Assembly: GCA_034678485.1 (NCBI GenBank)
Contig: JAXDBU010000187.1
Location: 24 to 64,023 of the forward strand
Length of the DNA stretch: 64,000 bases
Reading direction: 5' to 3'
DNA from: Sedimentisphaerales bacterium
Lineage (GTDB): Bacteria; Planctomycetota; Phycisphaerae; Sedimentisphaerales; Anaerobacaceae
Shown here: positions 1 to 64,000 of the stretch, piece after piece
Layout: each line of letters starts with the position of its first letter
Numbering within the stretch: position 1 is the first letter of the stretch
Program-made: the position numbers and the translations under genes
The notes under the pieces: model-generated
The model's input: the letters and a program-made list of their open reading frames with translations, nothing else
Told to the model about the DNA's origin: nothing
Databases searched by the model: none

Positions 1-1
1 G

Positions 2-790
2 AACTTCGAAGCGGGCGAGTCGGGCATGCCCTGGATCAACTCCTCCATGCCCAATCGAAAGACCGATACCAACAACCGGACGGCATTCTCGACCGACTTC
101 ATCGGGCAGAATTACGAGTACCCCGAGGCCAGCTACGAGCAGCGCGAGCGGATCACCGCGCGCCACCGCCTCTTTCAGCAGGGCCTGATGTGGACGTTGG
201 CTCATCACCCGCGCGTCCCGGAGCACATCCGTCGTGAGGTGGCCCGTTGGGGCATGTGCAAGGACGAGTTCACCGAGGGGAACGGCTGGCAGGATCAGCT
301 CTATGTCCGCGAGGCTCGGCGGATGGTCGGCGACTATGTCATGACCCAACACCATTGTCAGGGTTCACGGAGGGCGGATGACCCGGTCGGTTTGGCTGCC
401 TACGGCATGGATTCCCATAACGTCCAGCGGTATGTGGACCCCAACGGCCACGTGCGCAACGAAGGCGACGTGGAGGTCGGCGGTTTCTCACCCTATCCGA
501 TCAGCTATCGAGCCATCGTTCCGAGAGCCGACCAGTGCGGCAACCTGCTGGTGCCCGTATGCCTCTCAGCCTCCCACATCGCCTACGGCTCCATTCGCAT
601 GGAACCGGTCTTCATGGTGCTGGGTCAGTCGGCGGCTACGGCTGCATCTCACGCAATCGATGAGAGTGTCCCGGTGCAGCGTGTTGACGGCGATAAGCTC
701 CACCAGCGTCTTCTGTCCGACCACCAGATCCTTGAATGGACACGGCAAGTACGTGCGGATCACCCAACCTGGATTCTGCCAGACTACTGA
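2..790 (+). CDS. FAD-dependent oxidoreductase family protein, C-terminal part (5' end lies outside the window)
   Basis: The frame is open from base 2 ([15 protein letters not shown]...) to TGA at 788-790. ...[17 protein letters not shown]...[35 protein letters not shown] resembles, from memory, the PF12831-type FAD oxidoreductases found beside sulfatase/glycan loci. Confidence 0.6.
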
Positions 791-1127
791 GAAACAGGAG
801 CGATCCAGTCTGTATCTCCAATCGTGTGGCGGGACGGTAGCAGTTTCCATGTTTGCGGCGGCCGAACACGGGCCGGTGACGAGTGGCTCACAAAGGCACG
901 GCTGAGGCTGAATGTCTCTCGATAAAATGACACGAAAGGGATGTTCCGCAGCCGCTCATGGAATCGCTTTTTCTGCTGAACACCTGACGGTCGGGGGAGG
1001 GTTTGGTAATGCCATAAGGCAGAGACTCGATGCCGGGTGGGGCGAGCCATGCGGGGGCGAGAAGGTAAGCGAGGCCGCGTACAGGGCGAAGGCTGTGCGA
1101 GTCGTGCGTGGGTTTCTCCGCGTGCGA

Positions 1128-1271
1128 CTAAGAAGGCTGGGAGGAAGCGTCGCTCGGCTCGTCGTCTTGATCCTTGAAGTAGTACTCCAGAGCCGCCCTG
1201 ACGGTCTTGCTCGGCGCATCGCGGACCTTGTCGTAGAGCTCGTTCGACAGGTAGATCGTTATCGTTGGCAT
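1128..1271 (-). CDS. 47-aa ribbon-helix-helix (CopG/Arc-like) protein, not in the ORF track (below its size cut-off)
   Basis: Hand translation from ATG (1271-1269) to TAG (1130-1128): MPTITIYLSNELYDKVRDAPSKTVRAALEYYFKDQDDEPSDASSQPS. It has an N-terminal beta-strand, two short helices and an acidic tail, and sits next to an AT-rich palindromic region. Confidence 0.45.
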   Translation of the reverse strand: MPTITIYLSNELYDKVRDAPSKTVRAALEYYFKDQDDEPSDASSQPS

Positions 1272-1370
1272 GGATATGACAACGTGACATGACTATATAA
1301 GCATTGCTGTCATGCAACATATATATTCCAGTACCACAAGCTTTATATATATGTATGTCTTGTATATAGT
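1272..1370. promoter_or_regulatory. AT-rich divergent promoter/operator region
   Basis: 1281-1370 is 28/90 = 31% GC by hand count, in a GC-rich context. Contains the inverted repeat CATGAC (1288-1293) / GTCATG (1309-1314) and several TATATA runs. It lies between divergent ORFs. Confidence 0.4.
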
Positions 1371-1610
1371 ATGAAACACACAACGATCAAGGGGGTGCCG
1401 ATCATCGAGATCTACGAGAGCTTCAACGGAAGCTACTGGCTCGTGACCGAGAAGGCTTGGACGCAGGACAGTGTCATTGCGGGCAAGGTCTACGAGAACG
1501 ACCAGATCCTCTTCGGCTACGTGCGGCTTTCGAGCTGCCCAGACTGCGCGGAGTGGGGGTACTTCTCCGAGTCCGAACTGAAGGCCCTGGGCCCGAGGGT
1601 CCCCATATTA
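1371..1610 (+). CDS. Hypothetical small protein; 3' end uncertain
   Basis: ATG at 1371. MKHTTIKGVPIIEIYESFNGSYWLVTEKAWTQDSVIAGKVYENDQILFGYVRLSSCPDCAEWGYFSESELKALGPRV looks protein-like. After about 1600 the same frame (tracked to 1910) turns into an Arg/Gly/Asp-rich out-of-frame read of the DUF481 gene. Confidence 0.3.
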
Positions 1611-2589
1611 TGCCGACCAGGTGGTTCTGAAGAACGGGGACCGTGTGACCGGCAAGATCGTGGGTCTCGGCGATGGGACTCTCGTCGTCAAGAGCGACCA
1701 GATCGGAGAGGTCAAGATCGCGATGAAGGACGTTGCGACGTTCCAGAGCGATTCGCCCCTGGAAACCCACCTCAAGGATGGGACGGTGATCCATCAGCCG
1801 GTGGTTGCGGCGGATCCGAATCAGTTCGGGATCGCGCAAGGTCCGGCTCTGCGTCCGCAGACGTTTTCGTTGCCCGACGTGGCAGCGATCAATCCGCCGC
1901 CGAAACCTGAGCCGAAATGGGAAGGCAGCGTTTCCGGCGCCGTGAGCTCGACGCACGGAGATACAAAGGCCGAGGCGGTCAGCGCCAGCGTGAGCGTCTC
2001 GCGACGGTCTGAGAAAGGCAGGACCACCGCCGGCGCGGATTACGGCAAGACCCAGCAGAGAGACCGCGACAGCGGGGAGGACAAGACCACCGAAGACTGG
2101 TGGCGGGCCAGAGCCGAGTACGACTACTTCTTCACGAAGAGATTCTTCGGATTCATCAACAGCCGCTATGAGAAAGACGCGATCGCGAACCTGGATTGAC
2201 GCGTCGTGGTCGGCGTCGGTGGCGGCTATCAGTGGATCGAGACGCCCCGGACCCGCTTCTCCACAAACCTTGGTCTTGCATCGCTCTATGAGAAGTTCGA
2301 CGTGGAACCTCCGGCCGACGACAGCAACAGCCAGCTCTCTCTGCAGGCCGGATACAACTTCGACCATCGCATCACGGACACCCTCCGATTCGTTCACGAT
2401 CTGACCTACTATCCGAGCCTGGAGAAGTTCTCCGATTACTACCTGACCACGACGGCGGAACTGCGGGCGAACCTGACGAAGACGATGTTCGCGAACTTCC
2501 GCGTCATCTTCAGCTGCGACGAGAGCCCTGCGCCGGGTCAGGGCGGCACGGATGTCAAGTACCTGTTCGGCGTGGGCATCACATTCTGA
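1582..2589 (+). pseudogene. DUF481-type outer-membrane protein, 5'-truncated and with an in-frame TGA
   Basis: Frame 1 is open from 1582 with no start or signal peptide. ORFs 1621..2199 and 2206..2589 share a frame and are split only by TGA at 2197-2199 (AIANLD*RVVVGVGGGYQW). LKNGDRVTGKIV and ...WWRARAEYDYFFTKRFF... motifs are present, and the C-terminal residue is Phe (GVGITF). Confidence 0.6.
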
Positions 2590-2631
2590 CGCCATTCGTT
2601 ACAGGGCCGAATGTCACACCCATACTGGCTG

Positions 2632-2669
2632 GCCGGGCTCGCCTCAAACGTGAGCCCGGCTTTTCTTTT
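2632..2669 (+). terminator. Rho-independent terminator after the DUF481 gene
   Basis: Stem GCCGGGCTC (2632-2640), 11-nt loop, stem GAGCCCGGC (2652-2660), then TTTTCTTTT (2661-2669). Confidence 0.6.
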
Positions 2670-2771
2670 GCATCCGAGGATTCCGTCCCGCGAAATTCCT
2701 GATCGATCCAGGTTGCGCGGGTACATCCCGGGGTTCACTCCGCGCAACCTGACGTCATATCCGTGCGGACT

Positions 2772-5700
2772 CTAGCGAGCTTTGCTTTTCGAGAGCGTCA
2801 GGGTGATATTACCCCCGGCTGGATCGTTTGTCTCCGTGAAGCGAGGCGGAACAAACGTGATCCGTTGGTCTCCGTTGGGGATTCCCTCGACGGTCAGAGG
2901 CGTCGCCAGACCCTCAAGACGCGCTTTGCCGATGGCTACACACGCATCATGAACGCGTCTTCGTGCGGCGTACTCGGAACCCGGTCGCATGGTCTCCAGG
3001 AGATCGTCCAACGCTCGTTCGATCAGGCCAAGCTGTGTCTCGGTCTCCTGCAAACGCCTGGTTCTGCTCACCCCGCTCTCACGGAAGCCCGCAGCGTAAG
3101 CCGTGCGAGCCTGACTTGCCAGTTCATCCCTCACACGCTGCAGTTCGGCTCTTTCGTACCTGAGTCTCGCCAACAACTCCTGCGTCTGCGTGGCGGTCGG
3201 ATTGACAAGCCGGTCGGCCTTCTCAATATCGCCGCCGCCCAGGTGGTGTCGAATCGTAACTGACAGGTCTTCTTCGCGTCGCAGACGCTCCCGGATTTTG
3301 GCCAGTCCTTCCGTCTGCTCCTGCGAAAGCGTAGTGACGCCGGCCCCGTACTGCACGACGTAGGTCTCCGCACCGCCGGGTTCTTCTTTGTCGCCGCCGA
3401 GAATATTGCCGATGGTCCCGGCGACCCGGTAAGGCGAACCGGCCACAGCGTTGGCAATCAAGCTGGCCGCGGCTCCAACGGCCGCTTGGGCGATCTGCCC
3501 ACCGCCGAGGCCCTCCTCATCGACCTTGAATGACAACGGAATCCGGATGGACCCGCCCGCGTCGCGCAGGATGAACAGCACCGTATCGAGAGAGGCCGGC
3601 AACGTGAGCAGTTTGGCCAAGAAGCCATCCGGCGGCTCGGTCAGGGACAGGTCCGTGAAGACGAGCCGGGCCCGTGTTGACAGCGGCTGGTCCTCGTGGA
3701 ATCGCAGATCGATACCGGCGTCAAAGGTGCCGTCACGAAGAGTCATGCCTTGCTGCTGAGCCATCCCTTTGAAGTTGACCAGTTCCAGTCCGCTCAATCC
3801 CATTTTGACCCAGCCGTCGGGACGCGGATAGAGACTCAGCCGCCCGGTGGCCGACAGCTCCTGGAAGAGCAGCCGATTCTCCGTCGCCGCAGGCTCCGAC
3901 GAGCCCGGGGCGGAATCTCCGACCGGCGCCTGTGCGGCGGGCGTCGAGTTCTCTTTCGCGCCCGGAAGCGGCACCTCGCCGGCGGTCGCCACAATGTTGA
4001 ATCGCATCGGCTCCGTAGCCTCGCCTCCGGGCGTGGTGAATCCCCGGACCTCGACGTCCAGACCTTTCAGCGGCAGGTACATCGGCGGATCCACCGTGCG
4101 GTCGGCGAACCTGAAATCGATGCCATTCACGAGGAGTTGATCGACGCGTAAGGCGGGTTGCCCGCCTTTCTCCGGAGACGTTTCGACCCGCCGGGCCGTG
4201 GCGTCATTCGTGTCCGCGATGGGAACCGTTGCGACAGTGTTCGCGTCGGCAGTTACTCCCGCAGCCGAGGTTTTCAAGATCATGCCCAGCACGTGTATTC
4301 CATCGGCTTCCCGCGAGACCGCACCTTGCGGCTTCACCAAGCTGACTTCCTTCACATGGACGCTGCCGCTCTGGGGATCCAGCCTCGGTATGACGACGCG
4401 AAGCTCGTCCAAACTCGCCAGCACTGCGTTGGCGTCCGCATCTTCGAATTTCGCGGCCTTGACCAGCAGGTCCAGACCAAGAGGTCTGCTGAAGTCGAAC
4501 TCCGCGACGTTGCGTCGTTCCGGATGCAAGGTCAGTTGCACATTCCCGGATAATCGCCCGTTGCGCAAACTATTCGCGTCCACCGCCGTGCGGAGTTCCG
4601 GCAGGAGGGAGGTCAGTCCGTCGCCGTGGATCTGCCCTATGTCCCACGTGGCGAGTATCTGCGGCTGGGCGACAAAGGGCGACAACTCGAGCTGCAACTG
4701 CAGTGATTCGGTGAGAGGTTGAATCTGGCCATGAATGCTGATTCTGACGGCCGGATTCGTGTCGGGTTCGTCGCCAAGGAGTTGGATGGCCTCGGTATTG
4801 CCAATCTGCAAATCCGAAACGACGATGGGAGCAGCCGTCGGTTTGGTCTCATCTCTCACCGTGAGCTTCCTGGCCTGCAACGACAATCGTTCAAGCGTAA
4901 AGAGAGGCAGACGCGGTGCCTTTCGTGCGATGCCGCTCGGACGGTCCGCCTTTTCCTCCGACGGTGTTGGATCCGTCACCGACTGTGCATCAGTCGCGGC
5001 AGCTACTGAGGCTGTCTGCTTCTGCGGTTCGGGAGCGTTGTCCGCGGCCTTCGGCGCGGAGGGTCCCATATCGAGCCCCAGAAGGCTGATCGAGCCTGAC
5101 GCTTTCCGCTCGATCGTAGCCTCCAAGCCTTGGAGAGACACTTGCTGGATGGATATCAGGCGCGCATTCGGATCGAACCGGTCGACGGCCAGTTCGGCCG
5201 AGTCGAAGCGCAGCAGTGGCTCTTGCCTGGATTCGCTACGGTAATCCACGTCGGCGATATGGACACGCGCACGCTGGCCACCCTCGGGATGACGCGCCAG
5301 GTCAGCCGCGATCTTTGCGTGGAGCTGCCCCTCTTCCAGGGCCGGCTTCCATCCTTCGGGCAGATAGGATGACAAGAGCCCGGCATTCAGTCCTGCCGCC
5401 TCCAACTGCAAATCAGCCCCTTGTTTCGAGGGCGTCGCCTGAACGTGCCCGGTAATCGTTGCCTGTTGCACCATGCCCGGAGCCCGGATCGTGGCGGCCA
5501 ACGCGGCGGGGGGCGCCTCGACTCCCAAGGCGAGATCCGTGAGCGTCAGGTCGGCTGCCATCGTCTGCGATACTGCCGGCGCCACCGCGCGATCAGACCA
5601 CTGAATCTGGGCATCTTTCACGTCCAGGCGGCCCATAAGCACGAGGCGGGTCGACTCGGGTGTCGTCGACGCCGGCTGGACCTGCGGCGCCGGCGTCTCG

Positions 5701-8363
5701 GGTCCGGGCTCTCGTGCCGGGAGCAGACGCAGGCCAACGCAGGCAAGCACGCCGGACTCTTCACGTGAAAGGGCCAGCCGGGGCTGCTCAATCGTGATAC
5801 GCTCTACCTGGAGCCCCGCATCGGTCAGCTCGAGTTGTGCGACATCCGCCCGATTCAGTCCGGCAAGTTCTACATCACCATCCTTGACCGCCACATCGCG
5901 GATCGTTGCCGAGCAACGCACTCCCTGGGTCCCCCAGGCGACCTGCCCGTTCATCTTGGCGTCGATGCCTCCTTTGGCCATCGTGGGCTCGACCCCCAAC
6001 TCCTGAAGATAGGACGCCATCTCAGTTAGGGCCAGGCCCTCGCCGTTCAGGCCCAGGTCGAAGGACAACCCGGCCGTCTGGAGTGTCACGGTCCCGCTCA
6101 ACTCCACACGTTCAAAGATCCCGGGACTGCGAAGCCAGGCTTTGAGAGAGGCCGGCGCTGCAGACGCAACGTCGTCGCCCAGTACGAGGTTCGTGAGCTC
6201 GAACCCAAGATCCGGCACGGCTATGGTCTTCGTCGGCGTGACCGTGCGGTCCACAAAAGTCAGCTCGTTGTCGTGCCAGGATATGCGTCCGATTTCGATC
6301 CTCGTCGCCGGCCTCGCGGTTGCAGTGGTCGCAGCGTCCTGAACTGCATCCGCGTCACTGGCTCGCACGCCGCTTGGCACAGTGCTCGCGCCGACTGGCC
6401 CAGATTCCGTCGAAGAGGTGCTGCCGGTGAACCGGAAACCCAGAACGTTCAAGCAGCCGGCCTCGTCTCGTCCCAAGGCGAGACGCTGTCCGGAGATCTC
6501 GACCTGATCGACATGGGTGGTACCCGTATTCGGATCGATCCTCACCCCTTGAATGCCCACTGTCTTGAGCCCGAATAGCTCGCCGCCGTCCTGGAGGCTG
6601 ATGTTTGTGACAGACGCGGACGCATCGATCCGCCCGCCTTCTTGCGACGCGAACGTCGCATTCACGTCACACGCGAACGTTCCGCCTTTATAGAGGGACT
6701 CCAGGCCCAACCTCCTGAGATGCGGGTGCAACACGTCCGGGCGGATGCCGGTTCCGGACAGCTTCAGCGCCGCGCTGCTCTGTGCGGAAGACAGCATCAT
6801 GGTCCCGCTGACCTGAAGACTCTCCATGATGCCCGGCGCCCCGAGGCGGGCGGCCAAGGTCAATCCTTGAGAGGGCGACGCGGCGCTGGAAGCGGCCACG
6901 TCGTTGAGGTCCAATACCAGATCGGTCGGGGGAGATACAGACTCGTCGTGGAAAACCAGATGCACGTCGCGCACCTCGATGCCATCCAGGGACCACGCCC
7001 CCGGCGTCTGGCCTGCGGACGCGGAGCCCGCCCGGCCTTCACGACCCACGACTTTGGCGCCTGCGGCGCTCGGCTGGGCCGATGTCGTTGATGGCGGTCG
7101 GCCAACGAACTGCAAGCCGCCTGCCGATAGTACTCCTGTCGCTCGCCGCCAAGCGTGCAACGTACCGTGGGAGAACTGCACTCTGCCCACGCGAATCGCG
7201 CCGGAGCCAGGCACGTTCGCATCCACGACTACGCTCTCCAGACGAAAGTCCTCCCTGTCGTCGATGGTCAGGATGCTATTCTGCCATTCGAAGTGAGCCT
7301 GAAGCTCCAGGGGCAAAGGCTGGACCGTCGTCTCGCCGGATGCGTGCGGTTGCTCTCCCGATGCGACAACGTCGTTCGCCTCTGCCACGCGTTTCGCCTG
7401 CACCTGGACGGACCCGGCGCCGGTGAACGCGACATTCCGCGCGTCTGGGCGGAGCCCCAAACCGGCGAGGTAGTCCTCCACGGCGCCGGGATGCAGGCCC
7501 TGAAGGGCGACCTTCACGTCGGCCAGGAGGCCGGTTGCGTCGCTTGACGCTATTCCTTCCACCAGGAACTGATCCAGCACGGGGGGAGAAGACAGAATGA
7601 CTTGGAACCGCGTCCTGCGCTTGTCCGAGCGGAGATCGGAGAGCCGCACGTTCAAATCCAGCCGGGTCTCAAAAGCCGGGCTGACACTCAGGTCCTGAAA
7701 GTGAACCTGCACGTGCTGCAGCCGCAGCGCATCCATTTGGAGCGGCGGCGTCAAGTCGATGGCGCGCGACGACACGGGCCCGGAAACGGCGGGTGTATTG
7801 GGTTCCTGCGCCGCCGTGCTTCGTTCGCGCAACACGGCCAGCAGGGTCTGCAACTGCGGGAACGTCCCATCCTGAGCGCGGGTCAGACTGACGTCCATTC
7901 CGTCAATCTCGAGCCGTGGGACCACGAGCCGGCGCGTCAACAGCGTTAATGGGGAGACCTCCGCCCGGCAATACTCAACGTCGGTCAGGGGCATATTGCT
8001 GTCAGTCGGCACCAGAACAAGGTGCCAGAGTTCGGCGTCTCCGGTGAGCAAAGAGAGGCTCAGTCGCTCATAACGAGCCTCCAGCCCGTATGACATCATG
8101 GTCTTGTTAATGATCCATGGGAGGGAGAGCCACAGAGCCATGCGCAAGACCACGACCACAGCCACGATAATAACACCGGCCCAGACCAGCCGTCGCCGCC
8201 AGCGATGGCGGCGGCCCTGGACGTGATGCCCAATCGGGCGATCCGGCGGGCTACCAGGCGTCCCGCTTGTCTCCGATCCGACCGCGGCGGCTGCGGCCTG
8301 CTCAACGGGTATTGGCTCCACGTTTGCTGAGGATGGCTTGACGTTCTTCTTCTTGTGCCCCAC
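2772..8363 (-). CDS. Giant DUF748/AsmA-like envelope protein (about 1,863 aa)
   Basis: The ORF is tracked as 2772..8483. I place the start at the in-frame GTG 8363-8361, which follows AGGAG plus a 6-nt spacer and lies 17 nt after the upstream gene's stop. The protein has a basic tail, one TM helix (LVWAGVIIVAVVVVLRMALWLSLPWII) and more than 1,700 aa of beta-rich sequence typical of AsmA/TamB-like proteins. Confidence 0.8.
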   Translation of the reverse strand: MGHKKKNVKPSSANVEPIPVEQAAAAAVGSETSGTPGSPPDRPIGHHVQGRRHRWRRRLVWAGVIIVAVVVVLRMALWLSLPWIINKTMMSYGLEARYERLSLSLLTGDAELWHLVLVPTDSNMPLTDVEYCRAEVSPLTLLTRRLVVPRLEIDGMDVSLTRAQDGTFPQLQTLLAVLRERSTAAQEPNTPAVSGPVSSRAIDLTPPLQMDALRLQHVQVHFQDLSVSPAFETRLDLNVRLSDLRSDKRRTRFQVILSSPPVLDQFLVEGIASSDATGLLADVKVALQGLHPGAVEDYLAGLGLRPDARNVAFTGAGSVQVQAKRVAEANDVVASGEQPHASGETTVQPLPLELQAHFEWQNSILTIDDREDFRLESVVVDANVPGSGAIRVGRVQFSHGTLHAWRRATGVLSAGGLQFVGRPPSTTSAQPSAAGAKVVGREGRAGSASAGQTPGAWSLDGIEVRDVHLVFHDESVSPPTDLVLDLNDVAASSAASPSQGLTLAARLGAPGIMESLQVSGTMMLSSAQSSAALKLSGTGIRPDVLHPHLRRLGLESLYKGGTFACDVNATFASQEGGRIDASASVTNISLQDGGELFGLKTVGIQGVRIDPNTGTTHVDQVEISGQRLALGRDEAGCLNVLGFRFTGSTSSTESGPVGASTVPSGVRASDADAVQDAATTATARPATRIEIGRISWHDNELTFVDRTVTPTKTIAVPDLGFELTNLVLGDDVASAAPASLKAWLRSPGIFERVELSGTVTLQTAGLSFDLGLNGEGLALTEMASYLQELGVEPTMAKGGIDAKMNGQVAWGTQGVRCSATIRDVAVKDGDVELAGLNRADVAQLELTDAGLQVERITIEQPRLALSREESGVLACVGLRLLPAREPGPETPAPQVQPASTTPESTRLVLMGRLDVKDAQIQWSDRAVAPAVSQTMAADLTLTDLALGVEAPPAALAATIRAPGMVQQATITGHVQATPSKQGADLQLEAAGLNAGLLSSYLPEGWKPALEEGQLHAKIAADLARHPEGGQRARVHIADVDYRSESRQEPLLRFDSAELAVDRFDPNARLISIQQVSLQGLEATIERKASGSISLLGLDMGPSAPKAADNAPEPQKQTASVAAATDAQSVTDPTPSEEKADRPSGIARKAPRLPLFTLERLSLQARKLTVRDETKPTAAPIVVSDLQIGNTEAIQLLGDEPDTNPAVRISIHGQIQPLTESLQLQLELSPFVAQPQILATWDIGQIHGDGLTSLLPELRTAVDANSLRNGRLSGNVQLTLHPERRNVAEFDFSRPLGLDLLVKAAKFEDADANAVLASLDELRVVIPRLDPQSGSVHVKEVSLVKPQGAVSREADGIHVLGMILKTSAAGVTADANTVATVPIADTNDATARRVETSPEKGGQPALRVDQLLVNGIDFRFADRTVDPPMYLPLKGLDVEVRGFTTPGGEATEPMRFNIVATAGEVPLPGAKENSTPAAQAPVGDSAPGSSEPAATENRLLFQELSATGRLSLYPRPDGWVKMGLSGLELVNFKGMAQQQGMTLRDGTFDAGIDLRFHEDQPLSTRARLVFTDLSLTEPPDGFLAKLLTLPASLDTVLFILRDAGGSIRIPLSFKVDEEGLGGGQIAQAAVGAAASLIANAVAGSPYRVAGTIGNILGGDKEEPGGAETYVVQYGAGVTTLSQEQTEGLAKIRERLRREEDLSVTIRHHLGGGDIEKADRLVNPTATQTQELLARLRYERAELQRVRDELASQARTAYAAGFRESGVSRTRRLQETETQLGLIERALDDLLETMRPGSEYAARRRVHDACVAIGKARLEGLATPLTVEGIPNGDQRITFVPPRFTETNDPAGGNITLTLSKSKAR

Positions 8364-8380
8364 GGGATGCTCCTGTGCTT

Positions 8381-9907
8381 CTACTGTTGTTCCTGCAGGA
8401 CTTGATTCAGTACGCTGCGTCTGTCTTTGAGCGAAGCCAACGGATCGTAGCCTTTCGGCGCACGGCCCTTCGTTGCCAGCCACTCAAACGCGCGCGTCCG
8501 GGCGGCCGGCGAAATGTCCTCCAGGTAGATGAAGTTCTCCAGGAGGAGCCGCTGCTCCAGATCTGCGCCGCTGGTGGCGTCCGCGACCATCTCTTTCAGG
8601 ACCGCGGGATGGCGGCCCACCTCGCCGGCGTGACGCATCGCGATGGCCTCCAACTCCGGCCTCATCTGCTCGGCAGACAACAAATCCGCGAGAAACAGGT
8701 ACGCTGCCTTCTGCAGTCGCCACCCCAGCGTGCCGATCTCCCAAGCGGGATCCGACTCGCATTCCTTGGTGATGACGTAGGCCAGACGGTCAATGACCAC
8801 TTCTGTGGCCGAAAGGGTGACATCCTCGATGAGAGGCGCTCCGGCCTCTCGCGCAAGATATAGCAGCGCCTGTCGTCTATGCGTCAACGATTGGAGCAGC
8901 CGCAGCGCATCTTCCATACCTCGTCTGCCGGCGTCGAACCGTGGCCCCTTTTGTTCGCTGTCCTTCTCGACCGCTGCTTGCAGAGAACCCTGACACTCTC
9001 TTAGCAGCGTCTCGTAGGCGACCGCTTCGGCCGTCCCCTTCGGGGGAACCGGCATCACTTCGATCAGAGCCGCAAACGCCGCAATTCCGTCCAGATTGAA
9101 CGGCGATGGCAGGATGACTCCCCATTGCCCCTGTTCCGGCAGGTTCTGCGGCTTCAACGAAATGGTTTCTGTTGCGAGTATACCAGAGGCCGCAGACGTC
9201 GACTGCGTTTGCTCTTTCCCGGAGCTCGCGGTGCTGTCTGCGTCCAGGAGAGCGTCTTCCTCGAGTTCTCCCGTGGCTACGAGCGATATCTCCAGAGAAG
9301 CGACCGTCGTGGGACGCTCTGCAGTTCCTTGCTCTGGGGCCGGTCCTTGCCGCACTTGGATTTCGAGCTTGGGAATCGCGCCGGAATCCGCCTGCGGCCG
9401 GTCCCAAACACGGAAGCTCGCGCCGACGCCGGCGGGCAAGACACCCTGCAGCGTAGTTCGGGACACGAACGTACTTTCACCACGCTTGGGAGCTTGTTCC
9501 AGAATCTCGGTCTCGTTCTGAACCACTCCGATCCTGGCTCTTCTCAGCAGCCCGGCGACGGCCGTAACCGGCGAACTCGTAGGCAGGACGGTGATCATCT
9601 GGGCTTGTGCTTCCACGGGCTCCAAGGGGGTTCGGGGCCATGGATTGATGGCCAGGAAGGTCACGGTGATTCCCGGAGAGCCATCGAGAGGGAGCGAATT
9701 GCCGTCCGCTGCTTGGTTGTCGGGCGATGGAGAGCACCTGAAATAGCTCACATCATATTGCAGCCTGGACACAGCAGGAGGGCTCGGAGGCGCTTTGGAG
9801 CCTATGCCACAGCCTGCAGACAAGACCATGACCGCACAAATCAAACAAGGGATGGTCCGATACCGGTTGGCCGGACTGTCGTAGCGGCGATGCAACTGTC
9901 GTTCCAT
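8381..9907 (-). CDS. Hypothetical lipoprotein-like protein, co-transcribed upstream of the AsmA-like gene
   Basis: Starts at MERQLHRRYDSPANRYRTIPCLICAVMVLSAGCGIGS (signal peptide with a lipobox-like SAGC). No family recognised. The tracked ORF extends to 9934. Confidence 0.6.
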   Translation of the reverse strand: MERQLHRRYDSPANRYRTIPCLICAVMVLSAGCGIGSKAPPSPPAVSRLQYDVSYFRCSPSPDNQAADGNSLPLDGSPGITVTFLAINPWPRTPLEPVEAQAQMITVLPTSSPVTAVAGLLRRARIGVVQNETEILEQAPKRGESTFVSRTTLQGVLPAGVGASFRVWDRPQADSGAIPKLEIQVRQGPAPEQGTAERPTTVASLEISLVATGELEEDALLDADSTASSGKEQTQSTSAASGILATETISLKPQNLPEQGQWGVILPSPFNLDGIAAFAALIEVMPVPPKGTAEAVAYETLLRECQGSLQAAVEKDSEQKGPRFDAGRRGMEDALRLLQSLTHRRQALLYLAREAGAPLIEDVTLSATEVVIDRLAYVITKECESDPAWEIGTLGWRLQKAAYLFLADLLSAEQMRPELEAIAMRHAGEVGRHPAVLKEMVADATSGADLEQRLLLENFIYLEDISPAARTRAFEWLATKGRAPKGYDPLASLKDRRSVLNQVLQEQQ

Positions 9908-10095
9908 ATTCGTCTCGGATACAGCGCCCCACAATTGTTGCCACGGCGATCACACGCCGTCTTATTTTTGCAGCTTACTGAGCGTAAGCGAAGGATACAA
10001 GCGCGACTTGATGAACGCCGGGACGGATTGTCGGTGAATCTGGGCCAATGCTTGAACCGAAGCTCTCGCTCTCCAGCCGTCCCGCTGTCAACCAT

Positions 10096-11418
10096 TCAGA
10101 CTCTTTGGATGGGCACATTCGCCGGTGCTCGCTCGACGGCCTCACTCAAAACGGCCAAGGCATCCGTCAATTTCTTGAGTTCCTCGGAAGTCGCCACCGG
10201 CACGCGCGAGTCCCCCCGATTCTCCAACGCATCGACGATCCGCTTGATGGTAAGCATCTCCACGTCACGAGCAGGCTGATACAGGACTTCTTTGTCTTCC
10301 TCTCGTTTTCGTATTTCGGACAGGACATTCGCTTCGACCAACTCCTGCAGTATTTGACGAACCAGACGAATGGGAATTTCCAGAGCCCGTGAAATCTCCG
10401 AAGCATCCCAGGCGGATTCTCCCGCACAGAACCTCTTCACGACCAGTTTGGCGATAAGCAGAGAAAGCAATATCCTGCGCGAGTGGCTGATCGACAGACA
10501 GTCCGGCTCGAACTCATAGGTCTGCACGTTCTGGACCGCAAAGGCAATTTCTGCCCCCAGCAGGAGGATGAGCCAACTCATCTGCAGCCAAACGAGGAAC
10601 AGGGGCAGAGCCGCAAAACTTCCGTAGATGGCGCCATATTGGGCCGCGCCAATCTGAAGGTTGATGTAAGCCCACTGGACTAACTGGAAGAGCGTGCCTG
10701 CCACAATGCCTGCAACCAAGCCGGACTTCAACTTCACCTTGGTGTTCGGCATGAAGATGAATATAAACGTGAAGGTGACCCACAGAGTGCAATAGGGCAG
10801 GAGTCTCAGCGGCAGCAGCAGCACGGGTCCCAGCGAATTCAGAGAGGGGATCTTCTCCAGCAGCAGTCGTACCTGGCTGCTCACGACAACCGTCGCGCTG
10901 CCCGCGACCACCATAAGAATCGGGCACACAAGGATGAGAGAGAAGTAGTCGCTGAGTTTGCGTCCCAGACTGCGGGGCTTGGTGACTCCCCAAATCTCGT
11001 TAAAGGAATGCTCGATGTTGCCCAGGACCTTGATCACGCTCCAGAATAGGATCATGACCCCCACGCCCGCCACCAGTCCTCCCTGGGCGTTCTCCAGAAG
11101 AGAATTGGCGAAGGCGACGATCCTCTGCGCCACCTCCTCTTGTCCCTGGAACCTCGCCAGGATTTCGGTTTCCACGCGCTTTTCGAGCCCAAATCCCTTG
11201 GCGATGCCGAACAGCATGGCAATAACCGGGACGATCGACAGCAGGGAATAGAAGGTCAATGCCGACGCCCGGAACTTGCAGCTGTCCTCTCGGTACCCTC
11301 GCAGGGCAAGGGTGATAATGCGCAGTTGTTGGAGCAGGAGGGACTTCGTACGCGGATAATCCGCGAGTCGGATTCTCCAGATATCAGTATTGAGATAACT
11401 ATTGACTTTGGTCAACAT
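10096..11418 (-). CDS. YihY/BrkB-family inner-membrane protein with a C-terminal winged-helix-like extension
   Basis: FRASALTFYSLLSIVPVIAML...GSFAALPLFLVWLQMSWLILLLGAEIAF is the characteristic YihY core. About 130 aa of soluble tail follows. Confidence 0.85.
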   Translation of the reverse strand: MLTKVNSYLNTDIWRIRLADYPRTKSLLLQQLRIITLALRGYREDSCKFRASALTFYSLLSIVPVIAMLFGIAKGFGLEKRVETEILARFQGQEEVAQRIVAFANSLLENAQGGLVAGVGVMILFWSVIKVLGNIEHSFNEIWGVTKPRSLGRKLSDYFSLILVCPILMVVAGSATVVVSSQVRLLLEKIPSLNSLGPVLLLPLRLLPYCTLWVTFTFIFIFMPNTKVKLKSGLVAGIVAGTLFQLVQWAYINLQIGAAQYGAIYGSFAALPLFLVWLQMSWLILLLGAEIAFAVQNVQTYEFEPDCLSISHSRRILLSLLIAKLVVKRFCAGESAWDASEISRALEIPIRLVRQILQELVEANVLSEIRKREEDKEVLYQPARDVEMLTIKRIVDALENRGDSRVPVATSEELKKLTDALAVLSEAVERAPANVPIQRV

Positions 11419-11501
11419 GCTTCATTGCTCCTTTGGGCCTCTGGTCGGCATATCCTATCACCATCGTGGAGGGGTCTTCAAGCTTCAATGCCATACAAAC
11501 G

Positions 11502-12008
11502 CTATCGCGAAGGATGGCACGATGACGGGGCAGGCGGGCTTTGCATGTGCTCAACTGCATTTCGATTTGTTGACAGCCAATCGGCAACAGGCAACTGCTG
11601 GATCGCCTGTCGCAACACCGGATCGACGTTGGTATACACGTCGTTTGTCAACCGCGGACTGGAGTGTTCGAGCAACCGTTGCGTCACTGCGATCGACACA
11701 CCTCTTTGTGCCAGGAGAGAGGCGAACGTCTTACGCAGGTCGTGGAATCTCAGATCAGGCAGCTTCATAGTCTTCCGCAACTTCTCCCATTTCTTGGGAC
11801 TGAATCTATCGGTGAAGAGCTTCTCCCAACCATCTGAGAGGATGGCGACGTAGTTCGACAATTCCATCATGACCTCCGGAGGGACTGGGCGTTCCGGCAT
11901 CGCTTTGCCGGCCGTGCGGTTACGCGTCGAGATAGTGTTGCCTCCCTCATACCATCCGCACCACCATCCCTTGATGTGCTTACGTTTGTACACCCATGGC
12001 CTTCTCAT
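11502..12008 (-). pseudogene. Tyrosine recombinase (phage integrase family), internally deleted
   Basis: An N-terminal arm (MRRPWVYKRKHIKGWWCGWYEGG) is joined directly to the C-terminal catalytic part (RFHDLRKTFASLLAQRGVSIAVTQRLLEHSSPRLTNDVYTNV). The SAM-like domain and the box-I Arg region are missing, leaving only about 169 aa. Confidence 0.65.
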
Positions 12009-12329
12009 AGCCTCCATCATATCGGCAGTTTTAGCCCCGCAGTCCGGCGACGCGACGCAATCGCGTTGTGGATGGAGACAAAGCGGAGACATAACGGGTA
12101 TCGAGAAGGCTGCGGCCGCCGCAAACGTAGGCACCAAAAGGCTTTATGAGAATCGGCCCTCAGGGGAAAAGGGACAACCCGTACGATTGCCTCCTATCTC
12201 CAGTATTCAATGCCATTGATGCCGCGGCCCGGCCGTGGTTACCTCGCGGGCGAACAATGGTTTCCTCTTGAGTTACTCAGCTACTTGGGACGATTTCGGA
12301 AACGCCTCATCCTCTGTTGGAGAACATCC

Positions 12330-12584
12330 TCGATCTGCTGGCTAATGGCGGTGGAGCCCTGCCTTTTCAGCGTGCCTTCGTTCAGGAAGACCCCCTCTAT
12401 GCCCGTGGTTCTATAGACTTGCATCTTGTGTTCCGGACGGGAGCAGGGGATCTTCCATCTGCCGGCCGAGGCGTCGGCGTGTCTGAAGATCGACGTGCCG
12501 CGGCTGACGCTGATCCTGGAGGGGCTGGACCTCTCGGGGGCGCATCAGAACAAGCGGTTCCGCGTTCCGGCTGCCGTGCAATGA
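12330..12584 (+). pseudogene. tnpB: IS66-family orf2 (TnpB) remnant, frameshifted
   Basis: Two frames carry pieces of the TnpB pattern: ...FVQEDPLYARGSIDLHLVFRTGAGD... and ...REQGIFHLPAEASACLKIDVPRLTLILEGLDLSGAHQNKRFRV*. Compare the TnpB consensus DPlsG.lFvF.nrr.d / kRLE.G.F..P...l....L..lLeGiD. Confidence 0.5.
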
Positions 12585-12649
12585 ATTAGTCTATCTATTT
12601 CAAGTAGATAATGCTGGACCGGTCGTGACATCGGCGGTATCCTCGGTTC

Positions 12650-13141
12650 GTGGTTTCGAACGGATCGACACAATTCGATGGATCGCACGTCCTGGATGCT
12701 CACACGCCGGCCGATCAACTGCCGGAAGATCCCCGCGTGCTTCGCGAGATGGTGCTGCACCTCCTGGCCAACGTCGACAGCCTCCAGCAGGAGTTGCTCT
12801 GGTACAAACGGCACTTGTTCGGCCGCCGCACGGAGAAGCTCGATCCCGATCAGCAGATGCTGTTCGATCTGCTGGAGCAGAAGATCCAGCAGCAGACTGC
12901 CGAGCCCAAGCCTGCCGCTCCCAAACCGGCGGCGACGAAGCCCTCCGCTCGCAACGGCCGCGTTCCGTTGCCCAAGCATCTTCCCCGTGAACGGACGGAG
13001 TACCATCCGCCGCAGGAGGCTCTGGCTTGTCCACTGTGCGGCCAGGCCAAGGAGCGGATGGGCGAGGAGATCACCGAACAGCTGGACTACGTTCCGGCCA
13101 GCTTCAGCGACCATCAGGCGCGCGCCAGAGTGCGCGCCTGA
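12650..13141 (+). pseudogene. tnpC: IS66-family transposase (TnpC), N-terminal fragment
   Basis: LPEDPRVLREMVLHLLANVDSLQQELLWYKRHLFGRRTEKL...CPLCGQAKERMGEEITEQLDYVPASF is the leucine-zipper plus zinc-finger N-terminus of IS66 TnpC. The DDE catalytic part is absent. Confidence 0.7.
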
Positions 13142-13154
13142 CATGTACGTCTGG

Positions 13155-13193
13155 CCTTCGTTTCACCTTCGGCTGACCTTCGCTTGATCTTCA
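13155..13193 (+). repeat. Three to four tandem 11-nt iteron-like repeats (CCTTCG-N5)
   Basis: CCTTCG occurs at 13155, 13166 and 13177, with a degenerate TCTTCA at 13188. The period is exactly 11 nt. Confidence 0.55.
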
Positions 13194-13258
13194 TAAGTCT
13201 TTATTTGACAACGGTTAATCGTTCTGCCACAAGGACTTACAAAGAGCCTCCGTCACAC

Positions 13259-13299
13259 TGAAAATCCGTGTGTCGCCGGTTCAACTCCGGCCCTGCCCA
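13259..13299 (+). other. 3' fragment of tRNA-Phe(GAA): att-site-like remnant, not a functional tRNA
   Basis: TGAAAATCC-GTGTGTC-GCCGG-TTCAACT-CCGGC-CCTGCCCA covers the anticodon-loop 3' side, variable loop, T-arm and 3' acceptor strand. No matching 5' half (GGGCAGG.., D-arm) exists upstream. Confidence 0.6.
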
Positions 13300-13590
13300 T
13301 TCGGCAAGTCGTTATCAGGCAAGCATTTACGAATGCCTGCCTTTTTTGATGCCTGTGAAGATGGGCAATTACAGCACTTTTGCAGCAGTTTTTGGCATAG
13401 GCCTCGCTCCGTCGCCCGCCTCGCACGCTGCACCAGATCGTCCCGGACACGCAGGTAGAACCGGTGCGTTGTCCGAAAACCCGCATGCCCGGCGAGCTTC
13501 ATCACATCGAATTCGCTCATGCCTTCCTCGAATCAGTTGCAGATCGCAGTCCGCCTCAGGTCGTGGAACTCACCGGCACTGGCGGAAGGC
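13281..13590 (-). pseudogene. Tyrosine recombinase C-terminal fragment with an in-frame TGA
   Basis: Hand translation: PSASAGEFHDLRRTAICN*FEEGMSEFDVMKLAGHAGFRTTHRFYLRVRDDL. HxLR, GH and the catalytic Tyr are present. The TGA lies at 13535-13533. The reading frame opens just below 13590 after a stop codon, and nothing of the integrase lies beyond it. Confidence 0.6.
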
Positions 13591-13922
13591 CTTTACGATA
13601 AACGGGTTATGTATATGCCGGGGCCGACTGAGAGCTGCATGTCTCCGGTTCAGGATCGGCAGAGAACCAGTCCATAGCAGATTCGCCGGGACAACGGTTG
13701 ACCTGCACCCCGGCGCGCCGATATACTCTCTGGGAAAACGAAAGGGGAGCGAGTGTTTCTGGAACGGTCAACGTAGGCTGGTCTTGCTGAACACGTGCCC
13801 GATTCTGTGATGCGGGCCCACTGACAGAGTACTTGCAGGCTTTCTGCTGCTGATATGTGGTATAGGCCTCCCGTAGAGACGTCGGGGTCGAGAACCCGTA
13901 AGCTGTTAACCGCAAGGCCAAA

Positions 13923-16900
13923 ATGGAAGTGCTTGTCCATGAGCATCTCTATCGTGCCGTGATCTGCTTCGTCATAGGGGCGGCGACGGGAGTGAATCAT
14001 GCCCAGAATCGCGTCCTCCAGTTGGATGGTGGGGGGGACTATGTCCAGCTCCCCAGTAGTGCCGTCCAGGACCTTGATGAGGCCACGGTTGAATCCTGGG
14101 TGAAATGGGAGGAGTTCGGGTACTACTCCCAAGCATGGGGCTTTGGCTCCGGCCAGACCTGGAATGTCATGTGCCTGACCACCCGGGAGTACTCGAACTC
14201 GCTACAGTTCTTCATCTACGAGAGACAGAGACTGCACAGAATCCTGGTACCTGATGTGTTGCGCCAGAACCAGTGGTGCCACATAGCCGCTGTGTCCGGT
14301 CCTGCAGGGATGCATCTGTATCTGAATGGCGTATTGATTGGACAGCACGAATACCAGGGAAGTTTCTCTGCCATACCGCTTGGGGAGGGTGCCTATTTAG
14401 GCAGGAGCCAGTGGCCCTCCAATACGGACTTTCACGGCCAACTGGATGAGATTCGCACGTGGGACGTGGCACGTACGGCGGAACAGATCAACGCTTCGAT
14501 GTTCACGCATTTGAAGCGTGGGGAAGCCCATCTGGTTGGCCTGTGGACTTTCGACTCCGATGATGCAGCAGACGCAAGCGGGCATGGGCATGACGGAGTT
14601 CTTAGGGGGGATGCTCGGTGCGTAGAGGCTGATCTGCCAACGCCGGGTGAGTTGGCCCGGCCCTCTGTCGTTTCCGGGGAGGTTACGGACGAGGCTGGGA
14701 CTCGTCTGGCAGACGCCAGCATAGCCTTGGCACACGATATGCGTGTTGTCGCGGCAACCAGAACAGACGGCGCCGGACGCTACAAGATCGTGTTCTATCC
14801 TGATCTGCCTGTCTATGATCTGACGGCCACATGGGGTGACAAAGCCGAATGGCGCCAGGGGCTGGAAGTCGTCCCAGGGCAGTGCCATGAGATGAACCTG
14901 ACGCCACGCACCGCCGTGAGTCTCACAGGGACTGTTGTGGCCTATGATGGCTCACCACACCCGGCTGTTGTCATCCAAGCTGTGCCGGCCACCGAGTCCG
15001 GGCCGCCAGCAAATCCGACGGCCGTTCAGAGTGATGAGCGGGGTCATTTCCAGTTCATCAATCTGAGGCCGGGACCATACCGAGTGCGGTGCTATGTTGG
15101 AGATCGGTATGTGTACTACGCTACGACGAACACCCTCTCGACTGCCTCGCCCGGCGATGTCCTCCAGGTGGAGCAGGGTAGAGCGGTTCAGGACGTCGAT
15201 ATGCGCATTGCGCCGTTCAAGAAGGGCTTGTGGCGAACTTACACTTACCTCGACGGTCTGGCGGATGACTACGTGGGTGCCATTGAGAGCGATACGACGG
15301 GGCGGATCTGGTTTGGAACACCGACTGGGCTGTCTGTGTTCGACGGCAGGGTGTTTACCACCTTCACCCAGAAGGACGGACTGGTCTCGAACGGGGTCAA
15401 TACGATCTGTCCGGACTCCGAAGGCAGGTTGTGGATCGGTACTGAGAATGGACTGTCCCTGTATGATGGCAGGACGTTTGCGAATTTTACAGCCCGGAAT
15501 GGCCTGATGGGCAAGATAGTCCGCAGCCTGTTCCAGGACTCGCAGGGCAGGATTTGGATTGGCACAGATGAGGGTTTGTCACGATACGATGGTGGCAAGC
15601 TCATAATCTGCGCGGACCGCGAGAATCTGCCCGGGAATAGCAGCGTGAATGCAATTGTCGAGGCGGGAGACGGGAACCTATGGTTGGGAACCGGAACCGG
15701 CCTGGTGCATTACGACGGACGACATTTCCGCACCCTCACAGCGGATGATGGATTGGTGTGCGACACCGTTCGTGCGCTGTACCGAGATCATCGGGGCGTT
15801 CTGTGGATCGGGACCCTTCAGGGACTCTCCAGTTATGATGGGCGGACATTTGTGAATTACACGGTCGCCGACGGCCTGGCGCACGACAAGGTCAACTCGA
15901 TAGAAGGAGAGGCAGATGACAGACTCTGGCTCGCCACGGATCACGGCGTCTCTCTCTACGACGGCCAGGGCTTCGTCACGCTCTCTCCATCGGATGGCTT
16001 GGCCTATTGGCCGGTGGGAGCCGTGCATCGAGATCCCCACGGCGCCGTCTGGTTCGGCACGATTCTCGGGGGCGTTTCCCGCTACGACGACAGCAGCCTT
16101 GTCAGCTTCACCATTCGGGATGGCCTTGCCGGCAATGCGGTCCATGCGATCTCAGAGGAACCGAAAGGTACTCTCTGGCTGGGGACCAGCGGTGGCCCCA
16201 CGCGGTATGAAGGACGGAGATTCACCAGTTTTGCCGGCCGAGACGGCCTGCCGGATGAGCCGATCACGAGCCTGTACCGCACGCCGGATGGGGTCCTCTG
16301 GTTTGGCACCAGGGACAGCGGATTGCATCGATATGAGGGCGGCTCCACCAGAGCCATCAACAGCGCGTATGGGTTCGTGGACGCGCATATCACCACCATC
16401 TGCCGGGGGCACGACGGATGGCTATGGGTGGGTCACAGTGCCTGGGGCATCTCCCGCGTGGATCCTGCGGCGCTGACCGTCGAGTCGCTCCCGCTTCCCA
16501 GGGGATTGACGAATATCCACACGCGATCCATCTATCCCGCTGAGGATGGGACCACCTGGATCGGTACGTTGGGGTCGGGACTTCTGCGCTATGACGGGCG
16601 GCAGTGTACGCATTTCACCACTGAGGATGGGCTGCTGAACATGCAGGTTGAGATGATCCGCCCGGGGTTGGATGGGATGCTATGGCTGGCGACGAAGGAC
16701 GGTATCTCCCGGTATGACGGAAGGCGGTTCGTCAATCTGACGATGCAGGACGGATTGCCGGATGACTACATCACGACGATGTTCCAGGACCGCCAGGGCA
16801 AGTTCTGGCTGGGTACTCAATCGGCCGGCGTGATCGCGTATGACGGAACGACCTTCTCCACCCTGGATACGCGCGACGGCTTGGCGAGCAATACGGTCTA

Positions 16901-18980
16901 CGCGATCTGTCAAGACCAGGAAGGCGTACTATGGTTCGGAACCGAACGAGGGCTTTCGCGCTATCACACTCGGATTGCCTTGCCCCATGTCGGGATTGTC
17001 ACTTTACAGGCAGATCGTCGATTCGCCGACCTGACCGAGATCCCCTCGCTGACCTCGGGTCGGCGCCTGAGCGTTTCCTACCGGGCCCAGGATTTCACTA
17101 CCTTGCCGGAGAAGCAACAGTATCGGGTGCAGATCCGCAGGGCAGGGGAAAGCCTAACGCATACGAGTGAAGCCGCAGTTCCGGCGAGCAGCTCCCTCGT
17201 GAGCTCCCCCACCAGAGCCACGGTTTTCGATTGGACGCCGAAGGAACGGGGTACCTTTGTGTTCGAAGTGCAGGCCGTGGATCGGGATCTCAACTACTCT
17301 GAGCCTGCCCGGCTCACTCTGCACGTGGTTCCGCCGGCGTACCTGAATGCCAGGATCGTCATCCCCTCTGCCGCGGGCCTGCTTGGTTTGCTCGGCATCC
17401 TGACCTTCCTGGGCACGGGCGTGATTGCCCATCGCCGCAAGGCCAGGCAACTCCCAGTCCAGTTGCTTGAGAATGAACGCCAAAGAAATGTGCTCCTGCA
17501 AGGGGCACGGGACGCCGCGGAAACGGCCAATCAGGCCAAGAGCCTCTTCCTGGCGAACATGAGCCACGATATCCGGACCCCTTTGAATGCGATTCTGGGC
17601 TATGCGCAGATCCTGCTGCGCAAGCCGGACCTGCCGGCCGACACACGCAGGGCAGTATCCACCATCGCCGAAAGCGGCAATCACCTGCTGTCGCTGATTA
17701 ATGACATCCTGGACATCTCCCGGATAGAGGCCGGACGACTGGAGCTGACTCCAACAGATTTCAACCTGGCGTATTTCATCGAAGGTCTCTCCTCTGTATT
17801 TCGACCTCGCTGTGACCAGAAGGGGCTCAGTTTGCGTGTAGAGTGGGATGGACTGCTGAAGGAATCTGGAAGGCATGATTTGCTTTCACACCCCGTTCGC
17901 CGGATCATCCATGCCGACGAGGGCAAACTCCGTAAGATTCTCAGCAATCTGCTCTCCAACGCCGTAAAGTTCACGGACTCGGGCGAAGTCGTACTGAGAA
18001 TTGGCGAATTCCCCCAGGAGGCTATCCCGCCTTCGGGTGGAAACGCTCGTCTTTCGAGTCTGAGATTCGAGGTTCTGGATGCCGGCATCGGCATTCCTTT
18101 GGCAGACCAGGCGACTATTTTTGACACTTTCGCCCAAAGTGAGCAGGGACGCACCCGGGGCGGCACCGGACTCGGGCTGGCGATTGCCAAGCAGTGTGTG
18201 GAACTCATGGGCGGGTCCATAGGGATGGAATCCGCCCCCGGAAAGGGCTCGCATTTCTTCCTCACCGTGCCAGTTCAGCCGGAGACAGCGGCAACGGGAT
18301 CAGATGACTTGGCGTTCCGGCCTGGCGGTCGGCCTCGGGTCATGCGGCTGGCGGACGGCCAACGGGTCCGCGCGCTGGTCGCAGACGACATCCAGGAGAA
18401 TCGAGACGTGCTGGCACAACTGCTGAGGGATGTGGGAGCCACGGTGAGTACCGCTGCCAGCGGTAGGGAAGTCCTGGAAGCGGTGCGGGCGTCGTCCCTC
18501 GACATTGTCTTCATGGACATCCGCATGCCGGACACCGATGGTTTGACGGCAGCCCGGGAGATCCTCCGTATGGTGGCGCCGGGTCGTCCAAGGCTCGTAG
18601 CGGTCTCCGCTTCGGCCCTGCTCGAACAGCGGCGGGAATACCTGCAGGCAGGTTTCGAAGGATTTCTTCCCAAACCCATTGATGCTGAGCAACTTTACGC
18701 CCTGCTGGCACGGCTCTTGCAAGTGCAGTTTGATTATGGCGGACCCGAGGCGGGCATGGCACGTCTTGGGACGTTCTCTTTGCCCGGCGAACTGCTCTGC
18801 CGCCTCCGTGCAGCTACGGAGGCATACAACGCGACGGAGCTGACGCGCTGCCTGGAAAAAGTCGAGCGACTCGGTCCGGACGGTCGCGAGTTGGCCGAGC
18901 ACCTGCGCAACTGGATCGAGCGCAGCGAGCTCGACCAGGTCAGGTGCATCTTGGCGCAGGTTGAGAGTTCTCAGTCATGA
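13923..18980 (+). CDS. Hybrid sensor histidine kinase/response regulator with a LamG + CarboxypepD_reg-like + double beta-propeller (Reg_prop) + Y_Y_Y periplasmic sensor
   Basis: About 14 repeats of ~48 aa (..DG(L)....V.ai..D..G.lWiGT..GLsrYDG..F..) span roughly 15220-16975, followed by an Ig-like Y_Y_Y region and a TM helix (about 17340-17430). HisKA is [18 protein letters not shown] (His codon 17565-17567). HATPase_c and a REC domain ([13 protein letters not shown]) follow. Confidence 0.9.
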
Positions 18981-20581
18981 ATGACAATAGAACCAGGATC
19001 CTTGTTGCAGATGATATTGCTGCGAATCGCACCCTGCTCCGGCAGACCCTGGAGCCCGCCGGATACGATGTTCTCCTGGTGCCCGGGGGCGAAGAGGCGC
19101 TGAGTGTCGCCCAGCGGGCCGGGCCTGATCTGATTCTGCTCGATGTCATGATGCCGGGGCTGAATGGTTTCGACACATGCCGTCAATTGAAACAGCAGGC
19201 ATCGACACAGAGTATCCCGGTGATCTTTATCACGGCCAAGGACGACAGCGAGAGCGTAGTGCAGGGTTTCCGTGTCGGCGGCGTGGACTACATCACCCGC
19301 CCCTTCAACGAAGCGGAAGTCCTGGCCCGTGTCGATAATCACCTTCGGATCCACCAGCTCACCGAGCAATTGCAGCAGAGAAATCGCCAACTACAAGATG
19401 AAATTGCCCGACGCGAGCAGGCGGAAGGACAGTTGGCCCGGGCCGATGGTCAACTTTCGATGATCTCCGAACAGGAGGCACGGCGCTGGGGAATCGAGGG
19501 CTTTGTCAGCCGCAGCCCCACGGTCTGCGCTATCTTGAACGATGTGCGCCGGCTCCAACAAGCCGAGAGGACCGCCGTGCTGATCACGGGCGAAAGCGGC
19601 ACAGGCAAAGAGCTGATTGCTCGCGCCATCCACTTTGGCGGTTCAAGGTCCGGGAAACCGTTTATCGTCATGAACTGCTCTGCGATTCCTCGGGAGTTGG
19701 CCGAGTCGGTGCTCTTCGGCCACATGCGCGGCGCCTATACGGGAGCGCACGAGACCCGCAAAGGTTACTTCGCCCTGGCAAACGGCGGGACGCTTTTCTT
19801 GGACGAAATCGGCGACATGCCGCCAGAATTGCAGCCGAAGCTGTTGCGTGTTCTGGAAGATGGTCGTTTTACCCCCTTAGGTGGTACGGAGGAGCAACAG
19901 ACAGACGTCCGTATCCTGTCGGCCACGAATCAGGACCTGCGAAACAGAATCGCTCAAAAAGAGTTTCGCCAGGACCTCTACTTCCGTCTCGCCCAGTTCA
20001 CCGTGGTCGTGCCGCCACTGCGGGAGCATCCGGAAGACATCGCACTGCTGGTCGAACACTTCCTCGAAATGTTCGCGATCGAGATGGGAAAGAAGCGTCC
20101 CCGCCTGAGCGGTGAAGCCCTTGCTGAACTGCAGGGCTATGGCTTTCCCGGCAACGTCCGCGAGTTGAAGAACATCATCGAGCATGCCCTCATCAAGAGC
20201 GGCGGAGCCCCTATCCGGCCCGAGCACCTGCATCTGCTTGGCGAGGCCGACACCTCGGCCCGATGCGCCGCGACCAACGTAGGCGCCTGCCCCGCGGAGG
20301 ATTTTGAACGCCGCAAGGAACTCGTCATCAAGCGGGCACAAAAGCCATCAGCCCAGAACGAAGAACCGGGTCAGGAGCAGTCTGTACCCTTGATGACCGA
20401 CGAGGAAAAGATCTTCGCCTATGTCAAGCAGCACGGCAGCATCAACAACTCCGAATGCCGCCAGGTGCTCTCGTCCGACTACGATCACGCTTCCTATCTA
20501 CTCAAGAAGCTCCACAGCTACGGGCTGCTCGTGCGTGAAGGCGACGGACGTTGGGCCCGCTATAGCCTGCCTTTGCCCTGA
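18977..20581 (+). CDS. Sigma-54-dependent response regulator (REC + AAA+), with a non-Fis C-terminal winged-helix-like domain
   Basis: The start overlaps the kinase stop (ATGA). REC is [13 protein letters not shown], Walker A is [23 protein letters not shown] carries a GAYTGA variant of GAFTGA at 19730-19747. The C-terminus is ...[56 protein letters not shown]. Confidence 0.9.
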
Positions 20582-20957
20582 GTGACAGATGCGCTGAGCA
20601 GCGCGGGATAGCACCTGCTCAAGGCCCTCATGGTTCGCAGGGTTGTCCAAGACACTCCGGTCTTGGCATTGGCCCATATGGATAGTACCTGCCTGTGCGC
20701 CTGGGAGCAAGCTCCGGCGTTATCGCATCACAAGCACTCCACGTGAGGAGACTATCGCCCCTTCAGGCGGCGGTCTCTAAGCAGGCTATGAGTGCTGTAT
20801 GGGGAGTCTATGAGCAGCCTACAAGCACGCTCTGGACGGGGGTAGCCCAGGGGGGGGACACTCTCCAGAGATCAGGCTGGGAGCGGCTGACCTGTCCAGG
20901 CGCGTGGAATCCGGGATAGGGGGCATTGCGCATATGTCGGAGGGAGATTCGCGTCTC

Positions 20958-20973
20958 TGGTATGAGTGTTGCT
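20958..20973 (+). promoter_or_regulatory. Candidate sigma-54 (-24/-12) promoter upstream of the first sulfatase
   Basis: cTGGTATGagtgTTGCTa: the GG and GC are at canonical spacing (TGG-N9-TTGC). It lies 93 nt upstream of ATG 21066 and directly downstream of the sigma-54-type activator gene. Confidence 0.4.
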
Positions 20974-21065
20974 AAGGATTCTGCTGGGTATGGCGCTCTG
21001 GCCAGAATTGTCACAGCATGGTGTGCCCAGGATCACAGTGCGGTTCCTGCGAAAGGAGAGAAGTC

Positions 21066-22679
21066 ATGAAACAAATGTCAAGAGTCTTCATCACGTTCGT
21101 CTGCGGATTTGCTCTGGCGGCACTTGCCTCGCCGGCAACAGTGGCGGGGCAGGGCAAGAAGCCAAACATACTGGTCATCATGGGCGACGACGTCGGGCAG
21201 GCCAACATCAGTGCCTTTACCAAGGGGCTGATGGGCTATCGCACGCCGAACATTGACCGTATCGCGCAAGAAGGACTGCTCTTCACTGACTACTATGCCG
21301 AGCAGAGCTGTACCGCCGGGCGGTCCACGTTCATCACGGGCCAGAGCGTCTTTCGCACGGGTTTGAGCAAGGTGGGGATACCCGCTGCCCCCCAGGGACT
21401 GCGGAATAACGACCCGACGATCGCCGAGATGCTCAAGCCTCTGGGCTACGCGACCGGCCAGTTCGGCAAGAACCACCTCGGTGACCGCAACGAGTTCTTG
21501 CCGACTGTGCACGGGTTTGACGAGTTCTTCGGCAACCTCTACCACCTCAACGCTGAGGAGGAGCCAGAGGACTACACATATCCACAGGATCCGAAGTTCC
21601 GCATGATGTTCGGTCCTCGCGGTGTCCTCCGGTGCAAGGCCAGCGACCGGGACGACCCGACGGTGGACCCGCGCTTCGGCAAGATCGGCAAGCAGACCAT
21701 TGAGGACACGGGGCCACTGACCAAGAAGCGAATGGAGACGATCGACGATGAGACCTCGGCCGCGGCGATTGATTTCATCCAGCGGCAGACCACGGCCCGC
21801 AAGCCTTTCTTCTGCTGGTACAATGCAACACGTATGCACGTCTGGACTCACGTCAGGCCTGAGCACCGGAGTCCCCGGGGAGCGACGGCGCTCACCGAGT
21901 ACGCTGACGGGATGATCGAGCATGACGCCACGGTTGGCACTCTGCTCAAGACGCTCGACGACCTGAGCATCGCGGACAACACCATCGTCATTTACACCAC
22001 CGACAACGGCCCGCATGCCAATACCTGGCCGGACGCCGCGACGACGCCGTTCCGCAGCGAGAAGAACACCAACTGGGAAGGCGGTTTCCGCGTGCCCTGT
22101 TTCATTCGCTGGCCGGGCCACATTACGGCTGGTCAGGTCACGAACGAGATCGTGAGCGGTCTGGACTGGCTGCCGACGCTGGCGGCCGCCGCCGGCGATC
22201 CCGACGTAAAGCAAAAGCTGCTCAAGGGTTACGCCGTGGGCGACACAACGTATAAGGTCCACCTCGACGGCTACAACCTGCTACCCTTCCTCACTGGTCG
22301 AGAACCGAAGAGCCCGCGCCGTGAGTTCTTCTATTTCAGTGATGATTGCGAGTTTCTGAACCTGCGCTACGAGAACTGGAAGTTCGTTTTCGCAGAGCAG
22401 CGCTGCACCGGTACGTTTGCCATCTGGGCCGAGCCCTTCACGCCGCTTCGTATCCCCAAGTTCTTTGACCTGCGAGCGGATCCTTATGAACGCGCCGACG
22501 TCACGTCGAATACCTACTACGATTTCTGTGTAAGACACATTTATCTCATGGCACCCGCCATAATCTACGTCGAGAAGTTCATCGAAACCTTCAAGGAGTA
22601 CCCGCCAAGCCAACTGCCTCAGTCTATCAGGATTGAACAGGCGCTGGACAAGATGAAGCAGGCTGGCGGTGCCCTGTAG
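21066..22679 (+). CDS. Arylsulfatase (type-I sulfatase family), secreted
   Basis: AAGGAGAG RBS, then MKQMSRVFITFVCGFALAALASPATVAGQ signal peptide. KPNILVIMGDDVG, the active-site stretch SCTAGRSTFITGQ (Cys codon 21309-21311) and GKNHLGD are present. Confidence 0.9.
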   Translation: MKQMSRVFITFVCGFALAALASPATVAGQGKKPNILVIMGDDVGQANISAFTKGLMGYRTPNIDRIAQEGLLFTDYYAEQSCTAGRSTFITGQSVFRTGLSKVGIPAAPQGLRNNDPTIAEMLKPLGYATGQFGKNHLGDRNEFLPTVHGFDEFFGNLYHLNAEEEPEDYTYPQDPKFRMMFGPRGVLRCKASDRDDPTVDPRFGKIGKQTIEDTGPLTKKRMETIDDETSAAAIDFIQRQTTARKPFFCWYNATRMHVWTHVRPEHRSPRGATALTEYADGMIEHDATVGTLLKTLDDLSIADNTIVIYTTDNGPHANTWPDAATTPFRSEKNTNWEGGFRVPCFIRWPGHITAGQVTNEIVSGLDWLPTLAAAAGDPDVKQKLLKGYAVGDTTYKVHLDGYNLLPFLTGREPKSPRREFFYFSDDCEFLNLRYENWKFVFAEQRCTGTFAIWAEPFTPLRIPKFFDLRADPYERADVTSNTYYDFCVRHIYLMAPAIIYVEKFIETFKEYPPSQLPQSIRIEQALDKMKQAGGAL

Positions 22680-22852
22680 CCGCCGGGCGTCCCGCAGTCG
22701 CAGTGCGACTTTCCCTCGCTCGACTACGTGCACCGCTCATAGGAACATTGACTCAGATGGTCACCGAACCGGCTGGAACGGAGAGGCGAAGCGAAAAGCT
22801 GCTCCTGCCTTTCTCCGTTCCCCCCGGTTCGAATGAGAAGGAAAAGAAAGCT

Positions 22853-23842
22853 ATGAAACGGCTGAATTACGTCGTACTCGCTGTGCTCGCCGGGCTGGCC
22901 GTGGCAACGACCGCGTATGCTGCCGATCCGTTGCCTTCCTGGAATGACAGCTCCGCCAAGAAGTCCATCCTTCAGTTCGTTACTCGGGTGACGCAGCAGG
23001 GCTCGCCGGAGTTTGTATCTCCGGCCGAACGGATCGCGGTCTTTGACAACGACGGCACGCTCTGGGCGGAGCAGCCGATGTACTTTCAGTTCCTGTTCAT
23101 GCTCGACCGTGTCAAACTGCTGGCGCCCCAGCACCCGGAGTGGAAGACAGAAGAACCGTTCGCCTCTTTGCTCAAGGGTGACGTGAAAGCGACCCTTGCG
23201 GGCGGCGAACGAGCCTTGGGCCAATTGCTGATGGCCACACACGCAGGCATGACCACGGAAGAGTTTGAGAAGATCGTCAGTGATTGGATCGCGACCGCGA
23301 AGCACCCCAAGACAGGGCGGTTGTTCACCGAGATGGTGTATCAGCCGATGCTCGAACTGCTTGCCTACCTGCGGACAAATGGATTCAAGACGTTCATCGT
23401 CTCCGGCGGCGGCATCGAGTTCATGCGTCCGTGGTCGCAGCGAGTCTATGGCGTGCCGCCAGAGCAGGTCATCGGCAGCAGCCTCAAGACGAAATTCGAC
23501 ATGCGCGACGGCAAACCGGTGCTTGTCCGTCTGCCCGAAATTCACTTCATAGACGACGGCCCTGGCAAGCCCGTCGGTATCCAGATGCACATTGGCCGTC
23601 GTCCACTGGCGGCCTTCGGTAATTCCGACGGCGACCTGCAGATGCTCCAGTGGACCGCCGCGGGCAGTGGCCCACGCTTGTGCCTGTACGTCCGCCACAC
23701 TGACGCCGAGCGGGAATGGGCGTATGACCGCCAGTCCTCGATTGGCCGCCTGGACAAAGGCCTCGACGAAGCATTGGCGAAGGGTTGGACCATCGTCGAT
23801 ATGAAGAAGGACTGGAAGACCGTCTATCCTGTGGAGAGATAG
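22853..23842 (+). CDS. Secreted HAD-superfamily hydrolase (phosphatase-like)
   Basis: Signal peptide MKRLNYVVLAVLAGLAVATTAYA. HAD motif I is IAVFDNDGTLW, and later ...FGNSDGDLQML. The start is set at ATG 22853 after GGAAAAGAAAG. Confidence 0.7.
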   Translation: MKRLNYVVLAVLAGLAVATTAYAADPLPSWNDSSAKKSILQFVTRVTQQGSPEFVSPAERIAVFDNDGTLWAEQPMYFQFLFMLDRVKLLAPQHPEWKTEEPFASLLKGDVKATLAGGERALGQLLMATHAGMTTEEFEKIVSDWIATAKHPKTGRLFTEMVYQPMLELLAYLRTNGFKTFIVSGGGIEFMRPWSQRVYGVPPEQVIGSSLKTKFDMRDGKPVLVRLPEIHFIDDGPGKPVGIQMHIGRRPLAAFGNSDGDLQMLQWTAAGSGPRLCLYVRHTDAEREWAYDRQSSIGRLDKGLDEALAKGWTIVDMKKDWKTVYPVER

Positions 23843-23874
23843 CAGATAACAGGACGAAAGGAGAAAGCAACGTT

Positions 23875-24690
23875 ATGAAGGCTAAAGAGGCATGGGTCGT
23901 GTGTTTGGCGGGTATGTTCTGCCTGTGTAGTTTCTCGGGCGCGAAGGCCCAAGAACAGCCGGCTCACAAGATCACCGCTCAGGAAGTAGCGGAGATGCTG
24001 GCCGACCCATCGGCGACGATCACCTATCTGAATGCAGCCTATCGAACATACCAGGACGTGGGCCCAAACGACGATACGAACCAGGAGCTTCGATTGAACG
24101 GCGCAGGTTTTCTCAATCTGCCGAACGATACGTCGGTGCTGTACCGGGCGTTTCTGCCCTTGTATTCAACCGAGTTCCCGTTCGATGACCAGGGCGTGGG
24201 CGACGCTCTGCTCTCTGCGTATTGGGTCCCCAAGAAGGGCAACTTGATCCTCGGCTATGGCGGCGCGCTGATCACGCCGACGGCCTCCGAAGACTACTTC
24301 GGCTCCGGCAAGTGGTCAGCGGGACCAACGCTCGTCGTGGCCCAGAAGGTGCCGGGGAAGTTCACGGTCGGCGGATTGCTCACGCACGTCTGGTCTTTTG
24401 CAGGCGAAGAGGACCGCGACGAGGTTAGCCTGACCACCATCCAGCCCGTGGCGACGTTCTTCCTGAACAAGAAGGGCACATCGGTCAGTCTCATGTCGGA
24501 AACCACGTACAACTGGCAAGCCGATGAGGACCCGTGGCAAGTGCCTGTGACTGTCGGACTTGGTCAGATCCTGCCTCCGATCGGCAAACAGTTCATTGGG
24601 GTAGCCGTAGCGGGCACCTACTACGCCGAAAAAGCCGACTATGCGCCGGAATGGGACATCCGGCTGACCGCGTCGGTTGTCTTCCCCTGA
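23875..24690 (+). CDS. Putative outer-membrane beta-barrel channel (uncharacterised transporter-like OMP family)
   Basis: AAAGGAG RBS and signal peptide MKAKEAWVVCLAGMFCLCSFSGAKAQ. The sequence shows an alternating beta pattern, and the C-terminus is ...YYAEKADYAPEWDIRLTASVVFP. Confidence 0.55.
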   Translation: MKAKEAWVVCLAGMFCLCSFSGAKAQEQPAHKITAQEVAEMLADPSATITYLNAAYRTYQDVGPNDDTNQELRLNGAGFLNLPNDTSVLYRAFLPLYSTEFPFDDQGVGDALLSAYWVPKKGNLILGYGGALITPTASEDYFGSGKWSAGPTLVVAQKVPGKFTVGGLLTHVWSFAGEEDRDEVSLTTIQPVATFFLNKKGTSVSLMSETTYNWQADEDPWQVPVTVGLGQILPPIGKQFIGVAVAGTYYAEKADYAPEWDIRLTASVVFP

Positions 24691-24837
24691 GTCGAGAGCG
24701 TTCTTGCTCCGACCGGACAGGGCGAAGATCAAATTCTGGATGGCGAGTCTTCGCTTTCCAGAAAGAAACGGCCTGGCGTATTGCCCGCGTGGGCAGTGGA
24801 TCTGAAAGGTAAGGCATCTTAGAGACAAGGAGAACGA

Positions 24838-25566
24838 ATGAAGATGGGAATGAAGGTAATGTTCATGGCTGGCGTTCTACTGGCGACCGCATCGGGGCTC
24901 ATTGCCCAGGATGAGCACTGGGACTTCGAAGTCACGCCCTATTTCTGGGCGGCTGGAATCGACGGCGAGGCGACGGTCCAGGGCAATCACGCGGATATTG
25001 ATGCGGACTTCGAAGATATCATCGACGCGGTGGATGCCGGAGTAGGCCTGATGACCACGGCCCGCCGGGATTCCTTCGTGGTCTGGGGTCAGTTCGACTA
25101 TGTCGGCATGGACACGGATGAACTGGACGACGCACCTGCGGGTGGCTCGATCCAGACGGACAGCTTCCTGGCGGCGCTGGCTGCCGGCCTCCGATTCGAC
25201 TTGCCGCTCAAGGGCTCTACCATCGACGTTATGGCTGGCTTACGGTATGGCTGTGTGAAGACCGAGGTGGAGATCACCGGCGTGGGCAGTGGGGAGGACA
25301 CCGAGGATCTCATCGATGGCATCTTCGTGTTGCGCCCCAATGTTCGTCTGACGGAGAGGTGGCATTTCAATCCGACGTTCCTCGTCGGCGCAGGCGACTC
25401 GGAATTGACCTGGGAAGTGCAGCCGACCATTGTGTACCGGATCAACGAGGATCTGGCGCTCCGCGCGGGATATCGCCGGGTGTTCTACGACATCGAAGGC
25501 AACGGGGGCAACGGTCTCGAGCTCGCTTTCCAGGGCCTGCTCGTAGGTGTGGACCTGCTGTTCTAA
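24838..25566 (+). CDS. Small outer-membrane beta-barrel protein
   Basis: Has a signal peptide. EVTPYFWAAGIDGE...WGQFDYVGMD...GLLVGVDLLF ends in Phe. It is a paralogue of 37925..38656. Confidence 0.65.
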   Translation: MKMGMKVMFMAGVLLATASGLIAQDEHWDFEVTPYFWAAGIDGEATVQGNHADIDADFEDIIDAVDAGVGLMTTARRDSFVVWGQFDYVGMDTDELDDAPAGGSIQTDSFLAALAAGLRFDLPLKGSTIDVMAGLRYGCVKTEVEITGVGSGEDTEDLIDGIFVLRPNVRLTERWHFNPTFLVGAGDSELTWEVQPTIVYRINEDLALRAGYRRVFYDIEGNGGNGLELAFQGLLVGVDLLF

Positions 25567-25685
25567 CCACATCCGTCTCACCTGCGGCGAGACGAGAAAA
25601 GCCATGTGGTGGATGGGAGAGATTCCGTCAGGATCGTTCCTTGAAGCAGGCAAACAGTGAGAAAACAAATGCCAAGGAGACAGAC

Positions 25686-28118
25686 ATGAGGTGGCAAACG
25701 ACGAGAATCCTCAGTGCCGTCATCTGCACGGTCATTGGCTCGGTGCTGGCGGCGGGAATTCCATTCATCAGCCGCGCATCCGCGCAGGAGGTGCTGCCGG
25801 CGCCGGCGGCGCCGTTCAAAGGGCAGATCGCACTGAGTTCCAAAGACTCGAAGTCTGATTTCCCCAAGCCGGTTCAGACGCCCAAGGGTGCGCCCAACAT
25901 CGTGCTGATTCTGCTGGACGATGTTGGCTTCGGCGCGTCGAGCACGTTCGGCGGGCCGTGTCAGACGCCCACGTTGGACCGGCTGGCCCGGAATGGTCTG
26001 CGCTACACGCAGTTCCACACCACAGCCCTCTGCTCGCCCACGCGGGCGGCGCTGCTGACCGGCCGCAACCACCACTCAGTTCACACCGGCGTCATCATGG
26101 AGTTGGGGACAGGCTACCCCGGCTACGACACCCTGATGGGTAGGGACACCGCGACCGTTGCGGAGATCCTCAAGCAGAAGGGCTGGAACACCTCCTGGTT
26201 CGGGAAAAACCACAACGTGCCCGACTGGCAGACGAGCCAGGCCGGGCCGTTCGACCTCTGGCCCACGGGCCTGGGCTTCGAGCATTTCTATGGCTTCCTC
26301 GGCGGCGACACGAGCCAGTGGCGCCCGGCGGTATTTGAAGGCACCCGACCTATCGAGCCGTACATCGGCAACCCGGACTACAACTTCGATTACGACATCG
26401 CCGACCAGGCGATCCGGTGGGTGCGCAATCAGAAAGCGGTTGCCCCGGATAAGCCGTTCTTCCTCTACTATGCGCCGGGAGCCACCCATGCCCCGCATCA
26501 TCCGAAGAAGGAATGGATCGCAAAGTACAAGGGCAAGTTCGACCAGGGCTGGGACCAGGTCCGCGAGGAGACCCTGGCTCGGCAAAAAAAGCTGGACATC
26601 GTCCCGGCTGATACCCAGTTGACGAAGCGCCACGCGGAGTTGCCCGCCTGGGATTCCCTCGGGGCCGAGATGAAGGAGCTCAACGCCTACATGATGGAGG
26701 TGTACGCGGCCTACCTCTCCCAGACGGACTACAACGTCGGCCGGGTCCTCGATGCCATCGAGCAGTTGGGCCAGCTCGACAACACGCTGGTCATCTACAT
26801 CGTCGGCGACAACGGCGCGAGCGTCGAAGGGAACATCCAGGGTTCGCTCAACGAGGTTGCCTCCCTCAACCGAATCCCGGAAGACTTCAGGCAGATGCTC
26901 AAACGCAAAGACGACCTGGGCACGTGGAAGACCATCAACCACTACCCGGTCCCCTGGGCACACGCGATGAGCACGCCGTTCCAATATGCCAAGGGATATG
27001 CTTCGCACTACGGCGGCACTCGCAATGGCATGGTCATCTCCTGGCCTGCCGGCATCAAGGATCGCGGCGGCATCCGTGCCCAGTGGCACCACACAATTGA
27101 CATTGTGCCGACCCTTCTGGAATTATGCGGTTTGCAGCAGCCGTCCGTCGTCAACGGCGTGGCCCAGAAGCCCATCGAGGGCGTCAGCATGGCCTACACC
27201 TTCGACAACGCCAGAGCGTCATCGACACGACGGACGCAGTATTTCGAGATGTTCGGCATGCGGGGCATCTATCACGACGGCTGGGTCGCCTGTACAACGC
27301 CCTTGATGCCGTTGGGGGACTCGGGCGACCCCACGAGCGACGTCATCACTGGCTACAAGTGGGAGCTTTATCATGTCGAAGAGGACTTCAGCGAGGCCGT
27401 GAACCTGGCCCCACAGAACCCTGGCAAGCTCCAGGAACTGCAATTGCTGTTCTACGCGGAGGCCGCCAGGTACAATGTCCTGCCTCTGGAACACAACCGG
27501 GTTCCACGACTCGACGTGTCCATCCGTCCCAGCTTGACGCGAGGGCGGACCGAGTTCACCTACAACGGATGCGTCTCTCGCATTCCGGAGGGCGCCGCGC
27601 CCGACTTGAAGAACAAGTCGTTCCGCATCACCGCCGACGTGGTCCTTCCGAAGGGCGACGAACAGGGGGTCGTCGTGACACACGGCGGAATCGCCGCGGG
27701 TTATGCGTTGATGTTCGAGGCCGGCAAGCCGGTGTACCACTACAACTTCGGGAACGTCGCTCACTTCCGCGTCGCGGCCCCGGACGCCCTGACGCCCGGC
27801 AAGCACACCGTCGTCTTCGACTTCCGGTACGACGGCGGCGGCATCGGCAAGGGCGGCGCAGGGACGCTCCGCGTGGACGGCAAGCAGGTGGCCCAGGGGC
27901 GCATCGACAACACCATGCCCCTTCGCATCGCATTGGATGAGACGTTCGACGTGGGCAAAGACACCGGAACGCCCGTGCACGAGGGCTATGACGTGCCGTT
28001 CGAGTTCACCGGACAGATCGAGAAGGTGGTCGTCAGCCTCGGGGAGGCCAAACTCTCTGCTTCCGATCAGCAGAAACTCCAAGGCGCCGATCGCGAGGTA
28101 GCGCTCGCGATGCAATAG
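25686..28118 (+). CDS. Arylsulfatase (long form, about 810 aa), secreted
   Basis: Start at MRWQTTRILSAVICTVIGSVLAAG.. PNIVLILLDDVGFG and the canonical active site LCSPTRAALLTGRN (26031-26045) are present, followed by FGKNHN. Confidence 0.9.
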   Translation: MRWQTTRILSAVICTVIGSVLAAGIPFISRASAQEVLPAPAAPFKGQIALSSKDSKSDFPKPVQTPKGAPNIVLILLDDVGFGASSTFGGPCQTPTLDRLARNGLRYTQFHTTALCSPTRAALLTGRNHHSVHTGVIMELGTGYPGYDTLMGRDTATVAEILKQKGWNTSWFGKNHNVPDWQTSQAGPFDLWPTGLGFEHFYGFLGGDTSQWRPAVFEGTRPIEPYIGNPDYNFDYDIADQAIRWVRNQKAVAPDKPFFLYYAPGATHAPHHPKKEWIAKYKGKFDQGWDQVREETLARQKKLDIVPADTQLTKRHAELPAWDSLGAEMKELNAYMMEVYAAYLSQTDYNVGRVLDAIEQLGQLDNTLVIYIVGDNGASVEGNIQGSLNEVASLNRIPEDFRQMLKRKDDLGTWKTINHYPVPWAHAMSTPFQYAKGYASHYGGTRNGMVISWPAGIKDRGGIRAQWHHTIDIVPTLLELCGLQQPSVVNGVAQKPIEGVSMAYTFDNARASSTRRTQYFEMFGMRGIYHDGWVACTTPLMPLGDSGDPTSDVITGYKWELYHVEEDFSEAVNLAPQNPGKLQELQLLFYAEAARYNVLPLEHNRVPRLDVSIRPSLTRGRTEFTYNGCVSRIPEGAAPDLKNKSFRITADVVLPKGDEQGVVVTHGGIAAGYALMFEAGKPVYHYNFGNVAHFRVAAPDALTPGKHTVVFDFRYDGGGIGKGGAGTLRVDGKQVAQGRIDNTMPLRIALDETFDVGKDTGTPVHEGYDVPFEFTGQIEKVVVSLGEAKLSASDQQKLQGADREVALAMQ

Positions 28119-28189
28119 AAAACAGGGAAAGCAGGCCCTTCAGGACCCGCCTTCCCTCGGGATGTGCCGAGCAGAACACAAGGGAACAT

Positions 28190-28378
28190 ATGTTGACTGC
28201 CTCCAGATGGTTACTGGCATTCGCTGGCTTCTGGCTGATGTTCGACGCAGTTGCGATCATCGCGGGGATACCCAATCCGCTCTTCAACTGGCCAATGCCC
28301 TGCCCTGTGACTCTATTCTCTCTTGGGCTGGGTGTTCTGCTTCTTTCCCTGAGCAGCAGAGCGTTCAAAAAGGGATAG
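28190..28378 (+). CDS. Hypothetical small two-TM membrane protein
   Basis: 62-aa ORF with two hydrophobic helices (WLLAFAGFWLMFDAVAIIAGI / VTLFSLGLGVLLLSL). There is no homology evidence. Confidence 0.35.
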   Translation: MLTASRWLLAFAGFWLMFDAVAIIAGIPNPLFNWPMPCPVTLFSLGLGVLLLSLSSRAFKKG

Positions 28379-28381
28379 AGA

Positions 28382-29029
28382 ATGACCCATGTCATAGGAG
28401 CAACAGAAATGAAACTACAGCAAACAAGAACACTGAGATGGACGATGTTGGTATGGTTGGCAGGCGGTCTGTTGTTCACGTCCTGCTCGTCATCCTCCAA
28501 GCCGCCGGCCGACAACGTGATGGTCTCGGCCGCTTACGTCGAAGGCGTGCCGGGCGGAACCCTGGTCAACACGTACCAGACGACCGCCACAGTGACAGGT
28601 ATCGACGTTGCCCAGCGCAAGGTGACCTTGGTCAGTTCGGACGGCACCCGGACCACCTTCAAGGCCGGGCCTGAGGTTATCAACTTCGACCAGATTCGGG
28701 TCGGTGACCAGGTGAAGGCGACGATGACGGAGGAACTTATCGTGTCCTTGCGGGGAGAACAAATGCCGCGCACCGATGGCGAGACCGTCACAGTTGCCTT
28801 GGCTCCCAAAGGGGCCAAACCAGGGGGAGTCATTGCCAACACCGTGGAGGTCACTGCCAAGGTCAAATCGATCGACGTGAAGCGACACAGAGCCACTCTC
28901 CTATTCCCGGACGGCAAATCAAGGACTTTTGCGGTCCGCCCGGATGTGGACCTGACGAAAGTGCCCCTCGGCCAAGAAGTGGCCATCTGTGCTACTGAAT
29001 CGCTGGCGATATTCGTGGAGAAGCCGTAG
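28382..29029 (+). CDS. Hypothetical lipoprotein with an internally duplicated beta domain
   Basis: Signal peptide ends in LLFTSC. Two similar modules are present: VTGIDVAQRKVTLVSSDGTRTTFKAGPEV.. and VKSIDVKRHRATLLFPDGKSRTFAVRPDV.. Confidence 0.55.
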   Translation: MTHVIGATEMKLQQTRTLRWTMLVWLAGGLLFTSCSSSSKPPADNVMVSAAYVEGVPGGTLVNTYQTTATVTGIDVAQRKVTLVSSDGTRTTFKAGPEVINFDQIRVGDQVKATMTEELIVSLRGEQMPRTDGETVTVALAPKGAKPGGVIANTVEVTAKVKSIDVKRHRATLLFPDGKSRTFAVRPDVDLTKVPLGQEVAICATESLAIFVEKP

Positions 29030-29060
29030 CCCGACAAGAAACGGGTGCTGTGGAGTACTC

Positions 29061-29588
29061 ATGAGCCACCGACGCACAAGAAGACAGGCCAGAGCAGCCG
29101 CACTGTCTCCAAGCAGGCGCCATTATCCCCGAGCAGCGGCTTTCGTTCTGGCCATAGCCGTGATCGGTTCGATTGCCTATGCGCTATGGGAAGTGAATCA
29201 CCACAATACGGGATCTCCGGCGGCGCCAGAAGCCGCTGTTCAACCGGCAAACCTACCTGCTGTTGCGGGTCAGCCCAAGGCGAACTTCCAGAGGTTGAAA
29301 GGCCGATGGCTTCGTCCCGACGGCGGGTACATTCTGGAAGTCGCCAACGTTCTGGACAGCGGCGTGATGGAGGTGTCGTACTTCAATCCACGACCGATCC
29401 GTGTGTCCAGGTCGGAAGCGTCCTGGGATGGCGCTCAGATGACGGTGTTCATCGAATTGCGGGATACCAACTACCCCGGATGCACGTATCGCCTCTTATA
29501 CCTTCCGGCCAGTGATCAACTGGCGGGGATCTACTACCAGGCAGCCATCCAGCAGCAGTTTGAAGTGGTCTTTGTTCGAATGAAGTGA
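29061..29588 (+). CDS. Hypothetical membrane-anchored protein
   Basis: ATG at 29061, an Arg-rich N-terminus, then the TM helix AAAFVLAIAVIGSIAYALW and a soluble domain of about 120 aa. Confidence 0.5.
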   Translation: MSHRRTRRQARAAALSPSRRHYPRAAAFVLAIAVIGSIAYALWEVNHHNTGSPAAPEAAVQPANLPAVAGQPKANFQRLKGRWLRPDGGYILEVANVLDSGVMEVSYFNPRPIRVSRSEASWDGAQMTVFIELRDTNYPGCTYRLLYLPASDQLAGIYYQAAIQQQFEVVFVRMK

Positions 29589-29831
29589 TTTCTTGTTTCC
29601 TCCGGTCGTGAGATGGGAATATGAGAACGACGCAGAACGACAGCATTCCGCCCGTGGGTCGCCGTGAGCGAGTGGGAGAGTTCGTTCTTCTTCTGCTGCT
29701 GGTGGCAGCGCATGGTAGTGTATCCCGTCCAGCCAACGGCGCGATGCGCCGACCGGATTTGGCGCCGCGCGACCTCCAAGCGGACGGCCAAACGATATGG
29801 ACAAAGGCAGAGAAGAGCGTGATGAGGTGAG

Positions 29832-30968
29832 ATGGTGACAACGGGGATTGGAGCAGGCTTGGAGTACGAGAGTCGCGAAGGAGGAGTCCTTCGGCTCATC
29901 ATCCGGGGCACGCTCGATGCCGAAAGGGTCGGGTCACTCTGGACGCAGATCGTCGACAAGGTCGTCCGATCCAGGCCCCCGAGAGTCGAGGTGGACGCGT
30001 GTCACATGGACGGTTGCGACGGGGTCGGAATCGCGCTGCTGCAGGAGCTGAAAGCCCGGCAGGAAGACGCGCGCCACGAGTTCCGGATCGACGGTTTGCG
30101 CAGCGAACTGGCGGAGTTGATCGCCCTTTTTGAGATAGGCCCGGCAGCCAGAACCGAACGACGTTCCCCGGCGGCCGTGCGCTTCTTTGAGACTGTGGGA
30201 GGAAGCGGGATAGGTTTCCTGAGAGACCTTCGTGCCCAGATCAGCTTCGCCGGCGAAACCGCTGCAAAGCTGTCAAGCGTCCTGATCCACCCTGGGCAAG
30301 TCCGCTGGGGCGATACCGTCCTCATTGCGGAGAAGGCCGGGGCGGACGGCGTCGGCATCACGGCACTTCTGGGCTTTCTCATTGGCCTGATCCTGGCGTT
30401 TCAGTCGGCCATCGCCATGGCGATGTTCAGCGCCCAGATCTATACCGCCGACCTGGTGGTCATCGCCACTGTCCGCGAACTGGGACCTCTCATCACCTGT
30501 TTTGTTCTCGCCAGCCGCAGCGGCTCGGCCTTTGCGGCCGAGTTGGGAACGATGAAGGTGAATGAAGAGATCGATGCCCTCAAGACGATGGGCATCGATC
30601 CGGTCCGGTTTCTGGTGCTGCCACGGATGATCGCGGCGGTCTTTGTTGTGCCGCTGTTGACCATGTTCAACAATCTGCTGGCGCTGGTCGGCTGCTTCGT
30701 CGTGATGCTCACGATCGGCTTTTCTCCGGTGATCGTCATCGACCGGCTCTATCAGGCGGCAGACCTCGTCGATCTGTTCGGGGGGCTGGCCAAGACCCTT
30801 GTGTTCGGTGGATTGATCGCCGGAATCGGATGTCTGCGGGGCCTCCAGGCCGGGACAGGAGCCAGCGCCGTGGGGGACGCCGCAACAAAGGCCGTGGTCA
30901 GCGGCATCGTCGCAATTGTCGTCGTCGACGGCGTATTCGCCGTGGTTTACTACTTCCTGGGCATCTGA
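29832..30968 (+). CDS. mlaE: MlaE-family ABC permease with a fused N-terminal STAS domain
   Basis: STAS-like VLRLIIRGTLDAERVGSLW...CDGVGIALLQEL, then the MlaE core ...VRELGPLITCFVLASRSGSAFAAELGTMKVNEEIDALKTMGIDP... Confidence 0.85.
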   Translation: MVTTGIGAGLEYESREGGVLRLIIRGTLDAERVGSLWTQIVDKVVRSRPPRVEVDACHMDGCDGVGIALLQELKARQEDARHEFRIDGLRSELAELIALFEIGPAARTERRSPAAVRFFETVGGSGIGFLRDLRAQISFAGETAAKLSSVLIHPGQVRWGDTVLIAEKAGADGVGITALLGFLIGLILAFQSAIAMAMFSAQIYTADLVVIATVRELGPLITCFVLASRSGSAFAAELGTMKVNEEIDALKTMGIDPVRFLVLPRMIAAVFVVPLLTMFNNLLALVGCFVVMLTIGFSPVIVIDRLYQAADLVDLFGGLAKTLVFGGLIAGIGCLRGLQAGTGASAVGDAATKAVVSGIVAIVVVDGVFAVVYYFLGI

Positions 30969-30975
30969 GACTGCG

Positions 30976-31761
30976 ATGACTGAGACGCAAGGAAAATCGA
31001 TCATCCGAGTCGAGGACGTGACCGTCGCCTATGGCGATTTCGTCGTGATGCGCGACATCAACTTCGAGGTCGAGGTGGGTGAGATATTTGTCATCCTTGG
31101 TGGTTCCGGGTGCGGCAAGAGCACCCTTCTCAAGAGTATGATCGGACTGAATGCCCCAACCAAGGGTCGTGTGCTGATCGACGGTAAGGACATCGTCACC
31201 GCCGAAGGAAAGGATGAGCTGGCAATTCTTCGCAAGATCGGCGTCATGTACCAGCAGGGGGCGCTCTTCGGTTCCATGAATCTGCTGGAGAATATTTGCC
31301 TCCCCCTGGAGGAGTTCACAGACTTGCCCCGCAGTGCGAGGGAGACGATTGCCCGGACGAAGCTCAAAGTGGTAAACCTGGACGGCGCCGAGTACAAAAT
31401 GCCCTCCGAACTCAGTGGCGGGATGCGAAAGAGAGCCGCCATTGCCCGGGCGATGGCCCTCGACCCGAAGATTCTGTTTCTCGATGAGCCCTCGGCGGGG
31501 CTCGATCCCATTACCTCATCACAGCTTGACGAGTTGATCCTGAAGCTCTCCCGGACCCTTCGGATGACCTTTGTCGTTGTGACCCATGAACTGCCCAGTA
31601 TCTTCAAGATAGCCGACCGGGTCATCATGCTGGACAAGAGAGTCAAGACGATTGTCGCCACCGGCAGACCGAGCGACCTTCGCGACCGGAGCGACAACCC
31701 CTGGGTCCGGCAGTTCTTCAACCGGGAAGCCGAGGCGGTCGCGGAGTCTCGGCAGACATAG
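30976..31761 (+). CDS. mlaF: ABC transporter ATP-binding protein (MlaF-like)
   Basis: Walker A GGSGCGKST, signature LSGGMRKRAAIARA, Walker B ILFLDEP. Confidence 0.9.
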   Translation: MTETQGKSIIRVEDVTVAYGDFVVMRDINFEVEVGEIFVILGGSGCGKSTLLKSMIGLNAPTKGRVLIDGKDIVTAEGKDELAILRKIGVMYQQGALFGSMNLLENICLPLEEFTDLPRSARETIARTKLKVVNLDGAEYKMPSELSGGMRKRAAIARAMALDPKILFLDEPSAGLDPITSSQLDELILKLSRTLRMTFVVVTHELPSIFKIADRVIMLDKRVKTIVATGRPSDLRDRSDNPWVRQFFNREAEAVAESRQT

Positions 31762-31818
31762 CTGACAGAAGGTACTTGTGGACGGCACAATTATTGACAT
31801 CCTATCGGACAACAAATC

Positions 31819-32898
31819 ATGAAAGCGAACTACTTCAAGTTCGGCGTCTTTCTCGTCATCGCCACGGCTCTGATTGTGGCGGCCACCGTGGTTCTGGGGG
31901 CCGGTTTGTTTGAACCTGAGGGCGAGTATTTTGAAACCTACTTTGACCGGTCCATCGGGGGCCTGGGCGTGGGTGCGCCGGTCGAAATGCAGGGTGTGAA
32001 GATCGGCAAGGTCGAGAGCATCGGGTTTGCGAGGGAGGTCTACGACATTCCCCCCGACCTTGCAGCAGCATTGGGGGAGGCACGCTTGGTACGGGTCACG
32101 TTCTCCGTCGAGCGGCGGTTTGCAGGAGAATTGAGTGTCGGGGAGCGTCGAGCCAGACGCAGCCGTGAACTGCACAGCGGCCTTCGAATGCGACTGGAGT
32201 CCAATCTGATCACAGGGCAAGGCTATCTCCAGGGGACGTATGTGGATCCGAACCGCTTCCCCGTGCCGAAATTGGCCTGGGAACCCCAATTCCCGTTTGC
32301 ACCCTCAGTGCCCAGCCAATTTGCGACCTTGGCTGATTCCATCGACCGCATCCTCGCCAGGCTCGACGAGCTCGACCTCCAGAAGTTGTTCGATCACGTC
32401 GATGATCTCATCGTAGCCACCAACGGAGCCGTCGAAGACGCAAACATAGCGGAGTTGCGGGAGCAGGCGACGGGATTGCTGATGGATGCCCGCAGCAAAG
32501 TCCAGGCGATCGATGCGGAGAAGATCGGACAACAGATCGAGGGCACTCTGACTGCACTGGATCGGGCGATTACAGACGCCAATCTGGCTGTGCTCGCTCA
32601 TGAGGTGCAAGCTCTCTTTGCTGAGGCGAGGGCGACGAACAAACATCTCCAGGAACTGCTCGCTCGTCCCGACAAAGATAAGGAACTGGCCAACATCGCT
32701 TTGTTGGTCGACGAATTGAATACGACCATGCGCCGTGTCAACCTTCTGATTGCGACACAGGCGCCGAGAATCGAGGGCACTCTCGAGAACTTCAGGAAGA
32801 TCTCGGTCGATGTGAAGGATTTGGGTGAGAATCTCAAACGAAATCCTTCGGACTTGTTGCTGAGTTCACCCCCCCGGGAATCGGAGCTACTGAAATGA
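31819..32898 (+). CDS. mlaD: MlaD/MCE-domain substrate-binding protein with a long helical C-terminus
   Basis: N-terminal TM helix, then an MCE domain (..GLGVGAPVEMQGVKIGKVESI..), then a coiled-coil tail. Confidence 0.85.
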   Translation: MKANYFKFGVFLVIATALIVAATVVLGAGLFEPEGEYFETYFDRSIGGLGVGAPVEMQGVKIGKVESIGFAREVYDIPPDLAAALGEARLVRVTFSVERRFAGELSVGERRARRSRELHSGLRMRLESNLITGQGYLQGTYVDPNRFPVPKLAWEPQFPFAPSVPSQFATLADSIDRILARLDELDLQKLFDHVDDLIVATNGAVEDANIAELREQATGLLMDARSKVQAIDAEKIGQQIEGTLTALDRAITDANLAVLAHEVQALFAEARATNKHLQELLARPDKDKELANIALLVDELNTTMRRVNLLIATQAPRIEGTLENFRKISVDVKDLGENLKRNPSDLLLSSPPRESELLK

Positions 32899-33515
32899 CA
32901 AGAGCCTTTTTGACACCCTCTGTATGTGTAAACCTGGTCTTTCTCATGGCTGCCCTGTGTCCCGGATGCGCCGGCCGTCATTCCTACGCCAAGCGTCAAT
33001 TCGTCCTCGAAGCCTCACGGCCGGCCCGACTCACTGACTCGAGCCGTGATCTCGTGTTGGCCGTCCGGACCTTCACGGTTGATCCCGTCTGCGATTCCCG
33101 AGGTCTGCTGTACCGCAAGGGCGAATCCGAATACGAATCGGACTTCTACAACGAGTTTCTCGTCGCGCCACAAGATCTCATCAGCAGCCAGACCCGCAAC
33201 TGGCTGGCGCAGTCCGGGATATTCCAGACGGTCCTTGAGCCCGGGAGTCTGATCGAGGCCACCCACATCCTGGAAGGCAACGTGCTGGTCATGCATGGGG
33301 ATTTTCGAGAGCAGGGTTTACCCAAGGCTGTCATGCAGATTCGTGTTTTCGTGGTCACGAACAGGGGTTCCGAGCCGCAAATTGTCTTCGCGCGCGACTA
33401 CCGGGCTTCCCACCGAGCGGAAGAACAGACTGCTGAGGCTCTGGTAGCGGCCTTCAATCGGTGTCTCGAGCAGATTCTCTCCGAATTGGAGGAGAGCCTG
33501 CGCGAGGCACTTTGA
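32895..33515 (+). CDS. ABC-transport auxiliary (PqiC/DUF330-like) lipoprotein
   Basis: Overlaps the mlaD stop by 4 nt. It has a Cys-containing signal peptide (LMAALCPGCAG) and the size and pattern of PF03886-type components. Confidence 0.65.
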   Translation: MTRAFLTPSVCVNLVFLMAALCPGCAGRHSYAKRQFVLEASRPARLTDSSRDLVLAVRTFTVDPVCDSRGLLYRKGESEYESDFYNEFLVAPQDLISSQTRNWLAQSGIFQTVLEPGSLIEATHILEGNVLVMHGDFREQGLPKAVMQIRVFVVTNRGSEPQIVFARDYRASHRAEEQTAEALVAAFNRCLEQILSELEESLREAL

Positions 33516-33536
33516 TTCACCTGGGGGATATCCGGC

Positions 33537-35216
33537 TCACATCAGGTTGACGATGATGCTGCCCATCACCGTCAGGAACACGTTGGAGAAGGCGTACGGT
33601 GCGGCGAACCCCAAAGCGAGCGTCCTGCTCTGTGCTTCCTCCTGAAGAGCGTTCATAGCCTGGGGTATGACTCTGGCTCCCGTCAGTGCTCCAAGCAACA
33701 GGATGGGGTTCATCCGGAGTATGAATCGGCCGAAGACCACACCGGCCAAGATCGGAACGACCGCGACTGCGATACCGCAGAGGAAAATCGTCAAGCCGTC
33801 GCTCTGCATGGCCTCCAGGGCGGTCCTGCCTGTCGCAAGTCCGATGCAAGCCGCGAAGAGGCTCAGACCGAGGTCGTTCAGAATCCACTGCGCGCCGTCT
33901 GGGATCTGACCGAACGTAGGGCGTTTTGAACGCAGCCATCCGCAGATCAGCCCGGCGGCTAATACGCCGCCGCCGGCGCCGAGGGTGATGGGAATCCCGG
34001 CAACGGATACCACGAGCATTCCGATCAAAGTGCCGAGAAAACACCCGAGTCCGAGCATTACCATATCGGTCGCGGCCGAGTACCTCTGGGGATAACCCAG
34101 TGACTGGCCGGCTCGTTCCACGTCTTCCCTGCGGCCGACCAGGTGCATGATGTCGCCCTTGTTGACGACCGTGTTCATCAGAAGAGGGAGTTCACGTCCC
34201 TGTCGTGTCATTTTGGTCAGGAACAGGCCCCGGGCGCCTTGCAGCCGTCCGATCTGGCCGAGCGTCTTTCCAATCACCTCGGGGCTCAACACGTAGATAT
34301 CCAGAGACTCTCCCATCATGTCGATCACTGTGGCGACATCGACTTCCCGGCCGATGATGTCGGACGCCCGGACGAGACTCTCCTGCTTTCCCGCGATGAC
34401 CAGAATGTCTTCCGTCTCGATGCGCATTTTCGGATCGGCGTCGAGCAGTTGTTCTCCGCGTTTGAGATGACAGATGGCGACGCGGGTCGGGAAGAGCCCT
34501 TCGACCGCTCCAACGGTGTTCCCCGCGATTCCCGGTGCGCTGGGCAGATAGGCTCGCAGCCCCACCTGCCTGGACCACGAAAACAAATCCGGGCTCTGGG
34601 GCTCTGATCCGCCCCCCATGGTCTCCTCCAGTCTCCTGGCCTCGTCCTTGAGGTTCCACTGGAAGAGACCGGGCAGGCACTTGATCAGGAACACTACCCC
34701 CACAACGCCGAAGAGGTAGGTGATCGCATAGGCGAGGGTGAGGTTGTCATGGAGAATCTGTTTCTGGGTCGCCGAAACCGCGAGCTGATCGATGGCTCCG
34801 TCCGCGGTACCGATGGCTGCGGACTGGGTCATCGCGCCGGCAAACAAGCCGGCCGTGGTGCCCTCGTCCAAATTCAGAAACGTACCGAGAACCACAGCGG
34901 AACAAAGTCCGGCAGAGGCGACAACGATGGAAATCCCCAGGTACCTCAGGCCGTCTTTACGGAGAGACCCGAAGAACTGCGGGCCCACCTGGTACCCTGT
35001 GCAGAAGGTGAAGACCGCGAAGCCGACGCTCTTGAGCAGCGGTGATACCTCGGCGCCGAATTGCCCCAGCGCCATGGCAACCAGGAGCACGGATGCCGTG
35101 GTCCCGACGCCGAATCCCTTGATCTTGATTCTGCCGACAAGATACCCCATCGCCAGCGACAGGAACACCAGCACGTCCGGATTCCTCTTTGCTAAGTCAC
35201 TGATCGATTCGACCAT
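33537..35216 (-). CDS. Aspartate:alanine exchanger (AAE, YidE/YbjL/AspT) family transporter with two RCK_C domains
   Basis: Starts MVESISDLAKRNPDVLVFLSLAMGYLVGRIKIKGFGVGTTASVLLVAMALGQ. Duplicated TM bundles flank central TrkA_C-like segments. Confidence 0.85.
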   Translation of the reverse strand: MVESISDLAKRNPDVLVFLSLAMGYLVGRIKIKGFGVGTTASVLLVAMALGQFGAEVSPLLKSVGFAVFTFCTGYQVGPQFFGSLRKDGLRYLGISIVVASAGLCSAVVLGTFLNLDEGTTAGLFAGAMTQSAAIGTADGAIDQLAVSATQKQILHDNLTLAYAITYLFGVVGVVFLIKCLPGLFQWNLKDEARRLEETMGGGSEPQSPDLFSWSRQVGLRAYLPSAPGIAGNTVGAVEGLFPTRVAICHLKRGEQLLDADPKMRIETEDILVIAGKQESLVRASDIIGREVDVATVIDMMGESLDIYVLSPEVIGKTLGQIGRLQGARGLFLTKMTRQGRELPLLMNTVVNKGDIMHLVGRREDVERAGQSLGYPQRYSAATDMVMLGLGCFLGTLIGMLVVSVAGIPITLGAGGGVLAAGLICGWLRSKRPTFGQIPDGAQWILNDLGLSLFAACIGLATGRTALEAMQSDGLTIFLCGIAVAVVPILAGVVFGRFILRMNPILLLGALTGARVIPQAMNALQEEAQSRTLALGFAAPYAFSNVFLTVMGSIIVNLM

Positions 35217-35500
35217 GTCTTCCCTCTCGCGAGAATAGGGTTGATGGATTCAAGCCGGATGGCGATGTCGGGCTCGAGACGATCGTACCCGGTGTTGCCC
35301 TGGTTCCCTGCTTGTCGAGCCTCAGGACGACATGTGTCGGCGTCTCCGGTCCGACTTCAGGCCTTGTGCTCCTGCACGATATGCGCCCTATGATACCTGT
35401 GGGCCGCGTCGGATTTCAATAGTTCTGGAGGTCGCTTTCGGCCTCTACCCTCTTCTGAACCTGTCATCCCGCCGTATCGCCGCTTCTTCACGCATAAGTA

Positions 35501-35525
35501 CTCGTGCAACAATGGTTTGCACGAG
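35501..35525. promoter_or_regulatory. Perfect 9-bp inverted repeat (candidate operator or hairpin)
   Basis: CTCGTGCAA (35501-35509), 7-nt spacer, TTGCACGAG (35517-35525). It lies in the 1-kb divergent intergenic region. Confidence 0.3.
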
Positions 35526-36213
35526 CTGAAACCCTGGGACGCGACCGCACAATCGGAGAGTTCATGTCTGGGGATCACTGCACGGCGCTGGCGGTCTTCT
35601 ATGACTCCTCGATGCTCACTCCAAGTGGGGAACTTGTGATGCCCGTGACAGAATTATGTGGTTCTGACATTGACAAGAGATTCCCGATGATAGTATCCTG
35701 GCACCGACTGTGTCATGCACTATGTCTCAATGACTTGAAGACGTCTCTCATACAGAAAGTGCGGAGAAGTCTCGCAGAAGTGAGGTCCTGTCAATCAGGG
35801 CGACATTCAAGGGATCAGAAGGTTTACCAGGTCACCCAGGTGTGGGTTCTGCTTTCGGGATGGGACTGCCGTCACACCCGATTTCCATGCGTCACGTCAC
35901 GCAGATGGCCATGGTTTATGTCGTCGCCCCCTTTGAACCGGAGACCGTCGTCACAGTTTGGTCGGGAAAGAGAGACTCATGGATGGACAAGTCGCGACAA
36001 TGGATCATCGTGGCCAGAGCGATCATCTGCGGGGATTCGTTGCGTCCCTGCCCGGCTGCGGTTTCACCTCCTGCCGGTTGCCCATTCCTTCCATGTTGCC
36101 TTCCGGACTCCCGTCCAGCGGCAGGACGGCGTCCGGAATACGATCCCCTCCGGGAATCGCCTGGCGTGACTTGCCAAGGATAGGGACTGAATTCTTTTGA
36201 GAGGGGAATAACC

Positions 36214-37821
36214 ATGAAACGAACGTCAAGCGTCATTTCGAGGTCGGCCCGCGTGCTCGCACTCGGGGTCCTATCGGCATACTTGGCGGCCCCAGTCACC
36301 GCGGGGCAGGGCCAGAAGCCGAACATCCTGGTCATTATGGCCGATGACATCGGCGTCTGGAACATCAGCGCCTACCATCGTGGCATGATGGGCGGGCGAA
36401 CGCCCAACATCGATCGCCTCGGGAAGGAGGGGGCGTTGTTTACGGACTACTATGGCCAGCAATCCTGCACGGCGGGGCGTGCCGCGTGGATCCTCGGCCA
36501 GTGTCCTTTCCGCACCGGGTTGCTCAAGGTGGGCATGCCTGGCGCCAAGCAGGGCATTCAGGACAAGGACCCCACGATTGCCGAGCTGCTCAAGCCGCTG
36601 GGCTACGCCACGGCCCAATTCGGCAAAAACCATCTCGGCGACCGCAACGAGTTCCTGCCGACGGTGCACGGCTTCGATGAGTTCTACGGCAACCTCTACC
36701 ATCTCAACGCCGAGGAAGAGCCGGAAGACCCGGACTATCCGAAGAATCCGCAGTTCAAGGCGACCTTTGGCCCGCGCGGGTTGCTTGACTGCAAGGCCAC
36801 GAACGTGGACGACCCGACGGTGGACCCGCGGTTCGGCAAGGTCGGCAGGCAGACCGTCAAGGATACCGGCCCGATCACGCGCAAGCGCATGGAGACCGTC
36901 GAGGACGAGCTGGTCGCGCGATCGACGGACTTCATGGGCCGGTCGGTCAAGGCCGGCAAGCCGTTCTTCATCTGGCACAACACCAGCCGCATGCACGTGT
37001 GGACGCGTCTCTCTCCGAAATGGGAGAACAAGAGCGGTTACGGCCTCTACGCCGACGGCATGATGGAGCTCGACGACGTCGTCGGGCGACTGCTCCAGAA
37101 GCTCGACGACCTCGGCATTGCCGACAACACGATTGTCTTGTTCACGACCGACAACGGCGCTGAGATCATGACGTGGCCCGACGGTGGCAACACGCCGTTC
37201 CACGGCGAGAAAGGCACGACCTGGGAGGGCGGCATGCGCGTGCCGGCACTCGTCCGGTGGCCCGGCGTCATCAAGCCGGGGACGATCTTCAACGAAGTCA
37301 TGGCACATGAAGATTGGATGCCTACCTTCGTCGCAGCCGCGGGCGATCCCGAGGTGAGGCAAAAGCTCCTCAAGGGCTACACGGCCGGCAACAAGACCTT
37401 CAAGAACCATCTCGATGGCTACAACTTCCTGCCGTTCTTCAAGGGCGAGGTGGAAAAGGCGCCGCGCCGCGAGATCTTCTACTTCGACGACAACGCGAAC
37501 CTCAACGCGATTCGCATCGACGACTGGAAGATCAACTTCAAAATCATGCAGGGGAACATTGCGTACGGCACGATGATCCAGCCCAACATGCCCATCGTGG
37601 AGAACCTGCGGGCGGACCCGTTCGAGCGGTTTGCCTTCGAATCCGGGATGTATGGCCGCTGGACCGGCGATAAGCTCTGGATGTTCGTCCCCGCCCAGAT
37701 GGTCGTCGGCAAGTTCGTCGAGAGCCTCAAGGAGTACCCGCCCAGCCAGAAATCCGGGAGCTTCAGCGTGGACCAGGTACTGGAGGTGCTCCAGACTGGC
37801 GGCGCCGGCACCGGCAAGTGA
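36214..37821 (+). CDS. Arylsulfatase, paralogue of 21066..22679
   Basis: Signal peptide present. KPNILVIMADDIG, SCTAGRAAWILGQ (36466-36480) and GKNHLGDRNEFLPTVHGFDEFYGNLYHLNAEEEPED are nearly identical to the first copy. Confidence 0.9.
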   Translation: MKRTSSVISRSARVLALGVLSAYLAAPVTAGQGQKPNILVIMADDIGVWNISAYHRGMMGGRTPNIDRLGKEGALFTDYYGQQSCTAGRAAWILGQCPFRTGLLKVGMPGAKQGIQDKDPTIAELLKPLGYATAQFGKNHLGDRNEFLPTVHGFDEFYGNLYHLNAEEEPEDPDYPKNPQFKATFGPRGLLDCKATNVDDPTVDPRFGKVGRQTVKDTGPITRKRMETVEDELVARSTDFMGRSVKAGKPFFIWHNTSRMHVWTRLSPKWENKSGYGLYADGMMELDDVVGRLLQKLDDLGIADNTIVLFTTDNGAEIMTWPDGGNTPFHGEKGTTWEGGMRVPALVRWPGVIKPGTIFNEVMAHEDWMPTFVAAAGDPEVRQKLLKGYTAGNKTFKNHLDGYNFLPFFKGEVEKAPRREIFYFDDNANLNAIRIDDWKINFKIMQGNIAYGTMIQPNMPIVENLRADPFERFAFESGMYGRWTGDKLWMFVPAQMVVGKFVESLKEYPPSQKSGSFSVDQVLEVLQTGGAGTGK

Positions 37822-37924
37822 CAGGAGGGCCGGGGGACCGGAAAGTGAACTGACATAACGATGGCACGTGGCTGCCCAATAGAAGGGAACCCATGTTTCC
37901 CAACGAGCAATTGAGGAGAATCTT

Positions 37925-38656
37925 ATGAAGACAAGTCGGAAGGTAATGGCGGCCACTGGCGTCCTGCTGGTGGTCGCGTCAGTGGTCTGTGCCCAGGAGA
38001 AGGAATGGAGCTTCGAGGTCACACCCTATTTCTGGGCCGCGGGTATCGAGGGGGATTTCACGACCAGTGACGACACGGAGTACGATATCGACATGAGTTT
38101 CGACGACCTGTTCGACGCAGTGGATGCTGGTGCGGGCGTGATGACCACGGCCCAGTACGACTCCTATGTGATCTGGGGTCAGTTCGACTACGTCGGCATG
38201 GATTCGGATCAGTTGGATCCCGCTCCCTCGGGTGGCTCGATCCAGACGGATAGCTTCATGGGGGCGCTGGCCGTGGGGTATCAGTTCGCCGGACCGTTCA
38301 AGAACTCCACGATCGATGTTCTCGGTGGTGTGCGATATGCCGGGATGAAGAACGAAGTGGACATCACCGGCGTGGGGAGCGACGAGGACAGCCTCGACAT
38401 CGGCGACGGCATCTTCGTGGTGCGTCCCTGTGTTCCGATCACCCAGAAGCTGCGGTTCAATCCGACGTTTGTCGTTGGCGCAGGCGACTCCGATCTGACC
38501 TGGGAGCTCCAGCCGTGCGTCCAGTATCAGTTCACGGACCATATGGGTGTGCGTTTCGGATATCGCCGCGTGCACTACGATGTGGAAGGCGACCATGGCA
38601 ACACGTTTGACGCCGCGTTCCAGGGCTTGTTCGTGGGTGTCAGTCTGCTGTTCTGA
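37925..38656 (+). CDS. Small outer-membrane beta-barrel protein, paralogue of 24838..25566
   Basis: EVTPYFWAAGIEGD...WGQFDYVGMD...GLFVGVSLLF. Confidence 0.65.
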   Translation: MKTSRKVMAATGVLLVVASVVCAQEKEWSFEVTPYFWAAGIEGDFTTSDDTEYDIDMSFDDLFDAVDAGAGVMTTAQYDSYVIWGQFDYVGMDSDQLDPAPSGGSIQTDSFMGALAVGYQFAGPFKNSTIDVLGGVRYAGMKNEVDITGVGSDEDSLDIGDGIFVVRPCVPITQKLRFNPTFVVGAGDSDLTWELQPCVQYQFTDHMGVRFGYRRVHYDVEGDHGNTFDAAFQGLFVGVSLLF

Positions 38657-38783
38657 TCGGCCGGGTCGAACTGCGGCAGAATGAGTGAATGGCAAGGGCG
38701 ACCTGAAACAACGGAGGATGTACAGAAAGAAGGAGACGATACACGATTGGGAAGCCCGGTGGGGGCTATCCCCAGGAACTCAG

Positions 38784-38915
38784 TGGTCAGCCAACTGCTC
38801 AAGGTGGGGAGACTGCCGGTTCAGACGGCGGCTGGCGTGAGGTATGGGGCCGACTCTACGGACGACGGACCATAGGGTGGGGCGCGCGTTTGCAGTGTAC
38901 ATATTTGCTCCCTGA
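38784..38915 (+). pseudogene. Possible C-terminal relic of an OMP of the 23875..24690 type
   Basis: VVSQLLKVGRLPVQTAAGVRYGADSTDDGP*GGARV... mirrors GLGQILPPIGKQFIGVAVAGTYYAEKADYAPEWDIRL. It is interrupted by TAG where a Trp would fit, and there is no N-terminal part. Confidence 0.25.
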
Positions 38916-38997
38916 TAGGCAGGTCAGACCACTGACGCCCGTTCCTCTCTCCTCTCGCCGTTGATGGGTGTTATTGGAAGCATAGGCAGACAAACGT

Positions 38998-39804
38998 ATG
39001 GAGCACTTGCTTTACGGTTTACCTCTGTGGATGGCTTTCCTGGTAACAGCGGGAATTCTCTTCATCGCATTTGAGGGTGGTTTTCTATTGGGAAGGCATC
39101 GCTGCCGTCGCTCAAACAAAGAGAAGGATTCTCTGGTTGGCCCCATGGTCGGAGCGACGCTGGGGCTGCTGGCGTTCATGCTGACGTTCACGTTCGGCCT
39201 CGCTGCTGACCATTTCAGTACCCGCCGGCACCTGGTTCTGGATGAGGCAAACGCAATCCGATCAACCTGTGCTATGGCGGCAATGCTATCCGAAGGTTCG
39301 TGCACCGAATCCCGAAAGCTCCTGAGCGAGTATGTGGAGATTCGATTGAAGGAGATTATGACCCGGGCCGAACTGCAGAGCATGATTTCCCGGGGTAATG
39401 AAATCCAGGATCAGCTTTGGTCGGTTGCCATGACCGGTGAGGTCCAAGGTGGGGGAACAAGCTCTTCCTGGCTCTATGTACGGTCCCTGAGCGACATGAT
39501 CAATTTGCAGGCCAAACGAATCAGTTACGGAACACACGGAAAGATCCCACCGTCCATTTGGATTGTACTCTACTGGCTCGCGACCCAGGGGATGGCAGCG
39601 ATGGGATACCATGCCGGGCTGGTGGGCATCCGCGGTTTTTTTGTCTACCCGGTTCTCATACTCACATTCTCCCTGGTGTTAGTGTTGATCTATGACCTTG
39701 ACAGGCCCAAGCAGAGGTTATTCAAGGTCAGCCAGCAGGCAATGATCGATCTGCGGCAGAGAATGATCGAGCCGACCGCAACAGCGGATCCGAGAACCGA
39801 CTGA
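38998..39804 (+). CDS. DUF4239 (bestrophin-like) membrane protein
   Basis: ...VGATLGLLAFMLTFTFGLAADHFSTRRHLVLDEANAI... plus two C-terminal TM helices. Paralogue of 46714..47556. Confidence 0.7.
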   Translation: MEHLLYGLPLWMAFLVTAGILFIAFEGGFLLGRHRCRRSNKEKDSLVGPMVGATLGLLAFMLTFTFGLAADHFSTRRHLVLDEANAIRSTCAMAAMLSEGSCTESRKLLSEYVEIRLKEIMTRAELQSMISRGNEIQDQLWSVAMTGEVQGGGTSSSWLYVRSLSDMINLQAKRISYGTHGKIPPSIWIVLYWLATQGMAAMGYHAGLVGIRGFFVYPVLILTFSLVLVLIYDLDRPKQRLFKVSQQAMIDLRQRMIEPTATADPRTD

Positions 39805-39878
39805 TCAAACGAAACACAACGGGACACTGTCGCTATGGGCCATCCACCAACCAGATCCAAGTGATCGAGAGTGAGGGC

Positions 39879-42239
39879 ATGACTGCTATCCAATACGTCG
39901 CCTTACTCGCTGCTGTCGGCGCGACGGCGGTTGTTCAAGCCGCCCAGGGGGGCGGGCGACCGCTGGCACGAGAACCTTTTGCCGGCTCGGCCAGTTGCCG
40001 CGAGTGTCATGAGCGATTCTACCAACTGTGGGCGCCGTCACATCACGGCCGGGCGATGCAGCCGTATACATTCGAATTCGCCCAGGTGAATCTGACGGGC
40101 GCCCGAAGCCCTGTCAAGATTGGTGATCGTGAATACCTGGCGTGCATCGGCCGCGAGGAAGGCTGGGTCCTCGAACGCGGTCCGGAAGGCGAGAAGCGAC
40201 TGCCGGTTGCGCATGTCATGGGCGGCAAGAATGTCTACTACTTCCTGACACCAATGGAACGCGGGAGCCTGCAGACATTGCCCATCGCCTACGATGTGCG
40301 GACCCGGGAATGGTTCGACACGGCAGCCAGCGGTGTACGCCATTTCCCCCATGCAACGCCCGAGGCACCCGTCCATTGGACGGATCCGATGTACACCTTC
40401 AACACGTCGTGCCATGGCTGCCATGTAAGCCAGCTGTCGACTAACTACGATCTGAAGACAGACACGTATCGTACCACATGGGCTGAGCCGGGCATCAACT
40501 GTGAGGCCTGCCACGGGCCGGCTCAAGAGCATGTCCGAGCATGCCGGGCGGCCCCAGAAGGCCAGGTGCCAAAGGACCTCCAGATTATCAGCGCCAAGTC
40601 CTTCACGCCTGAGCAGGCAAACTCGATGTGCGGATCCTGCCATGCCAAGCTGAATCCTGTGAGCGCGTCTTTCAAGCCAGGTGACCTGTATTCCGATCAC
40701 TTCGACCTCGTCACTCTGGAGAATCCGGACTTCTACCCGGACGGGCGCGATCTGGGCGAGAACTACACGATGACAACGTGGCATATGAGTCCGTGCGTCA
40801 AGAATGGCAAACTGGACTGTATGCACTGCCATACCTCCAGCGGACGATATCGATTCAAAGATACCGCGAATCTCAACGCCGCGTGTTTGCCGTGCCATAG
40901 GGAACGGGTAGAGAATGCCACGATACATACCCGCCACAAGGCCGATGGCACAGGGAATCGATGCGTCGCCTGTCACATGCCGATGACGGACTTTGCCCGC
41001 ATGACCCGCAGCGACCATTCGATGCGGCCGCCGGCCCCGGCCGCCACCCTCAGGTTCAAATCCCCTAACGCCTGCAATATCTGCCACAGCGACAAGGACC
41101 CTACATGGGCGGACCAGCAGGTGAGACAGTGGCATAGCGACGACTACCAGAAACCTGTCCTCGAGCAAGCGGCCCTCGTGGATGCCGCGAGGCGGGGCGA
41201 TTGGAGCCGGTTGGGAGTTGTTCTGGCTTACATTGGCTCGGATGATCGCGATGAGATCGTTGCTGCGTCGTTGATCCGTCTTCTGTATCGCTGCGAGTCA
41301 CGGGCCAAATGGCCGGTGGTGATGAAGGCCCTCCAGGAGGATTCCTCGCCGCTGGTGCGTGCTGCGGCAGCCCAGACGCTGGAGGGATACGCCACGGGCG
41401 AAAGTATCAAGGCCTTGGCCAAGGCGACGGGCGATGAGTATCGTCTGGTGCGCGTGCGCGCTGCTGCGGCGCTGGCCGGCGTACCGCCCGATCAACTGCC
41501 GAATGAGCATCACGCCGCGGTCGCGCGTGCCACGGCGGAGTTGCTGGAGATGCTTAGCGCTCGGCCCGATGATTACGCGTCCCAGTACAACCTCGGCAAT
41601 TTCTACCTGCAACGAGGCGATCGTGGCAGGGCTTTATCCGCGTACTCGAATTCGATCAGGCTGCGGCCGGACTTTGTACCGCCTCATGTCAACAGCGCGT
41701 TTCTATATAACGCCGATGGCGATAATGAGAAGGCGGAAGCCTCGTTTCTCCGGGCGGCGGCTTTGGACCCGAACAATTCGACTGTCCGTGTGAACCTTGG
41801 AATGCTTCTGGCGGAGATGAAACGGCCGGCAGAGGCAGAACGGGCCTTTCGCAGGGCGCTTGAGATCGATCCTAACACGGCGGCTGCGGCGTATAATCTC
41901 GGCGTCATGCTGGCTCCGGATCGGCCTTTTGAGTCCCTTCGATGGTGCCAGAGAGCTTATCAGTTGCAGCCGGGGGAGGGAAAGTACGGTTACACCTATG
42001 CTTTCTTCCTGCGTCAGCGTCGGGCGACAGACGAAGCCGTACAAGTCCTCGCAGACATGGTTCGCCGGAGTGTGCCCTACAGCGATGCCTACCTATTGCT
42101 GGGAGAAATTCATCTCGAACGGAGAGAATGGGACGCAGCGGCCGACACGTATCGGTCCGCCTGCAACAATGCCAATCTGACACCAGGCGAAAGGGAGAAC
42201 TTCAGAATGATACTGCGCGGGCTGGAACAACGGCTTTGA
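39879..42239 (+). CDS. Octahaem c-type cytochrome fused to HEAT-like and TPR repeats
   Basis: Signal peptide, then eight CxxCH motifs (CRECH, CHGCH, CEACH, CGSCH, CMHCH, CLPCH, CVACH, CNICH). These are followed by LVRAAAAQTLEG../LVRVRAAAALAG HEAT-like units and at least 5 TPR units. Confidence 0.85.
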   Translation: MTAIQYVALLAAVGATAVVQAAQGGGRPLAREPFAGSASCRECHERFYQLWAPSHHGRAMQPYTFEFAQVNLTGARSPVKIGDREYLACIGREEGWVLERGPEGEKRLPVAHVMGGKNVYYFLTPMERGSLQTLPIAYDVRTREWFDTAASGVRHFPHATPEAPVHWTDPMYTFNTSCHGCHVSQLSTNYDLKTDTYRTTWAEPGINCEACHGPAQEHVRACRAAPEGQVPKDLQIISAKSFTPEQANSMCGSCHAKLNPVSASFKPGDLYSDHFDLVTLENPDFYPDGRDLGENYTMTTWHMSPCVKNGKLDCMHCHTSSGRYRFKDTANLNAACLPCHRERVENATIHTRHKADGTGNRCVACHMPMTDFARMTRSDHSMRPPAPAATLRFKSPNACNICHSDKDPTWADQQVRQWHSDDYQKPVLEQAALVDAARRGDWSRLGVVLAYIGSDDRDEIVAASLIRLLYRCESRAKWPVVMKALQEDSSPLVRAAAAQTLEGYATGESIKALAKATGDEYRLVRVRAAAALAGVPPDQLPNEHHAAVARATAELLEMLSARPDDYASQYNLGNFYLQRGDRGRALSAYSNSIRLRPDFVPPHVNSAFLYNADGDNEKAEASFLRAAALDPNNSTVRVNLGMLLAEMKRPAEAERAFRRALEIDPNTAAAAYNLGVMLAPDRPFESLRWCQRAYQLQPGEGKYGYTYAFFLRQRRATDEAVQVLADMVRRSVPYSDAYLLLGEIHLERREWDAAADTYRSACNNANLTPGERENFRMILRGLEQRL

Positions 42240-42244
42240 ATGAC

Positions 42245-44431
42245 CTACACGGGTCTTGACGTGAACACGCCATCCGTGGCCAGTGTCTTCAGCACTATGA
42301 GAGTGACATCGTCCTCGCGGGGGGCCGAACCGACGAAGTCTCTCACAGCCTGCAGGATCGTCTGACAGATTTCTTCAGCAGACCCATGGGCTGTGCGCAG
42401 GATCTCGTATAGTCGCTCCTTGCCGAAGAGGTTTCCGCCGGCGTCGTGTGCCTCCCAGATGCCATCCGTGCCCACGACAACCACATCCCCAGTTTTCAGA
42501 AGGACAGGACCAGCCTGTTCGAACGTCGCCTCCTCGAACATTCCCATGAGCATACCGGTGTTGGGCAGTTCCTCGATCGTGCCACTGTCCGCGTGATACC
42601 ATAGGGCCGGATCGTGCCCGCCGGATACCCAGGTCAACGAGCAGTCCTGGTCGCCGACAACTCCGTAGAACAGCGTGAGGAACTTGTCGTCACCGGTGTC
42701 CCGAACCAGGTCACGATTGGTCTTATCAAAAAGCCCCACCAGATCTGTGCCGTAGTGCCGAGTGTTTGCCCTGAGCGAACTCCTCGCGGCGGTCATGAGC
42801 AGAGCGGCGCCGATCCCGTGTCCGGAGACGTCGCCGAGGACAATGCCGACTTTGCCCGGTCCCAGGTCGGCTGTGTCGATGAAATCGTAATAATCCCCTC
42901 CGGTTTCGTCGCAATACAGGCACTGGCCTGCGAGTTCGAAGTGCTTCAGACGCGGGGCTTGCCCGGGTAGAAGGCTCTGCTGTATCGCTCCGGCCAGTTC
43001 GAGCGACTTCTTCATCTTCTCCCGGTCTCTCAGCTTGGGTCCGACCTCGTTGAATACCGCGCCCAGCCGCGTCAATTCATCGCCCGTCGCGATGTGCACG
43101 TGGGCGGAGTAGTCTCCCTCCGCCAATCTCGCGCCCGCCTGTGCCAAATCGCTGATCGGACGAGTCAGAGACCTGGCGCGAACGGCCGCGAGGAATGCCG
43201 TCGTCACGATGGCGAGCAGAACCACAACGCCGGCGCCACGCAGCCAGAAGACGCTCTCCTGGAGCAGTACACGCGAAGTGGCGGTTGCCGGCTCAATCAC
43301 CGCGTCGTATGGCACGATCAACAAAGGGATGATTCGCTCCACTCCGGGACTGCCGTAGACCCACAGACACGAACGTCCCCGGTAATCCATCTGCCGGGTA
43401 CCGGCCCTCCCGGCCTGAAGGTCAGCGGTCATCATTCGGAATTGAGGCCCCTCTGTCGACGGGAGTTCTTCATACTGGATCGGTTGCCGCCAGTCGCTGC
43501 CGGGATTGGTGTAGCGACTCTGCAGCACCACGATGACTCTCGGTTCGCAAGGATCGGACCGTGGATCGACTGCCACCAGCATTCTCTCGGTGCCGACAGT
43601 CCATCTTTCTGGCAATCTGATGTCGGCGAGGATGTTCGGAATGGTTCGGTCAATCGCCGTTACGCCCACAAACGATCCATCCGGGCGACGAAGCGGAGCG
43701 GCAATCGTGATGATCCTTCTTCCTGTGAGGGCGTCGACGAGGGGCCCCACGCGAACGACATTGTTGGCCGCTTGCGCCCGGAGATACCAAGGTCGCTGCC
43801 TGGAGTCGTAGGTCTGTGGGGGACGCTGCCCCTCGGACGCGGGATAGCTCATGTGCAACCCGCTCTCCAGGCTTGTGTACTGCCACAGGATCCCTGCTGG
43901 TCCCAGACGATGAATCTCCTCATAGACGGCGGCCATGTCATGCAGCCGTTTCATGTCCGTGGTGACGGCGCTCTCGCGGACACCCTCAGCGAGAAAGAGA
44001 GTCTGGCGACCGTAGTCCGTGCGCCGCTGCCCGGCATCCTCCGTCCCGCCTACGGCGGACCGTTCGCTCTCTACCTTGAACGGAGGATCCTCATACGCGC
44101 CGGAGTCACGATCTGTGGTCTCGTCATCCGAAGTGCGATCATCCGGCTCGTGGAACAGCCGAAGCTCCGCTTCGCGAGCTTGACGCCGGACCAGAGCATC
44201 CATAAGCTGAGCTTCTCGAGCGAAGATCGCATTGGAACTCTCAAGCAGTTGCTGCAATTGCAGTTCGGCATTCGACACGAGCGTCGCCCGTATCCTGTCG
44301 GTCAATCGCAGGCGCGCCACCCTGATAGTGATCTGATGAAATGTCGAGACGGCAAGCAAGGGCGTCAATGTCATGCCCAGAAGCAACAGCAGGAGTCTCC
44401 TGCGTATCGTCATATCAGCGTCCATTCCCAC
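42245..44431 (-). CDS. Cache-like sensor / HAMP / PP2C (SpoIIE, RsbU-type) protein phosphatase
   Basis: N-terminal TM helix, about 350 aa periplasmic domain, second TM helix, HAMP (LTRPISDLAQAGARLAEGDY..GDELTRLGAVFN). The PP2C core is (YYDFID...GDVSGHGIGAALLM...VVGTDGIWEA). Confidence 0.85.
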   Translation of the reverse strand: MGMDADMTIRRRLLLLLLGMTLTPLLAVSTFHQITIRVARLRLTDRIRATLVSNAELQLQQLLESSNAIFAREAQLMDALVRRQAREAELRLFHEPDDRTSDDETTDRDSGAYEDPPFKVESERSAVGGTEDAGQRRTDYGRQTLFLAEGVRESAVTTDMKRLHDMAAVYEEIHRLGPAGILWQYTSLESGLHMSYPASEGQRPPQTYDSRQRPWYLRAQAANNVVRVGPLVDALTGRRIITIAAPLRRPDGSFVGVTAIDRTIPNILADIRLPERWTVGTERMLVAVDPRSDPCEPRVIVVLQSRYTNPGSDWRQPIQYEELPSTEGPQFRMMTADLQAGRAGTRQMDYRGRSCLWVYGSPGVERIIPLLIVPYDAVIEPATATSRVLLQESVFWLRGAGVVVLLAIVTTAFLAAVRARSLTRPISDLAQAGARLAEGDYSAHVHIATGDELTRLGAVFNEVGPKLRDREKMKKSLELAGAIQQSLLPGQAPRLKHFELAGQCLYCDETGGDYYDFIDTADLGPGKVGIVLGDVSGHGIGAALLMTAARSSLRANTRHYGTDLVGLFDKTNRDLVRDTGDDKFLTLFYGVVGDQDCSLTWVSGGHDPALWYHADSGTIEELPNTGMLMGMFEEATFEQAGPVLLKTGDVVVVGTDGIWEAHDAGGNLFGKERLYEILRTAHGSAEEICQTILQAVRDFVGSAPREDDVTLIVLKTLATDGVFTSRPV

Positions 44432-44455
44432 CGAGACAGGATTGCCCCTGCGGCA

Positions 44456-44836
44456 TCATTCCTCCTCCTGGCCGGTCATCCGACGCTGGATTGTGCCCAG
44501 GTATTCGTCGAGTTCGGCCCTGCTCTGAAAGACCTGCAGCATCGGAAGCACGCGAATGATCTCGAAGACCCTTTGAACCTGGGGCTGCATACCGATCATG
44601 GCCAAATCGGCCTGCCTCCTGGCCAAAGAGGTCTTGGCTTTCATGATGGTCCCGACACCCGCGCTCGTGATGAAATCGACGCCTGCCATGTCGAGAACCA
44701 GTGTGCGAATCGGCTCGGTCAAGGCCCTCCCAACCTCGCTGTCCAGCAATGCGCAGGTCTCGCCATCGAGCGGTCCTCGCAACGTGAGAGTAATGGAGCC
44801 AGCCTCCATCTGCTTTGTTCTGATTGTCAGTTTCAT
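44456..44836 (-). CDS. STAS-domain anti-sigma-factor antagonist (RsbV/SpoIIAA-like)
   Basis: GGAAAGGA RBS, then MKLTIRTKQMEAGSITLTLRGPLDGETCALLD...LVLDMAGVDFITSAGVGTI (a Ser sits at the position where SpoIIAA-type proteins are phosphorylated). Confidence 0.85.
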   Translation of the reverse strand: MKLTIRTKQMEAGSITLTLRGPLDGETCALLDSEVGRALTEPIRTLVLDMAGVDFITSAGVGTIMKAKTSLARRQADLAMIGMQPQVQRVFEIIRVLPMLQVFQSRAELDEYLGTIQRRMTGQEEE

Positions 44837-45080
44837 AGCGATCCTTTCCAACACGTATCCAGATTCCGACGCGTGACACGCCTCCCTTTCGTTAGGGTAC
44901 TCTTCATCCCCGGAATCGTCAATATGAACGAGGAAATACTCCCGGCATTGTGCGATGTTTCGCTGGAATTCCCAAGACCGTGCGTATACCATCATGGGCA
45001 TCGTCGAGGACAAAGTGTGTTGTCGCCAATCGAATCATGACCGCACAATTACTATGGAGTGATACATTCGGAGACCACCT

Positions 45081-46547
45081 ATGTGTACGCATTGTACTCG
45101 GCGGGACCTGATTGGAGCAGGTGCTGTGGGAGGGATGGCGCTGGCGGCGGGTCGCTGGGCGGTCGCGAGCAATGTGTCAAGCCCCCCACCGGCCCGCGAC
45201 GCAAAGGTCCGGATCTGCGTGATCATTGCAGGTGAGCCGGCGGGCAGAAGCTGGGGTCTTTCCGAAGCGGAGCTCGGGCCCGTCATGAAGCGTCTGGCTG
45301 AGGCTCAGAAGAACCTGGGCAACGTGGAATTCGTCGTCGGCCGGGCGAGCACTGCGGAACAGACCGTCCAATTGTTGGATAGGGCAGGGCCGGATGCTCC
45401 CGTACTGGCAATCAGCGCCGACATCTTCGGCTTGAGCAATTTCCACAGCGACAATGCGGTGATGCCCACGGTCTTCAAAGCGGCGCGGCCGGCGGCCGTC
45501 TTTCATCTTCCGATCATCGGCGGGCACGACTGGTGCTTGGTGAACCCATGGCGCGAGGAGGGACACCGAATCACTCTGTTCAACAGCAGCAACTGCGACG
45601 AGTTGGAACGAGCCGCGTCGTTACTCCGGGTCATCCCGCTGTTGCGACGGAGCCGCGTACTCGTCTCTGGCCCATTCAAGGGCACCCCCGAGTCCTTCAC
45701 GCCCGACAAGGTGAGACAGCGGCTGGGGGTGGAGATGGTGGCCATTGCCGACGGACGGTATGATGAGGTTATGGCCGGTGTGGATGAGCGTATCGCCGGG
45801 ACACGGGCCCAGCAGTGGCTTGACCAGGCAGAGGGCGTTGTCGAGCCAAATCGGGAAGATGTCCTTAGAGCCGCACGGGCCAGCCTGACCTTGGACCAAC
45901 TCATCGCAGAGAACGATGCTGATGGTCTGTGTGTGGGAACGTGCATGGGCTGGTTGTCGCGAGGGTTCCCTTGTTTGGGCTTTTCGCGTTTGAACGATCG
46001 AGGCATCCCCGCGGCCTGCGACGGGGACATGGACTGCCTGCTGACCATGCTGATCTTCCGGCACGCGCTCAACCGGGCTGGTTTTCTGGGCAACGCCGGT
46101 GGTGTCGACACCGCCAAGAACGCCTTTCATCTTTCCCACTGCTCAGCCCCACTGAAGATGGAGGGTCCCACCGGCTCGAATGCGCCTTATCTGCTGCGTC
46201 GGCACGCCGAGGTCCGCGGCGGCGCAGTGACCGAAGTCCACTATCGCATCGGGCAGAAGGTTACCTTCACCAAACTGATCCATCTCGAAACTCTGTTGGT
46301 GTTCACCGGAACGATCATCGAGGTCCCCAGAGTCCCCGAGGGTGAGGAACGAGGCTGCCGGACGGAACTCGTGGCCGAGGTGGACGACGCCGATAGACTG
46401 GTGACCAATTGGGGTGGCGGTGCGCTTGGCGCCAGCGCCAAGGATTACTATGCCTCTTTACACCGCGTCGCCTATTATGGTGATCACACACAGAGCATCC
46501 GCCACCTGGCCCATCTGATGGGTTTGAAGGTTGTGCAGGAAGGTTGA
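45081..46547 (+). CDS. L-fucose/L-arabinose isomerase-superfamily-like protein with a twin-arginine signal-like N-terminus
   Basis: N-terminus MCTHCTRRDLIGAGAVGGMALAAG. ...IPAACDGDMDCLLTMLIFRHAL... and the C-terminal ...HRVAYYGDHTQSIRHLAHLMGLKVV match the FucI/AraA family pattern from memory. Confidence 0.5.
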   Translation: MCTHCTRRDLIGAGAVGGMALAAGRWAVASNVSSPPPARDAKVRICVIIAGEPAGRSWGLSEAELGPVMKRLAEAQKNLGNVEFVVGRASTAEQTVQLLDRAGPDAPVLAISADIFGLSNFHSDNAVMPTVFKAARPAAVFHLPIIGGHDWCLVNPWREEGHRITLFNSSNCDELERAASLLRVIPLLRRSRVLVSGPFKGTPESFTPDKVRQRLGVEMVAIADGRYDEVMAGVDERIAGTRAQQWLDQAEGVVEPNREDVLRAARASLTLDQLIAENDADGLCVGTCMGWLSRGFPCLGFSRLNDRGIPAACDGDMDCLLTMLIFRHALNRAGFLGNAGGVDTAKNAFHLSHCSAPLKMEGPTGSNAPYLLRRHAEVRGGAVTEVHYRIGQKVTFTKLIHLETLLVFTGTIIEVPRVPEGEERGCRTELVAEVDDADRLVTNWGGGALGASAKDYYASLHRVAYYGDHTQSIRHLAHLMGLKVVQEG

Positions 46548-46713
46548 CCTTCGCCCTCCGTGTTCGATCTCCATACGAAGAAGGGTCAAACCAGGCTTGC
46601 ATTCCCTCTGCGGTTCCACTCCACGTATGGATCTCAGTGTCATCGCGTCGGACTGGCCCGCGATGAATCCGGATCGGCGTCTGTACCCTATGACATCTGT
46701 CGTAGGCAGTGCC

Positions 46714-47556
46714 TCACCGCGAGGCCCCTGCCTCTGGCCCACCTTCGACGCCCGTGGCCTGCATGTCCTGATCCAAGTACTGCTGCACACGAAGCAGGGG
46801 CGTTTGCTCGATCTGAATCAAGCCGCAGCGGGGCTGGTCCAGATCCAGAATGGTGTACACCGTACCCCCCACAAGGAGCGTCAGCATCACCGCCGCCAGG
46901 AGACCCCGGTGTTGGCCTAACCCGCCGGAGTAGCCAACTGCCGTAACTGCCGTGGCTGCAGCCCCAAGGAGCAGTAGGAGGACGATATCGGGGACCCTGC
47001 TCTCGTATGCATTAATCCGCTTTTGATGAACGGCCATGGCCGTGCTGAGCAGGGGCACAAGCCCCTCTACGCCGTTGGCTGCGTGCTCGCTCTGGACTTC
47101 TGCGCGGACCAACTCGCACATCTGGTTGTACAGAGCCTGGCCTTGTGCAGTCCGGCTGGCCAGCTCATCGTTGATTACCCTGGCATTCAGAGTCGCCACA
47201 TCCGCGCGCAGATTGACATACTGTCGCAAGAGCTGACGGAATTCGCGGCCGCGTGGCTCTGGGAAAAACCGACTCCGTAATTCCATCGCGGTCAGCACGT
47301 TGGCGTCCTCCTGGACCAGTTGCCGCCGCGCCTCGTAGCGCAGGTTGGACATGTTGAAAGTGAACCCGAGAAGCAGCGCGAGAAGCCCCAGCATCGATGT
47401 CTGCACCGCGCTGAAATGTACGCGACCGGTATCGCCCGTCCGCGAATGCCTCCGTTGCCCTATTCGATAACCGATTTCCGCCAGCACGAGCATAGCGATG
47501 ATCATTGCCACAGTGATAACCCACGAGTCTTGTTGGTGAAGCCAACTCAGTTTCAT
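46714..47556 (-). CDS. DUF4239 (bestrophin-like) membrane protein
   Basis: ...TSMLGLLALLLGFTFNMSNLRYEARRQLVQEDANVL... Same architecture as 38998..39804. Confidence 0.7.
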   Translation of the reverse strand: MKLSWLHQQDSWVITVAMIIAMLVLAEIGYRIGQRRHSRTGDTGRVHFSAVQTSMLGLLALLLGFTFNMSNLRYEARRQLVQEDANVLTAMELRSRFFPEPRGREFRQLLRQYVNLRADVATLNARVINDELASRTAQGQALYNQMCELVRAEVQSEHAANGVEGLVPLLSTAMAVHQKRINAYESRVPDIVLLLLLGAAATAVTAVGYSGGLGQHRGLLAAVMLTLLVGGTVYTILDLDQPRCGLIQIEQTPLLRVQQYLDQDMQATGVEGGPEAGASR

Positions 47557-47784
47557 CTCAAATCCATCTCCGTGGCTGCCGCGGACACGTCCCTCTGGGA
47601 CACCGCCAGAAGCTCTGGGCGACGTACGACTGCCTGCATTCGACCATTCTTCTGTCGACGCAATGGTATCCGAGAACGCAGCGGCGTGTCAACAAGCTCA
47701 CCACGGGGCAGTCCGCAACAGTTGTGGACTTAGGCGAGCCATCAAGTGGAAGGTCGGGGGCGCAATGAGTGTTTGCGGACCATG

Positions 47785-49245
47785 TGTACCTGTCAAGCAC
47801 GAGTGGGACCGCCCGGAGCCGTCGTGATTGGCCTCAGAGCGCCTTCAGGAAAGGGCATGGGTGGGACCGGGGTCAGGATGCCGACGTATCGCCCCGTGCT
47901 GGGGTGGGAGAAAGGACAGAATCCCGGTCTGCAACTCACGCATAGGTAGACTCTGGCCTTGTCGAGAAGTCAGGGGCGATGCAGGAGCCTGGACTACGCT
48001 GCGTTCTTCAGGCGATAGGCGGTGAACCGTGTTTCGGGGAAGACGTGGCGTTCGATCTTGGGGGGCACGGTCTTCGCTCTTCGGTCTGGTGTCTCGGGCT
48101 TGCGGCTGTAATACAGGTCATCCGGCCGGAAACCTTCCAGAGTCATATGCGGGCGCCAGGTGTTGTACCACTTCTCACATTCGCTACCCAGGGATGTGAG
48201 GTAGTCGAAGCCTTTGATGAGCGGAACGCATCGCAGCCACTCATACTTGAGGGTCTTGATGACGCGTTCGGTGACGGCGATGGACCCGTGTTTGCCCACG
48301 GCTCCCAAACGAGGCTTGATGTTCCATTGTCTCAGCAACCCGGCAAAGACGGCGCCGATGAAGACACTGGCCTGATCGGAGATGATGTGCTTCGGCGCGC
48401 CGTGCTTTCGCAGAGCTTGCTCCAGAGCCTCGACGATCCAGCCGGCATTGGGACCTTCCAGCGGAGCGACGCACACGACCTTGCGGGAAAAATGGTCAAT
48501 CGCCACCAGGACCTCAATGGGCCACAGGCCCCAGCATCGGACCTTCGTGGTGTCGATAGACCAGACGTGATTGGGATACCAGGCAGGAATGGAGCGGGAT
48601 TCTGGCTTTTCCTGTGGTTTCTCACGGGTGGCCGCTGGGGTTGTGGGAGTGTTTCGAGGCTTGGGCCGCTGCAAGATGTTTCGCACGGTCGAGGCTGACA
48701 AGAAGATGCCCAGCAGCTTCAGTTGATTGGCAACGCGGATGCGTCCCCAACTGAGGTTGGCCTTGGTGATCTCTCAGACGAGGGAGGCGATCTCCGCCGG
48801 TGTCTTGTTCGTTGGTGTATCGTGGATTCTGGCCCTTTCTTTGGAGGTGTTTCTGCAGGATCGAGAGCTGCATTTCGAGTTGGCAGACCCGATCCTTGAG
48901 GGAGAGGATCTCCTTGGTTCTGGCGTCAGCATCCTTGGCGGCCAAGCGTTTGATGCTACACTGACGCACGCGTCCCGAGAAGCGTGCCGCGAGCAGGGCG
49001 GCCCTGACCAGGAGGGAAACGGCTGCATTGAGGATTTCGAGGTTGTCTGCCATGGTGCCTTTCCGAGGTTGGGGGAGCGATCCAAGCCAAATCGGAGGGC
49101 CTACGGTAGCCTGGAAGGGGCCAAAATGCCAGCGTGGAGTTCGCGACCGCAAGTATCTTTTATCCAAGGAGATAGGGCGGCGTCCAGAGTGGTCCCATTG
49201 GCGCTTGACAGGTACAGGTGGTCCCACCGCCCCTTGACAGGTACA
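47785..49245 (-). mobile_element. IS element (IS481/IS3-like, rve DDE transposase) of about 1.46 kb with 25-bp terminal inverted repeats
   Basis: The left end is TGTACCTGTCAAGcacgagTGGGACC (47785-47810). The right end is GGTCCCAccgcccCTTGACAGGTACA (49220-49245), with a second tandem copy at 49191-49215. The termini read TG...CA. Confidence 0.7.
47994..49053 (-). pseudogene. DDE (rve) transposase, disrupted by one frameshift and one in-frame TGA
   Basis: MADNLEILNAAV...QKHLQRKGQNPRYT, then a frameshift near 48830-48870, then ..TNKTPAEIASLV*EITKANLSWGRIRVANQLKLLGIFLSASTVRNIL...HVWSIDTT...DHFSRKVV...SDQASVF...NTWRPHMTLEG. The TGA is at 48776-48774. Confidence 0.7.
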
Positions 49246-49280
49246 AGGCGCTCTGCTCCGCGGTTGTGTTGCCATCATCC

Positions 49281-52200
49281 CTATCGCTCCGCGCGGCGCG
49301 GGCCCGTTTGGGCCATTTGCCGCAGCCGAGCGGCATGCTCGTACTGCCCCTGGCGTTCAAACGCGGGAGCAAGATCGTTCGCATAACCAGGCTGCTGCTC
49401 CACGGCTCTGCGGGCTAGGACCCAGGCCAGCGGTGCAAGCCGCTGGTAGAGCGCCGGATGGAGAAGGATATCCTGGGCCGCGTGGACATAGCGGCTGGGT
49501 TGCTCCAAAGGCGTGTGGTCCAGTTCTTGCAGGTAATCGGCCGCCTGGGGATGTCCGATCCACAAGGCCGCGGTGGCTCGTGCCCAGTGACTGACAAACG
49601 CATCCGGAGCAGCTTCCAAGTCCCGCGTGTACGTGACAATGCACTCCTGGCAGTGCTGCTGAAAGGTTTGGACGGGTTTCAACGATTCTGCGGTCGAGAG
49701 GTTCGGATCAAGATCCGCGATCCAAGCCTCTCCAAACATCGGGCTCAGACGAATGAGCAATCGTTTTCGATCACACGACCAGGAAGCGCCACCAAAGTGT
49801 CCGGGGAGCAGCTTCACCGCCTCCTTCTTTGTTCGGTCGTAGATCCACAGGCCCGTGTGGTCCCGAATTCCGTTCAGACTTCCCAGGCTGAGTTCGCAGC
49901 CGTCGGGTGACCAGGAGCTAATCCGGGCTTCCAGGGGCACCGGCCACTCGGCGACGCAGGCCTGCGGCGCCACCTCTTGGATTCGCAGGACAGTGCCTTC
50001 CATGTTCGCCAGATAGGAGCCATCGGGCGACACGAGAGGATTGTCTGCGGTACTGGCGCAGACTGCCACAGGTTGCACCTGTAGATTATCGACCGAGATG
50101 GAGTAAATCGCTTGATCGCTATAGGAGCGGTAATACAGCCGCCGACCGTCCGAGCTCCACCCACAATCGTGCGCGCGACGCGCCACGCACCGGGGCGCAC
50201 TGCCATCGGCGTTCATTACCCAGAGTTCCTCGTACCGTTCCTCGCTGTCACTTCCACTCCGGATTCCGCCCGCAGTCAGTTCGGAAACGCGGAGGGCCGG
50301 CACGTCGCGAACGAAACTGATATGACGGCCGTCGGGTGACCAACTCGGGTCTTTGCCCGGAGCGACCAGCAGGCTCCTCGCCCGTGTCTGGACGTCATAG
50401 ACGGCGATGCCGATGCAGCCTGGAAATCCCTGGGCGTAGACTATCTGCGTGCCATCGGGCGACCAGCAGAGACCGAAGCACTGGGTAAACAGTCGGCGGG
50501 CCTTGGCAAAAAGACTACGGTACATTTCCTCCGTCTCGAGCACGTAGAAGAAGGCGGGCCCCTCAGGCGGCCGGTCTGGCGGGTGCCACCGGCCCCCTGC
50601 CGCGAGGGTGTCGAAGACGTACTTCATGGTCCGCCTGCGGACCAGGTCGGCAGTGTTGCCCGGGAGTCCCATGAGGCGTTGCATCAGCACACTGGCCTCT
50701 TCATACCGGCCCAAGGCCATCAAGGCACAGAAGACCTGAGCGTTCAGCTCCACCGCGTTGGGCACTTGCTTCAGACACTCCTGAGCGTCGGCCAGGACCC
50801 GCTCATATTGGCCCATCTGCCACAAGGCCTCAACACGGCGACCGTACAGGTCCTCATACTGGGGGTCTCTCGCCCGCATCAGTGCAAAGGCGCGGTCATA
50901 CTCCGCCACCGCCTCGGGATAACGGCCTACGTGGTGACAGGCGAGTGCGTGCAAGCAATAGGCCTGTGGGTCGCGCTGGTCTACCAGTGTCATGGCGAAA
51001 GCATCGTGCTCCATCGCTTCGTATTCCCCCAGGGCGTAGTAGAGGAAGGCTCGCAGCCGACGCGATTCGTAATGCCCGCGGTCCAATTCCAAGGCCCTGT
51101 CGAGGAGGGCAAGCTGCTCTTTTGCCGTCACAGCCGCCATGGCCTGCAAGAAGTGTGCTTCGGCCGTCTCCGGCAGCAGGGCTGCGGCTTGGCGGCGGTG
51201 TTCCTTGATCTCCTGGAGGTTCTCGGCTGTGAGCGCCCGGCTCTTCCAGAGAAGACACGCCCAGAGCGCGTGGGCTGCCCCGGCAATCTCCGGGCGTTCG
51301 GCCACCAGTTGCTCCAGCAGAGTCGTGGCTTCATCCGGTAAGTGCCCCTCGACCAGAAGGCTGGCGTACAGAAGTTGTGCTTCGGGATCGACGCATCCAC
51401 GCTGGAGGATGGATTGGACCGTTCTGAGGGCCGCGGGATGGTCTCCCTCTGCGTACTGCCCGCGGGCTTGGGACAGAAGATCCCGATACCGAAGATCCTC
51501 TGCCTCTCTCAATTGAAGCCGGGCTCGGTTCCACAAAGACAGGATGCCCCCTGCCGTAGCGGCTATGACGACCAGCACCAGGGCGGCAAAAACCTGGGAA
51601 CGGTGTCGACGGAGGAACTTGGCGAGACGGTACGCTGTCCCAGGACCGCGCGCCACGACCGGCTCGTGCTCCAGGTGACGGCGAATGTCCTCTGCCAGAC
51701 CGTTGACCGTGTTATACCGGTGGGCACGGTCCTTCTCGAGCGTCTTCATCACGATCCAATCCAAGTCGCCCCGCAGGGCCTTGCGGAGCAGATCCGGAGT
51801 CGAACGACGCCGCTGGGCCATGTCGCCTAGGATCTCTCCCAGCGTGCCGAGCTTCGTCGAAGGCTTGATGGGCACTTGTTCCTGGATCACTCGCTGCATT
51901 GCACTGTAACCGGCCCTCCGCAGTTTCGCCTGATCGAACGGCGTAGTTCCCGTGAGCAGTTCATAGAGCAGCACACCCAACGAGTAGACATCCGAGCGAG
52001 TGTCAATGTCGACTTCGCTCTGGTCGACCTGCTCCGGGCTCATATAGACCGGGGTGCCGACCAGGTGACCGTAACCGGTAGAGAAGGTTTCTTCCGTCAG
52101 CCGCTGGTCCGTAGCCTTCGCGATGCCGAAGTCGATAATCTTGGGCACCGGGCCACCGTCCACGAGTGTCACCAGCACATTGGAGGGCTTGAGATCCCGG

Positions 52201-52715
52201 TGGATGATGCCTTTCTGGTGGGCGTGTTGCACGGCGTGGCAGACCTGGATGAACAGGCCCAATCGGTCCTTGATGCTCAGACTACTCCTGTCGCAGTACT
52301 CAGTGATCGAGCCCCCCTGGACTAATTCCATGACGAAGTACGGCCGGCCGGTCTCTGTAGCCCCGGCTTCAAGCACCTTTGCGATATTCGGGTGGTCCAT
52401 GAGAGCCAGGGCTTGCCGCTCCGCGTCGAAGCGGGCGATGACCTGCCGGGTGTCCATGCCCAGCTTGATGATCTTGAGGGCCACCCTGCGATGGATCGGC
52501 TCAGTCTGCTCAGCCAAGTAGACCACCCCCATCCCCCCTTCACCCAGGACCTGCAGGAGCCTGTAACGGCCCACCCATCCGCCAAGGCCCTCGATCTGCG
52601 GTCTCCCCTCCGGGACAGCGGCGTCCTCTTCGCTGTCTTGCAGCCCGAGCGAGATCAGCCGGTCGAGATGCTGTAGCTCGGCCCCAAATGTCGAATCCTC
52701 TGGACGCATGGCCAC
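49281..52715 (-). CDS. Ser/Thr protein kinase with TM helix, TPR region and C-terminal PD40/TolB-like beta-propeller
   Basis: [35 protein letters not shown] and the TM helix [18 protein letters not shown] are present, followed by TPRs. Repeated WSPDG motifs occur ([33 protein letters not shown]). Confidence 0.9.
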
Positions 52716-52762
52716 GGCCTGTCGTATTGGACACCTTCAGGTTTCCTGATAGATCCGCAGCC

Positions 52763-53536
52763 TCACCGTTCCGGCTGCGCGCCGAAGTGCCACGTCTGCA
52801 ACATATCCTGCAATTCCTCCTGCGCGTCAGCATCAGAACCGACCATGCTTCGCAGGTGTTCCTTAAGCGTGCGCTGGAACCGTCGCTTGACGGTGATGAT
52901 CATATTGGAGGCGGTCTTCTCCGCGTCGATGCCGTAGCGATGACAAAGCTCCCGGAGCGGCGGGGATTCCCGGCCTTCAAGAGTCGGGCGCAGGAGGTGA
53001 TCGCGAAAGAGCTGCCAGTGCATCTGCTGGCCGTGAGAGAGACAGTCTCCTTCGACCGCCGCCAGAGTCTGATCCAGGACCGCCGATTTCCAGGCATACA
53101 CGAAGCACTCTTCCGGGCTCCACGTGGAAGCCGCCTGGGGTAGGGCAGGTAGAGGAGCGATGTCGAGTGATACGAGCTTATCTGGCGGGATCCGCTTCTG
53201 GCTGGATTGCCTTCGCTTGATATCCATCACGTACTGCTTGAGGGCGTGGAGTAGAAAGACCCGAAACCGGCCCTTGGACGGGTCGGCCTTCTGGATGAGG
53301 TCGCGATTGAGTACGACCTCGTGAAAGAAACCCTGGGTCATGTCCTTGGCTTGCTCATTGTCACAGCCGTCACGCCGGAGATAGCAGTACACCGGCTTCC
53401 AGTACCGCTCCAGCAGCAGGCCGATCATCACCCGTTCGGGGTCCTCGTGCTTCTGAATACCTTCGATCAGGGACCACTGGGTCGTCAGAAACGTCTCTGC
53501 CATCCCACCTATGTCTGTCGGATCGCGTAGGACCAT
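52763..53536 (-). CDS. ECF-type sigma-70 family factor, kinase-associated (ECF43-like)
   Basis: ...FLTTQWSLIEGIQ...YWKPVYCYLRRDG...AKDMTQGFF.. It lies 47 nt upstream of the kinase gene and no anti-sigma gene lies between them. The start is ambiguous (TTG 53554, ATG 53536, ATG 53503). Confidence 0.85.
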   Translation of the reverse strand: MVLRDPTDIGGMAETFLTTQWSLIEGIQKHEDPERVMIGLLLERYWKPVYCYLRRDGCDNEQAKDMTQGFFHEVVLNRDLIQKADPSKGRFRVFLLHALKQYVMDIKRRQSSQKRIPPDKLVSLDIAPLPALPQAASTWSPEECFVYAWKSAVLDQTLAAVEGDCLSHGQQMHWQLFRDHLLRPTLEGRESPPLRELCHRYGIDAEKTASNMIITVKRRFQRTLKEHLRSMVGSDADAQEELQDMLQTWHFGAQPER

Positions 53537-53837
53537 ACCCGTTGTGCCGCCCAATACACACGGTGCTCGTCTGTTGGTCCATTATACCCGAAATGTCATT
53601 TGGAACACCAAGAATCACTCAGAAAAAACCGATGGCCCGCGCAGCGAACGGTCACTTGCTGCGGATTCACCCAAGAAGACCGGGGCCGGATCATGACCCC
53701 GCTGCTGCGGGATCGCTGCTCTGCGACCGGCAGGGCTTCGTCGGGCGGCATCTGAAGTCAGCAGAAAATCACGTGGACAAGAACGGAAGGAACAGAAAGG
53801 GGAACTGATCTTCGGCAAACCATCGAGAGGGGCAGCA

Positions 53838-54780
53838 ATGAAGATGACACGAATCGCAGCCCTGTTGAGTCCCGTGGTCACTACGCTCGCTGGCGGCCGC
53901 GACGCAACTCCTTGTCAACTCCGGTTTTAACGCCAGCACTGACACCGCCGCCCTGCGAGCGAATTCGGCAGGTCAGGATTGGTGCAAGAGCAGGCAGGAT
54001 GACCCAAGTTATCTCATGCTGGATCGCACCAATGCGGGCGGGAACGACTCAGCGAGGGCGGAATTGACCGCCGCCACTAACAACAGAAGTGCATACTTGG
54101 CGCAGGAATTCAGCTCTCGGCAGACGCAGGCTATGTCCGCTCAGTGGCATATCTACGTGGATTCGATAACCAATCACGCAGACAATCCAGATGGAGCCGC
54201 CTGGATGCTGATCCGCGATGATACATGGACGAACTCCAGCCGCAGTGGGCCGAACGCCGTAGATGGCGAGCGATTTGTCTATATGGCCTTCCACAAGGAC
54301 GACGGCGGCACGACGGACACGACGAGTCTGGTCGCACGGGACGGAGATGATACCTCGACTGCGTTTACCACCGTGGCCACGGGCCTGAACCTCAAACAGC
54401 GGCACATCATAAAGCTGGACCTGTACGTTGTCGCGGATACTTGCGACGTCTGTGTCGATGGCCAGTACAAAGCCACGGTGACGGCGGGAACCGCGGAGAA
54501 CAGCGTCACCCACATCAGTTTTGGAGAGTGGGGGGACGGCCCCTGCACCTTCTGTGCGGATGACATCACCGTGGAGTCGTCGGGAGGTGGGGCGGGTGAA
54601 ATCCTCGTGGTGGACCAGAGCCGGCAGAACATCAGGTTGATTGGCTGCAGAAACCCTATGGAAGACCTGGGCCAGTGGTCGCAGTACTGGACGGTCGGGG
54701 ATACACAGCACCCCGTGGTTTGCTGGACCTTGTCTGTGATAGCAGCAGGCAGCAGGGCGCTCCAAGCGCGCCGAGCCGTC
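53838..54780 (+). pseudogene. Frameshifted gene for a secreted jelly-roll (LamG/ConA-like) protein, first member of the paralogous cluster
   Basis: ATG 53838 encodes MKMTRIAALLSPVVTTLAGG.. (a signal peptide like those of the next two genes) but stops at 53928-53930. The body (...LLVNSGFNASTDTAAL...WHIYVDSITNHADNPDG...HISFGEWGDGPCTFCADDITV) is in frame 1, which is open from 53869. The 3' end is unclear. Confidence 0.35.
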
Positions 54781-54850
54781 GTGGGTACGGATGGCTTTGC
54801 AGCACAGAAACCGAATAGCGAAGCACAGTACTTGCGGAAAGGGTGCCAAG
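54775..54850 (+). promoter_or_regulatory. Conserved 5' leader, copy A (upstream of 54851)
   Basis: About three-quarters identical by eye to 59811-59885. Shares GTGGGTAC, AGAAACCGAA, CGAAGCACA and the GAAAGGGT RBS. A potential 6-bp stem is 54794-54799 / 54819-54824. Confidence 0.4.
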
Positions 54851-57800
54851 ATGAAGACAACGCGAATCCGGGTACCGGTCTTGTTGGCATTGAGTCTCGC
54901 GGCTGCGGGCGGCCTTGGCCCCCTGGCGACGGCTTCCGCTTGCCCGAACTCTGCGGCGAACCTGGTGATCCTGTTGGGACCACATATGCTTACCGTGGGG
55001 CCGGACCTGTGCGACGGCGGTGTCGAGTACGGTTTCGATCCCCAGACGGTGAGTACTGGAGAGCAGATCCACATACTGGGCCGCATCAAGAACACAGGCA
55101 CGGTAACGGTAAGCGCCAATACCTTCCGAGTCGGCTGGTATGCCTCGGCTGACACGACGATCGATCCGGCTGTGGATTATCAGATCGGCGATCTTGGGAC
55201 GTTCCCGAAGGCGATTGAGCCTGGGAGTTTCTACCGGTTCGACGTCCAACGGTTGGTCAATGTCCCGCCCGGTACATACTATGTGGGTTGGATCATCGAT
55301 TGCACCAATGCGGTGGCTGAGACCAATGAATCAAACAACACCGTGTGCATCAAGACCCCCCGGTTGACCGTTCATGCCGCTGAGGTCATCGTTCCCAACG
55401 TGGTGGGGAAGGATGAGGAGTCCGCCATCGGGGCGATCAAGGTGGCGGCGCTTGTGGTGGGCGTGACGACCCGCAGGTGCAGCGATACGGTGGCGGTGGG
55501 AAATGTGATCAGCCAGAGCCCTGCGGCCGGGACTAAAGTCATGAGTGGCTCTGGGGTGAGCCTCGTCATCTCCACCGGGCCATGTCAGGTCGAGACCCAG
55601 GCGGCCACGGACATCACCTGCAGTTCGGCCACGCTCAACGGCAAGGTGGTCGCAGACGGCGGCGCGGTCTGCCAGTATCGGTTCCGGTACAAGAGGTGGG
55701 ACAGCCCCACCTATAGTGAGACCTCCCCGACCGGCTCCAAGCGAACCGGCGAGACCTTCAGCCAGGCTATCACGGGACTGACCCCAAGAACCCAGTACCG
55801 CTTCGCCGCCCGGGTCAGCAACGGCACTTGTGAAAGCGACTGGGGTACCGAGCTGAGGTTCACGACGCCGACATCGCCGACCGTGACCGCGGGGGCGGCC
55901 ACCAACATCACCGCCCATGGCGCCACATTGCACGGCACACTCGTGGACGATGGAGGTCAGACATGTCAATACCAGCTCCGGTACAAGACACGGAATGGAT
56001 CGTACACGGAGAGCAAGTGGACGGGTTCTCTGGGAGGGTGGAATGTCCACTTCAGCATGACGCTATCGAAGCTGAACCCCGGCACGCGATACTACTTCTC
56101 CTTCAGAGCCAGGAATGACTCATGCGAGGGGGCTTGGTCGGACGAGCTGAGCTTCGTGACTCTTGCGGTCACGAAGCCCACTGCCGCCATGGTGGACGTC
56201 ACCAACGTCCTGGAGCGCAGTGCCACGTTTGCCGGGAATATCGTCGACGACGGCAACGAACCCTGTCAATACCGGTTCCGGTACACGTGGCGTCCGCTTC
56301 TGCGAATCATGCAGGGGGTGACTCCTGAAACCTACACGTCGTGGACGGGGGCCAAGAAGGACGGTGAGTCATTCAGCGAGGACATCACCACTCTGGGTCC
56401 CAATACCCCATACACTGTTACGGTCCAGGCCAGGAACTCGGCAGGCGAAGGTCCTTGGAGCACGCCGGTGAGCTTTACGACCCTTGCCATCCCTGTGATC
56501 ACGGATATCCGCAGCATACATTTCAGTCCGATCACGCGCGATTGGTTGCATCCGAGTAGGCACGCTTACTACCTGGATGGGGTCCCCCTGACCGAGCAGA
56601 TCACGGTCGCGGTCGACTGGCACGGAGCGACGCCCGGCAAGATCGAGTGGAAGACGCCGAAAGGAACCTACGAAACCTTGGCCACGGAGGTATCGCGATC
56701 CTTCAATATGGGAAGTGACTTCGGGGCCGGCGGCAAGCTCGTGGTCAAGGCAGTCCCCAGCGATGCACCGGGGGCCAGGGAATCCGCCCCAGTGACGGCC
56801 AATTTCACGGTCATTCCACCACCCCCTGGGATTCCAACGAACCTGCTCTCACAGGACCCATTGACTGTGGCCCAGTCGGTGAACAAGTACGTCGGCCAGT
56901 TCACGGCGAGTCTCCTCAATGAGTCAGACCCGCTGGCCGAGATCTGGATCACTTCAGAAGCCCAAATCCAGGTGATTGTCATGGACGGTTGCGCTCAATA
57001 TCGCCCTCTCTTCCCATTTCCACTCCTTAAAATCCACGCCGCAGGTGAACAAATAAACTGGTTGCTGTGGACATTCCGGTGCGAGTCTTTCTACACGGAT
57101 GGGCAGTGGCAGACGGAGGGGTACCTCGAATCGTCATTATTGCCGGGCGACCCCGAGACGTCGTACAAGAGAGAGTGGGAGCTGTTGTCACTGGATATCC
57201 CAATTCCAGTTGGACCCGTTCCCGTTGCTGTGAGCGTCGACGTGACTGAATCGCTGTCCTCGTACATCGTGGGCGACATAGTGGGCTGGCCCCAAGGGCA
57301 AAGCCCCACACTGGCAGGAGGGATGCGCGTTTTCCATGCAACTGAAGGGACTGCTACTGCAACGGTTGTGGGCTTGTTCGGCAACGGCACCTCGATTAGG
57401 GTGGCGGATAGGTGGTGCAAACACCTCCCAGGCGGGCAGATCAATACCTGTGTACGCCTGCAAATAGAACCGGTGTTCTGCATCTTCGGTTGCTTTGACA
57501 TCTCGACGCCGAGTATCTGGATCCCAGACAGCGGGCCCTGCTGTACGCCTTCTACCCTCACAGCCCAGAGTGTCGGTCCTGCCGCACTCACGACGCGAGC
57601 CAACGAATTCAGACTCATGGCCCGCGATGATCTCGGGTCTGATTACGCCCGCTGGCTGTCGCTCAATCCGGCTGGCAACAGCCAGGGCAGGAACCTGACC
57701 ATCCTCTCCGCCGCAGACGGCGCGCCGGGCGAAGCCGGGGGAGAACAGGTCCTTCAGACCAACGTCTTCAGCGAGTCAAGGCCATCTATAACCGCAGACG

Positions 57801-59779
57801 GCGATCAGTTGTTCCTGGCGTGGGTCTGCGATGACCCTAACCGATCCGGCGTCAACCGTACGAAGCTCGTATTCAGCAGATCAGAGGACGGGAACTGGAC
57901 TGCACCTGGGCCGATCGATGATAATGGAGCCGCGGAGTCCTCGCCGCAACTGGCCGTGCTTGCGAATGGGGAGGTCCTTTGCGCGTGGGAGAAGGTCAAC
58001 AGAATCCTGCCAGACGGTGTGGACATGAAGGGCATGGCCTCGGCCATGGAGGTTGCCGTCGCCTCCTACGACAAGGCAACGGGAATCTGGAGCACGCAGG
58101 TGTTGACCGCCGACTCGCACATGGACCGAACTCCACGGATTGCCGGAGACAACAATAGAGCGATGGTCGTGTGGGTATACAATGACGGGGACGATTTCCT
58201 TGGTGAAGATCCCAACGCCCTCAACACGATTCGCTACAGCCTCTGGAACGGCAGCGCGTGGTCCTCGCCCGCTACGGCCGCCTCCGGAATCGGCTGCATG
58301 CTGAAGACGGCACTGGCCTACGACGGCACACAGGCCGTCTTCGTCTACAGCGTGGACCACGACTGGAACATGGCGACGGACACAGACCAGGAACTGTATG
58401 CCCTGGTCTACGACGGAACCCGGTGGTTGGCGCCCCGGCGGCTGACTGACGATGAAGTCCTCGACGCCAATCCGCAGGTCGTGTACGATGGGACTGATCC
58501 CCTCCTGGTTTGGTGCCGCCAGGGCCAGGTGGTCAGTTGCCGCAACCTGGACCCCAACGACTGTCGATTGGTTCTGGAGGCCGGTAATTCCTTCGGTCCC
58601 AAGGACTTCCGCATGTCTCTGGCCCCCGGTGGGCGGATCTCGCTGGTGTGGACCGGCATCTCTGCCCAGACTCAGGGTATCGACATCTTTGCCGCCTTAT
58701 ACGACCCCTCGCTTGATCTCTGGAGCAATCCTCCTACACTGACCGCGGATAGCGACAAGGAAAGAGCACTGGCCGTCACGTTTGTGGGTCCCGATGAACT
58801 GGCACTGATCTACGACAAGGACAGGCTCAGGGCCGATGAGGACGGGATCCCGGAGGCCTATCAGACGGACCTGTGCGTGCTGCGCCACAGACTCGGCAGG
58901 GACTTGGCGATCTCGCCGGAGGATATCTCCGTCAGTAAGCCCGACCCCAACAACGGCGATCGCGTCCAGATCACGGCCATCGTTCACAACCTGGGGGACG
59001 CACCGGAGGTCAACGTGCCCGTGCAGTTCTTCTACGGCGAGCCGGGCGAGGAGGACGAGTTGATCGCCGATCAGACCCTCCCAGGGCCGATACCCGCAGC
59101 CGGCCAGGAAACGGCATCCTTCACCTGGACCATACCACAGGCTGACCGTGTGACTCAACTGTGCGTCGTGGTCTTCGACACGGCAGACCCGCAGACAGGT
59201 CAGCCCGATCGCAACACGATCAACAACCTCGCGTGCGTCCCGGTGAGGGTCCCGGATCTGACGGTGGAGTCCGTGTCCGTGGAGAAGACCGACTACAAGA
59301 TGCGACGGGTGGTCGCGAGGATCGCCGACCTTGAGCCCGTCTCGGCCCGGGACATCAAGGTCACGATCCGCAGGGATTCTCCCGAGGGCCAAGAGCTGGC
59401 GTCCATGACCATCCCGACCCTCGGCGCCCAGTCCGTTGAGGAGGTTTCGTGGGATTGGGACATCACGTCTCTGTCCTTCGATCGCCACGAGGTCGTCCTG
59501 TACGTCATTGTGGACCCGAGCCAGACCGTGACCGAGGCCGACGAGAACAACAACACGGGCATGGCCCTCGTGCACGTGAGCAAGGCAGGCGACATCACCG
59601 ACGATGGCAGCATCGACGGGATGGACATGTTCTATCTGACGAGACACTGGCTCGACACCAGTGCGAGCCCGGATTGGGTGCCGGGCTGCGACGTGGATCA
59701 CAACGGCCGCATCGACGCCGCGGACCTCGCGATCCTTGCCAGAAACTGGCGATGGGAGGCCGCATGGCACACGGAGTGA
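54851..59779 (+). CDS. Giant secreted multidomain protein (1,642 aa): CARDB - PASTA - 3x Fn3-like - unknown - BNR/sialidase-like propeller - 2x CARDB - dockerin
   Basis: GAAAGGG RBS and signal peptide MKTTRIRVPVLLALSLAAAGGLGPLATASA. PASTA is VIVPNVVGKDEESAIGAIKVAALVVGVTTRRCSDTVAVGNVISQSPAAGTKVMSGSGVSLVISTGP. Fn3-like units carry CQYRFRY. The C-terminal dockerin repeats are GDITDDGSIDGMDMFYL / CDVDHNGRIDAADLAILARNW. Confidence 0.85.
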   Translation: MKTTRIRVPVLLALSLAAAGGLGPLATASACPNSAANLVILLGPHMLTVGPDLCDGGVEYGFDPQTVSTGEQIHILGRIKNTGTVTVSANTFRVGWYASADTTIDPAVDYQIGDLGTFPKAIEPGSFYRFDVQRLVNVPPGTYYVGWIIDCTNAVAETNESNNTVCIKTPRLTVHAAEVIVPNVVGKDEESAIGAIKVAALVVGVTTRRCSDTVAVGNVISQSPAAGTKVMSGSGVSLVISTGPCQVETQAATDITCSSATLNGKVVADGGAVCQYRFRYKRWDSPTYSETSPTGSKRTGETFSQAITGLTPRTQYRFAARVSNGTCESDWGTELRFTTPTSPTVTAGAATNITAHGATLHGTLVDDGGQTCQYQLRYKTRNGSYTESKWTGSLGGWNVHFSMTLSKLNPGTRYYFSFRARNDSCEGAWSDELSFVTLAVTKPTAAMVDVTNVLERSATFAGNIVDDGNEPCQYRFRYTWRPLLRIMQGVTPETYTSWTGAKKDGESFSEDITTLGPNTPYTVTVQARNSAGEGPWSTPVSFTTLAIPVITDIRSIHFSPITRDWLHPSRHAYYLDGVPLTEQITVAVDWHGATPGKIEWKTPKGTYETLATEVSRSFNMGSDFGAGGKLVVKAVPSDAPGARESAPVTANFTVIPPPPGIPTNLLSQDPLTVAQSVNKYVGQFTASLLNESDPLAEIWITSEAQIQVIVMDGCAQYRPLFPFPLLKIHAAGEQINWLLWTFRCESFYTDGQWQTEGYLESSLLPGDPETSYKREWELLSLDIPIPVGPVPVAVSVDVTESLSSYIVGDIVGWPQGQSPTLAGGMRVFHATEGTATATVVGLFGNGTSIRVADRWCKHLPGGQINTCVRLQIEPVFCIFGCFDISTPSIWIPDSGPCCTPSTLTAQSVGPAALTTRANEFRLMARDDLGSDYARWLSLNPAGNSQGRNLTILSAADGAPGEAGGEQVLQTNVFSESRPSITADGDQLFLAWVCDDPNRSGVNRTKLVFSRSEDGNWTAPGPIDDNGAAESSPQLAVLANGEVLCAWEKVNRILPDGVDMKGMASAMEVAVASYDKATGIWSTQVLTADSHMDRTPRIAGDNNRAMVVWVYNDGDDFLGEDPNALNTIRYSLWNGSAWSSPATAASGIGCMLKTALAYDGTQAVFVYSVDHDWNMATDTDQELYALVYDGTRWLAPRRLTDDEVLDANPQVVYDGTDPLLVWCRQGQVVSCRNLDPNDCRLVLEAGNSFGPKDFRMSLAPGGRISLVWTGISAQTQGIDIFAALYDPSLDLWSNPPTLTADSDKERALAVTFVGPDELALIYDKDRLRADEDGIPEAYQTDLCVLRHRLGRDLAISPEDISVSKPDPNNGDRVQITAIVHNLGDAPEVNVPVQFFYGEPGEEDELIADQTLPGPIPAAGQETASFTWTIPQADRVTQLCVVVFDTADPQTGQPDRNTINNLACVPVRVPDLTVESVSVEKTDYKMRRVVARIADLEPVSARDIKVTIRRDSPEGQELASMTIPTLGAQSVEEVSWDWDITSLSFDRHEVVLYVIVDPSQTVTEADENNNTGMALVHVSKAGDITDDGSIDGMDMFYLTRHWLDTSASPDWVPGCDVDHNGRIDAADLAILARNWRWEAAWHTE
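54995..55585 (+). repeat. CARDB+PASTA module, copy 1 of a ~590-bp dispersed repeat
   Basis: Three 60-nt blocks compared by hand with 60720-61310 gave 56/60, 57/60 and 53/60 identities. Confidence 0.75.
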
Positions 59780-59810
59780 TCCCACTGGACAGTTCCTTGA
59801 TCTCGCAGGA

Positions 59811-59885
59811 GTCGCCGTGGGTACAGACCGCTTCGCGGCAGAGAAACCGAACCACGAAGCACAATCCTTGTGAAAGGGTCGAGAT
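59811..59885 (+). promoter_or_regulatory. Conserved 5' leader, copy B (upstream of 59886)
   Basis: See copy A. The stem is 59830-59835 (GCTTCG) / 59855-59860 (CGAAGC). Confidence 0.4.
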
Positions 59886-62800
59886 ATGAAGACGACACAA
59901 ATCCGGATGAGGGTCTTGCTGACATTGAGTCTCACGGTCGTAGGCGGCCTGGCCCCCCTGGTGAGGGGCGAACTGTGCACAGTGCCTTTTCGGTGCCGTG
60001 TGGACAGTGTTGAGGAGGAGAACTTGGGCTTGCATGATATAGTCGCGGGCGATGAATTCACGGGCAGCTACACATTCGACACCGCCACGCCCCCGTCGGG
60101 TTACCCTTCTCCGGGAGTCCCTCTCTACGTGTTCAGCGGTCCGCAGCAGCGATTTATCGTGTCTGTCGGGCCCTACACATGGCGGTCGAAGGACTCCTGG
60201 AGCTGCCGCGTCAGCGATGATGCCACGTGCGAAACCTGTGCCGACTACTTTCTGAGCGGCGCACAAGGTTGGGACTTGTTCGACCTTGAGCAGATAGCGG
60301 GTCCTGCCTTGCCGGCAGGTGCGACCAGCACGGTCGGTTGGGAGCTCGTGTCGAGGACGCACCCATCTGCGATCACGAGCACCGAAATGCCCCGGATCTT
60401 CCCGGACGCGAGCCTGTTCGAAGCAGACAATCTCCTGATTGTTAGCGTCTGCAGCAGTGGCTCGGCGGCCGTCCTGGTAAAGGCCCACTTCATCGCCCTT
60501 TCTTCCCGGACCACTGTTCCGAACGTAGAACAGATCGCGGAATCCGACGCCGAATTGGTAATCAAGGGCGCCAGACTGGTGGTGGGGGCCAAGACCTCCG
60601 AGTGCAGCGATACCGTGGCGAAGGATAAGGTGATCAGACAGAGCCCTGCGGCGGGGACTACCGTTTCCCCAAACTCCGCGGTGAACCTGGTGATCTCGTC
60701 TGGGTGGTGTCCGGTTACCGTGGGGCCGGACCTGTGCGACGGCGGCGTCGAGTACGGTTTGGATCCCCAGACGGTGAATACCGGAGAGCAGATCCATATA
60801 GTGGGCCGCATCAAGAACACAGGCACGGTAAGGGTAAGCGCCAATACCTTCGAGGTCCGCTTCTATGCCTCGGCTGACACGACGATCGATCCGGCTGTGG
60901 ATCATCAGATCGCCGGGGGGACGTTCCCCAATGCGATTGAACCTGGGAATTTTTACCGCTTCAATCTCGCAGCGCTGGTCAACATCCCGCCCGGTACCTA
61001 CTACGTAGGCTGGATCATCGATTGCACCAATGCGGTGGCTGAGACCAATGAATCGAACAACACCGTGTGCATCACGACCTTCCGGTTGACCATTCGTGCC
61101 ACGAAAGTCACCGTTCCCAATGTGGAGGGCAAGGATGAGGCATCCGCCATCGAGGCGATCAAGGCGGCGGCGCTTGTGGTGGGCGTGACGACCCGCAGTT
61201 GCAGCAATACGGTGGCGGTGGGAAATGTGATCAGCCAGAGCCCGCAGGCGGGGAGTTCCGTCGACTCCGGCTCGACAGTGAACCTGACCATCTCTACCGG
61301 GCCATGTCCTGTGACGGTACCCAACGTGGTGGGTAAGACGGAAGCCCAGGCCGGCGCCGCGATCGGTTCGGCCGGACTTGTCGTGGGAGCCAAGACCTCC
61401 CAGTGCAGCGATACGGTGGCAGCGGGCATAGTGATCAGCCAGAGCCCTGAGCCGAACGCTTCAGTTCCTGCCAATTCAGCAGTGAGCCTGGTGATCTCAT
61501 CCGGGCCTTGTCCCAAGCCGAACCTGGTAGGCACCGGGTGCACCTTTGGCCCGAGCTTCATGGTGAAGCCGGGAGACCGGGTCACTGTGAATCTGATCGT
61601 GTCAAACGACTCCAGCGTGGCCTTCCAGGGGGACATCACGGTTGAATTCACGCTGTCGGCGGCCGGAGACAGCCCCATTTCCCTGGGATTGGTGACCGGG
61701 CGCAATGTGTCCATCGCAGAGGGTGGGACGACCAGAATTAGTTGGGAGGGGGCTCTGCCCAGCAATCTGGCCGACGGCGAGTATTCCCTGTGCTGGATCA
61801 TGAGCACGCCGGTGACTGAGAGCCGCGGAGACGACAACAACGGCTGTGAGCCTATACTTCTGAGTGTCAGTTCGGCTCAGGTTGTCCAAGGGTGTTACAG
61901 GGAAGGGAGTACCCCGCCGCCCGGGCTGATCATCCAACCGTCCAATCCCACGTCTCTCGATGCGATCATGGTGATTGTTCCAACGCCCGTGTTTAAGAAC
62001 CTGAAGGAGGCGTGCCAGACCCTGGGTGATCCGAAGGCATGCATCGACACGACGACCAGGACAATCACGCTGTATTTTGAGTCTGTTTGGCCTGGGGCGG
62101 TCCCCGATATCGAGTCTCCCTTCTGCGCGATCGAGGTCGGCGTTGACCTATTGCCGGTGGGCCAATGGCGGTTTGTGGCCCAGGTGCTGGACCGGGCGTT
62201 CGACGAATCGTTCGAGGTGAAGGAGCCCGTTCCGGCCGGCGCGATCGTCTATGTCGATTGCGATGCGACTGGGGCCGACGATGGTACGAGTTGGGAGAAT
62301 GCCTTTGTCACGCTGCAGGATGCCCTGGCTTCGGCTCCGGCCGGCTCGGAGATCCGCGTGGCTGAAGGGACATACCGGGCGGACTCGATGTTCGAAGTGA
62401 AATCCGGCCAGGCGGTCCTCGGCGGTTTTGCGGGCGTCGGGGCGCCGAGCCCGAACCTCCGCGCCATCGTGGGCCAGCCGACCATCCTGAGCGGCGACTT
62501 GAACGGCGACGATGCCGACGTACCCGACGTGGCTCAGTTTGATGGTGAACCGACCCGATCGGAAAACAGTCCGGCCATCGTGAGTCTTCAGAGCGGAGAC
62601 AACACGGTATTCTCGGGCTTTACTGTCCAAGGGGCCCAGCGCAGTGCGTTTGAAACCTTTGCGTTTGCAGTCAATGGTGGTAGTCCGACGATTAGTGATT
62701 GCGTCTTCAAAGATAATACGAGCCCTACTGTCTGGAATAGAAGTGGTAGCCCCAGCTACACGAATTGTGCCTTCCAGCACAATTATGGGGCCGGCATGCA

Positions 62801-64000
62801 TAACGACCACAACACTAGCCCCTTGGTGAAGAATTGCGCCTTCAGTGACAACACGGGAGAGGGTGGTGGGATGCGCAACATCAGCAGCAATCCGACCGTG
62901 GACAGTTGCACCTTCAGCGGAAATCGCTCAATGTATACTAGCTGTAATGGTGGCGGGATATACAGTTACGAAGGCACTCTGATAGTGACCAACTGCACGT
63001 TTAACGCAAATAAGGGCATGGGCATGGGCGCGGGTGGCGGATTGTACGTCAGCAAGTGCGCCTCGACTGTGTCAAACTGCAGGTTCACTGGAAACGCCGC
63101 CCATGTTGGCGGTGGGCTGTATAGCGACGGGGGCTCTCCGACCGTAAACGATTGCACGTTTATAGGAAACTCCGCTACCAGCGCCGCCGGCGGAATGTAT
63201 ACCTGCGCCGGTTCGACCGTGACCAACTGCACGTTCAATGGGAACTACTCAGCCCTTGAAGGCGGCGGGATGGTCGTTCTTGATGGCTCGACGGTAACTA
63301 ACTGCACGCTTAGTGGGAACTCGGCCGGTGAAGGCGGCGGGATGACCACTTACGGCAGTCCGGCGGTGACCAACTGCATCATCTGGGCCAACACGGGAGA
63401 TCAGATACTCAGCATTAACCCAGATCCCACCCTGTCGCACTGCTGCGTCCAGGGCGGCTGGTCCGGCCCGGGCGACAACAACACGGATGAAGATCCGCAG
63501 CTCGACGCCGATGGCCGGCTCTCTGCCGGTTCACCCTGCATCGATGCGGGCGACAATGCCGCCGTCACGGACTCGACGGACTTGGCCGGCGATCCTCGGA
63601 TCGTCGATGGCGACGGCGACGGCGCGGCCATCGTGGACATGGGGGCCTATGAATTCCAGGCACCTATGATTCGTGTCACTGTCCCGGATGTCGTGGGCAT
63701 GACGCAAGCGGATGCGGAATCGGCCATCACCTCCGCCGGCCTCACGGCGGGTACGGTCGCCACAGAATACAGCGATACCGTCGGACCTGGCCTGGTGATC
63801 AGCCAGTCTCCGGTCGCGGGCTCCCAGGCGGACGCCGGCTCAGCGGTCAACCTGGTTGTGTCTCTTGGACCTGGGTCTGGGGAACGCCTCGTGGCGCATT
63901 GGAAGCTGGATGAGGCCAGCGGCAGCACCGCGCACGACAGCTTCGACAACGGCTATCATGGGACGCTCTACGGCAATCCCCAATGGCAGCCGGAGGCGGG
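59886..64000 (+). CDS. Giant secreted multidomain protein, 3'-incomplete (at least 1,371 aa): unknown N-domain - PASTA - CARDB - 2x PASTA - CARDB-like - Pmp-like beta-helix - PASTA - LamG...
   Basis: Absent from the ORF track, which lists no ORF without an in-window stop. I translated all 1,371 codons by hand and found no stop. It starts MKTTQIRMRVLLTLSLTVVGGLAPLVRG and ends ...ERLVAHWKLDEASGSTAHDSFDNGYHGTLYGNPQWQPEA at the window edge. Confidence 0.8.
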   Translation, partial: MKTTQIRMRVLLTLSLTVVGGLAPLVRGELCTVPFRCRVDSVEEENLGLHDIVAGDEFTGSYTFDTATPPSGYPSPGVPLYVFSGPQQRFIVSVGPYTWRSKDSWSCRVSDDATCETCADYFLSGAQGWDLFDLEQIAGPALPAGATSTVGWELVSRTHPSAITSTEMPRIFPDASLFEADNLLIVSVCSSGSAAVLVKAHFIALSSRTTVPNVEQIAESDAELVIKGARLVVGAKTSECSDTVAKDKVIRQSPAAGTTVSPNSAVNLVISSGWCPVTVGPDLCDGGVEYGLDPQTVNTGEQIHIVGRIKNTGTVRVSANTFEVRFYASADTTIDPAVDHQIAGGTFPNAIEPGNFYRFNLAALVNIPPGTYYVGWIIDCTNAVAETNESNNTVCITTFRLTIRATKVTVPNVEGKDEASAIEAIKAAALVVGVTTRSCSNTVAVGNVISQSPQAGSSVDSGSTVNLTISTGPCPVTVPNVVGKTEAQAGAAIGSAGLVVGAKTSQCSDTVAAGIVISQSPEPNASVPANSAVSLVISSGPCPKPNLVGTGCTFGPSFMVKPGDRVTVNLIVSNDSSVAFQGDITVEFTLSAAGDSPISLGLVTGRNVSIAEGGTTRISWEGALPSNLADGEYSLCWIMSTPVTESRGDDNNGCEPILLSVSSAQVVQGCYREGSTPPPGLIIQPSNPTSLDAIMVIVPTPVFKNLKEACQTLGDPKACIDTTTRTITLYFESVWPGAVPDIESPFCAIEVGVDLLPVGQWRFVAQVLDRAFDESFEVKEPVPAGAIVYVDCDATGADDGTSWENAFVTLQDALASAPAGSEIRVAEGTYRADSMFEVKSGQAVLGGFAGVGAPSPNLRAIVGQPTILSGDLNGDDADVPDVAQFDGEPTRSENSPAIVSLQSGDNTVFSGFTVQGAQRSAFETFAFAVNGGSPTISDCVFKDNTSPTVWNRSGSPSYTNCAFQHNYGAGMHNDHNTSPLVKNCAFSDNTGEGGGMRNISSNPTVDSCTFSGNRSMYTSCNGGGIYSYEGTLIVTNCTFNANKGMGMGAGGGLYVSKCASTVSNCRFTGNAAHVGGGLYSDGGSPTVNDCTFIGNSATSAAGGMYTCAGSTVTNCTFNGNYSALEGGGMVVLDGSTVTNCTLSGNSAGEGGGMTTYGSPAVTNCIIWANTGDQILSINPDPTLSHCCVQGGWSGPGDNNTDEDPQLDADGRLSAGSPCIDAGDNAAVTDSTDLAGDPRIVDGDGDGAAIVDMGAYEFQAPMIRVTVPDVVGMTQADAESAITSAGLTAGTVATEYSDTVGPGLVISQSPVAGSQADAGSAVNLVVSLGPGSGERLVAHWKLDEASGSTAHDSFDNGYHGTLYGNPQWQPEA
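60720..61310 (+). repeat. CARDB+PASTA module, copy 2 of the ~590-bp dispersed repeat
   Basis: See 54995..55585. Confidence 0.75.

Follow-up and report, generated by a model that had tools for sequence, protein, structure and literature searches.

The periplasmic sensors closest in fold to the one described here belong to the hybrid two-component systems (HTCS) of Bacteroides, the output domain of which is AraC-type. Among them is BT4663, the Bacteroides heparin/heparan sulfate sensor (PDB 4A2L/4A2M). In Vibrio, LuxQ, LuxU and LuxO constitute a pathway in which a hybrid histidine kinase stands upstream of the sigma-54 activator LuxO. Reg_prop sensors are abundant outside Bacteroidetes and essentially unstudied there. 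One account of HTCS describes them as uniting a sensor histidine kinase and a response-regulator transcription factor in a single polypeptide (PMC11253607), and the usual DNA-binding domain of sigma-54 enhancer-binding proteins (EBPs) is a three- or four-helix helix-turn-helix (HTH) bundle, according to a 2020 review (PMC7175178).

Here, a locus from a Sedimentisphaerales bacterium is analyzed within a stretch of 64,000 nucleotides, referred to as the window. The locus is probably a self-contained cassette comprising a propeller kinase, a translationally coupled winged-helix activator, a repeat enhancer, a -24/-12 promoter and a cargo operon, and the cassette appears, from predicted regulatory sites, to activate an operon of secreted sulfatases in this bacterium.

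RESULTS

Domain structure and fold of the sensor kinase

The features of the locus are collected in Table 1. From its N terminus, the kinase comprises a hydrophobic signal/anchor segment, which a previous sequence-only reading of this DNA had not mentioned, a Laminin_G_3 domain (residues 35-190, E 2.5e-24), two CarboxypepD_reg stretches (residues ∼248-417, E 3e-15), two Reg_prop propellers (residues ∼436-1015, E 1.7e-62), a Y_Y_Y Ig-like domain (residues ∼1020-1140), a single transmembrane helix (residues ∼1147-1172) and, in the same polypeptide, HisKA (residues 1205-1271), HATPase_c (residues 1332-1452) and Response_reg (residues 1485-1595) domains followed by an 85-aa tail. The Pfam match to Y_Y_Y was confined to residues 1100-1135 and, at 26.0 bits, lay slightly below the cut-off of 26.6. 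The domain set given by the sequence-only reading, from LamG to receiver, was recovered in full by Pfam and structure modeling, as was its estimate of ∼14 propeller blades. A regular expression for the W-x-G-T blade motif returned 12 matches, and the addition of two variants recognized by eye, together with the four-strand pattern of the AlphaFold model, gave 14, which makes two seven-bladed propellers.

The AlphaFold model of the periplasmic part had a pLDDT of 89.3, and its best fold matches were BT4663, BT3049 and BT4673. BT4663 was matched both by sequence (4a2l, E 3e-52) and by fold (E 4e-42, TMt 0.62), and BT3049 by fold with a TMt of 0.69, in agreement with the HTCS sensor fold proposed earlier. 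No Pfam match to AraC/HTH_18 was found in the kinase, and an AraC-type HTH was listed in the domain architectures of none of its 120 best relatives; because it has no AraC domain, the protein is not a Bacteroides HTCS. The LamG and CarboxypepD_reg units, described previously as foreign to the classical HTCS, do distinguish the kinase from the Bacteroides proteins but are standard in a large non-Bacteroidetes family and so not peculiar to this sensor. Besides the kinase, the genome encodes one other Reg_prop protein (on contig C161), which is of BlaR1/M56 type and does not represent a parallel system.

The sigma-54 activator

The kinase stop codon (TGA, nt 18978-18980) overlaps the activator start codon (ATG, nt 18977-18979), giving the ATGA junction that had been read from the sequence. 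The activator contains a Response_reg domain (residues 8-119, E 7.5e-28), a coiled-coil linker and an AAA+ domain (Sigma54_activat, residues 178-343, E 1.5e-63; AAA_lid_14) that carries the Walker A and B sequences GESGTGKE and LFLDEIG. In the receiver, DD12-13, the phospho-acceptor D56 and T86 are invariant across orthologs; the conserved Lys position is occupied by Arg in the window activator and in loci L082, L083 and L084, and by Lys in L086 and L087. The sigma-54 contact motif reads GAYTGA in the window activator and GAFTGA in its orthologs; GAYTGA is native to HrpS, an active EBP (PMC3105312).

The last 60 residues adopt an H-S-H-H-S-S arrangement modeled with a pLDDT of ∼90, and a fold search returned winged-helix DNA binders only. 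This winged helix (residues ∼474-534, nt 20396-20578) is 60-68% identical to the winged HTH of AlbA_2/HATPase_c_4 proteins. When a profile of the tail was run on PDB sequences, the matches were limited to marginal ones with ArsR/MarR proteins, the fold search being clearer, and the Fis-type HTH_8 domain was absent from the activator in Pfam searches even at E 10, with a weak HTH_27 match in its place. The earlier description of an NtrC-type regulator thus holds for the receiver and Sigma54_activat domains but not for the C terminus, where a winged helix replaces the Fis-type HTH. The host genome encodes 9 EBPs, and rpoN, which the sequence-only reading had singled out as worth checking, is present (391.7 bits; cut-off 277).

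Repeat array and promoters

Downstream of the activator gene lies a candidate enhancer of five direct repeats, one unit of which is degenerate. A position weight matrix (PWM) built from the arrays of L082 and L083 only placed the window array first across the entire 6.3-Mb genome, with a score of 45.8 bits where the runner-up reached 28.2, and the regular-expression cluster of the repeat was unique in the genome. Tandem Repeats Finder called no array between nt 20500 and 21100. The array begins 195 nt past the activator stop codon; most loci have no such gap between stop codon and array. A second array was seen neither in the window nor in the other loci, including the vicinity of the internal promoter described below. 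Sites as good as the -24/-12 promoter that precedes the first sulfatase gene are expected 0.04 times in the 489-bp spacer.

Across loci, recognition-helix variants of the activators track variants of the repeat, in lineages that are few and not independent. Helix (L/M)HHASYLLKK pairs with CTATTAGC, LR(H/R)ASYLL(T/N)K with CTATTAAC or CTATTCCC, and RQRANYLLRK with CTATAATGA, and one helix variant pairs with CTAT(G/A)AG(C/T)A.

A sigma-54 site within the kinase coding sequence is one of 17 genomic sites with a perfect consensus; the number expected in the kinase gene is 0.007. It is kept in 10 loci, in all of which the Ala codon is GCA and the Leu codon TTG (10/10 each). Since these synonymous positions are fixed, which is not the case in most of the remaining Ala and Leu columns, retention of the site solely through conservation of the L-A-R-L-L protein sequence was rejected as an explanation. 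The internal promoter probably places the activator gene under positive feedback.

Conservation and surroundings of the cassette

A search for related loci with the whole activator returned 80 generic EBPs of ∼40% identity, and the winged-helix tail was used as the query instead; the only closer match to the whole activator (L007) accompanies a different, shorter kinase. Conservation of the kinase-activator pair, with overlapping or abutting genes, extends over several phyla and at least 10 loci (L082-L087 and L090-L093). An array followed by a sigma-54 promoter was observed 3' of the activator gene in the window and in nine other loci (L082, L083, L086, L087, L090-L093 and L110), with 4-6, usually 5, repeats per locus at a period of ∼11 bp. 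Both were absent from that position in L103 and L106, and in the same-genus ortholog L084, whose contig leaves only 292 nt for inspection, an array could not be clearly made out.

Of the kinase-regulator-sulfatase synteny that had been envisaged, the kinase-regulator pair is kept but the sulfatase cargo is not. In L082, whose sensor is 72% identical (73.5% over the 710-aa propeller region), the cargo is an RTX/serralysin-type metalloprotease; in L083 (58.5% identical) it is a PKD protein; and in L086, L087 and L090 (∼50% identical) it consists of giant LamG/pentaxin proteins, with a LamG protein as another cargo type among the loci. In the window, the cassette has sulfatases, a HAD hydrolase, outer-membrane proteins (OMPs) and Mla-like transporter genes as neighbors, and the sulfatase block does lie directly downstream, as noted previously. 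The two sulfatase genes (PF00884, E 2.5e-50 and 1.7e-61) encode proteins with a signal peptide and a Cys-type active site that score weakly, as generic aryl/choline-sulfatase-like enzymes only. Their domain, their active-site motifs (of the form C/S-x-P/A-x-R) and the FGE-domain genes of the genome place them among the formylglycine-dependent (type I) sulfatases. The direction of the hairpin that follows them is uncertain because its T-run is on the minus strand.

On the 5' side, the cassette adjoins half of a tRNA-Phe-like sequence and integrase fragments; no complete tRNA was found in the window by ARAGORN. An activator ortholog was present in one of the 23 other same-genus genomes searched, a patchy distribution, and the cassette was probably acquired horizontally.

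Table 1. Features of the sensor-activator locus and its flanks (positions in the window)
Feature	Position	Strand	Basis or remark
Integrase fragments, 5' of cassette	11502-12137 and ∼13440-13560	-	Phage_integrase Pfam match
3' half of tRNA-Phe-like sequence (att-type scar), just 5' of cassette	13259-13299	+	Read from sequence
Sigma-70-like promoter candidate of kinase gene, TTGACC-18-TATACT, 10/12	13698-13727	+	Consensus match only; shuffled sequence yields as many or more
Hybrid sensor histidine kinase, 1,685 aa	13923-18980	+	ORF, Pfam, structure model
Internal sigma-54 -24/-12 promoter TGGCACGGCTCTTGCA, within kinase CDS, 271 nt before activator ATG	18706-18721	+	Perfect consensus
C-terminal helical tail of kinase, ∼85 aa	18720-18977	+	Conserved in orthologs; not an Hpt
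Sigma-54 enhancer-binding response regulator, 534 aa	18977-20581	+	ORF, Pfam, model
Candidate UAS (enhancer) made up of five direct repeats with an exact 11-bp period: CTCTAAGCAGG CTATGAGTGCT GTATGGGGAGT CTATGAGCAGC CTACAAGCACG	20775-20829	+	PWM and comparison with other loci
Sigma-54 -24/-12 promoter TGGTATGAGTGTTGCT (TGGTAT-N5-TTGCT), 93 nt 5' of sulfatase ATG	20958-20973	+	Consensus match
Secreted sulfatase 1, 537 aa, active-site C-T-A-G-R, PF00884	21066-22679	+	Pfam, motif
Secreted HAD-family hydrolase	22853-23842	+	Pfam
Outer-membrane channel-like protein	23875-24690	+	Weak Phenol_MetA_deg match
Outer-membrane beta-barrel protein	24838-25566	+	
Secreted sulfatase 2, 810 aa, canonical C-S-P-T-R, PF00884	25686-28118	+	Pfam, motif
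Hairpin, 15-bp stem, immediately 3' of sulfatase 2	28124-28157	.	Likely operon end

DISCUSSION

In the circuit that we favor, an extracellular cue would act on the propeller module and switch the kinase, and phosphate would pass to Asp56 of the activator. The transfer is assumed to be direct, although the kinase has a receiver of its own; no Hpt was found in the kinase or in its vicinity. The activator would then assemble on the repeat array and spend ATP to open the cargo promoter, thereby turning on the sulfatase-HAD-OMP-OMP-sulfatase genes (nt 21066-28118). DNA binding, activation, the route of phosphotransfer and the extent of the operon are, like all regulatory links drawn here, in silico predictions.

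Phosphotransfer could instead follow a multistep relay of the ShkA-ShpA-TacA or LuxQ-LuxU-LuxO type, in which phosphate would travel from His to the kinase receiver and, through a separate, unrecognized Hpt, to the activator. The kinase receiver does have the full catalytic set (DD, D, S and K), hybrid kinases that feed sigma-54 activators via an Hpt are on record in accounts of the Caulobacter pathway (PMC7010744, PMC6969517), the genome holds three Hpt domains, and small Hpt proteins are frequently too divergent for Pfam. However, the kinase tail contained neither an Hpt (Pfam at E 10; a profile searched against the PDB returned only noise and designed helical bundles) nor, on comparison of orthologs, a conserved His. 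Moreover, none of 10 loci has an Hpt within the cassette, the three Hpt domains of the genome reside in large proteins on other contigs, and a cassette spreading across phyla would have to bring its own. Strict translational coupling of kinase and activator also fits a directly cognate pair, and a relay is considered rather unlikely.

The sequence-only reading had named a sulfated glycan as a plausible ligand, which would make the cassette a dedicated sulfated-polysaccharide switch whose sensor binds such a glycan or its breakdown product, as BT4663 does with heparin fragments. The fold common to the two sensors, the sulfatase operon as predicted direct target, the signal peptides and Cys-type sites of both sulfatases and the 15 genes with an FGE-sulfatase domain in the genome would all suit this proposal. 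Yet the similar sensors of L082, L083, L086, L087 and L090 front non-sulfatase cargo, and no CAZymes, glycoside hydrolase, lyase, SusC/D or sugar transporter were found in the sulfatase block, the sulfatases themselves scoring only as generic. In addition, a comparable sulfatase-HAD-OMP block occurs in the same-genus genome G011, where the activator ortholog was not found, and PorZ, which is no two-component sensor, shares the double propeller. Since close copies of the sensor accompany unrelated genes and CAZymes are missing, a sulfated glycan is no better a guess than many others; the ligand is probably not specific to sulfated glycans, and a dedicated switch of this kind seems improbable. 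Inferring a ligand from neighboring genes is therefore a risky shortcut where, as here, closely similar sensors front unrelated cargo. Of the earlier proposal, the sigma-54 output is supported, in that a promoter and a family-specific array precede the sulfatase gene; the glycan link is not.

A further possibility is that the activator makes no use of these repeats and promoters, the pair controlling distant genes and the sulfatases being neighbors through an accident of island insertion. This view is suggested by the adjoining mobile-element debris, by the degenerate array missed by Tandem Repeats Finder and by the ∼21 sulfatase-family genes in the genome (three in the window), which make adjacency alone weak evidence, but is highly improbable given that array and promoter accompany the activator gene in nine loci besides the window, spread over different phyla, that the window array is the best PWM cluster genome-wide and that neither the window nor the other loci showed a further array.

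The self-contained cassette may be part of something broader, which is proposed tentatively and falls a little short of probable. Kinase, activator, enhancer and promoters would form a portable plug-in module spread across phyla with varied secreted cargo, using a new mode of EBP DNA recognition and a feedback promoter internal to the kinase gene. In this mode, each subunit of the ring would contribute one winged helix, and these would bind 5-6 head-to-tail repeats along one face of the DNA. The phyla concerned include Planctomycetota, Poribacteria-like and Entotheonella lineages, among others. If a winged-helix activator truly reads 5-6 phased repeats, it would add to the modes by which AAA+ sigma-54 activators are known to be placed on DNA. 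The locus offers a complete testable circuit of sensor, activator, two promoters and a predicted enhancer whose repeat code can be read, and a compact, self-contained, sigma-54-tight switch could serve as an engineering part.

Like the Bacteroides HTCS (BT4663, BT3049 and BT4673), the window kinase combines a double seven-bladed Reg_prop and Y_Y_Y module with a transmembrane helix, HisKA, HATPase and REC domains. It differs in that its output is a separate sigma-54 activator rather than a fused AraC domain, in the addition of N-terminal LamG and two CarboxypepD_reg units, and in a location that is not beside a SusC/D polysaccharide utilization locus. Beyond HTCS, Reg_prop/Y_Y_Y signaling is reported to extend to the ReeS kinase of C. 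perfringens, HtsH of Lysobacter and GGDEF proteins of Xanthomonas, and Reg_prop is also fused directly to Sigma54_activat (PF00158; P0040, P0079, P0080, P0083 and others) and to PP2C (PF07228; P0034, P0057 and others); the propeller sensor is thus a general input module with many outputs. To our knowledge, none of these systems has been described with a winged-helix activator, a phased repeat enhancer or an internal promoter.

The activator resembles EBPs of the NtrC/DctD/NtrC1 type in its REC domain, coiled-coil linker and AAA+ domain and in the pairing of an upstream site with a -24/-12 promoter. By contrast, it would contact DNA through a winged helix akin to those of AlbA_2/HATPase_c_4 proteins, and the predicted enhancer consists of 5-6 head-to-tail 11-bp repeats instead of paired dimer sites. 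The ShkA-ShpA-TacA system of Caulobacter, as portrayed in two reports (PMC7010744, PMC6969517), likewise places a hybrid histidine kinase above a REC-AAA+ activator. The ShkA and LuxQ systems have a dedicated Hpt protein, whereas none was found for the window pair, and their sensors are cytoplasmic or PBP-coupled, whereas the window kinase senses through a propeller module. Winged helices of the PhoB/OmpR type bind direct repeats (the Pho box) head to tail with 11-bp periodicity, an arrangement predicted by analogy for the window activator on its candidate array. PhoB-type regulators activate sigma-70 polymerase by contact, whereas the winged helix of the window activator belongs to a different family and comes joined to an AAA+ ring motor that acts on sigma-54.

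Kinase and Activator

The host genome (6.3 Mb in 196 contigs, the window being contig C187) is 97.7% complete; among named relatives, a Planctomycetota MAG is the nearest. The gene pair proposed in the sequence-only reading, a hybrid sensor kinase followed by a sigma-54 activator, was borne out: the two ORFs have the four bases ATGA in common at the kinase stop and activator start, and the domain set claimed for the kinase was recovered by Pfam, with Y_Y_Y just below threshold. About 14 Reg_prop blades had also been claimed; 12 blade signatures were recognized by regular expression and two variants by eye, which, with the four-strand periodicity of a structural model, gives 14 blades. The model, covering kinase residues 28-1150 and built on a 44-sequence alignment (pLDDT 89.3, pTM 0.80), best matched BT4663 (4a2m/4a2l; E 4e-42; TM 0.62 on the target) and BT3049 (3v9f; TM 0.69) in the PDB, followed by BT4673 and then by PorZ, which is not a sensor. 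With the sensor sequence alone, 4a2l was also found (E 3e-52). Taken together, these matches give the sensor the fold of the Bacteroides hybrid two-component system (HTCS) sensors.

Features of the window (residue numbers refer to the kinase)
Feature	Position	Strand	Detail
DUF748/AsmA/YhdP-like protein	2772-8483	-	Giant, 1,903 aa; likely intermembrane bridge
tRNA-Phe 3' half	13259-13299
Kinase ORF	13923-18980	+	1,685 aa
Laminin_G_3	residues 35-190		Pfam
CarboxypepD_reg	two stretches		Pfam
Reg_prop			Pfam, E 1.7e-62
Y_Y_Y	residues 1100-1135		Pfam, just sub-threshold
HisKA, HATPase_c, Response_reg			Pfam
Internal sigma-54 promoter	18706-18721		TGGCACGGCTCTTGCA; perfect consensus, inside kinase coding sequence
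Activator ORF	18977-20581	+	534 aa
Repeat units	starts 20775, 20786, 20797, 20808, 20819		20797 degenerate
Cargo promoter	20958-20973		TGGTATGAGTGTTGCT; -24/-12
Sulfatase 1 (CTAGR)	21066-22679		ATG at 21066; predicted operon
Secreted HAD hydrolase	22853-23842		Predicted operon
Outer-membrane protein	23875-24690		Predicted operon
Outer-membrane beta-barrel protein	24838-25566		Predicted operon
Sulfatase 2 (CSPTR)	25686-28118		Predicted operon
Strong hairpin	28124-28157		After sulfatase 2
Mla-like lipid-transport operon	29832-33515	as sulfatase block	STAS-MlaE, MlaF, MlaD, ABC_trans_aux lipoprotein
Third sulfatase	36214-37821		Paralogue of sulfatase 1, 58% identical

The activator contains Response_reg, Sigma54_activat, and AAA_lid_14 domains, and Pfam returned no HTH_8 (Fis-type HTH) match even at E 10. 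Its last 60 residues, nearly invariant across orthologs, were modelled as helix-strand-helix-helix-strand-strand (pLDDT about 90), and the only fold matches were winged-helix DNA binders (AspA, MarR, ArsR/PagR/CadC, and BlaI). Identity between this tail and the winged helix at the C-terminus of AlbA_2/HATPase_c_4 (“RecG-like”) proteins is 60-68%, and the tail is present in about 45 database clusters of activators. The sigma-54 contact motif reads GAYTGA, which is no argument against activator activity: HrpS carries GAYTGA natively (PMC3105312), and the orthologs have GAFTGA. The presence of rpoN, on which the original proposal hinged, was confirmed (score 391.7 bits, cut-off 277), and the genome encodes nine true enhancer-binding proteins. 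In the receiver, the conserved Lys of the K-P motif is replaced by Arg (T-R-P-F; activator residues 105-109, 19289-19303), as in the three closest orthologs; more distant ones have Lys.

The H-box and receiver of the kinase have the usual residues, and an 85-aa tail after this receiver is kept across the family. Phosphate would pass directly from the kinase His to Asp56 of the activator translated with it, and the fused receiver would act as a modulator or sink. Such direct transfer is favored; a relay through an Hpt, as in ShkA-ShpA-TacA, is considered clearly less likely given that neither an Hpt signal nor a conserved His was found in the 85-aa tail and that the three Hpt domains of the genome all reside in large proteins on other contigs.

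Repeat Array and Promoters

In nine other loci (L082, L083, L086, L087, L090-L093, and L110), the activator gene is followed by 4-6 direct repeats, usually five, then by a -24/-12 promoter and the cargo start. Repeat starts are spaced by about 11 nt (exactly 11 nt in L083). The gap between activator stop and first repeat ranges, for the majority of the nine, from a few bases to about 60 nt, and the array is separated from the promoter by about 50-170 nt. In a genome-wide scan of both strands with a weight matrix derived from the ten units of L082 and L083 only, the array of the window ranked first, at 45.8 bits versus 28.2 for the next cluster; the cluster defined by the repeat regular expression was likewise unique in the genome. 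Only 0.04 sites as good as the cargo promoter are expected in the 489-bp spacer. Across the few, non-independent lineages compared, the repeat sequence tracks the recognition helix, which fits direct recognition. Were the L086-type helix put into the activator, the repeat predicted to be preferred would be CTATTAGCA.

Recognition helices and the repeat cores that accompany them
Recognition helix	Repeat core
10-residue variant (letters withheld)	CTAT(G/A)AG(C/T)A
(L/M)HHASYLLKK	CTATTAGC
LR(H/R)ASYLL(T/N)K	CTATTAAC / CTATTCCC
RQRANYLLRK	CTATAATGA
RHRAFYLLER	AATTCCGCAC

Where the receiver meets the tail, 271 nt ahead of the activator ATG, the internal sigma-54 promoter occupies the codons for L-A-R-L-L-Q. 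Perfect consensus sites number only 17 genome-wide, and 0.007 would be expected in the kinase gene. Ten loci have TGGCAC-N5-TTGC at the equivalent place, at a distance of 255-297 nt from the activator start downstream; across these loci kinase identity falls to about 50%. In a codon alignment (210 codons), all ten loci encode the Ala by GCA and the Leu by TTG, whereas other conserved Ala and Leu columns mostly have mixed codons, and in none of the other conserved Ala columns is GCA more than a minority codon. That these two codons are fixed while others vary indicates, as read from the alignment, that the DNA itself is under selection. As the simplest reading of this putative promoter, the activator would positively regulate its own gene, the conserved synonymous sites suggesting feedback expression. 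No second repeat array was found near it, so any activation of it would have to come from the array, which lies about 2 kb further downstream, or from activator in unbound form.

Cargo, Ligand, and Origin

Synteny of kinase, regulator, and sulfatases, which the sequence-only reading proposed to check, is conserved only for the first two. The kinase-activator pair is kept in all orthologous loci with enough sequence, overlapping or abutting in L082 (72%), L083 (58%), L084/L088 (69%), L085, L086, L087, L090, L091, L092, and L093; the sulfatases are not kept. The gene after the activator encodes an RTX/serralysin-like metalloprotease in L082, a PKD protein in L083, a LamG protein in L093, and giant (about 3,000-aa) proteins with a common N-terminal region in L086, L087, and L090-L092. 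A Pfam scan of the L086, L087, and L090 giants gave LamG/pentaxin/FlgD_ig in the latter two, with Por_Secre_tail also in L090, and left the L086 protein unannotated. Most cargo proteins are secreted or surface-located (window, L082, L083, L086, L087, L090, and L093), which suggests a general extracellular cue.

FGE-domain genes and about 21 sulfatase-family genes are present in the genome. The third sulfatase of the window has neither a recognizable repeat array nor an activator beside it. The same-genus genome G011 carries a co-directional sulfatase/sulfatase/HAD/OMP block akin to the window cargo (L128, positions 1-10100 of contig C717), and neither kinase nor activator was matched on that 12.7-kb contig. 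Because no activator ortholog was found in G011, the block appears to be an independent module, brought in the window under the predicted control of the cassette (kinase, activator, array, and promoter). A sulfated glycan, previously named as a plausible sensor ligand, is improbable and not supported, because genes for glycan degradation or sugar uptake are absent from the cargo block and the L082 sensor, although 73.5% identical over 710 residues of the propellers, sits ahead of a protease.

Among the genomes searched, an activator ortholog was found in only 1 of 23 others from the same genus and in 0 of 17 more distant relatives. Integrase fragments and the tRNA-Phe 3' half lie directly upstream of the kinase; upstream genes elsewhere include an integrase in L083 and an HNH gene in L082. 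Horizontal acquisition of the cassette appears likely.

Comparison with Known Systems

The LamG, CarboxypepD_reg, Reg_prop, and kinase architecture is common, a search returning 6,586 matches. Nearly all of the best 120 of these have the four domain types; these 120 include Planctomycetota, Poribacteria, Latescibacteria, Verrucomicrobia, and Gemmatimonadota, and some carry PP2C or fused Sigma54_activat outputs. In P0040, P0079, P0080, P0083, P0101, P0111, P0112, and P0114, a relative of the propeller sensor shares a single polypeptide with Sigma54_activat and HTH_8 (P0080 has no HTH_8 listed); such fusions would be membrane-anchored one-component sigma-54 activators. Apart from the kinase, the window's genome encodes a single Reg_prop protein (1,223 aa; L129 5737-9408, contig C161), a membrane protein of the BlaR1/M56 peptidase type that has propeller repeats and NfeD-like and DUF3485 regions.

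The literature already contains propeller sensors with non-AraC outputs, as well as hybrid kinases that feed into sigma-54 activators (PMC7010744 and PMC6969517); given also how common the architecture is, the kinase-activator pairing is not a new kind. Nor is the kinase an HTCS, because the fused AraC domain that defines these systems is absent. In the enhancer-binding proteins reviewed in 2020 (PMC7175178), the DNA-binding domain is an HTH bundle and pairs of D domains sit on upstream activator sites, whereas the activator of the window has a winged helix and a predicted phased direct-repeat enhancer. Judged from that review and the literature searched, the winged-helix activator subfamily, the predicted enhancer, the conserved coding-embedded sigma-54 promoter, and the apparent portability of the cassette with changing cargo all look undescribed.

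Follow-up and report, generated by a model that had tools for sequence, protein, structure and literature searches.

[quoted passage not shown] In ECF43, exemplified by EcfP/PknT of Vibrio parahaemolyticus and EcfK/PknS of Xanthomonas citri, a small ECF-type sigma gene adjoins the gene of a membrane Hanks-type kinase, no anti-sigma gene is present, and the DAED motif of sigma region 2.2 is not intact, features that are all shared by the locus described here. The planctomycetal groups ECF59-62 and ECF217, which we compared by description, come from the same phylum and likewise combine sigma-plus-kinase pairing with large beta-propeller kinases; a divergent sigma-2 domain has been noted in ECF60 (PMC7826278). 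A further parallel is offered by SigI/RsgI of Clostridium thermocellum and its relatives, which controls genes for cellulosome dockerin proteins and includes many paralogous sigma-plus-membrane-sensor pairs per genome, with carbohydrate-binding-type domains on the outer side of the sensors and secreted dockerin-bearing proteins among the targets (PMC11557425, PMC6056542). For Phycisphaerae, the "Planctosome" proposal, a hypothesis that names no regulator, brings together secreted giants and peptidases equipped with cohesin/dockerin modules (PMC6461901).

The window analyzed here, that is, the entire stretch of 64,000 nt from a Sedimentisphaerales bacterium (GCA_034678485.1, contig JAXDBU010000187.1, positions 24-64,023, forward strand), contains a three-part cassette consisting of a divergent ECF-like sigma gene, a membrane Ser/Thr kinase gene read directly after it, and a divergently read secreted-protein gene (Table 1). 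Unlike in ECF43, sigma region 4 is undetectable in this family, the kinase ectodomain consists of TPR and PD40 repeats with an optional lectin-like domain, and the family is found in Phycisphaerae as hundreds of paralogous copies with a fixed divergent secreted-protein partner. In contrast to SigI/RsgI, the sensor is a kinase rather than an anti-sigma factor, and both the sigma family and the phylum are unrelated. The literature searched on ECF59-62 and ECF217 contains no description of a conserved divergent LamG/dockerin/PD40 partner or of a twice-used cis element. Because ECF-kinase pairs have been described, the statement in the earlier note that no system like this is known is true of the three-part cassette at best.

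Table 1. Features of the locus, in window coordinates
Feature	Position	Strand	Basis or remark
IS3-family insertion sequence	47785..49245	-	terminal inverted repeats of 34-39 nt; rve-domain ORF 47994-48701
Membrane Hanks-type Ser/Thr kinase	49281..52715	-	Pfam Pkinase E=1e-45, plus TPR, PD40
Cis element copy 2, GAACGGTGAGGCTGCGGAT	52753..52771	-	overlaps sigma stop codon, points to kinase gene
Divergent sigma-70-family (ECF-like) protein, 257 aa	52763..53536	-	Sigma70_r2
Cis element copy 1, GAACGGTCACTTGCTGCGGAT	53646..53666	+	in 301-nt divergent spacer
Gene 1, 5' remnant of ancestral giant	53838..54700	+	frame analysis; similarity to P0123, P0122
Copied block (leader, signal peptide, CARDB, PASTA)	54773..55586	+	blastn
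Gene 2, chimeric secreted giant, 1642 aa	54851..59779	+	Pfam; identical to P0121
Gene 2 PASTA	55385-55582	+	Pfam, tblastn
Gene 2 propeller-like region	~57790-58780	+	
Gene 2 dockerin	59585-59743	+	
Gene 3 (P0138, 1732 aa)	59886..64000, ~1.08 kb more past window end	+	Pfam, NCBIfam, tblastn
Gene 3 PASTA, four copies	60513-60704, 61107-61304, 61311-61508, 63675-63875	+	Pfam, tblastn
Gene 3 CARDB	60741-61079	+	
Gene 3 beta-helix with choice-of-anchor Q domain	~62226-63665	+	
Gene 3 LamG pair	from 63888	+	

The kinase, which probably starts at the ATG at 52709, has a cytoplasmic kinase domain, a single TM segment, and an outer part composed of TPR and a PD40 propeller; the Pfam scan agrees with the earlier reading that it has no PASTA domain. 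Over residues 3-1136, it is 62-67% identical to proteins of 1343-1370 aa, the tails of which have no counterpart in the window; the DUF1349 tail of ~205 aa that its closest relatives carry is missing. The stop codon of the kinase is followed after 36 nt by the IS3-family element, with no visible target-site duplication. Given that an insertion sequence adjoins the kinase, that the kinase is devoid of the tail of its subfamily, and that gene 1 is broken, this copy of the cassette, at a rearranged locus, may be decaying.

We compared 158 related sigma loci (1.62 Mb). The kinase is encoded directly downstream of the sigma in 121 of 126 loci, and in 105 of 112 there is a divergent gene no more than 700 nt from the sigma, with a median gap of 270 nt. 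The corresponding distance in the window, from the sigma gene to the first plus-strand ATG (53838), is 301 nt, close to the ~330 nt estimated earlier. The association of the sigma-kinase pair with a divergent gene for a secreted protein, initially only positional, is thus real and family-wide: signal-peptide-like N-termini are present in 99 of the 105 partner products and a C-terminal LamG domain in 57, the proteins having a median size of 556 aa and a maximum of 1113 aa. A Pfam scan of 55 partners yielded Laminin_G_3 (29), PD40 (22), dockerin (12), Kelch (8), and F5/8C (6), and M14 peptidases also occur among the cassette partners. The dockerins and peptidases among the partners, and the giant modular proteins with dockerins, recall the Planctosome proposal, from which the locus differs in that no cohesin, and no cohesin scaffold, was found in the window.

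A conserved 40-nt element is found at two set positions of the cassette, one ahead of the partner gene and one ahead of the kinase gene. It precedes the partner gene in 58 of 75 training loci and in 53 of 69 independent loci, and the kinase in 27 of 78 loci as well as in 18 of 74 loci unused in building the element; outside these two places, there are just 28 matches in 3.2 M positions. In the window, copy 1 is oriented toward gene 1, whose ATG follows 171 nt further on. The family PWM scores weakly here (9.3 bits at 53642-53681, rank 8 among all window positions), and a window-specific pattern of 19-21 nt, defined after both window copies had been seen, matches only the two cassette places in the 64 kb (chance expectation 0). 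Neither the family PWM nor the window pattern detects the element in the leader of gene 2 or of gene 3.

The three plus-strand genes do begin with signal-peptide-like N-termini (at 53838, 54851, and 59886) as described earlier, but they are not three giants. Gene 1 comprises ~290 codons for a signal peptide and an N-terminal domain of ~250 aa, without Pfam or PDB sequence matches; a frameshift inside the signal peptide puts it out of frame with the body, and the reading frame has no stop codon of its own before running into gene 2. With residues 20-293 of P0123 and P0122, proteins of 2100-2160 aa, gene 1 shares 50-52% identity; the remainder of both proteins matches gene 2. Gene 1 is the frameshifted 5' part of a ~2100-aa gene, with gene 2 representing the rest. 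Between the two lies a block resembling the beginning of gene 3: the leader and signal peptide are 76% identical over 160 nt (54773-54932 versus 59809-59967) and the CARDB and PASTA regions 84% identical over 664 nt (54925-55586 versus 60650-61308). Gene 2 thus owes its leader, signal peptide, CARDB, and PASTA to a copy of the beginning of gene 3 or a gene like it, which accounts for the conserved leader that the earlier note recognized in the last two genes; the block splits the ancestral giant and supplies the new start of gene 2. The secreted-protein slot of the window is now occupied by two recombined giant genes, 2 and 3.

Gene 2 encodes, in order, a signal peptide, CARDB, PASTA, three Fn3 domains, an unassigned region, a propeller-like region, two CARDB domains, and a dockerin, and 85% of its length aligns at 45-47% identity with P0123 and P0122, both of which lack PASTA. 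The structure model of its core has a mean pLDDT of 57.5 (60-88 over residues 120-450), and the best Foldseek matches are six-bladed sialidase and lectin propellers, so the BNR-like propeller proposed from the letters is plausible at the level of the fold only. Gene 3 encodes, in order, a signal peptide, an N-terminal domain, PASTA, CARDB, two further PASTA domains, a beta-helix with a choice-of-anchor Q domain, a fourth PASTA, and two LamG domains, almost all of the LamG pair being outside the window. No full-length relative of gene 3 was found (best coverage, 27%), and its last 190 aa share 45-56% identity with the LamG at the C-terminus of cassette partners. Profile searches bear out most of the modules listed previously, namely, the five PASTA domains (E=1.2e-14 for the gene 2 copy, E=7e-66 for the four gene 3 copies), four CARDB domains, the Fn3 repeats, dockerin, and LamG, whereas of the "Pmp-like beta-helix" the Beta_helix part stands and the Pmp part does not (Chlam_PMP, 15.1 bits against a cut-off of 20.6).

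The reading that we prefer, with a probability of roughly 0.55, is that the locus is one copy of a cassette greatly multiplied in Phycisphaerae/Sedimentisphaerales, whose partner slot has been filled by shuffled giants. On the model of EcfP/PknT and EcfK/PknS, the kinase would use its ectodomain to sense an external signal, most probably a polymer or glycan, and would then activate the sigma by phosphorylation; because the QAKD of the window sigma offers neither Ser nor Thr where EcfP is phosphorylated (STTA; PMC8999054), this step is pure analogy. The sigma would recognize the element ahead of the partner gene and, in many cassettes, the one ahead of the kinase as well, the element presumably serving as a promoter. 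The slot would once have held a giant of ~2100 aa with an N-domain, Fn3 repeats, propeller, CARDB, and dockerin, which was split when a 5' block was copied from the neighboring giant, leaving a dead gene 1 remnant under the cassette element, followed by the chimeric gene 2 and then gene 3, each with a different leader. It is possible that genes 2 and 3 are still under the window sigma, by read-through. Several observations count against this explanation: the partners in the other 105 cassettes never exceed 1113 aa, the closest sigma relative (L085, 84% identity) pairs with an ordinary PD40 partner, the element is missing from the two downstream leaders and matches the family PWM weakly in the window, the locus is rearranged, and sigma identity draws on region 2 only.

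Doubtful, yet the most serious alternative, is that the giants are unconnected with the sigma-kinase pair and the adjacency is secondary, a rearrangement (through IS activity or recombination among paralogous giant genes) having swapped or moved an original small partner, with genes 2 and 3 under other control via the duplicated leader. None of the 105 partners elsewhere is giant or bears PASTA or CARDB, the closest sigma relatives have PD40 (L085) or beta-helix (L087, L089, and L008) partners, the cassette element is missing ahead of both gene 2 and gene 3, and the IS3 element next to the tailless kinase would fit such an event; furthermore, gene 2-like and gene 3-like proteins exist with neither sigma nor kinase nearby. 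However, the gene 1 remnant sits exactly in the partner position, behind a spacer of typical length and with the element pointing at it, and P0123, a homologue of gene 2, likewise has a paralogous sigma-kinase pair 3.6 kb away. Gene 3 ends in LamG of the kind seen in partners, dockerin is found in 12 of 55 partners as it is in gene 2, and there is no terminator-like site on the plus strand between the three genes.

It is unlikely that the sigma-like protein is instead another kinase-controlled DNA-binding or adaptor protein, with the element being an operator rather than a promoter. The assignment as a sigma factor draws on region 2 only: the window protein reaches 24.6 bits against the Sigma70_r2 cut-off of 24, its 2.2 positions read QAKD in place of the canonical DAED, and region 4 is undetectable. 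The family profile has no significant match to any solved sigma structure, hhalign against RpoE returns a probability of 2.8%, and we read the two conserved halves of the element as lying closer together than the -35/-10 boxes of known ECF promoters. Nevertheless, Sigma70_r2 matches 37 of 78 family representatives (best E, 4e-8) and Sigma70_ECF one, region 2 lines up in register in the weak matches to ECF sigma structures (E=0.025-0.9), the single-sequence model, although poor (pLDDT 49.7), is all-helical and of sigma size, and the sigma-then-kinase order is that of described ECF-kinase groups (PMC7826278).

The split arrangement proposed in the earlier note, in which secreted PASTA giants would bind muropeptide, lipid II, or glycan and signal to a PASTA-less kinase, is very improbable: the PASTA units are genuine and most resemble the PASTA part of Stk1/PknB (NCBIfam NF033483, E=5.6e-57), and the giants and the kinase are neighbors, but PASTA and CARDB are absent from all 105 divergent partners and present within 10 kb at just 2 of the 158 loci, P0123 and P0122 as the ancestral partner type have no PASTA, the single PASTA of gene 2 came with the recently copied block, PASTA is widespread in unrelated secreted proteins, and the kinase has a large ectodomain of its own. 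The refuting outcome named in the earlier note, a lack of conserved synteny in relatives, thus applies to the PASTA-specific idea, and a split PknB-like PASTA sensor is not supported. Unlike in PknB/Stk1 kinases and class B PBPs, with which they share the Pfam family, the PASTA domains here are unfused to a kinase or transpeptidase and scattered among CARDB, beta-helix, and LamG modules.

PASTA is found in more than 200 large secreted proteins of many phyla that are neither kinases nor PBPs, combined with EF-hand, PKD, Kelch, RHS, peptidase, and other modules, and so acts as an extracellular module of general use. Neither a sigma nor a kinase is encoded near the closest CARDB-PASTA-LamG proteins (P0287 and P0256), which sit in unrelated contexts, as does the gene 2-like P0124. 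The PASTA and CARDB domains of the giants are shuffled modules, neither a conserved part of the cassette nor the sensor of the system. The sigma family itself extends to 241 clusters (50% identity) at E<=1e-30 and 5881 at E<=1e-10, and under the preferred reading of a multiplied cassette with a shuffled partner slot, the giants would be modular secreted binding or adhesion proteins made by domain shuffling.

Relatives of the sigma-like gene in the window define a recurrent cassette in which a divergent ECF-like sigma gene and a membrane Ser/Thr kinase gene stand opposite a divergently read gene for a secreted protein, hereafter the partner. We sampled 78 genomic and 80 metagenomic loci carrying sigma relatives with 50-84% identity, nearly all from Phycisphaerae or Sedimentisphaerales MAGs; the metagenomic loci came from a scan based on an alignment, and one based on exact matches to peptides from the window sigma gave no relative. 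The kinase gene lies directly 3' of the sigma gene at 121 of 126 loci, and a divergently read gene is present within 700 nt of the sigma gene at 105 of 112, with a median gap of 270 nt. The partner products, with a median length of 556 aa and a maximum of 1113 aa, commonly have a hydrophobic, signal-peptide-like N-terminus (99/105) and a C-terminal LamG domain (57/105). In a Pfam scan of 55 partners, Laminin_G_3 was found in 29, PD40 in 22, dockerin in 12, Kelch in 8, F5/8C in 6, GDSL in 5, M14 in 3, and Beta_helix in 3. The earlier note had considered conceivable a split arrangement in which secreted PASTA-bearing giants bind a cell-wall or glycan ligand and are controlled or sensed by the sigma-kinase pair. 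The synteny of the pair with a secreted-protein gene is borne out across the family, but not a single one of the 105 partners contains PASTA or CARDB, and either domain occurs anywhere within 10 kb at just 2 of 158 loci.

The window shares the gene order of the cassette, a sigma-to-gene 1 spacer of 301 nt (first plus-strand ATG at 53838), and a version of the cis element described below at both expected places. It departs from the usual partner, a secreted protein of 170-1100 aa that often carries PD40, dockerin or C-terminal LamG: a broken giant occupies the partner slot, and two giants, of 1642 and 1732 aa, come after it. The only partner-type parts are the C-terminal dockerin region of gene 2 and the LamG region that ends gene 3; over its final 190 residues, gene 3 shares 45-56% identity with the C-terminal LamG of cassette partners. 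The closest sigma relative (84% identity) stands opposite an ordinary PD40-type partner. Across loci L007-L164, the kinds of domain that make up the kinase ectodomains (PD40 propeller, LamG, F5/8 type C) recur in the partners, which hints that partner and sensor recognize a common ligand or one another. Further regularities were observed within subsets of loci. Partner genes of the MKWLN type (loci L015-L073) have closely similar signal peptides, MKWLNGYRMRLVLVG..ADFTFGEP, and their leaders, taken over the 75 nt before the ATG, end in ..AAGGGCRGAAAGGNAGGTG-N4-ATGAAATGG. A candidate hairpin ahead of the partner ribosome-binding site was rejected, as it comprises just 5 pairs with almost no covariation. 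In the closest kinase subfamily, the divergent neighbors are small secreted repeat proteins without a Pfam match (loci L004, 401-2527; L001, 7762-8697; L002, 7686-8696; L010, 5983-9790), which have in common a C-terminal ..LHVAGYVLAKGYYTGDLFFQKDGRTLWRMFEDEAGLYVE.. stretch and, after it, a coiled coil with KLP at its end.

Features of the sigma-kinase locus and the adjacent plus-strand array (window coordinates)
Feature	Position	Strand	Basis
IS3-family insertion sequence	47785-49245		rve ORF, terminal inverted repeats
Membrane Ser/Thr kinase, 1144 aa	49281-52715	minus	Pkinase, one TM segment, TPR and PD40 repeats
Element copy over sigma stop codon, before kinase	52753-52771	minus	GAACGGT-N4-7-CTGCGGAT pattern
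Sigma-like gene, 257 aa	52763-53536	minus	Sigma70_r2 barely above cut-off
Element copy before gene 1	53646-53666	plus	GAACGGT-N4-7-CTGCGGAT pattern
Gene 1	53838-54700	plus	
Gene 2	54851-59779	plus	
Gene 3	59886-64000	plus	
Choice-of-anchor Q domain, gene 3 residues 1212-1259	63516-63659	plus	NCBIfam 34.8 bits, cut-off 25; at beta-helix end

Identification of the smaller minus-strand product as a sigma factor is weak yet consistent. It reaches 24.6 bits against Sigma70_r2 (cut-off 24), a profile matched by 37 of the 78 sigma-family representatives, and the family profile matches ECF sigma structures weakly but in register. TIGR02937 stays below its cut-off (21.3 versus 42.9 bits), profile search detected no region 4 in the window sigma or its family, hhalign of the family against RpoE gave no significance, and a single-sequence structure model was poor (pLDDT 49.7), too low for a fold search. 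The kinase has a Hanks-type catalytic domain (Pkinase, E=1e-45, residues 51-303). As the earlier note had observed, its ectodomain lacks PASTA, with only TPR and PD40 matching among Pfam and NCBIfam profiles, so that it is not a PASTA kinase of the PknB/Stk1 type. A class of sigma factors that come paired with a Ser/Thr kinase has been described, comprising ECF43, ECF59-62, ECF217, ECF267 and ECF283 (PMC7826278). In ECF43, sigma region 2.2 lacks the acidic DAED motif, and phosphorylation by the kinase leads to RNA polymerase binding (PMC8999054, PMC13147305); in EcfP, the phosphorylated motif STTA replaces DAED (PMC8999054). The gene context of the window pair is that of ECF43, with the kinase start ~50 nt past the sigma stop codon and no anti-sigma factor. 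In alignments, the window sigma likewise lacks an intact acidic DAED, its 2.2 motif being QAKD with the acidic charge largely gone, but none of the four DAED-equivalent positions is Ser or Thr; a conserved Thr, part of D-[LM]-T-Q and a candidate phosphorylation site, lies two residues past the motif. Membership of the window sigma in ECF43 is not supported; by analogy with that group, activation of the sigma by the kinase would be a reasonable expectation.

A motif search over the 220 nt upstream of partner genes yielded a 40-nt element, GCAnGAT..TTTCTTACGGATTGTATTGCAGAG, located 95-145 nt ahead of the partner ATG. It is found in the spacer, oriented toward the partner, at 53 of 69 metagenomic loci, all outside the motif training set, and a second copy lies over the sigma stop codon, oriented toward the kinase, at 18 of 74 metagenomic and 27 of 78 training loci; elsewhere there are just 28 additional matches in 3.2 million positions. 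Within the GC-rich window, the family position weight matrix (PWM) gives a weak match (9.3 bits at 53642-53681, rank 8). The window version of the element, a pattern defined after both copies were seen, occurs exactly twice in 64 kb, both times at the expected places, against a chance expectation of none. The earlier note had proposed promoter motif discovery in the three plus-strand leaders. A version of the element is present upstream of gene 1, but the PWM, the window pattern and a gapped pattern all find it missing from the leaders of genes 2 and 3; a by-eye likeness of those leaders to the family element (TACGGAT...CAGAAACC) was discarded, with a PWM score below 0 and an unsupportive gapped pattern. 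Extra LamG genes farther along the divergent run carry the element in one of nine cases. The element marks the first partner only, and is a candidate sigma-dependent promoter or operator. The intervals between genes 1, 2 and 3 contain nothing like a terminator, so read-through from the element is possible. Overall, both the synteny seen across the family and the shared cis element speak for a functional link between the sigma-kinase pair and the divergent secreted-protein gene.

The domain composition of the plus-strand genes largely agrees with the earlier description. The five PASTA domains (PF03793, curated cut-off 23.2) are genuine, with one copy in gene 2 (54.5 bits) and four in gene 3 (218.5 bits), and all five also match the PASTA region of the Stk1 model. 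Also above curated cut-offs are CARDB (PF07705; four domains in the array, 82.9 and 36.7 bits), the fn3 repeats (PF00041, 67.8 bits) and C-terminal dockerin (Dockerin_1, PF00404, 33.7 bits) of gene 2, and Laminin_G_3 (PF13385, 137.5 bits) in P0138, the 1732-aa product of gene 3, which has two C-terminal LamG domains just past the window end. The right-handed beta-helix of gene 3 matches a generic Beta_helix profile (76-77 bits); the Pmp assignment falls away, as Chlam_PMP scores 15.1 bits where 20.6 would be required. The Pfam BNR (Asp-box) profile has no match in the giants. In a medium-confidence model, the gene 2 core is all-beta, and its best matches are six-bladed sialidase/lectin propellers (E=1.8e-10, TM 0.35-0.62). 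Sequence searches found no match in the PDB for the gene 1 domain or the gene 2 core, and no full-length relative of gene 3. Neither Rfam at gathering thresholds nor a tRNA search gave a match in the window.

Genes 1-3 had been counted as three giants. Judging from the alignments, genes 1 and 2 are two halves of a single ancestral giant, because P0123 (2162 aa) and P0122 (2101 aa) align first with the gene 1 body (50-52% identity over their residues 20-293) and then, for their remainder, with all of gene 2 that follows from residue 246 onward. Gene 1 is the 5' half of this giant, with an apparent frameshift at about 53895: the signal peptide, MKMTRIAALLSPVVTTLAGG, stands in another reading frame than the downstream body, which runs without a stop codon ahead of gene 2. 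The block between the two halves is a copy of the 5' end of gene 3, with 76% identity between 54773-54932 and 59809-59967 (leader and signal peptide) and 84% between 54925-55586 and 60650-61308 (CARDB and PASTA). The leader common to genes 2 and 3, rightly noticed earlier, thus stems from a segmental copy; it was not found as a repeated element elsewhere in the window. The sole PASTA of gene 2 is a recent import, since it came with the copied block and profile search detects no PASTA in P0123 or P0122. The window provides a worked example of how a block of promoter, signal peptide and domains is copied between giants and how giant genes are rebuilt. P0123, the intact relative of genes 1 and 2, is encoded 3.6 kb from a paralogous sigma-kinase pair (locus L005, 10001-24452; OY970194.1, Sedimentisphaerales, 7.5 Mb), the divergent partner of which is an S8 peptidase with LamG, not P0123.

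An IS3-family element (rve E=1.2e-15; 34-39-nt inverted repeats with TG...CA ends at 47785 and 49245) is separated from the kinase stop codon by 36 nt, with no visible target-site duplication around the element. A DUF1349 tail of ~205 aa, present in all five closest full-length kinase relatives, is missing from the window kinase, whose end point is shared by more distant relatives; loss of the tail from the window kinase is likely but not proven. Together, the nearby insertion sequence, the missing tail and the broken gene 1 suggest that the sigma-kinase copy in the window is rearranged and possibly decaying. Alternatively, an assembly error could lie behind both the broken gene 1 and the short kinase.

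These results do not support a system whose defining part is secreted PASTA/CARDB giants. A new envelope system of this kind would be striking if true, but the evidence opposes it. No sigma or kinase gene was found near P0287 and P0256, the closest CARDB-PASTA-LamG proteins, or near the gene 2-like P0124. Searches with both giants recovered more than 200 large proteins with PASTA units, of about 900-2800 aa. Their sources include Hydrogenedentes, Planctomycetota, Nitrospira and Acidobacteria, and the modules found beside several PASTA units are EF-hand, PKD, FG-GAP/VCBS, Kelch, NHL, RHS, peptidase, beta-helix, LamG or dockerin. Since so many large proteins mix several PASTA units with other modules, PASTA is a common extracellular building block in them. 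Such wide use in environmental bacteria, outside kinases and PBPs, cautions against equating PASTA with a peptidoglycan sensor.

In the working that we propose for the cassette, the kinase ectodomain, TPR repeats and a PD40 propeller to which relatives add a DUF1349, LamG or F5/8C tail, would sense a polymer outside the cell, the kinase would activate the sigma as in ECF43, and the sigma would use the shared element to express the partner and, often, the kinase as well; in the window, the partner slot would once have held a giant that was broken later. The nearest functional parallel is SigI/RsgI, which tunes expression of the cellulosome (dockerin proteins) to outside polysaccharides (PMC11557425, PMC6056542), and a "planctosome" has been proposed from the dockerin-bearing secreted proteins of Phycisphaerae (PMC6461901). 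We tentatively suggest, with a probability of about 0.3, that Phycisphaerae hold a self-contained sensing unit in hundreds of copies, consisting of a highly divergent sigma, a kinase with a lectin or propeller ectodomain, a divergent secreted LamG/dockerin/PD40 partner and one cis element used twice. On this view, such units would be the kinase-based equivalent of SigI/RsgI or of PUL regulators and would tune a planctosome-like secretome to outside polymers, and the window would illustrate how one of them captures new cargo, the giant PASTA/CARDB proteins, by recombination. No literature description of a sigma-kinase-partner-element unit was found in the texts searched. A second, different polymer-sensing unit seems to be present in the window (13923-20581 and 21018-28118), where a sigma-54 activator and two sulfatases come after a 1685-aa hybrid histidine kinase that has an N-terminal LamG domain and Reg_prop/Y_Y_Y propellers. 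Phycisphaerae hold very many sigma factors and kinases; the cassette, a clear unit of three parts that carries a cis element of its own and lends itself to testing, could be the way in which these bacteria link what they sense of outside polymers to the expression of single secreted proteins.
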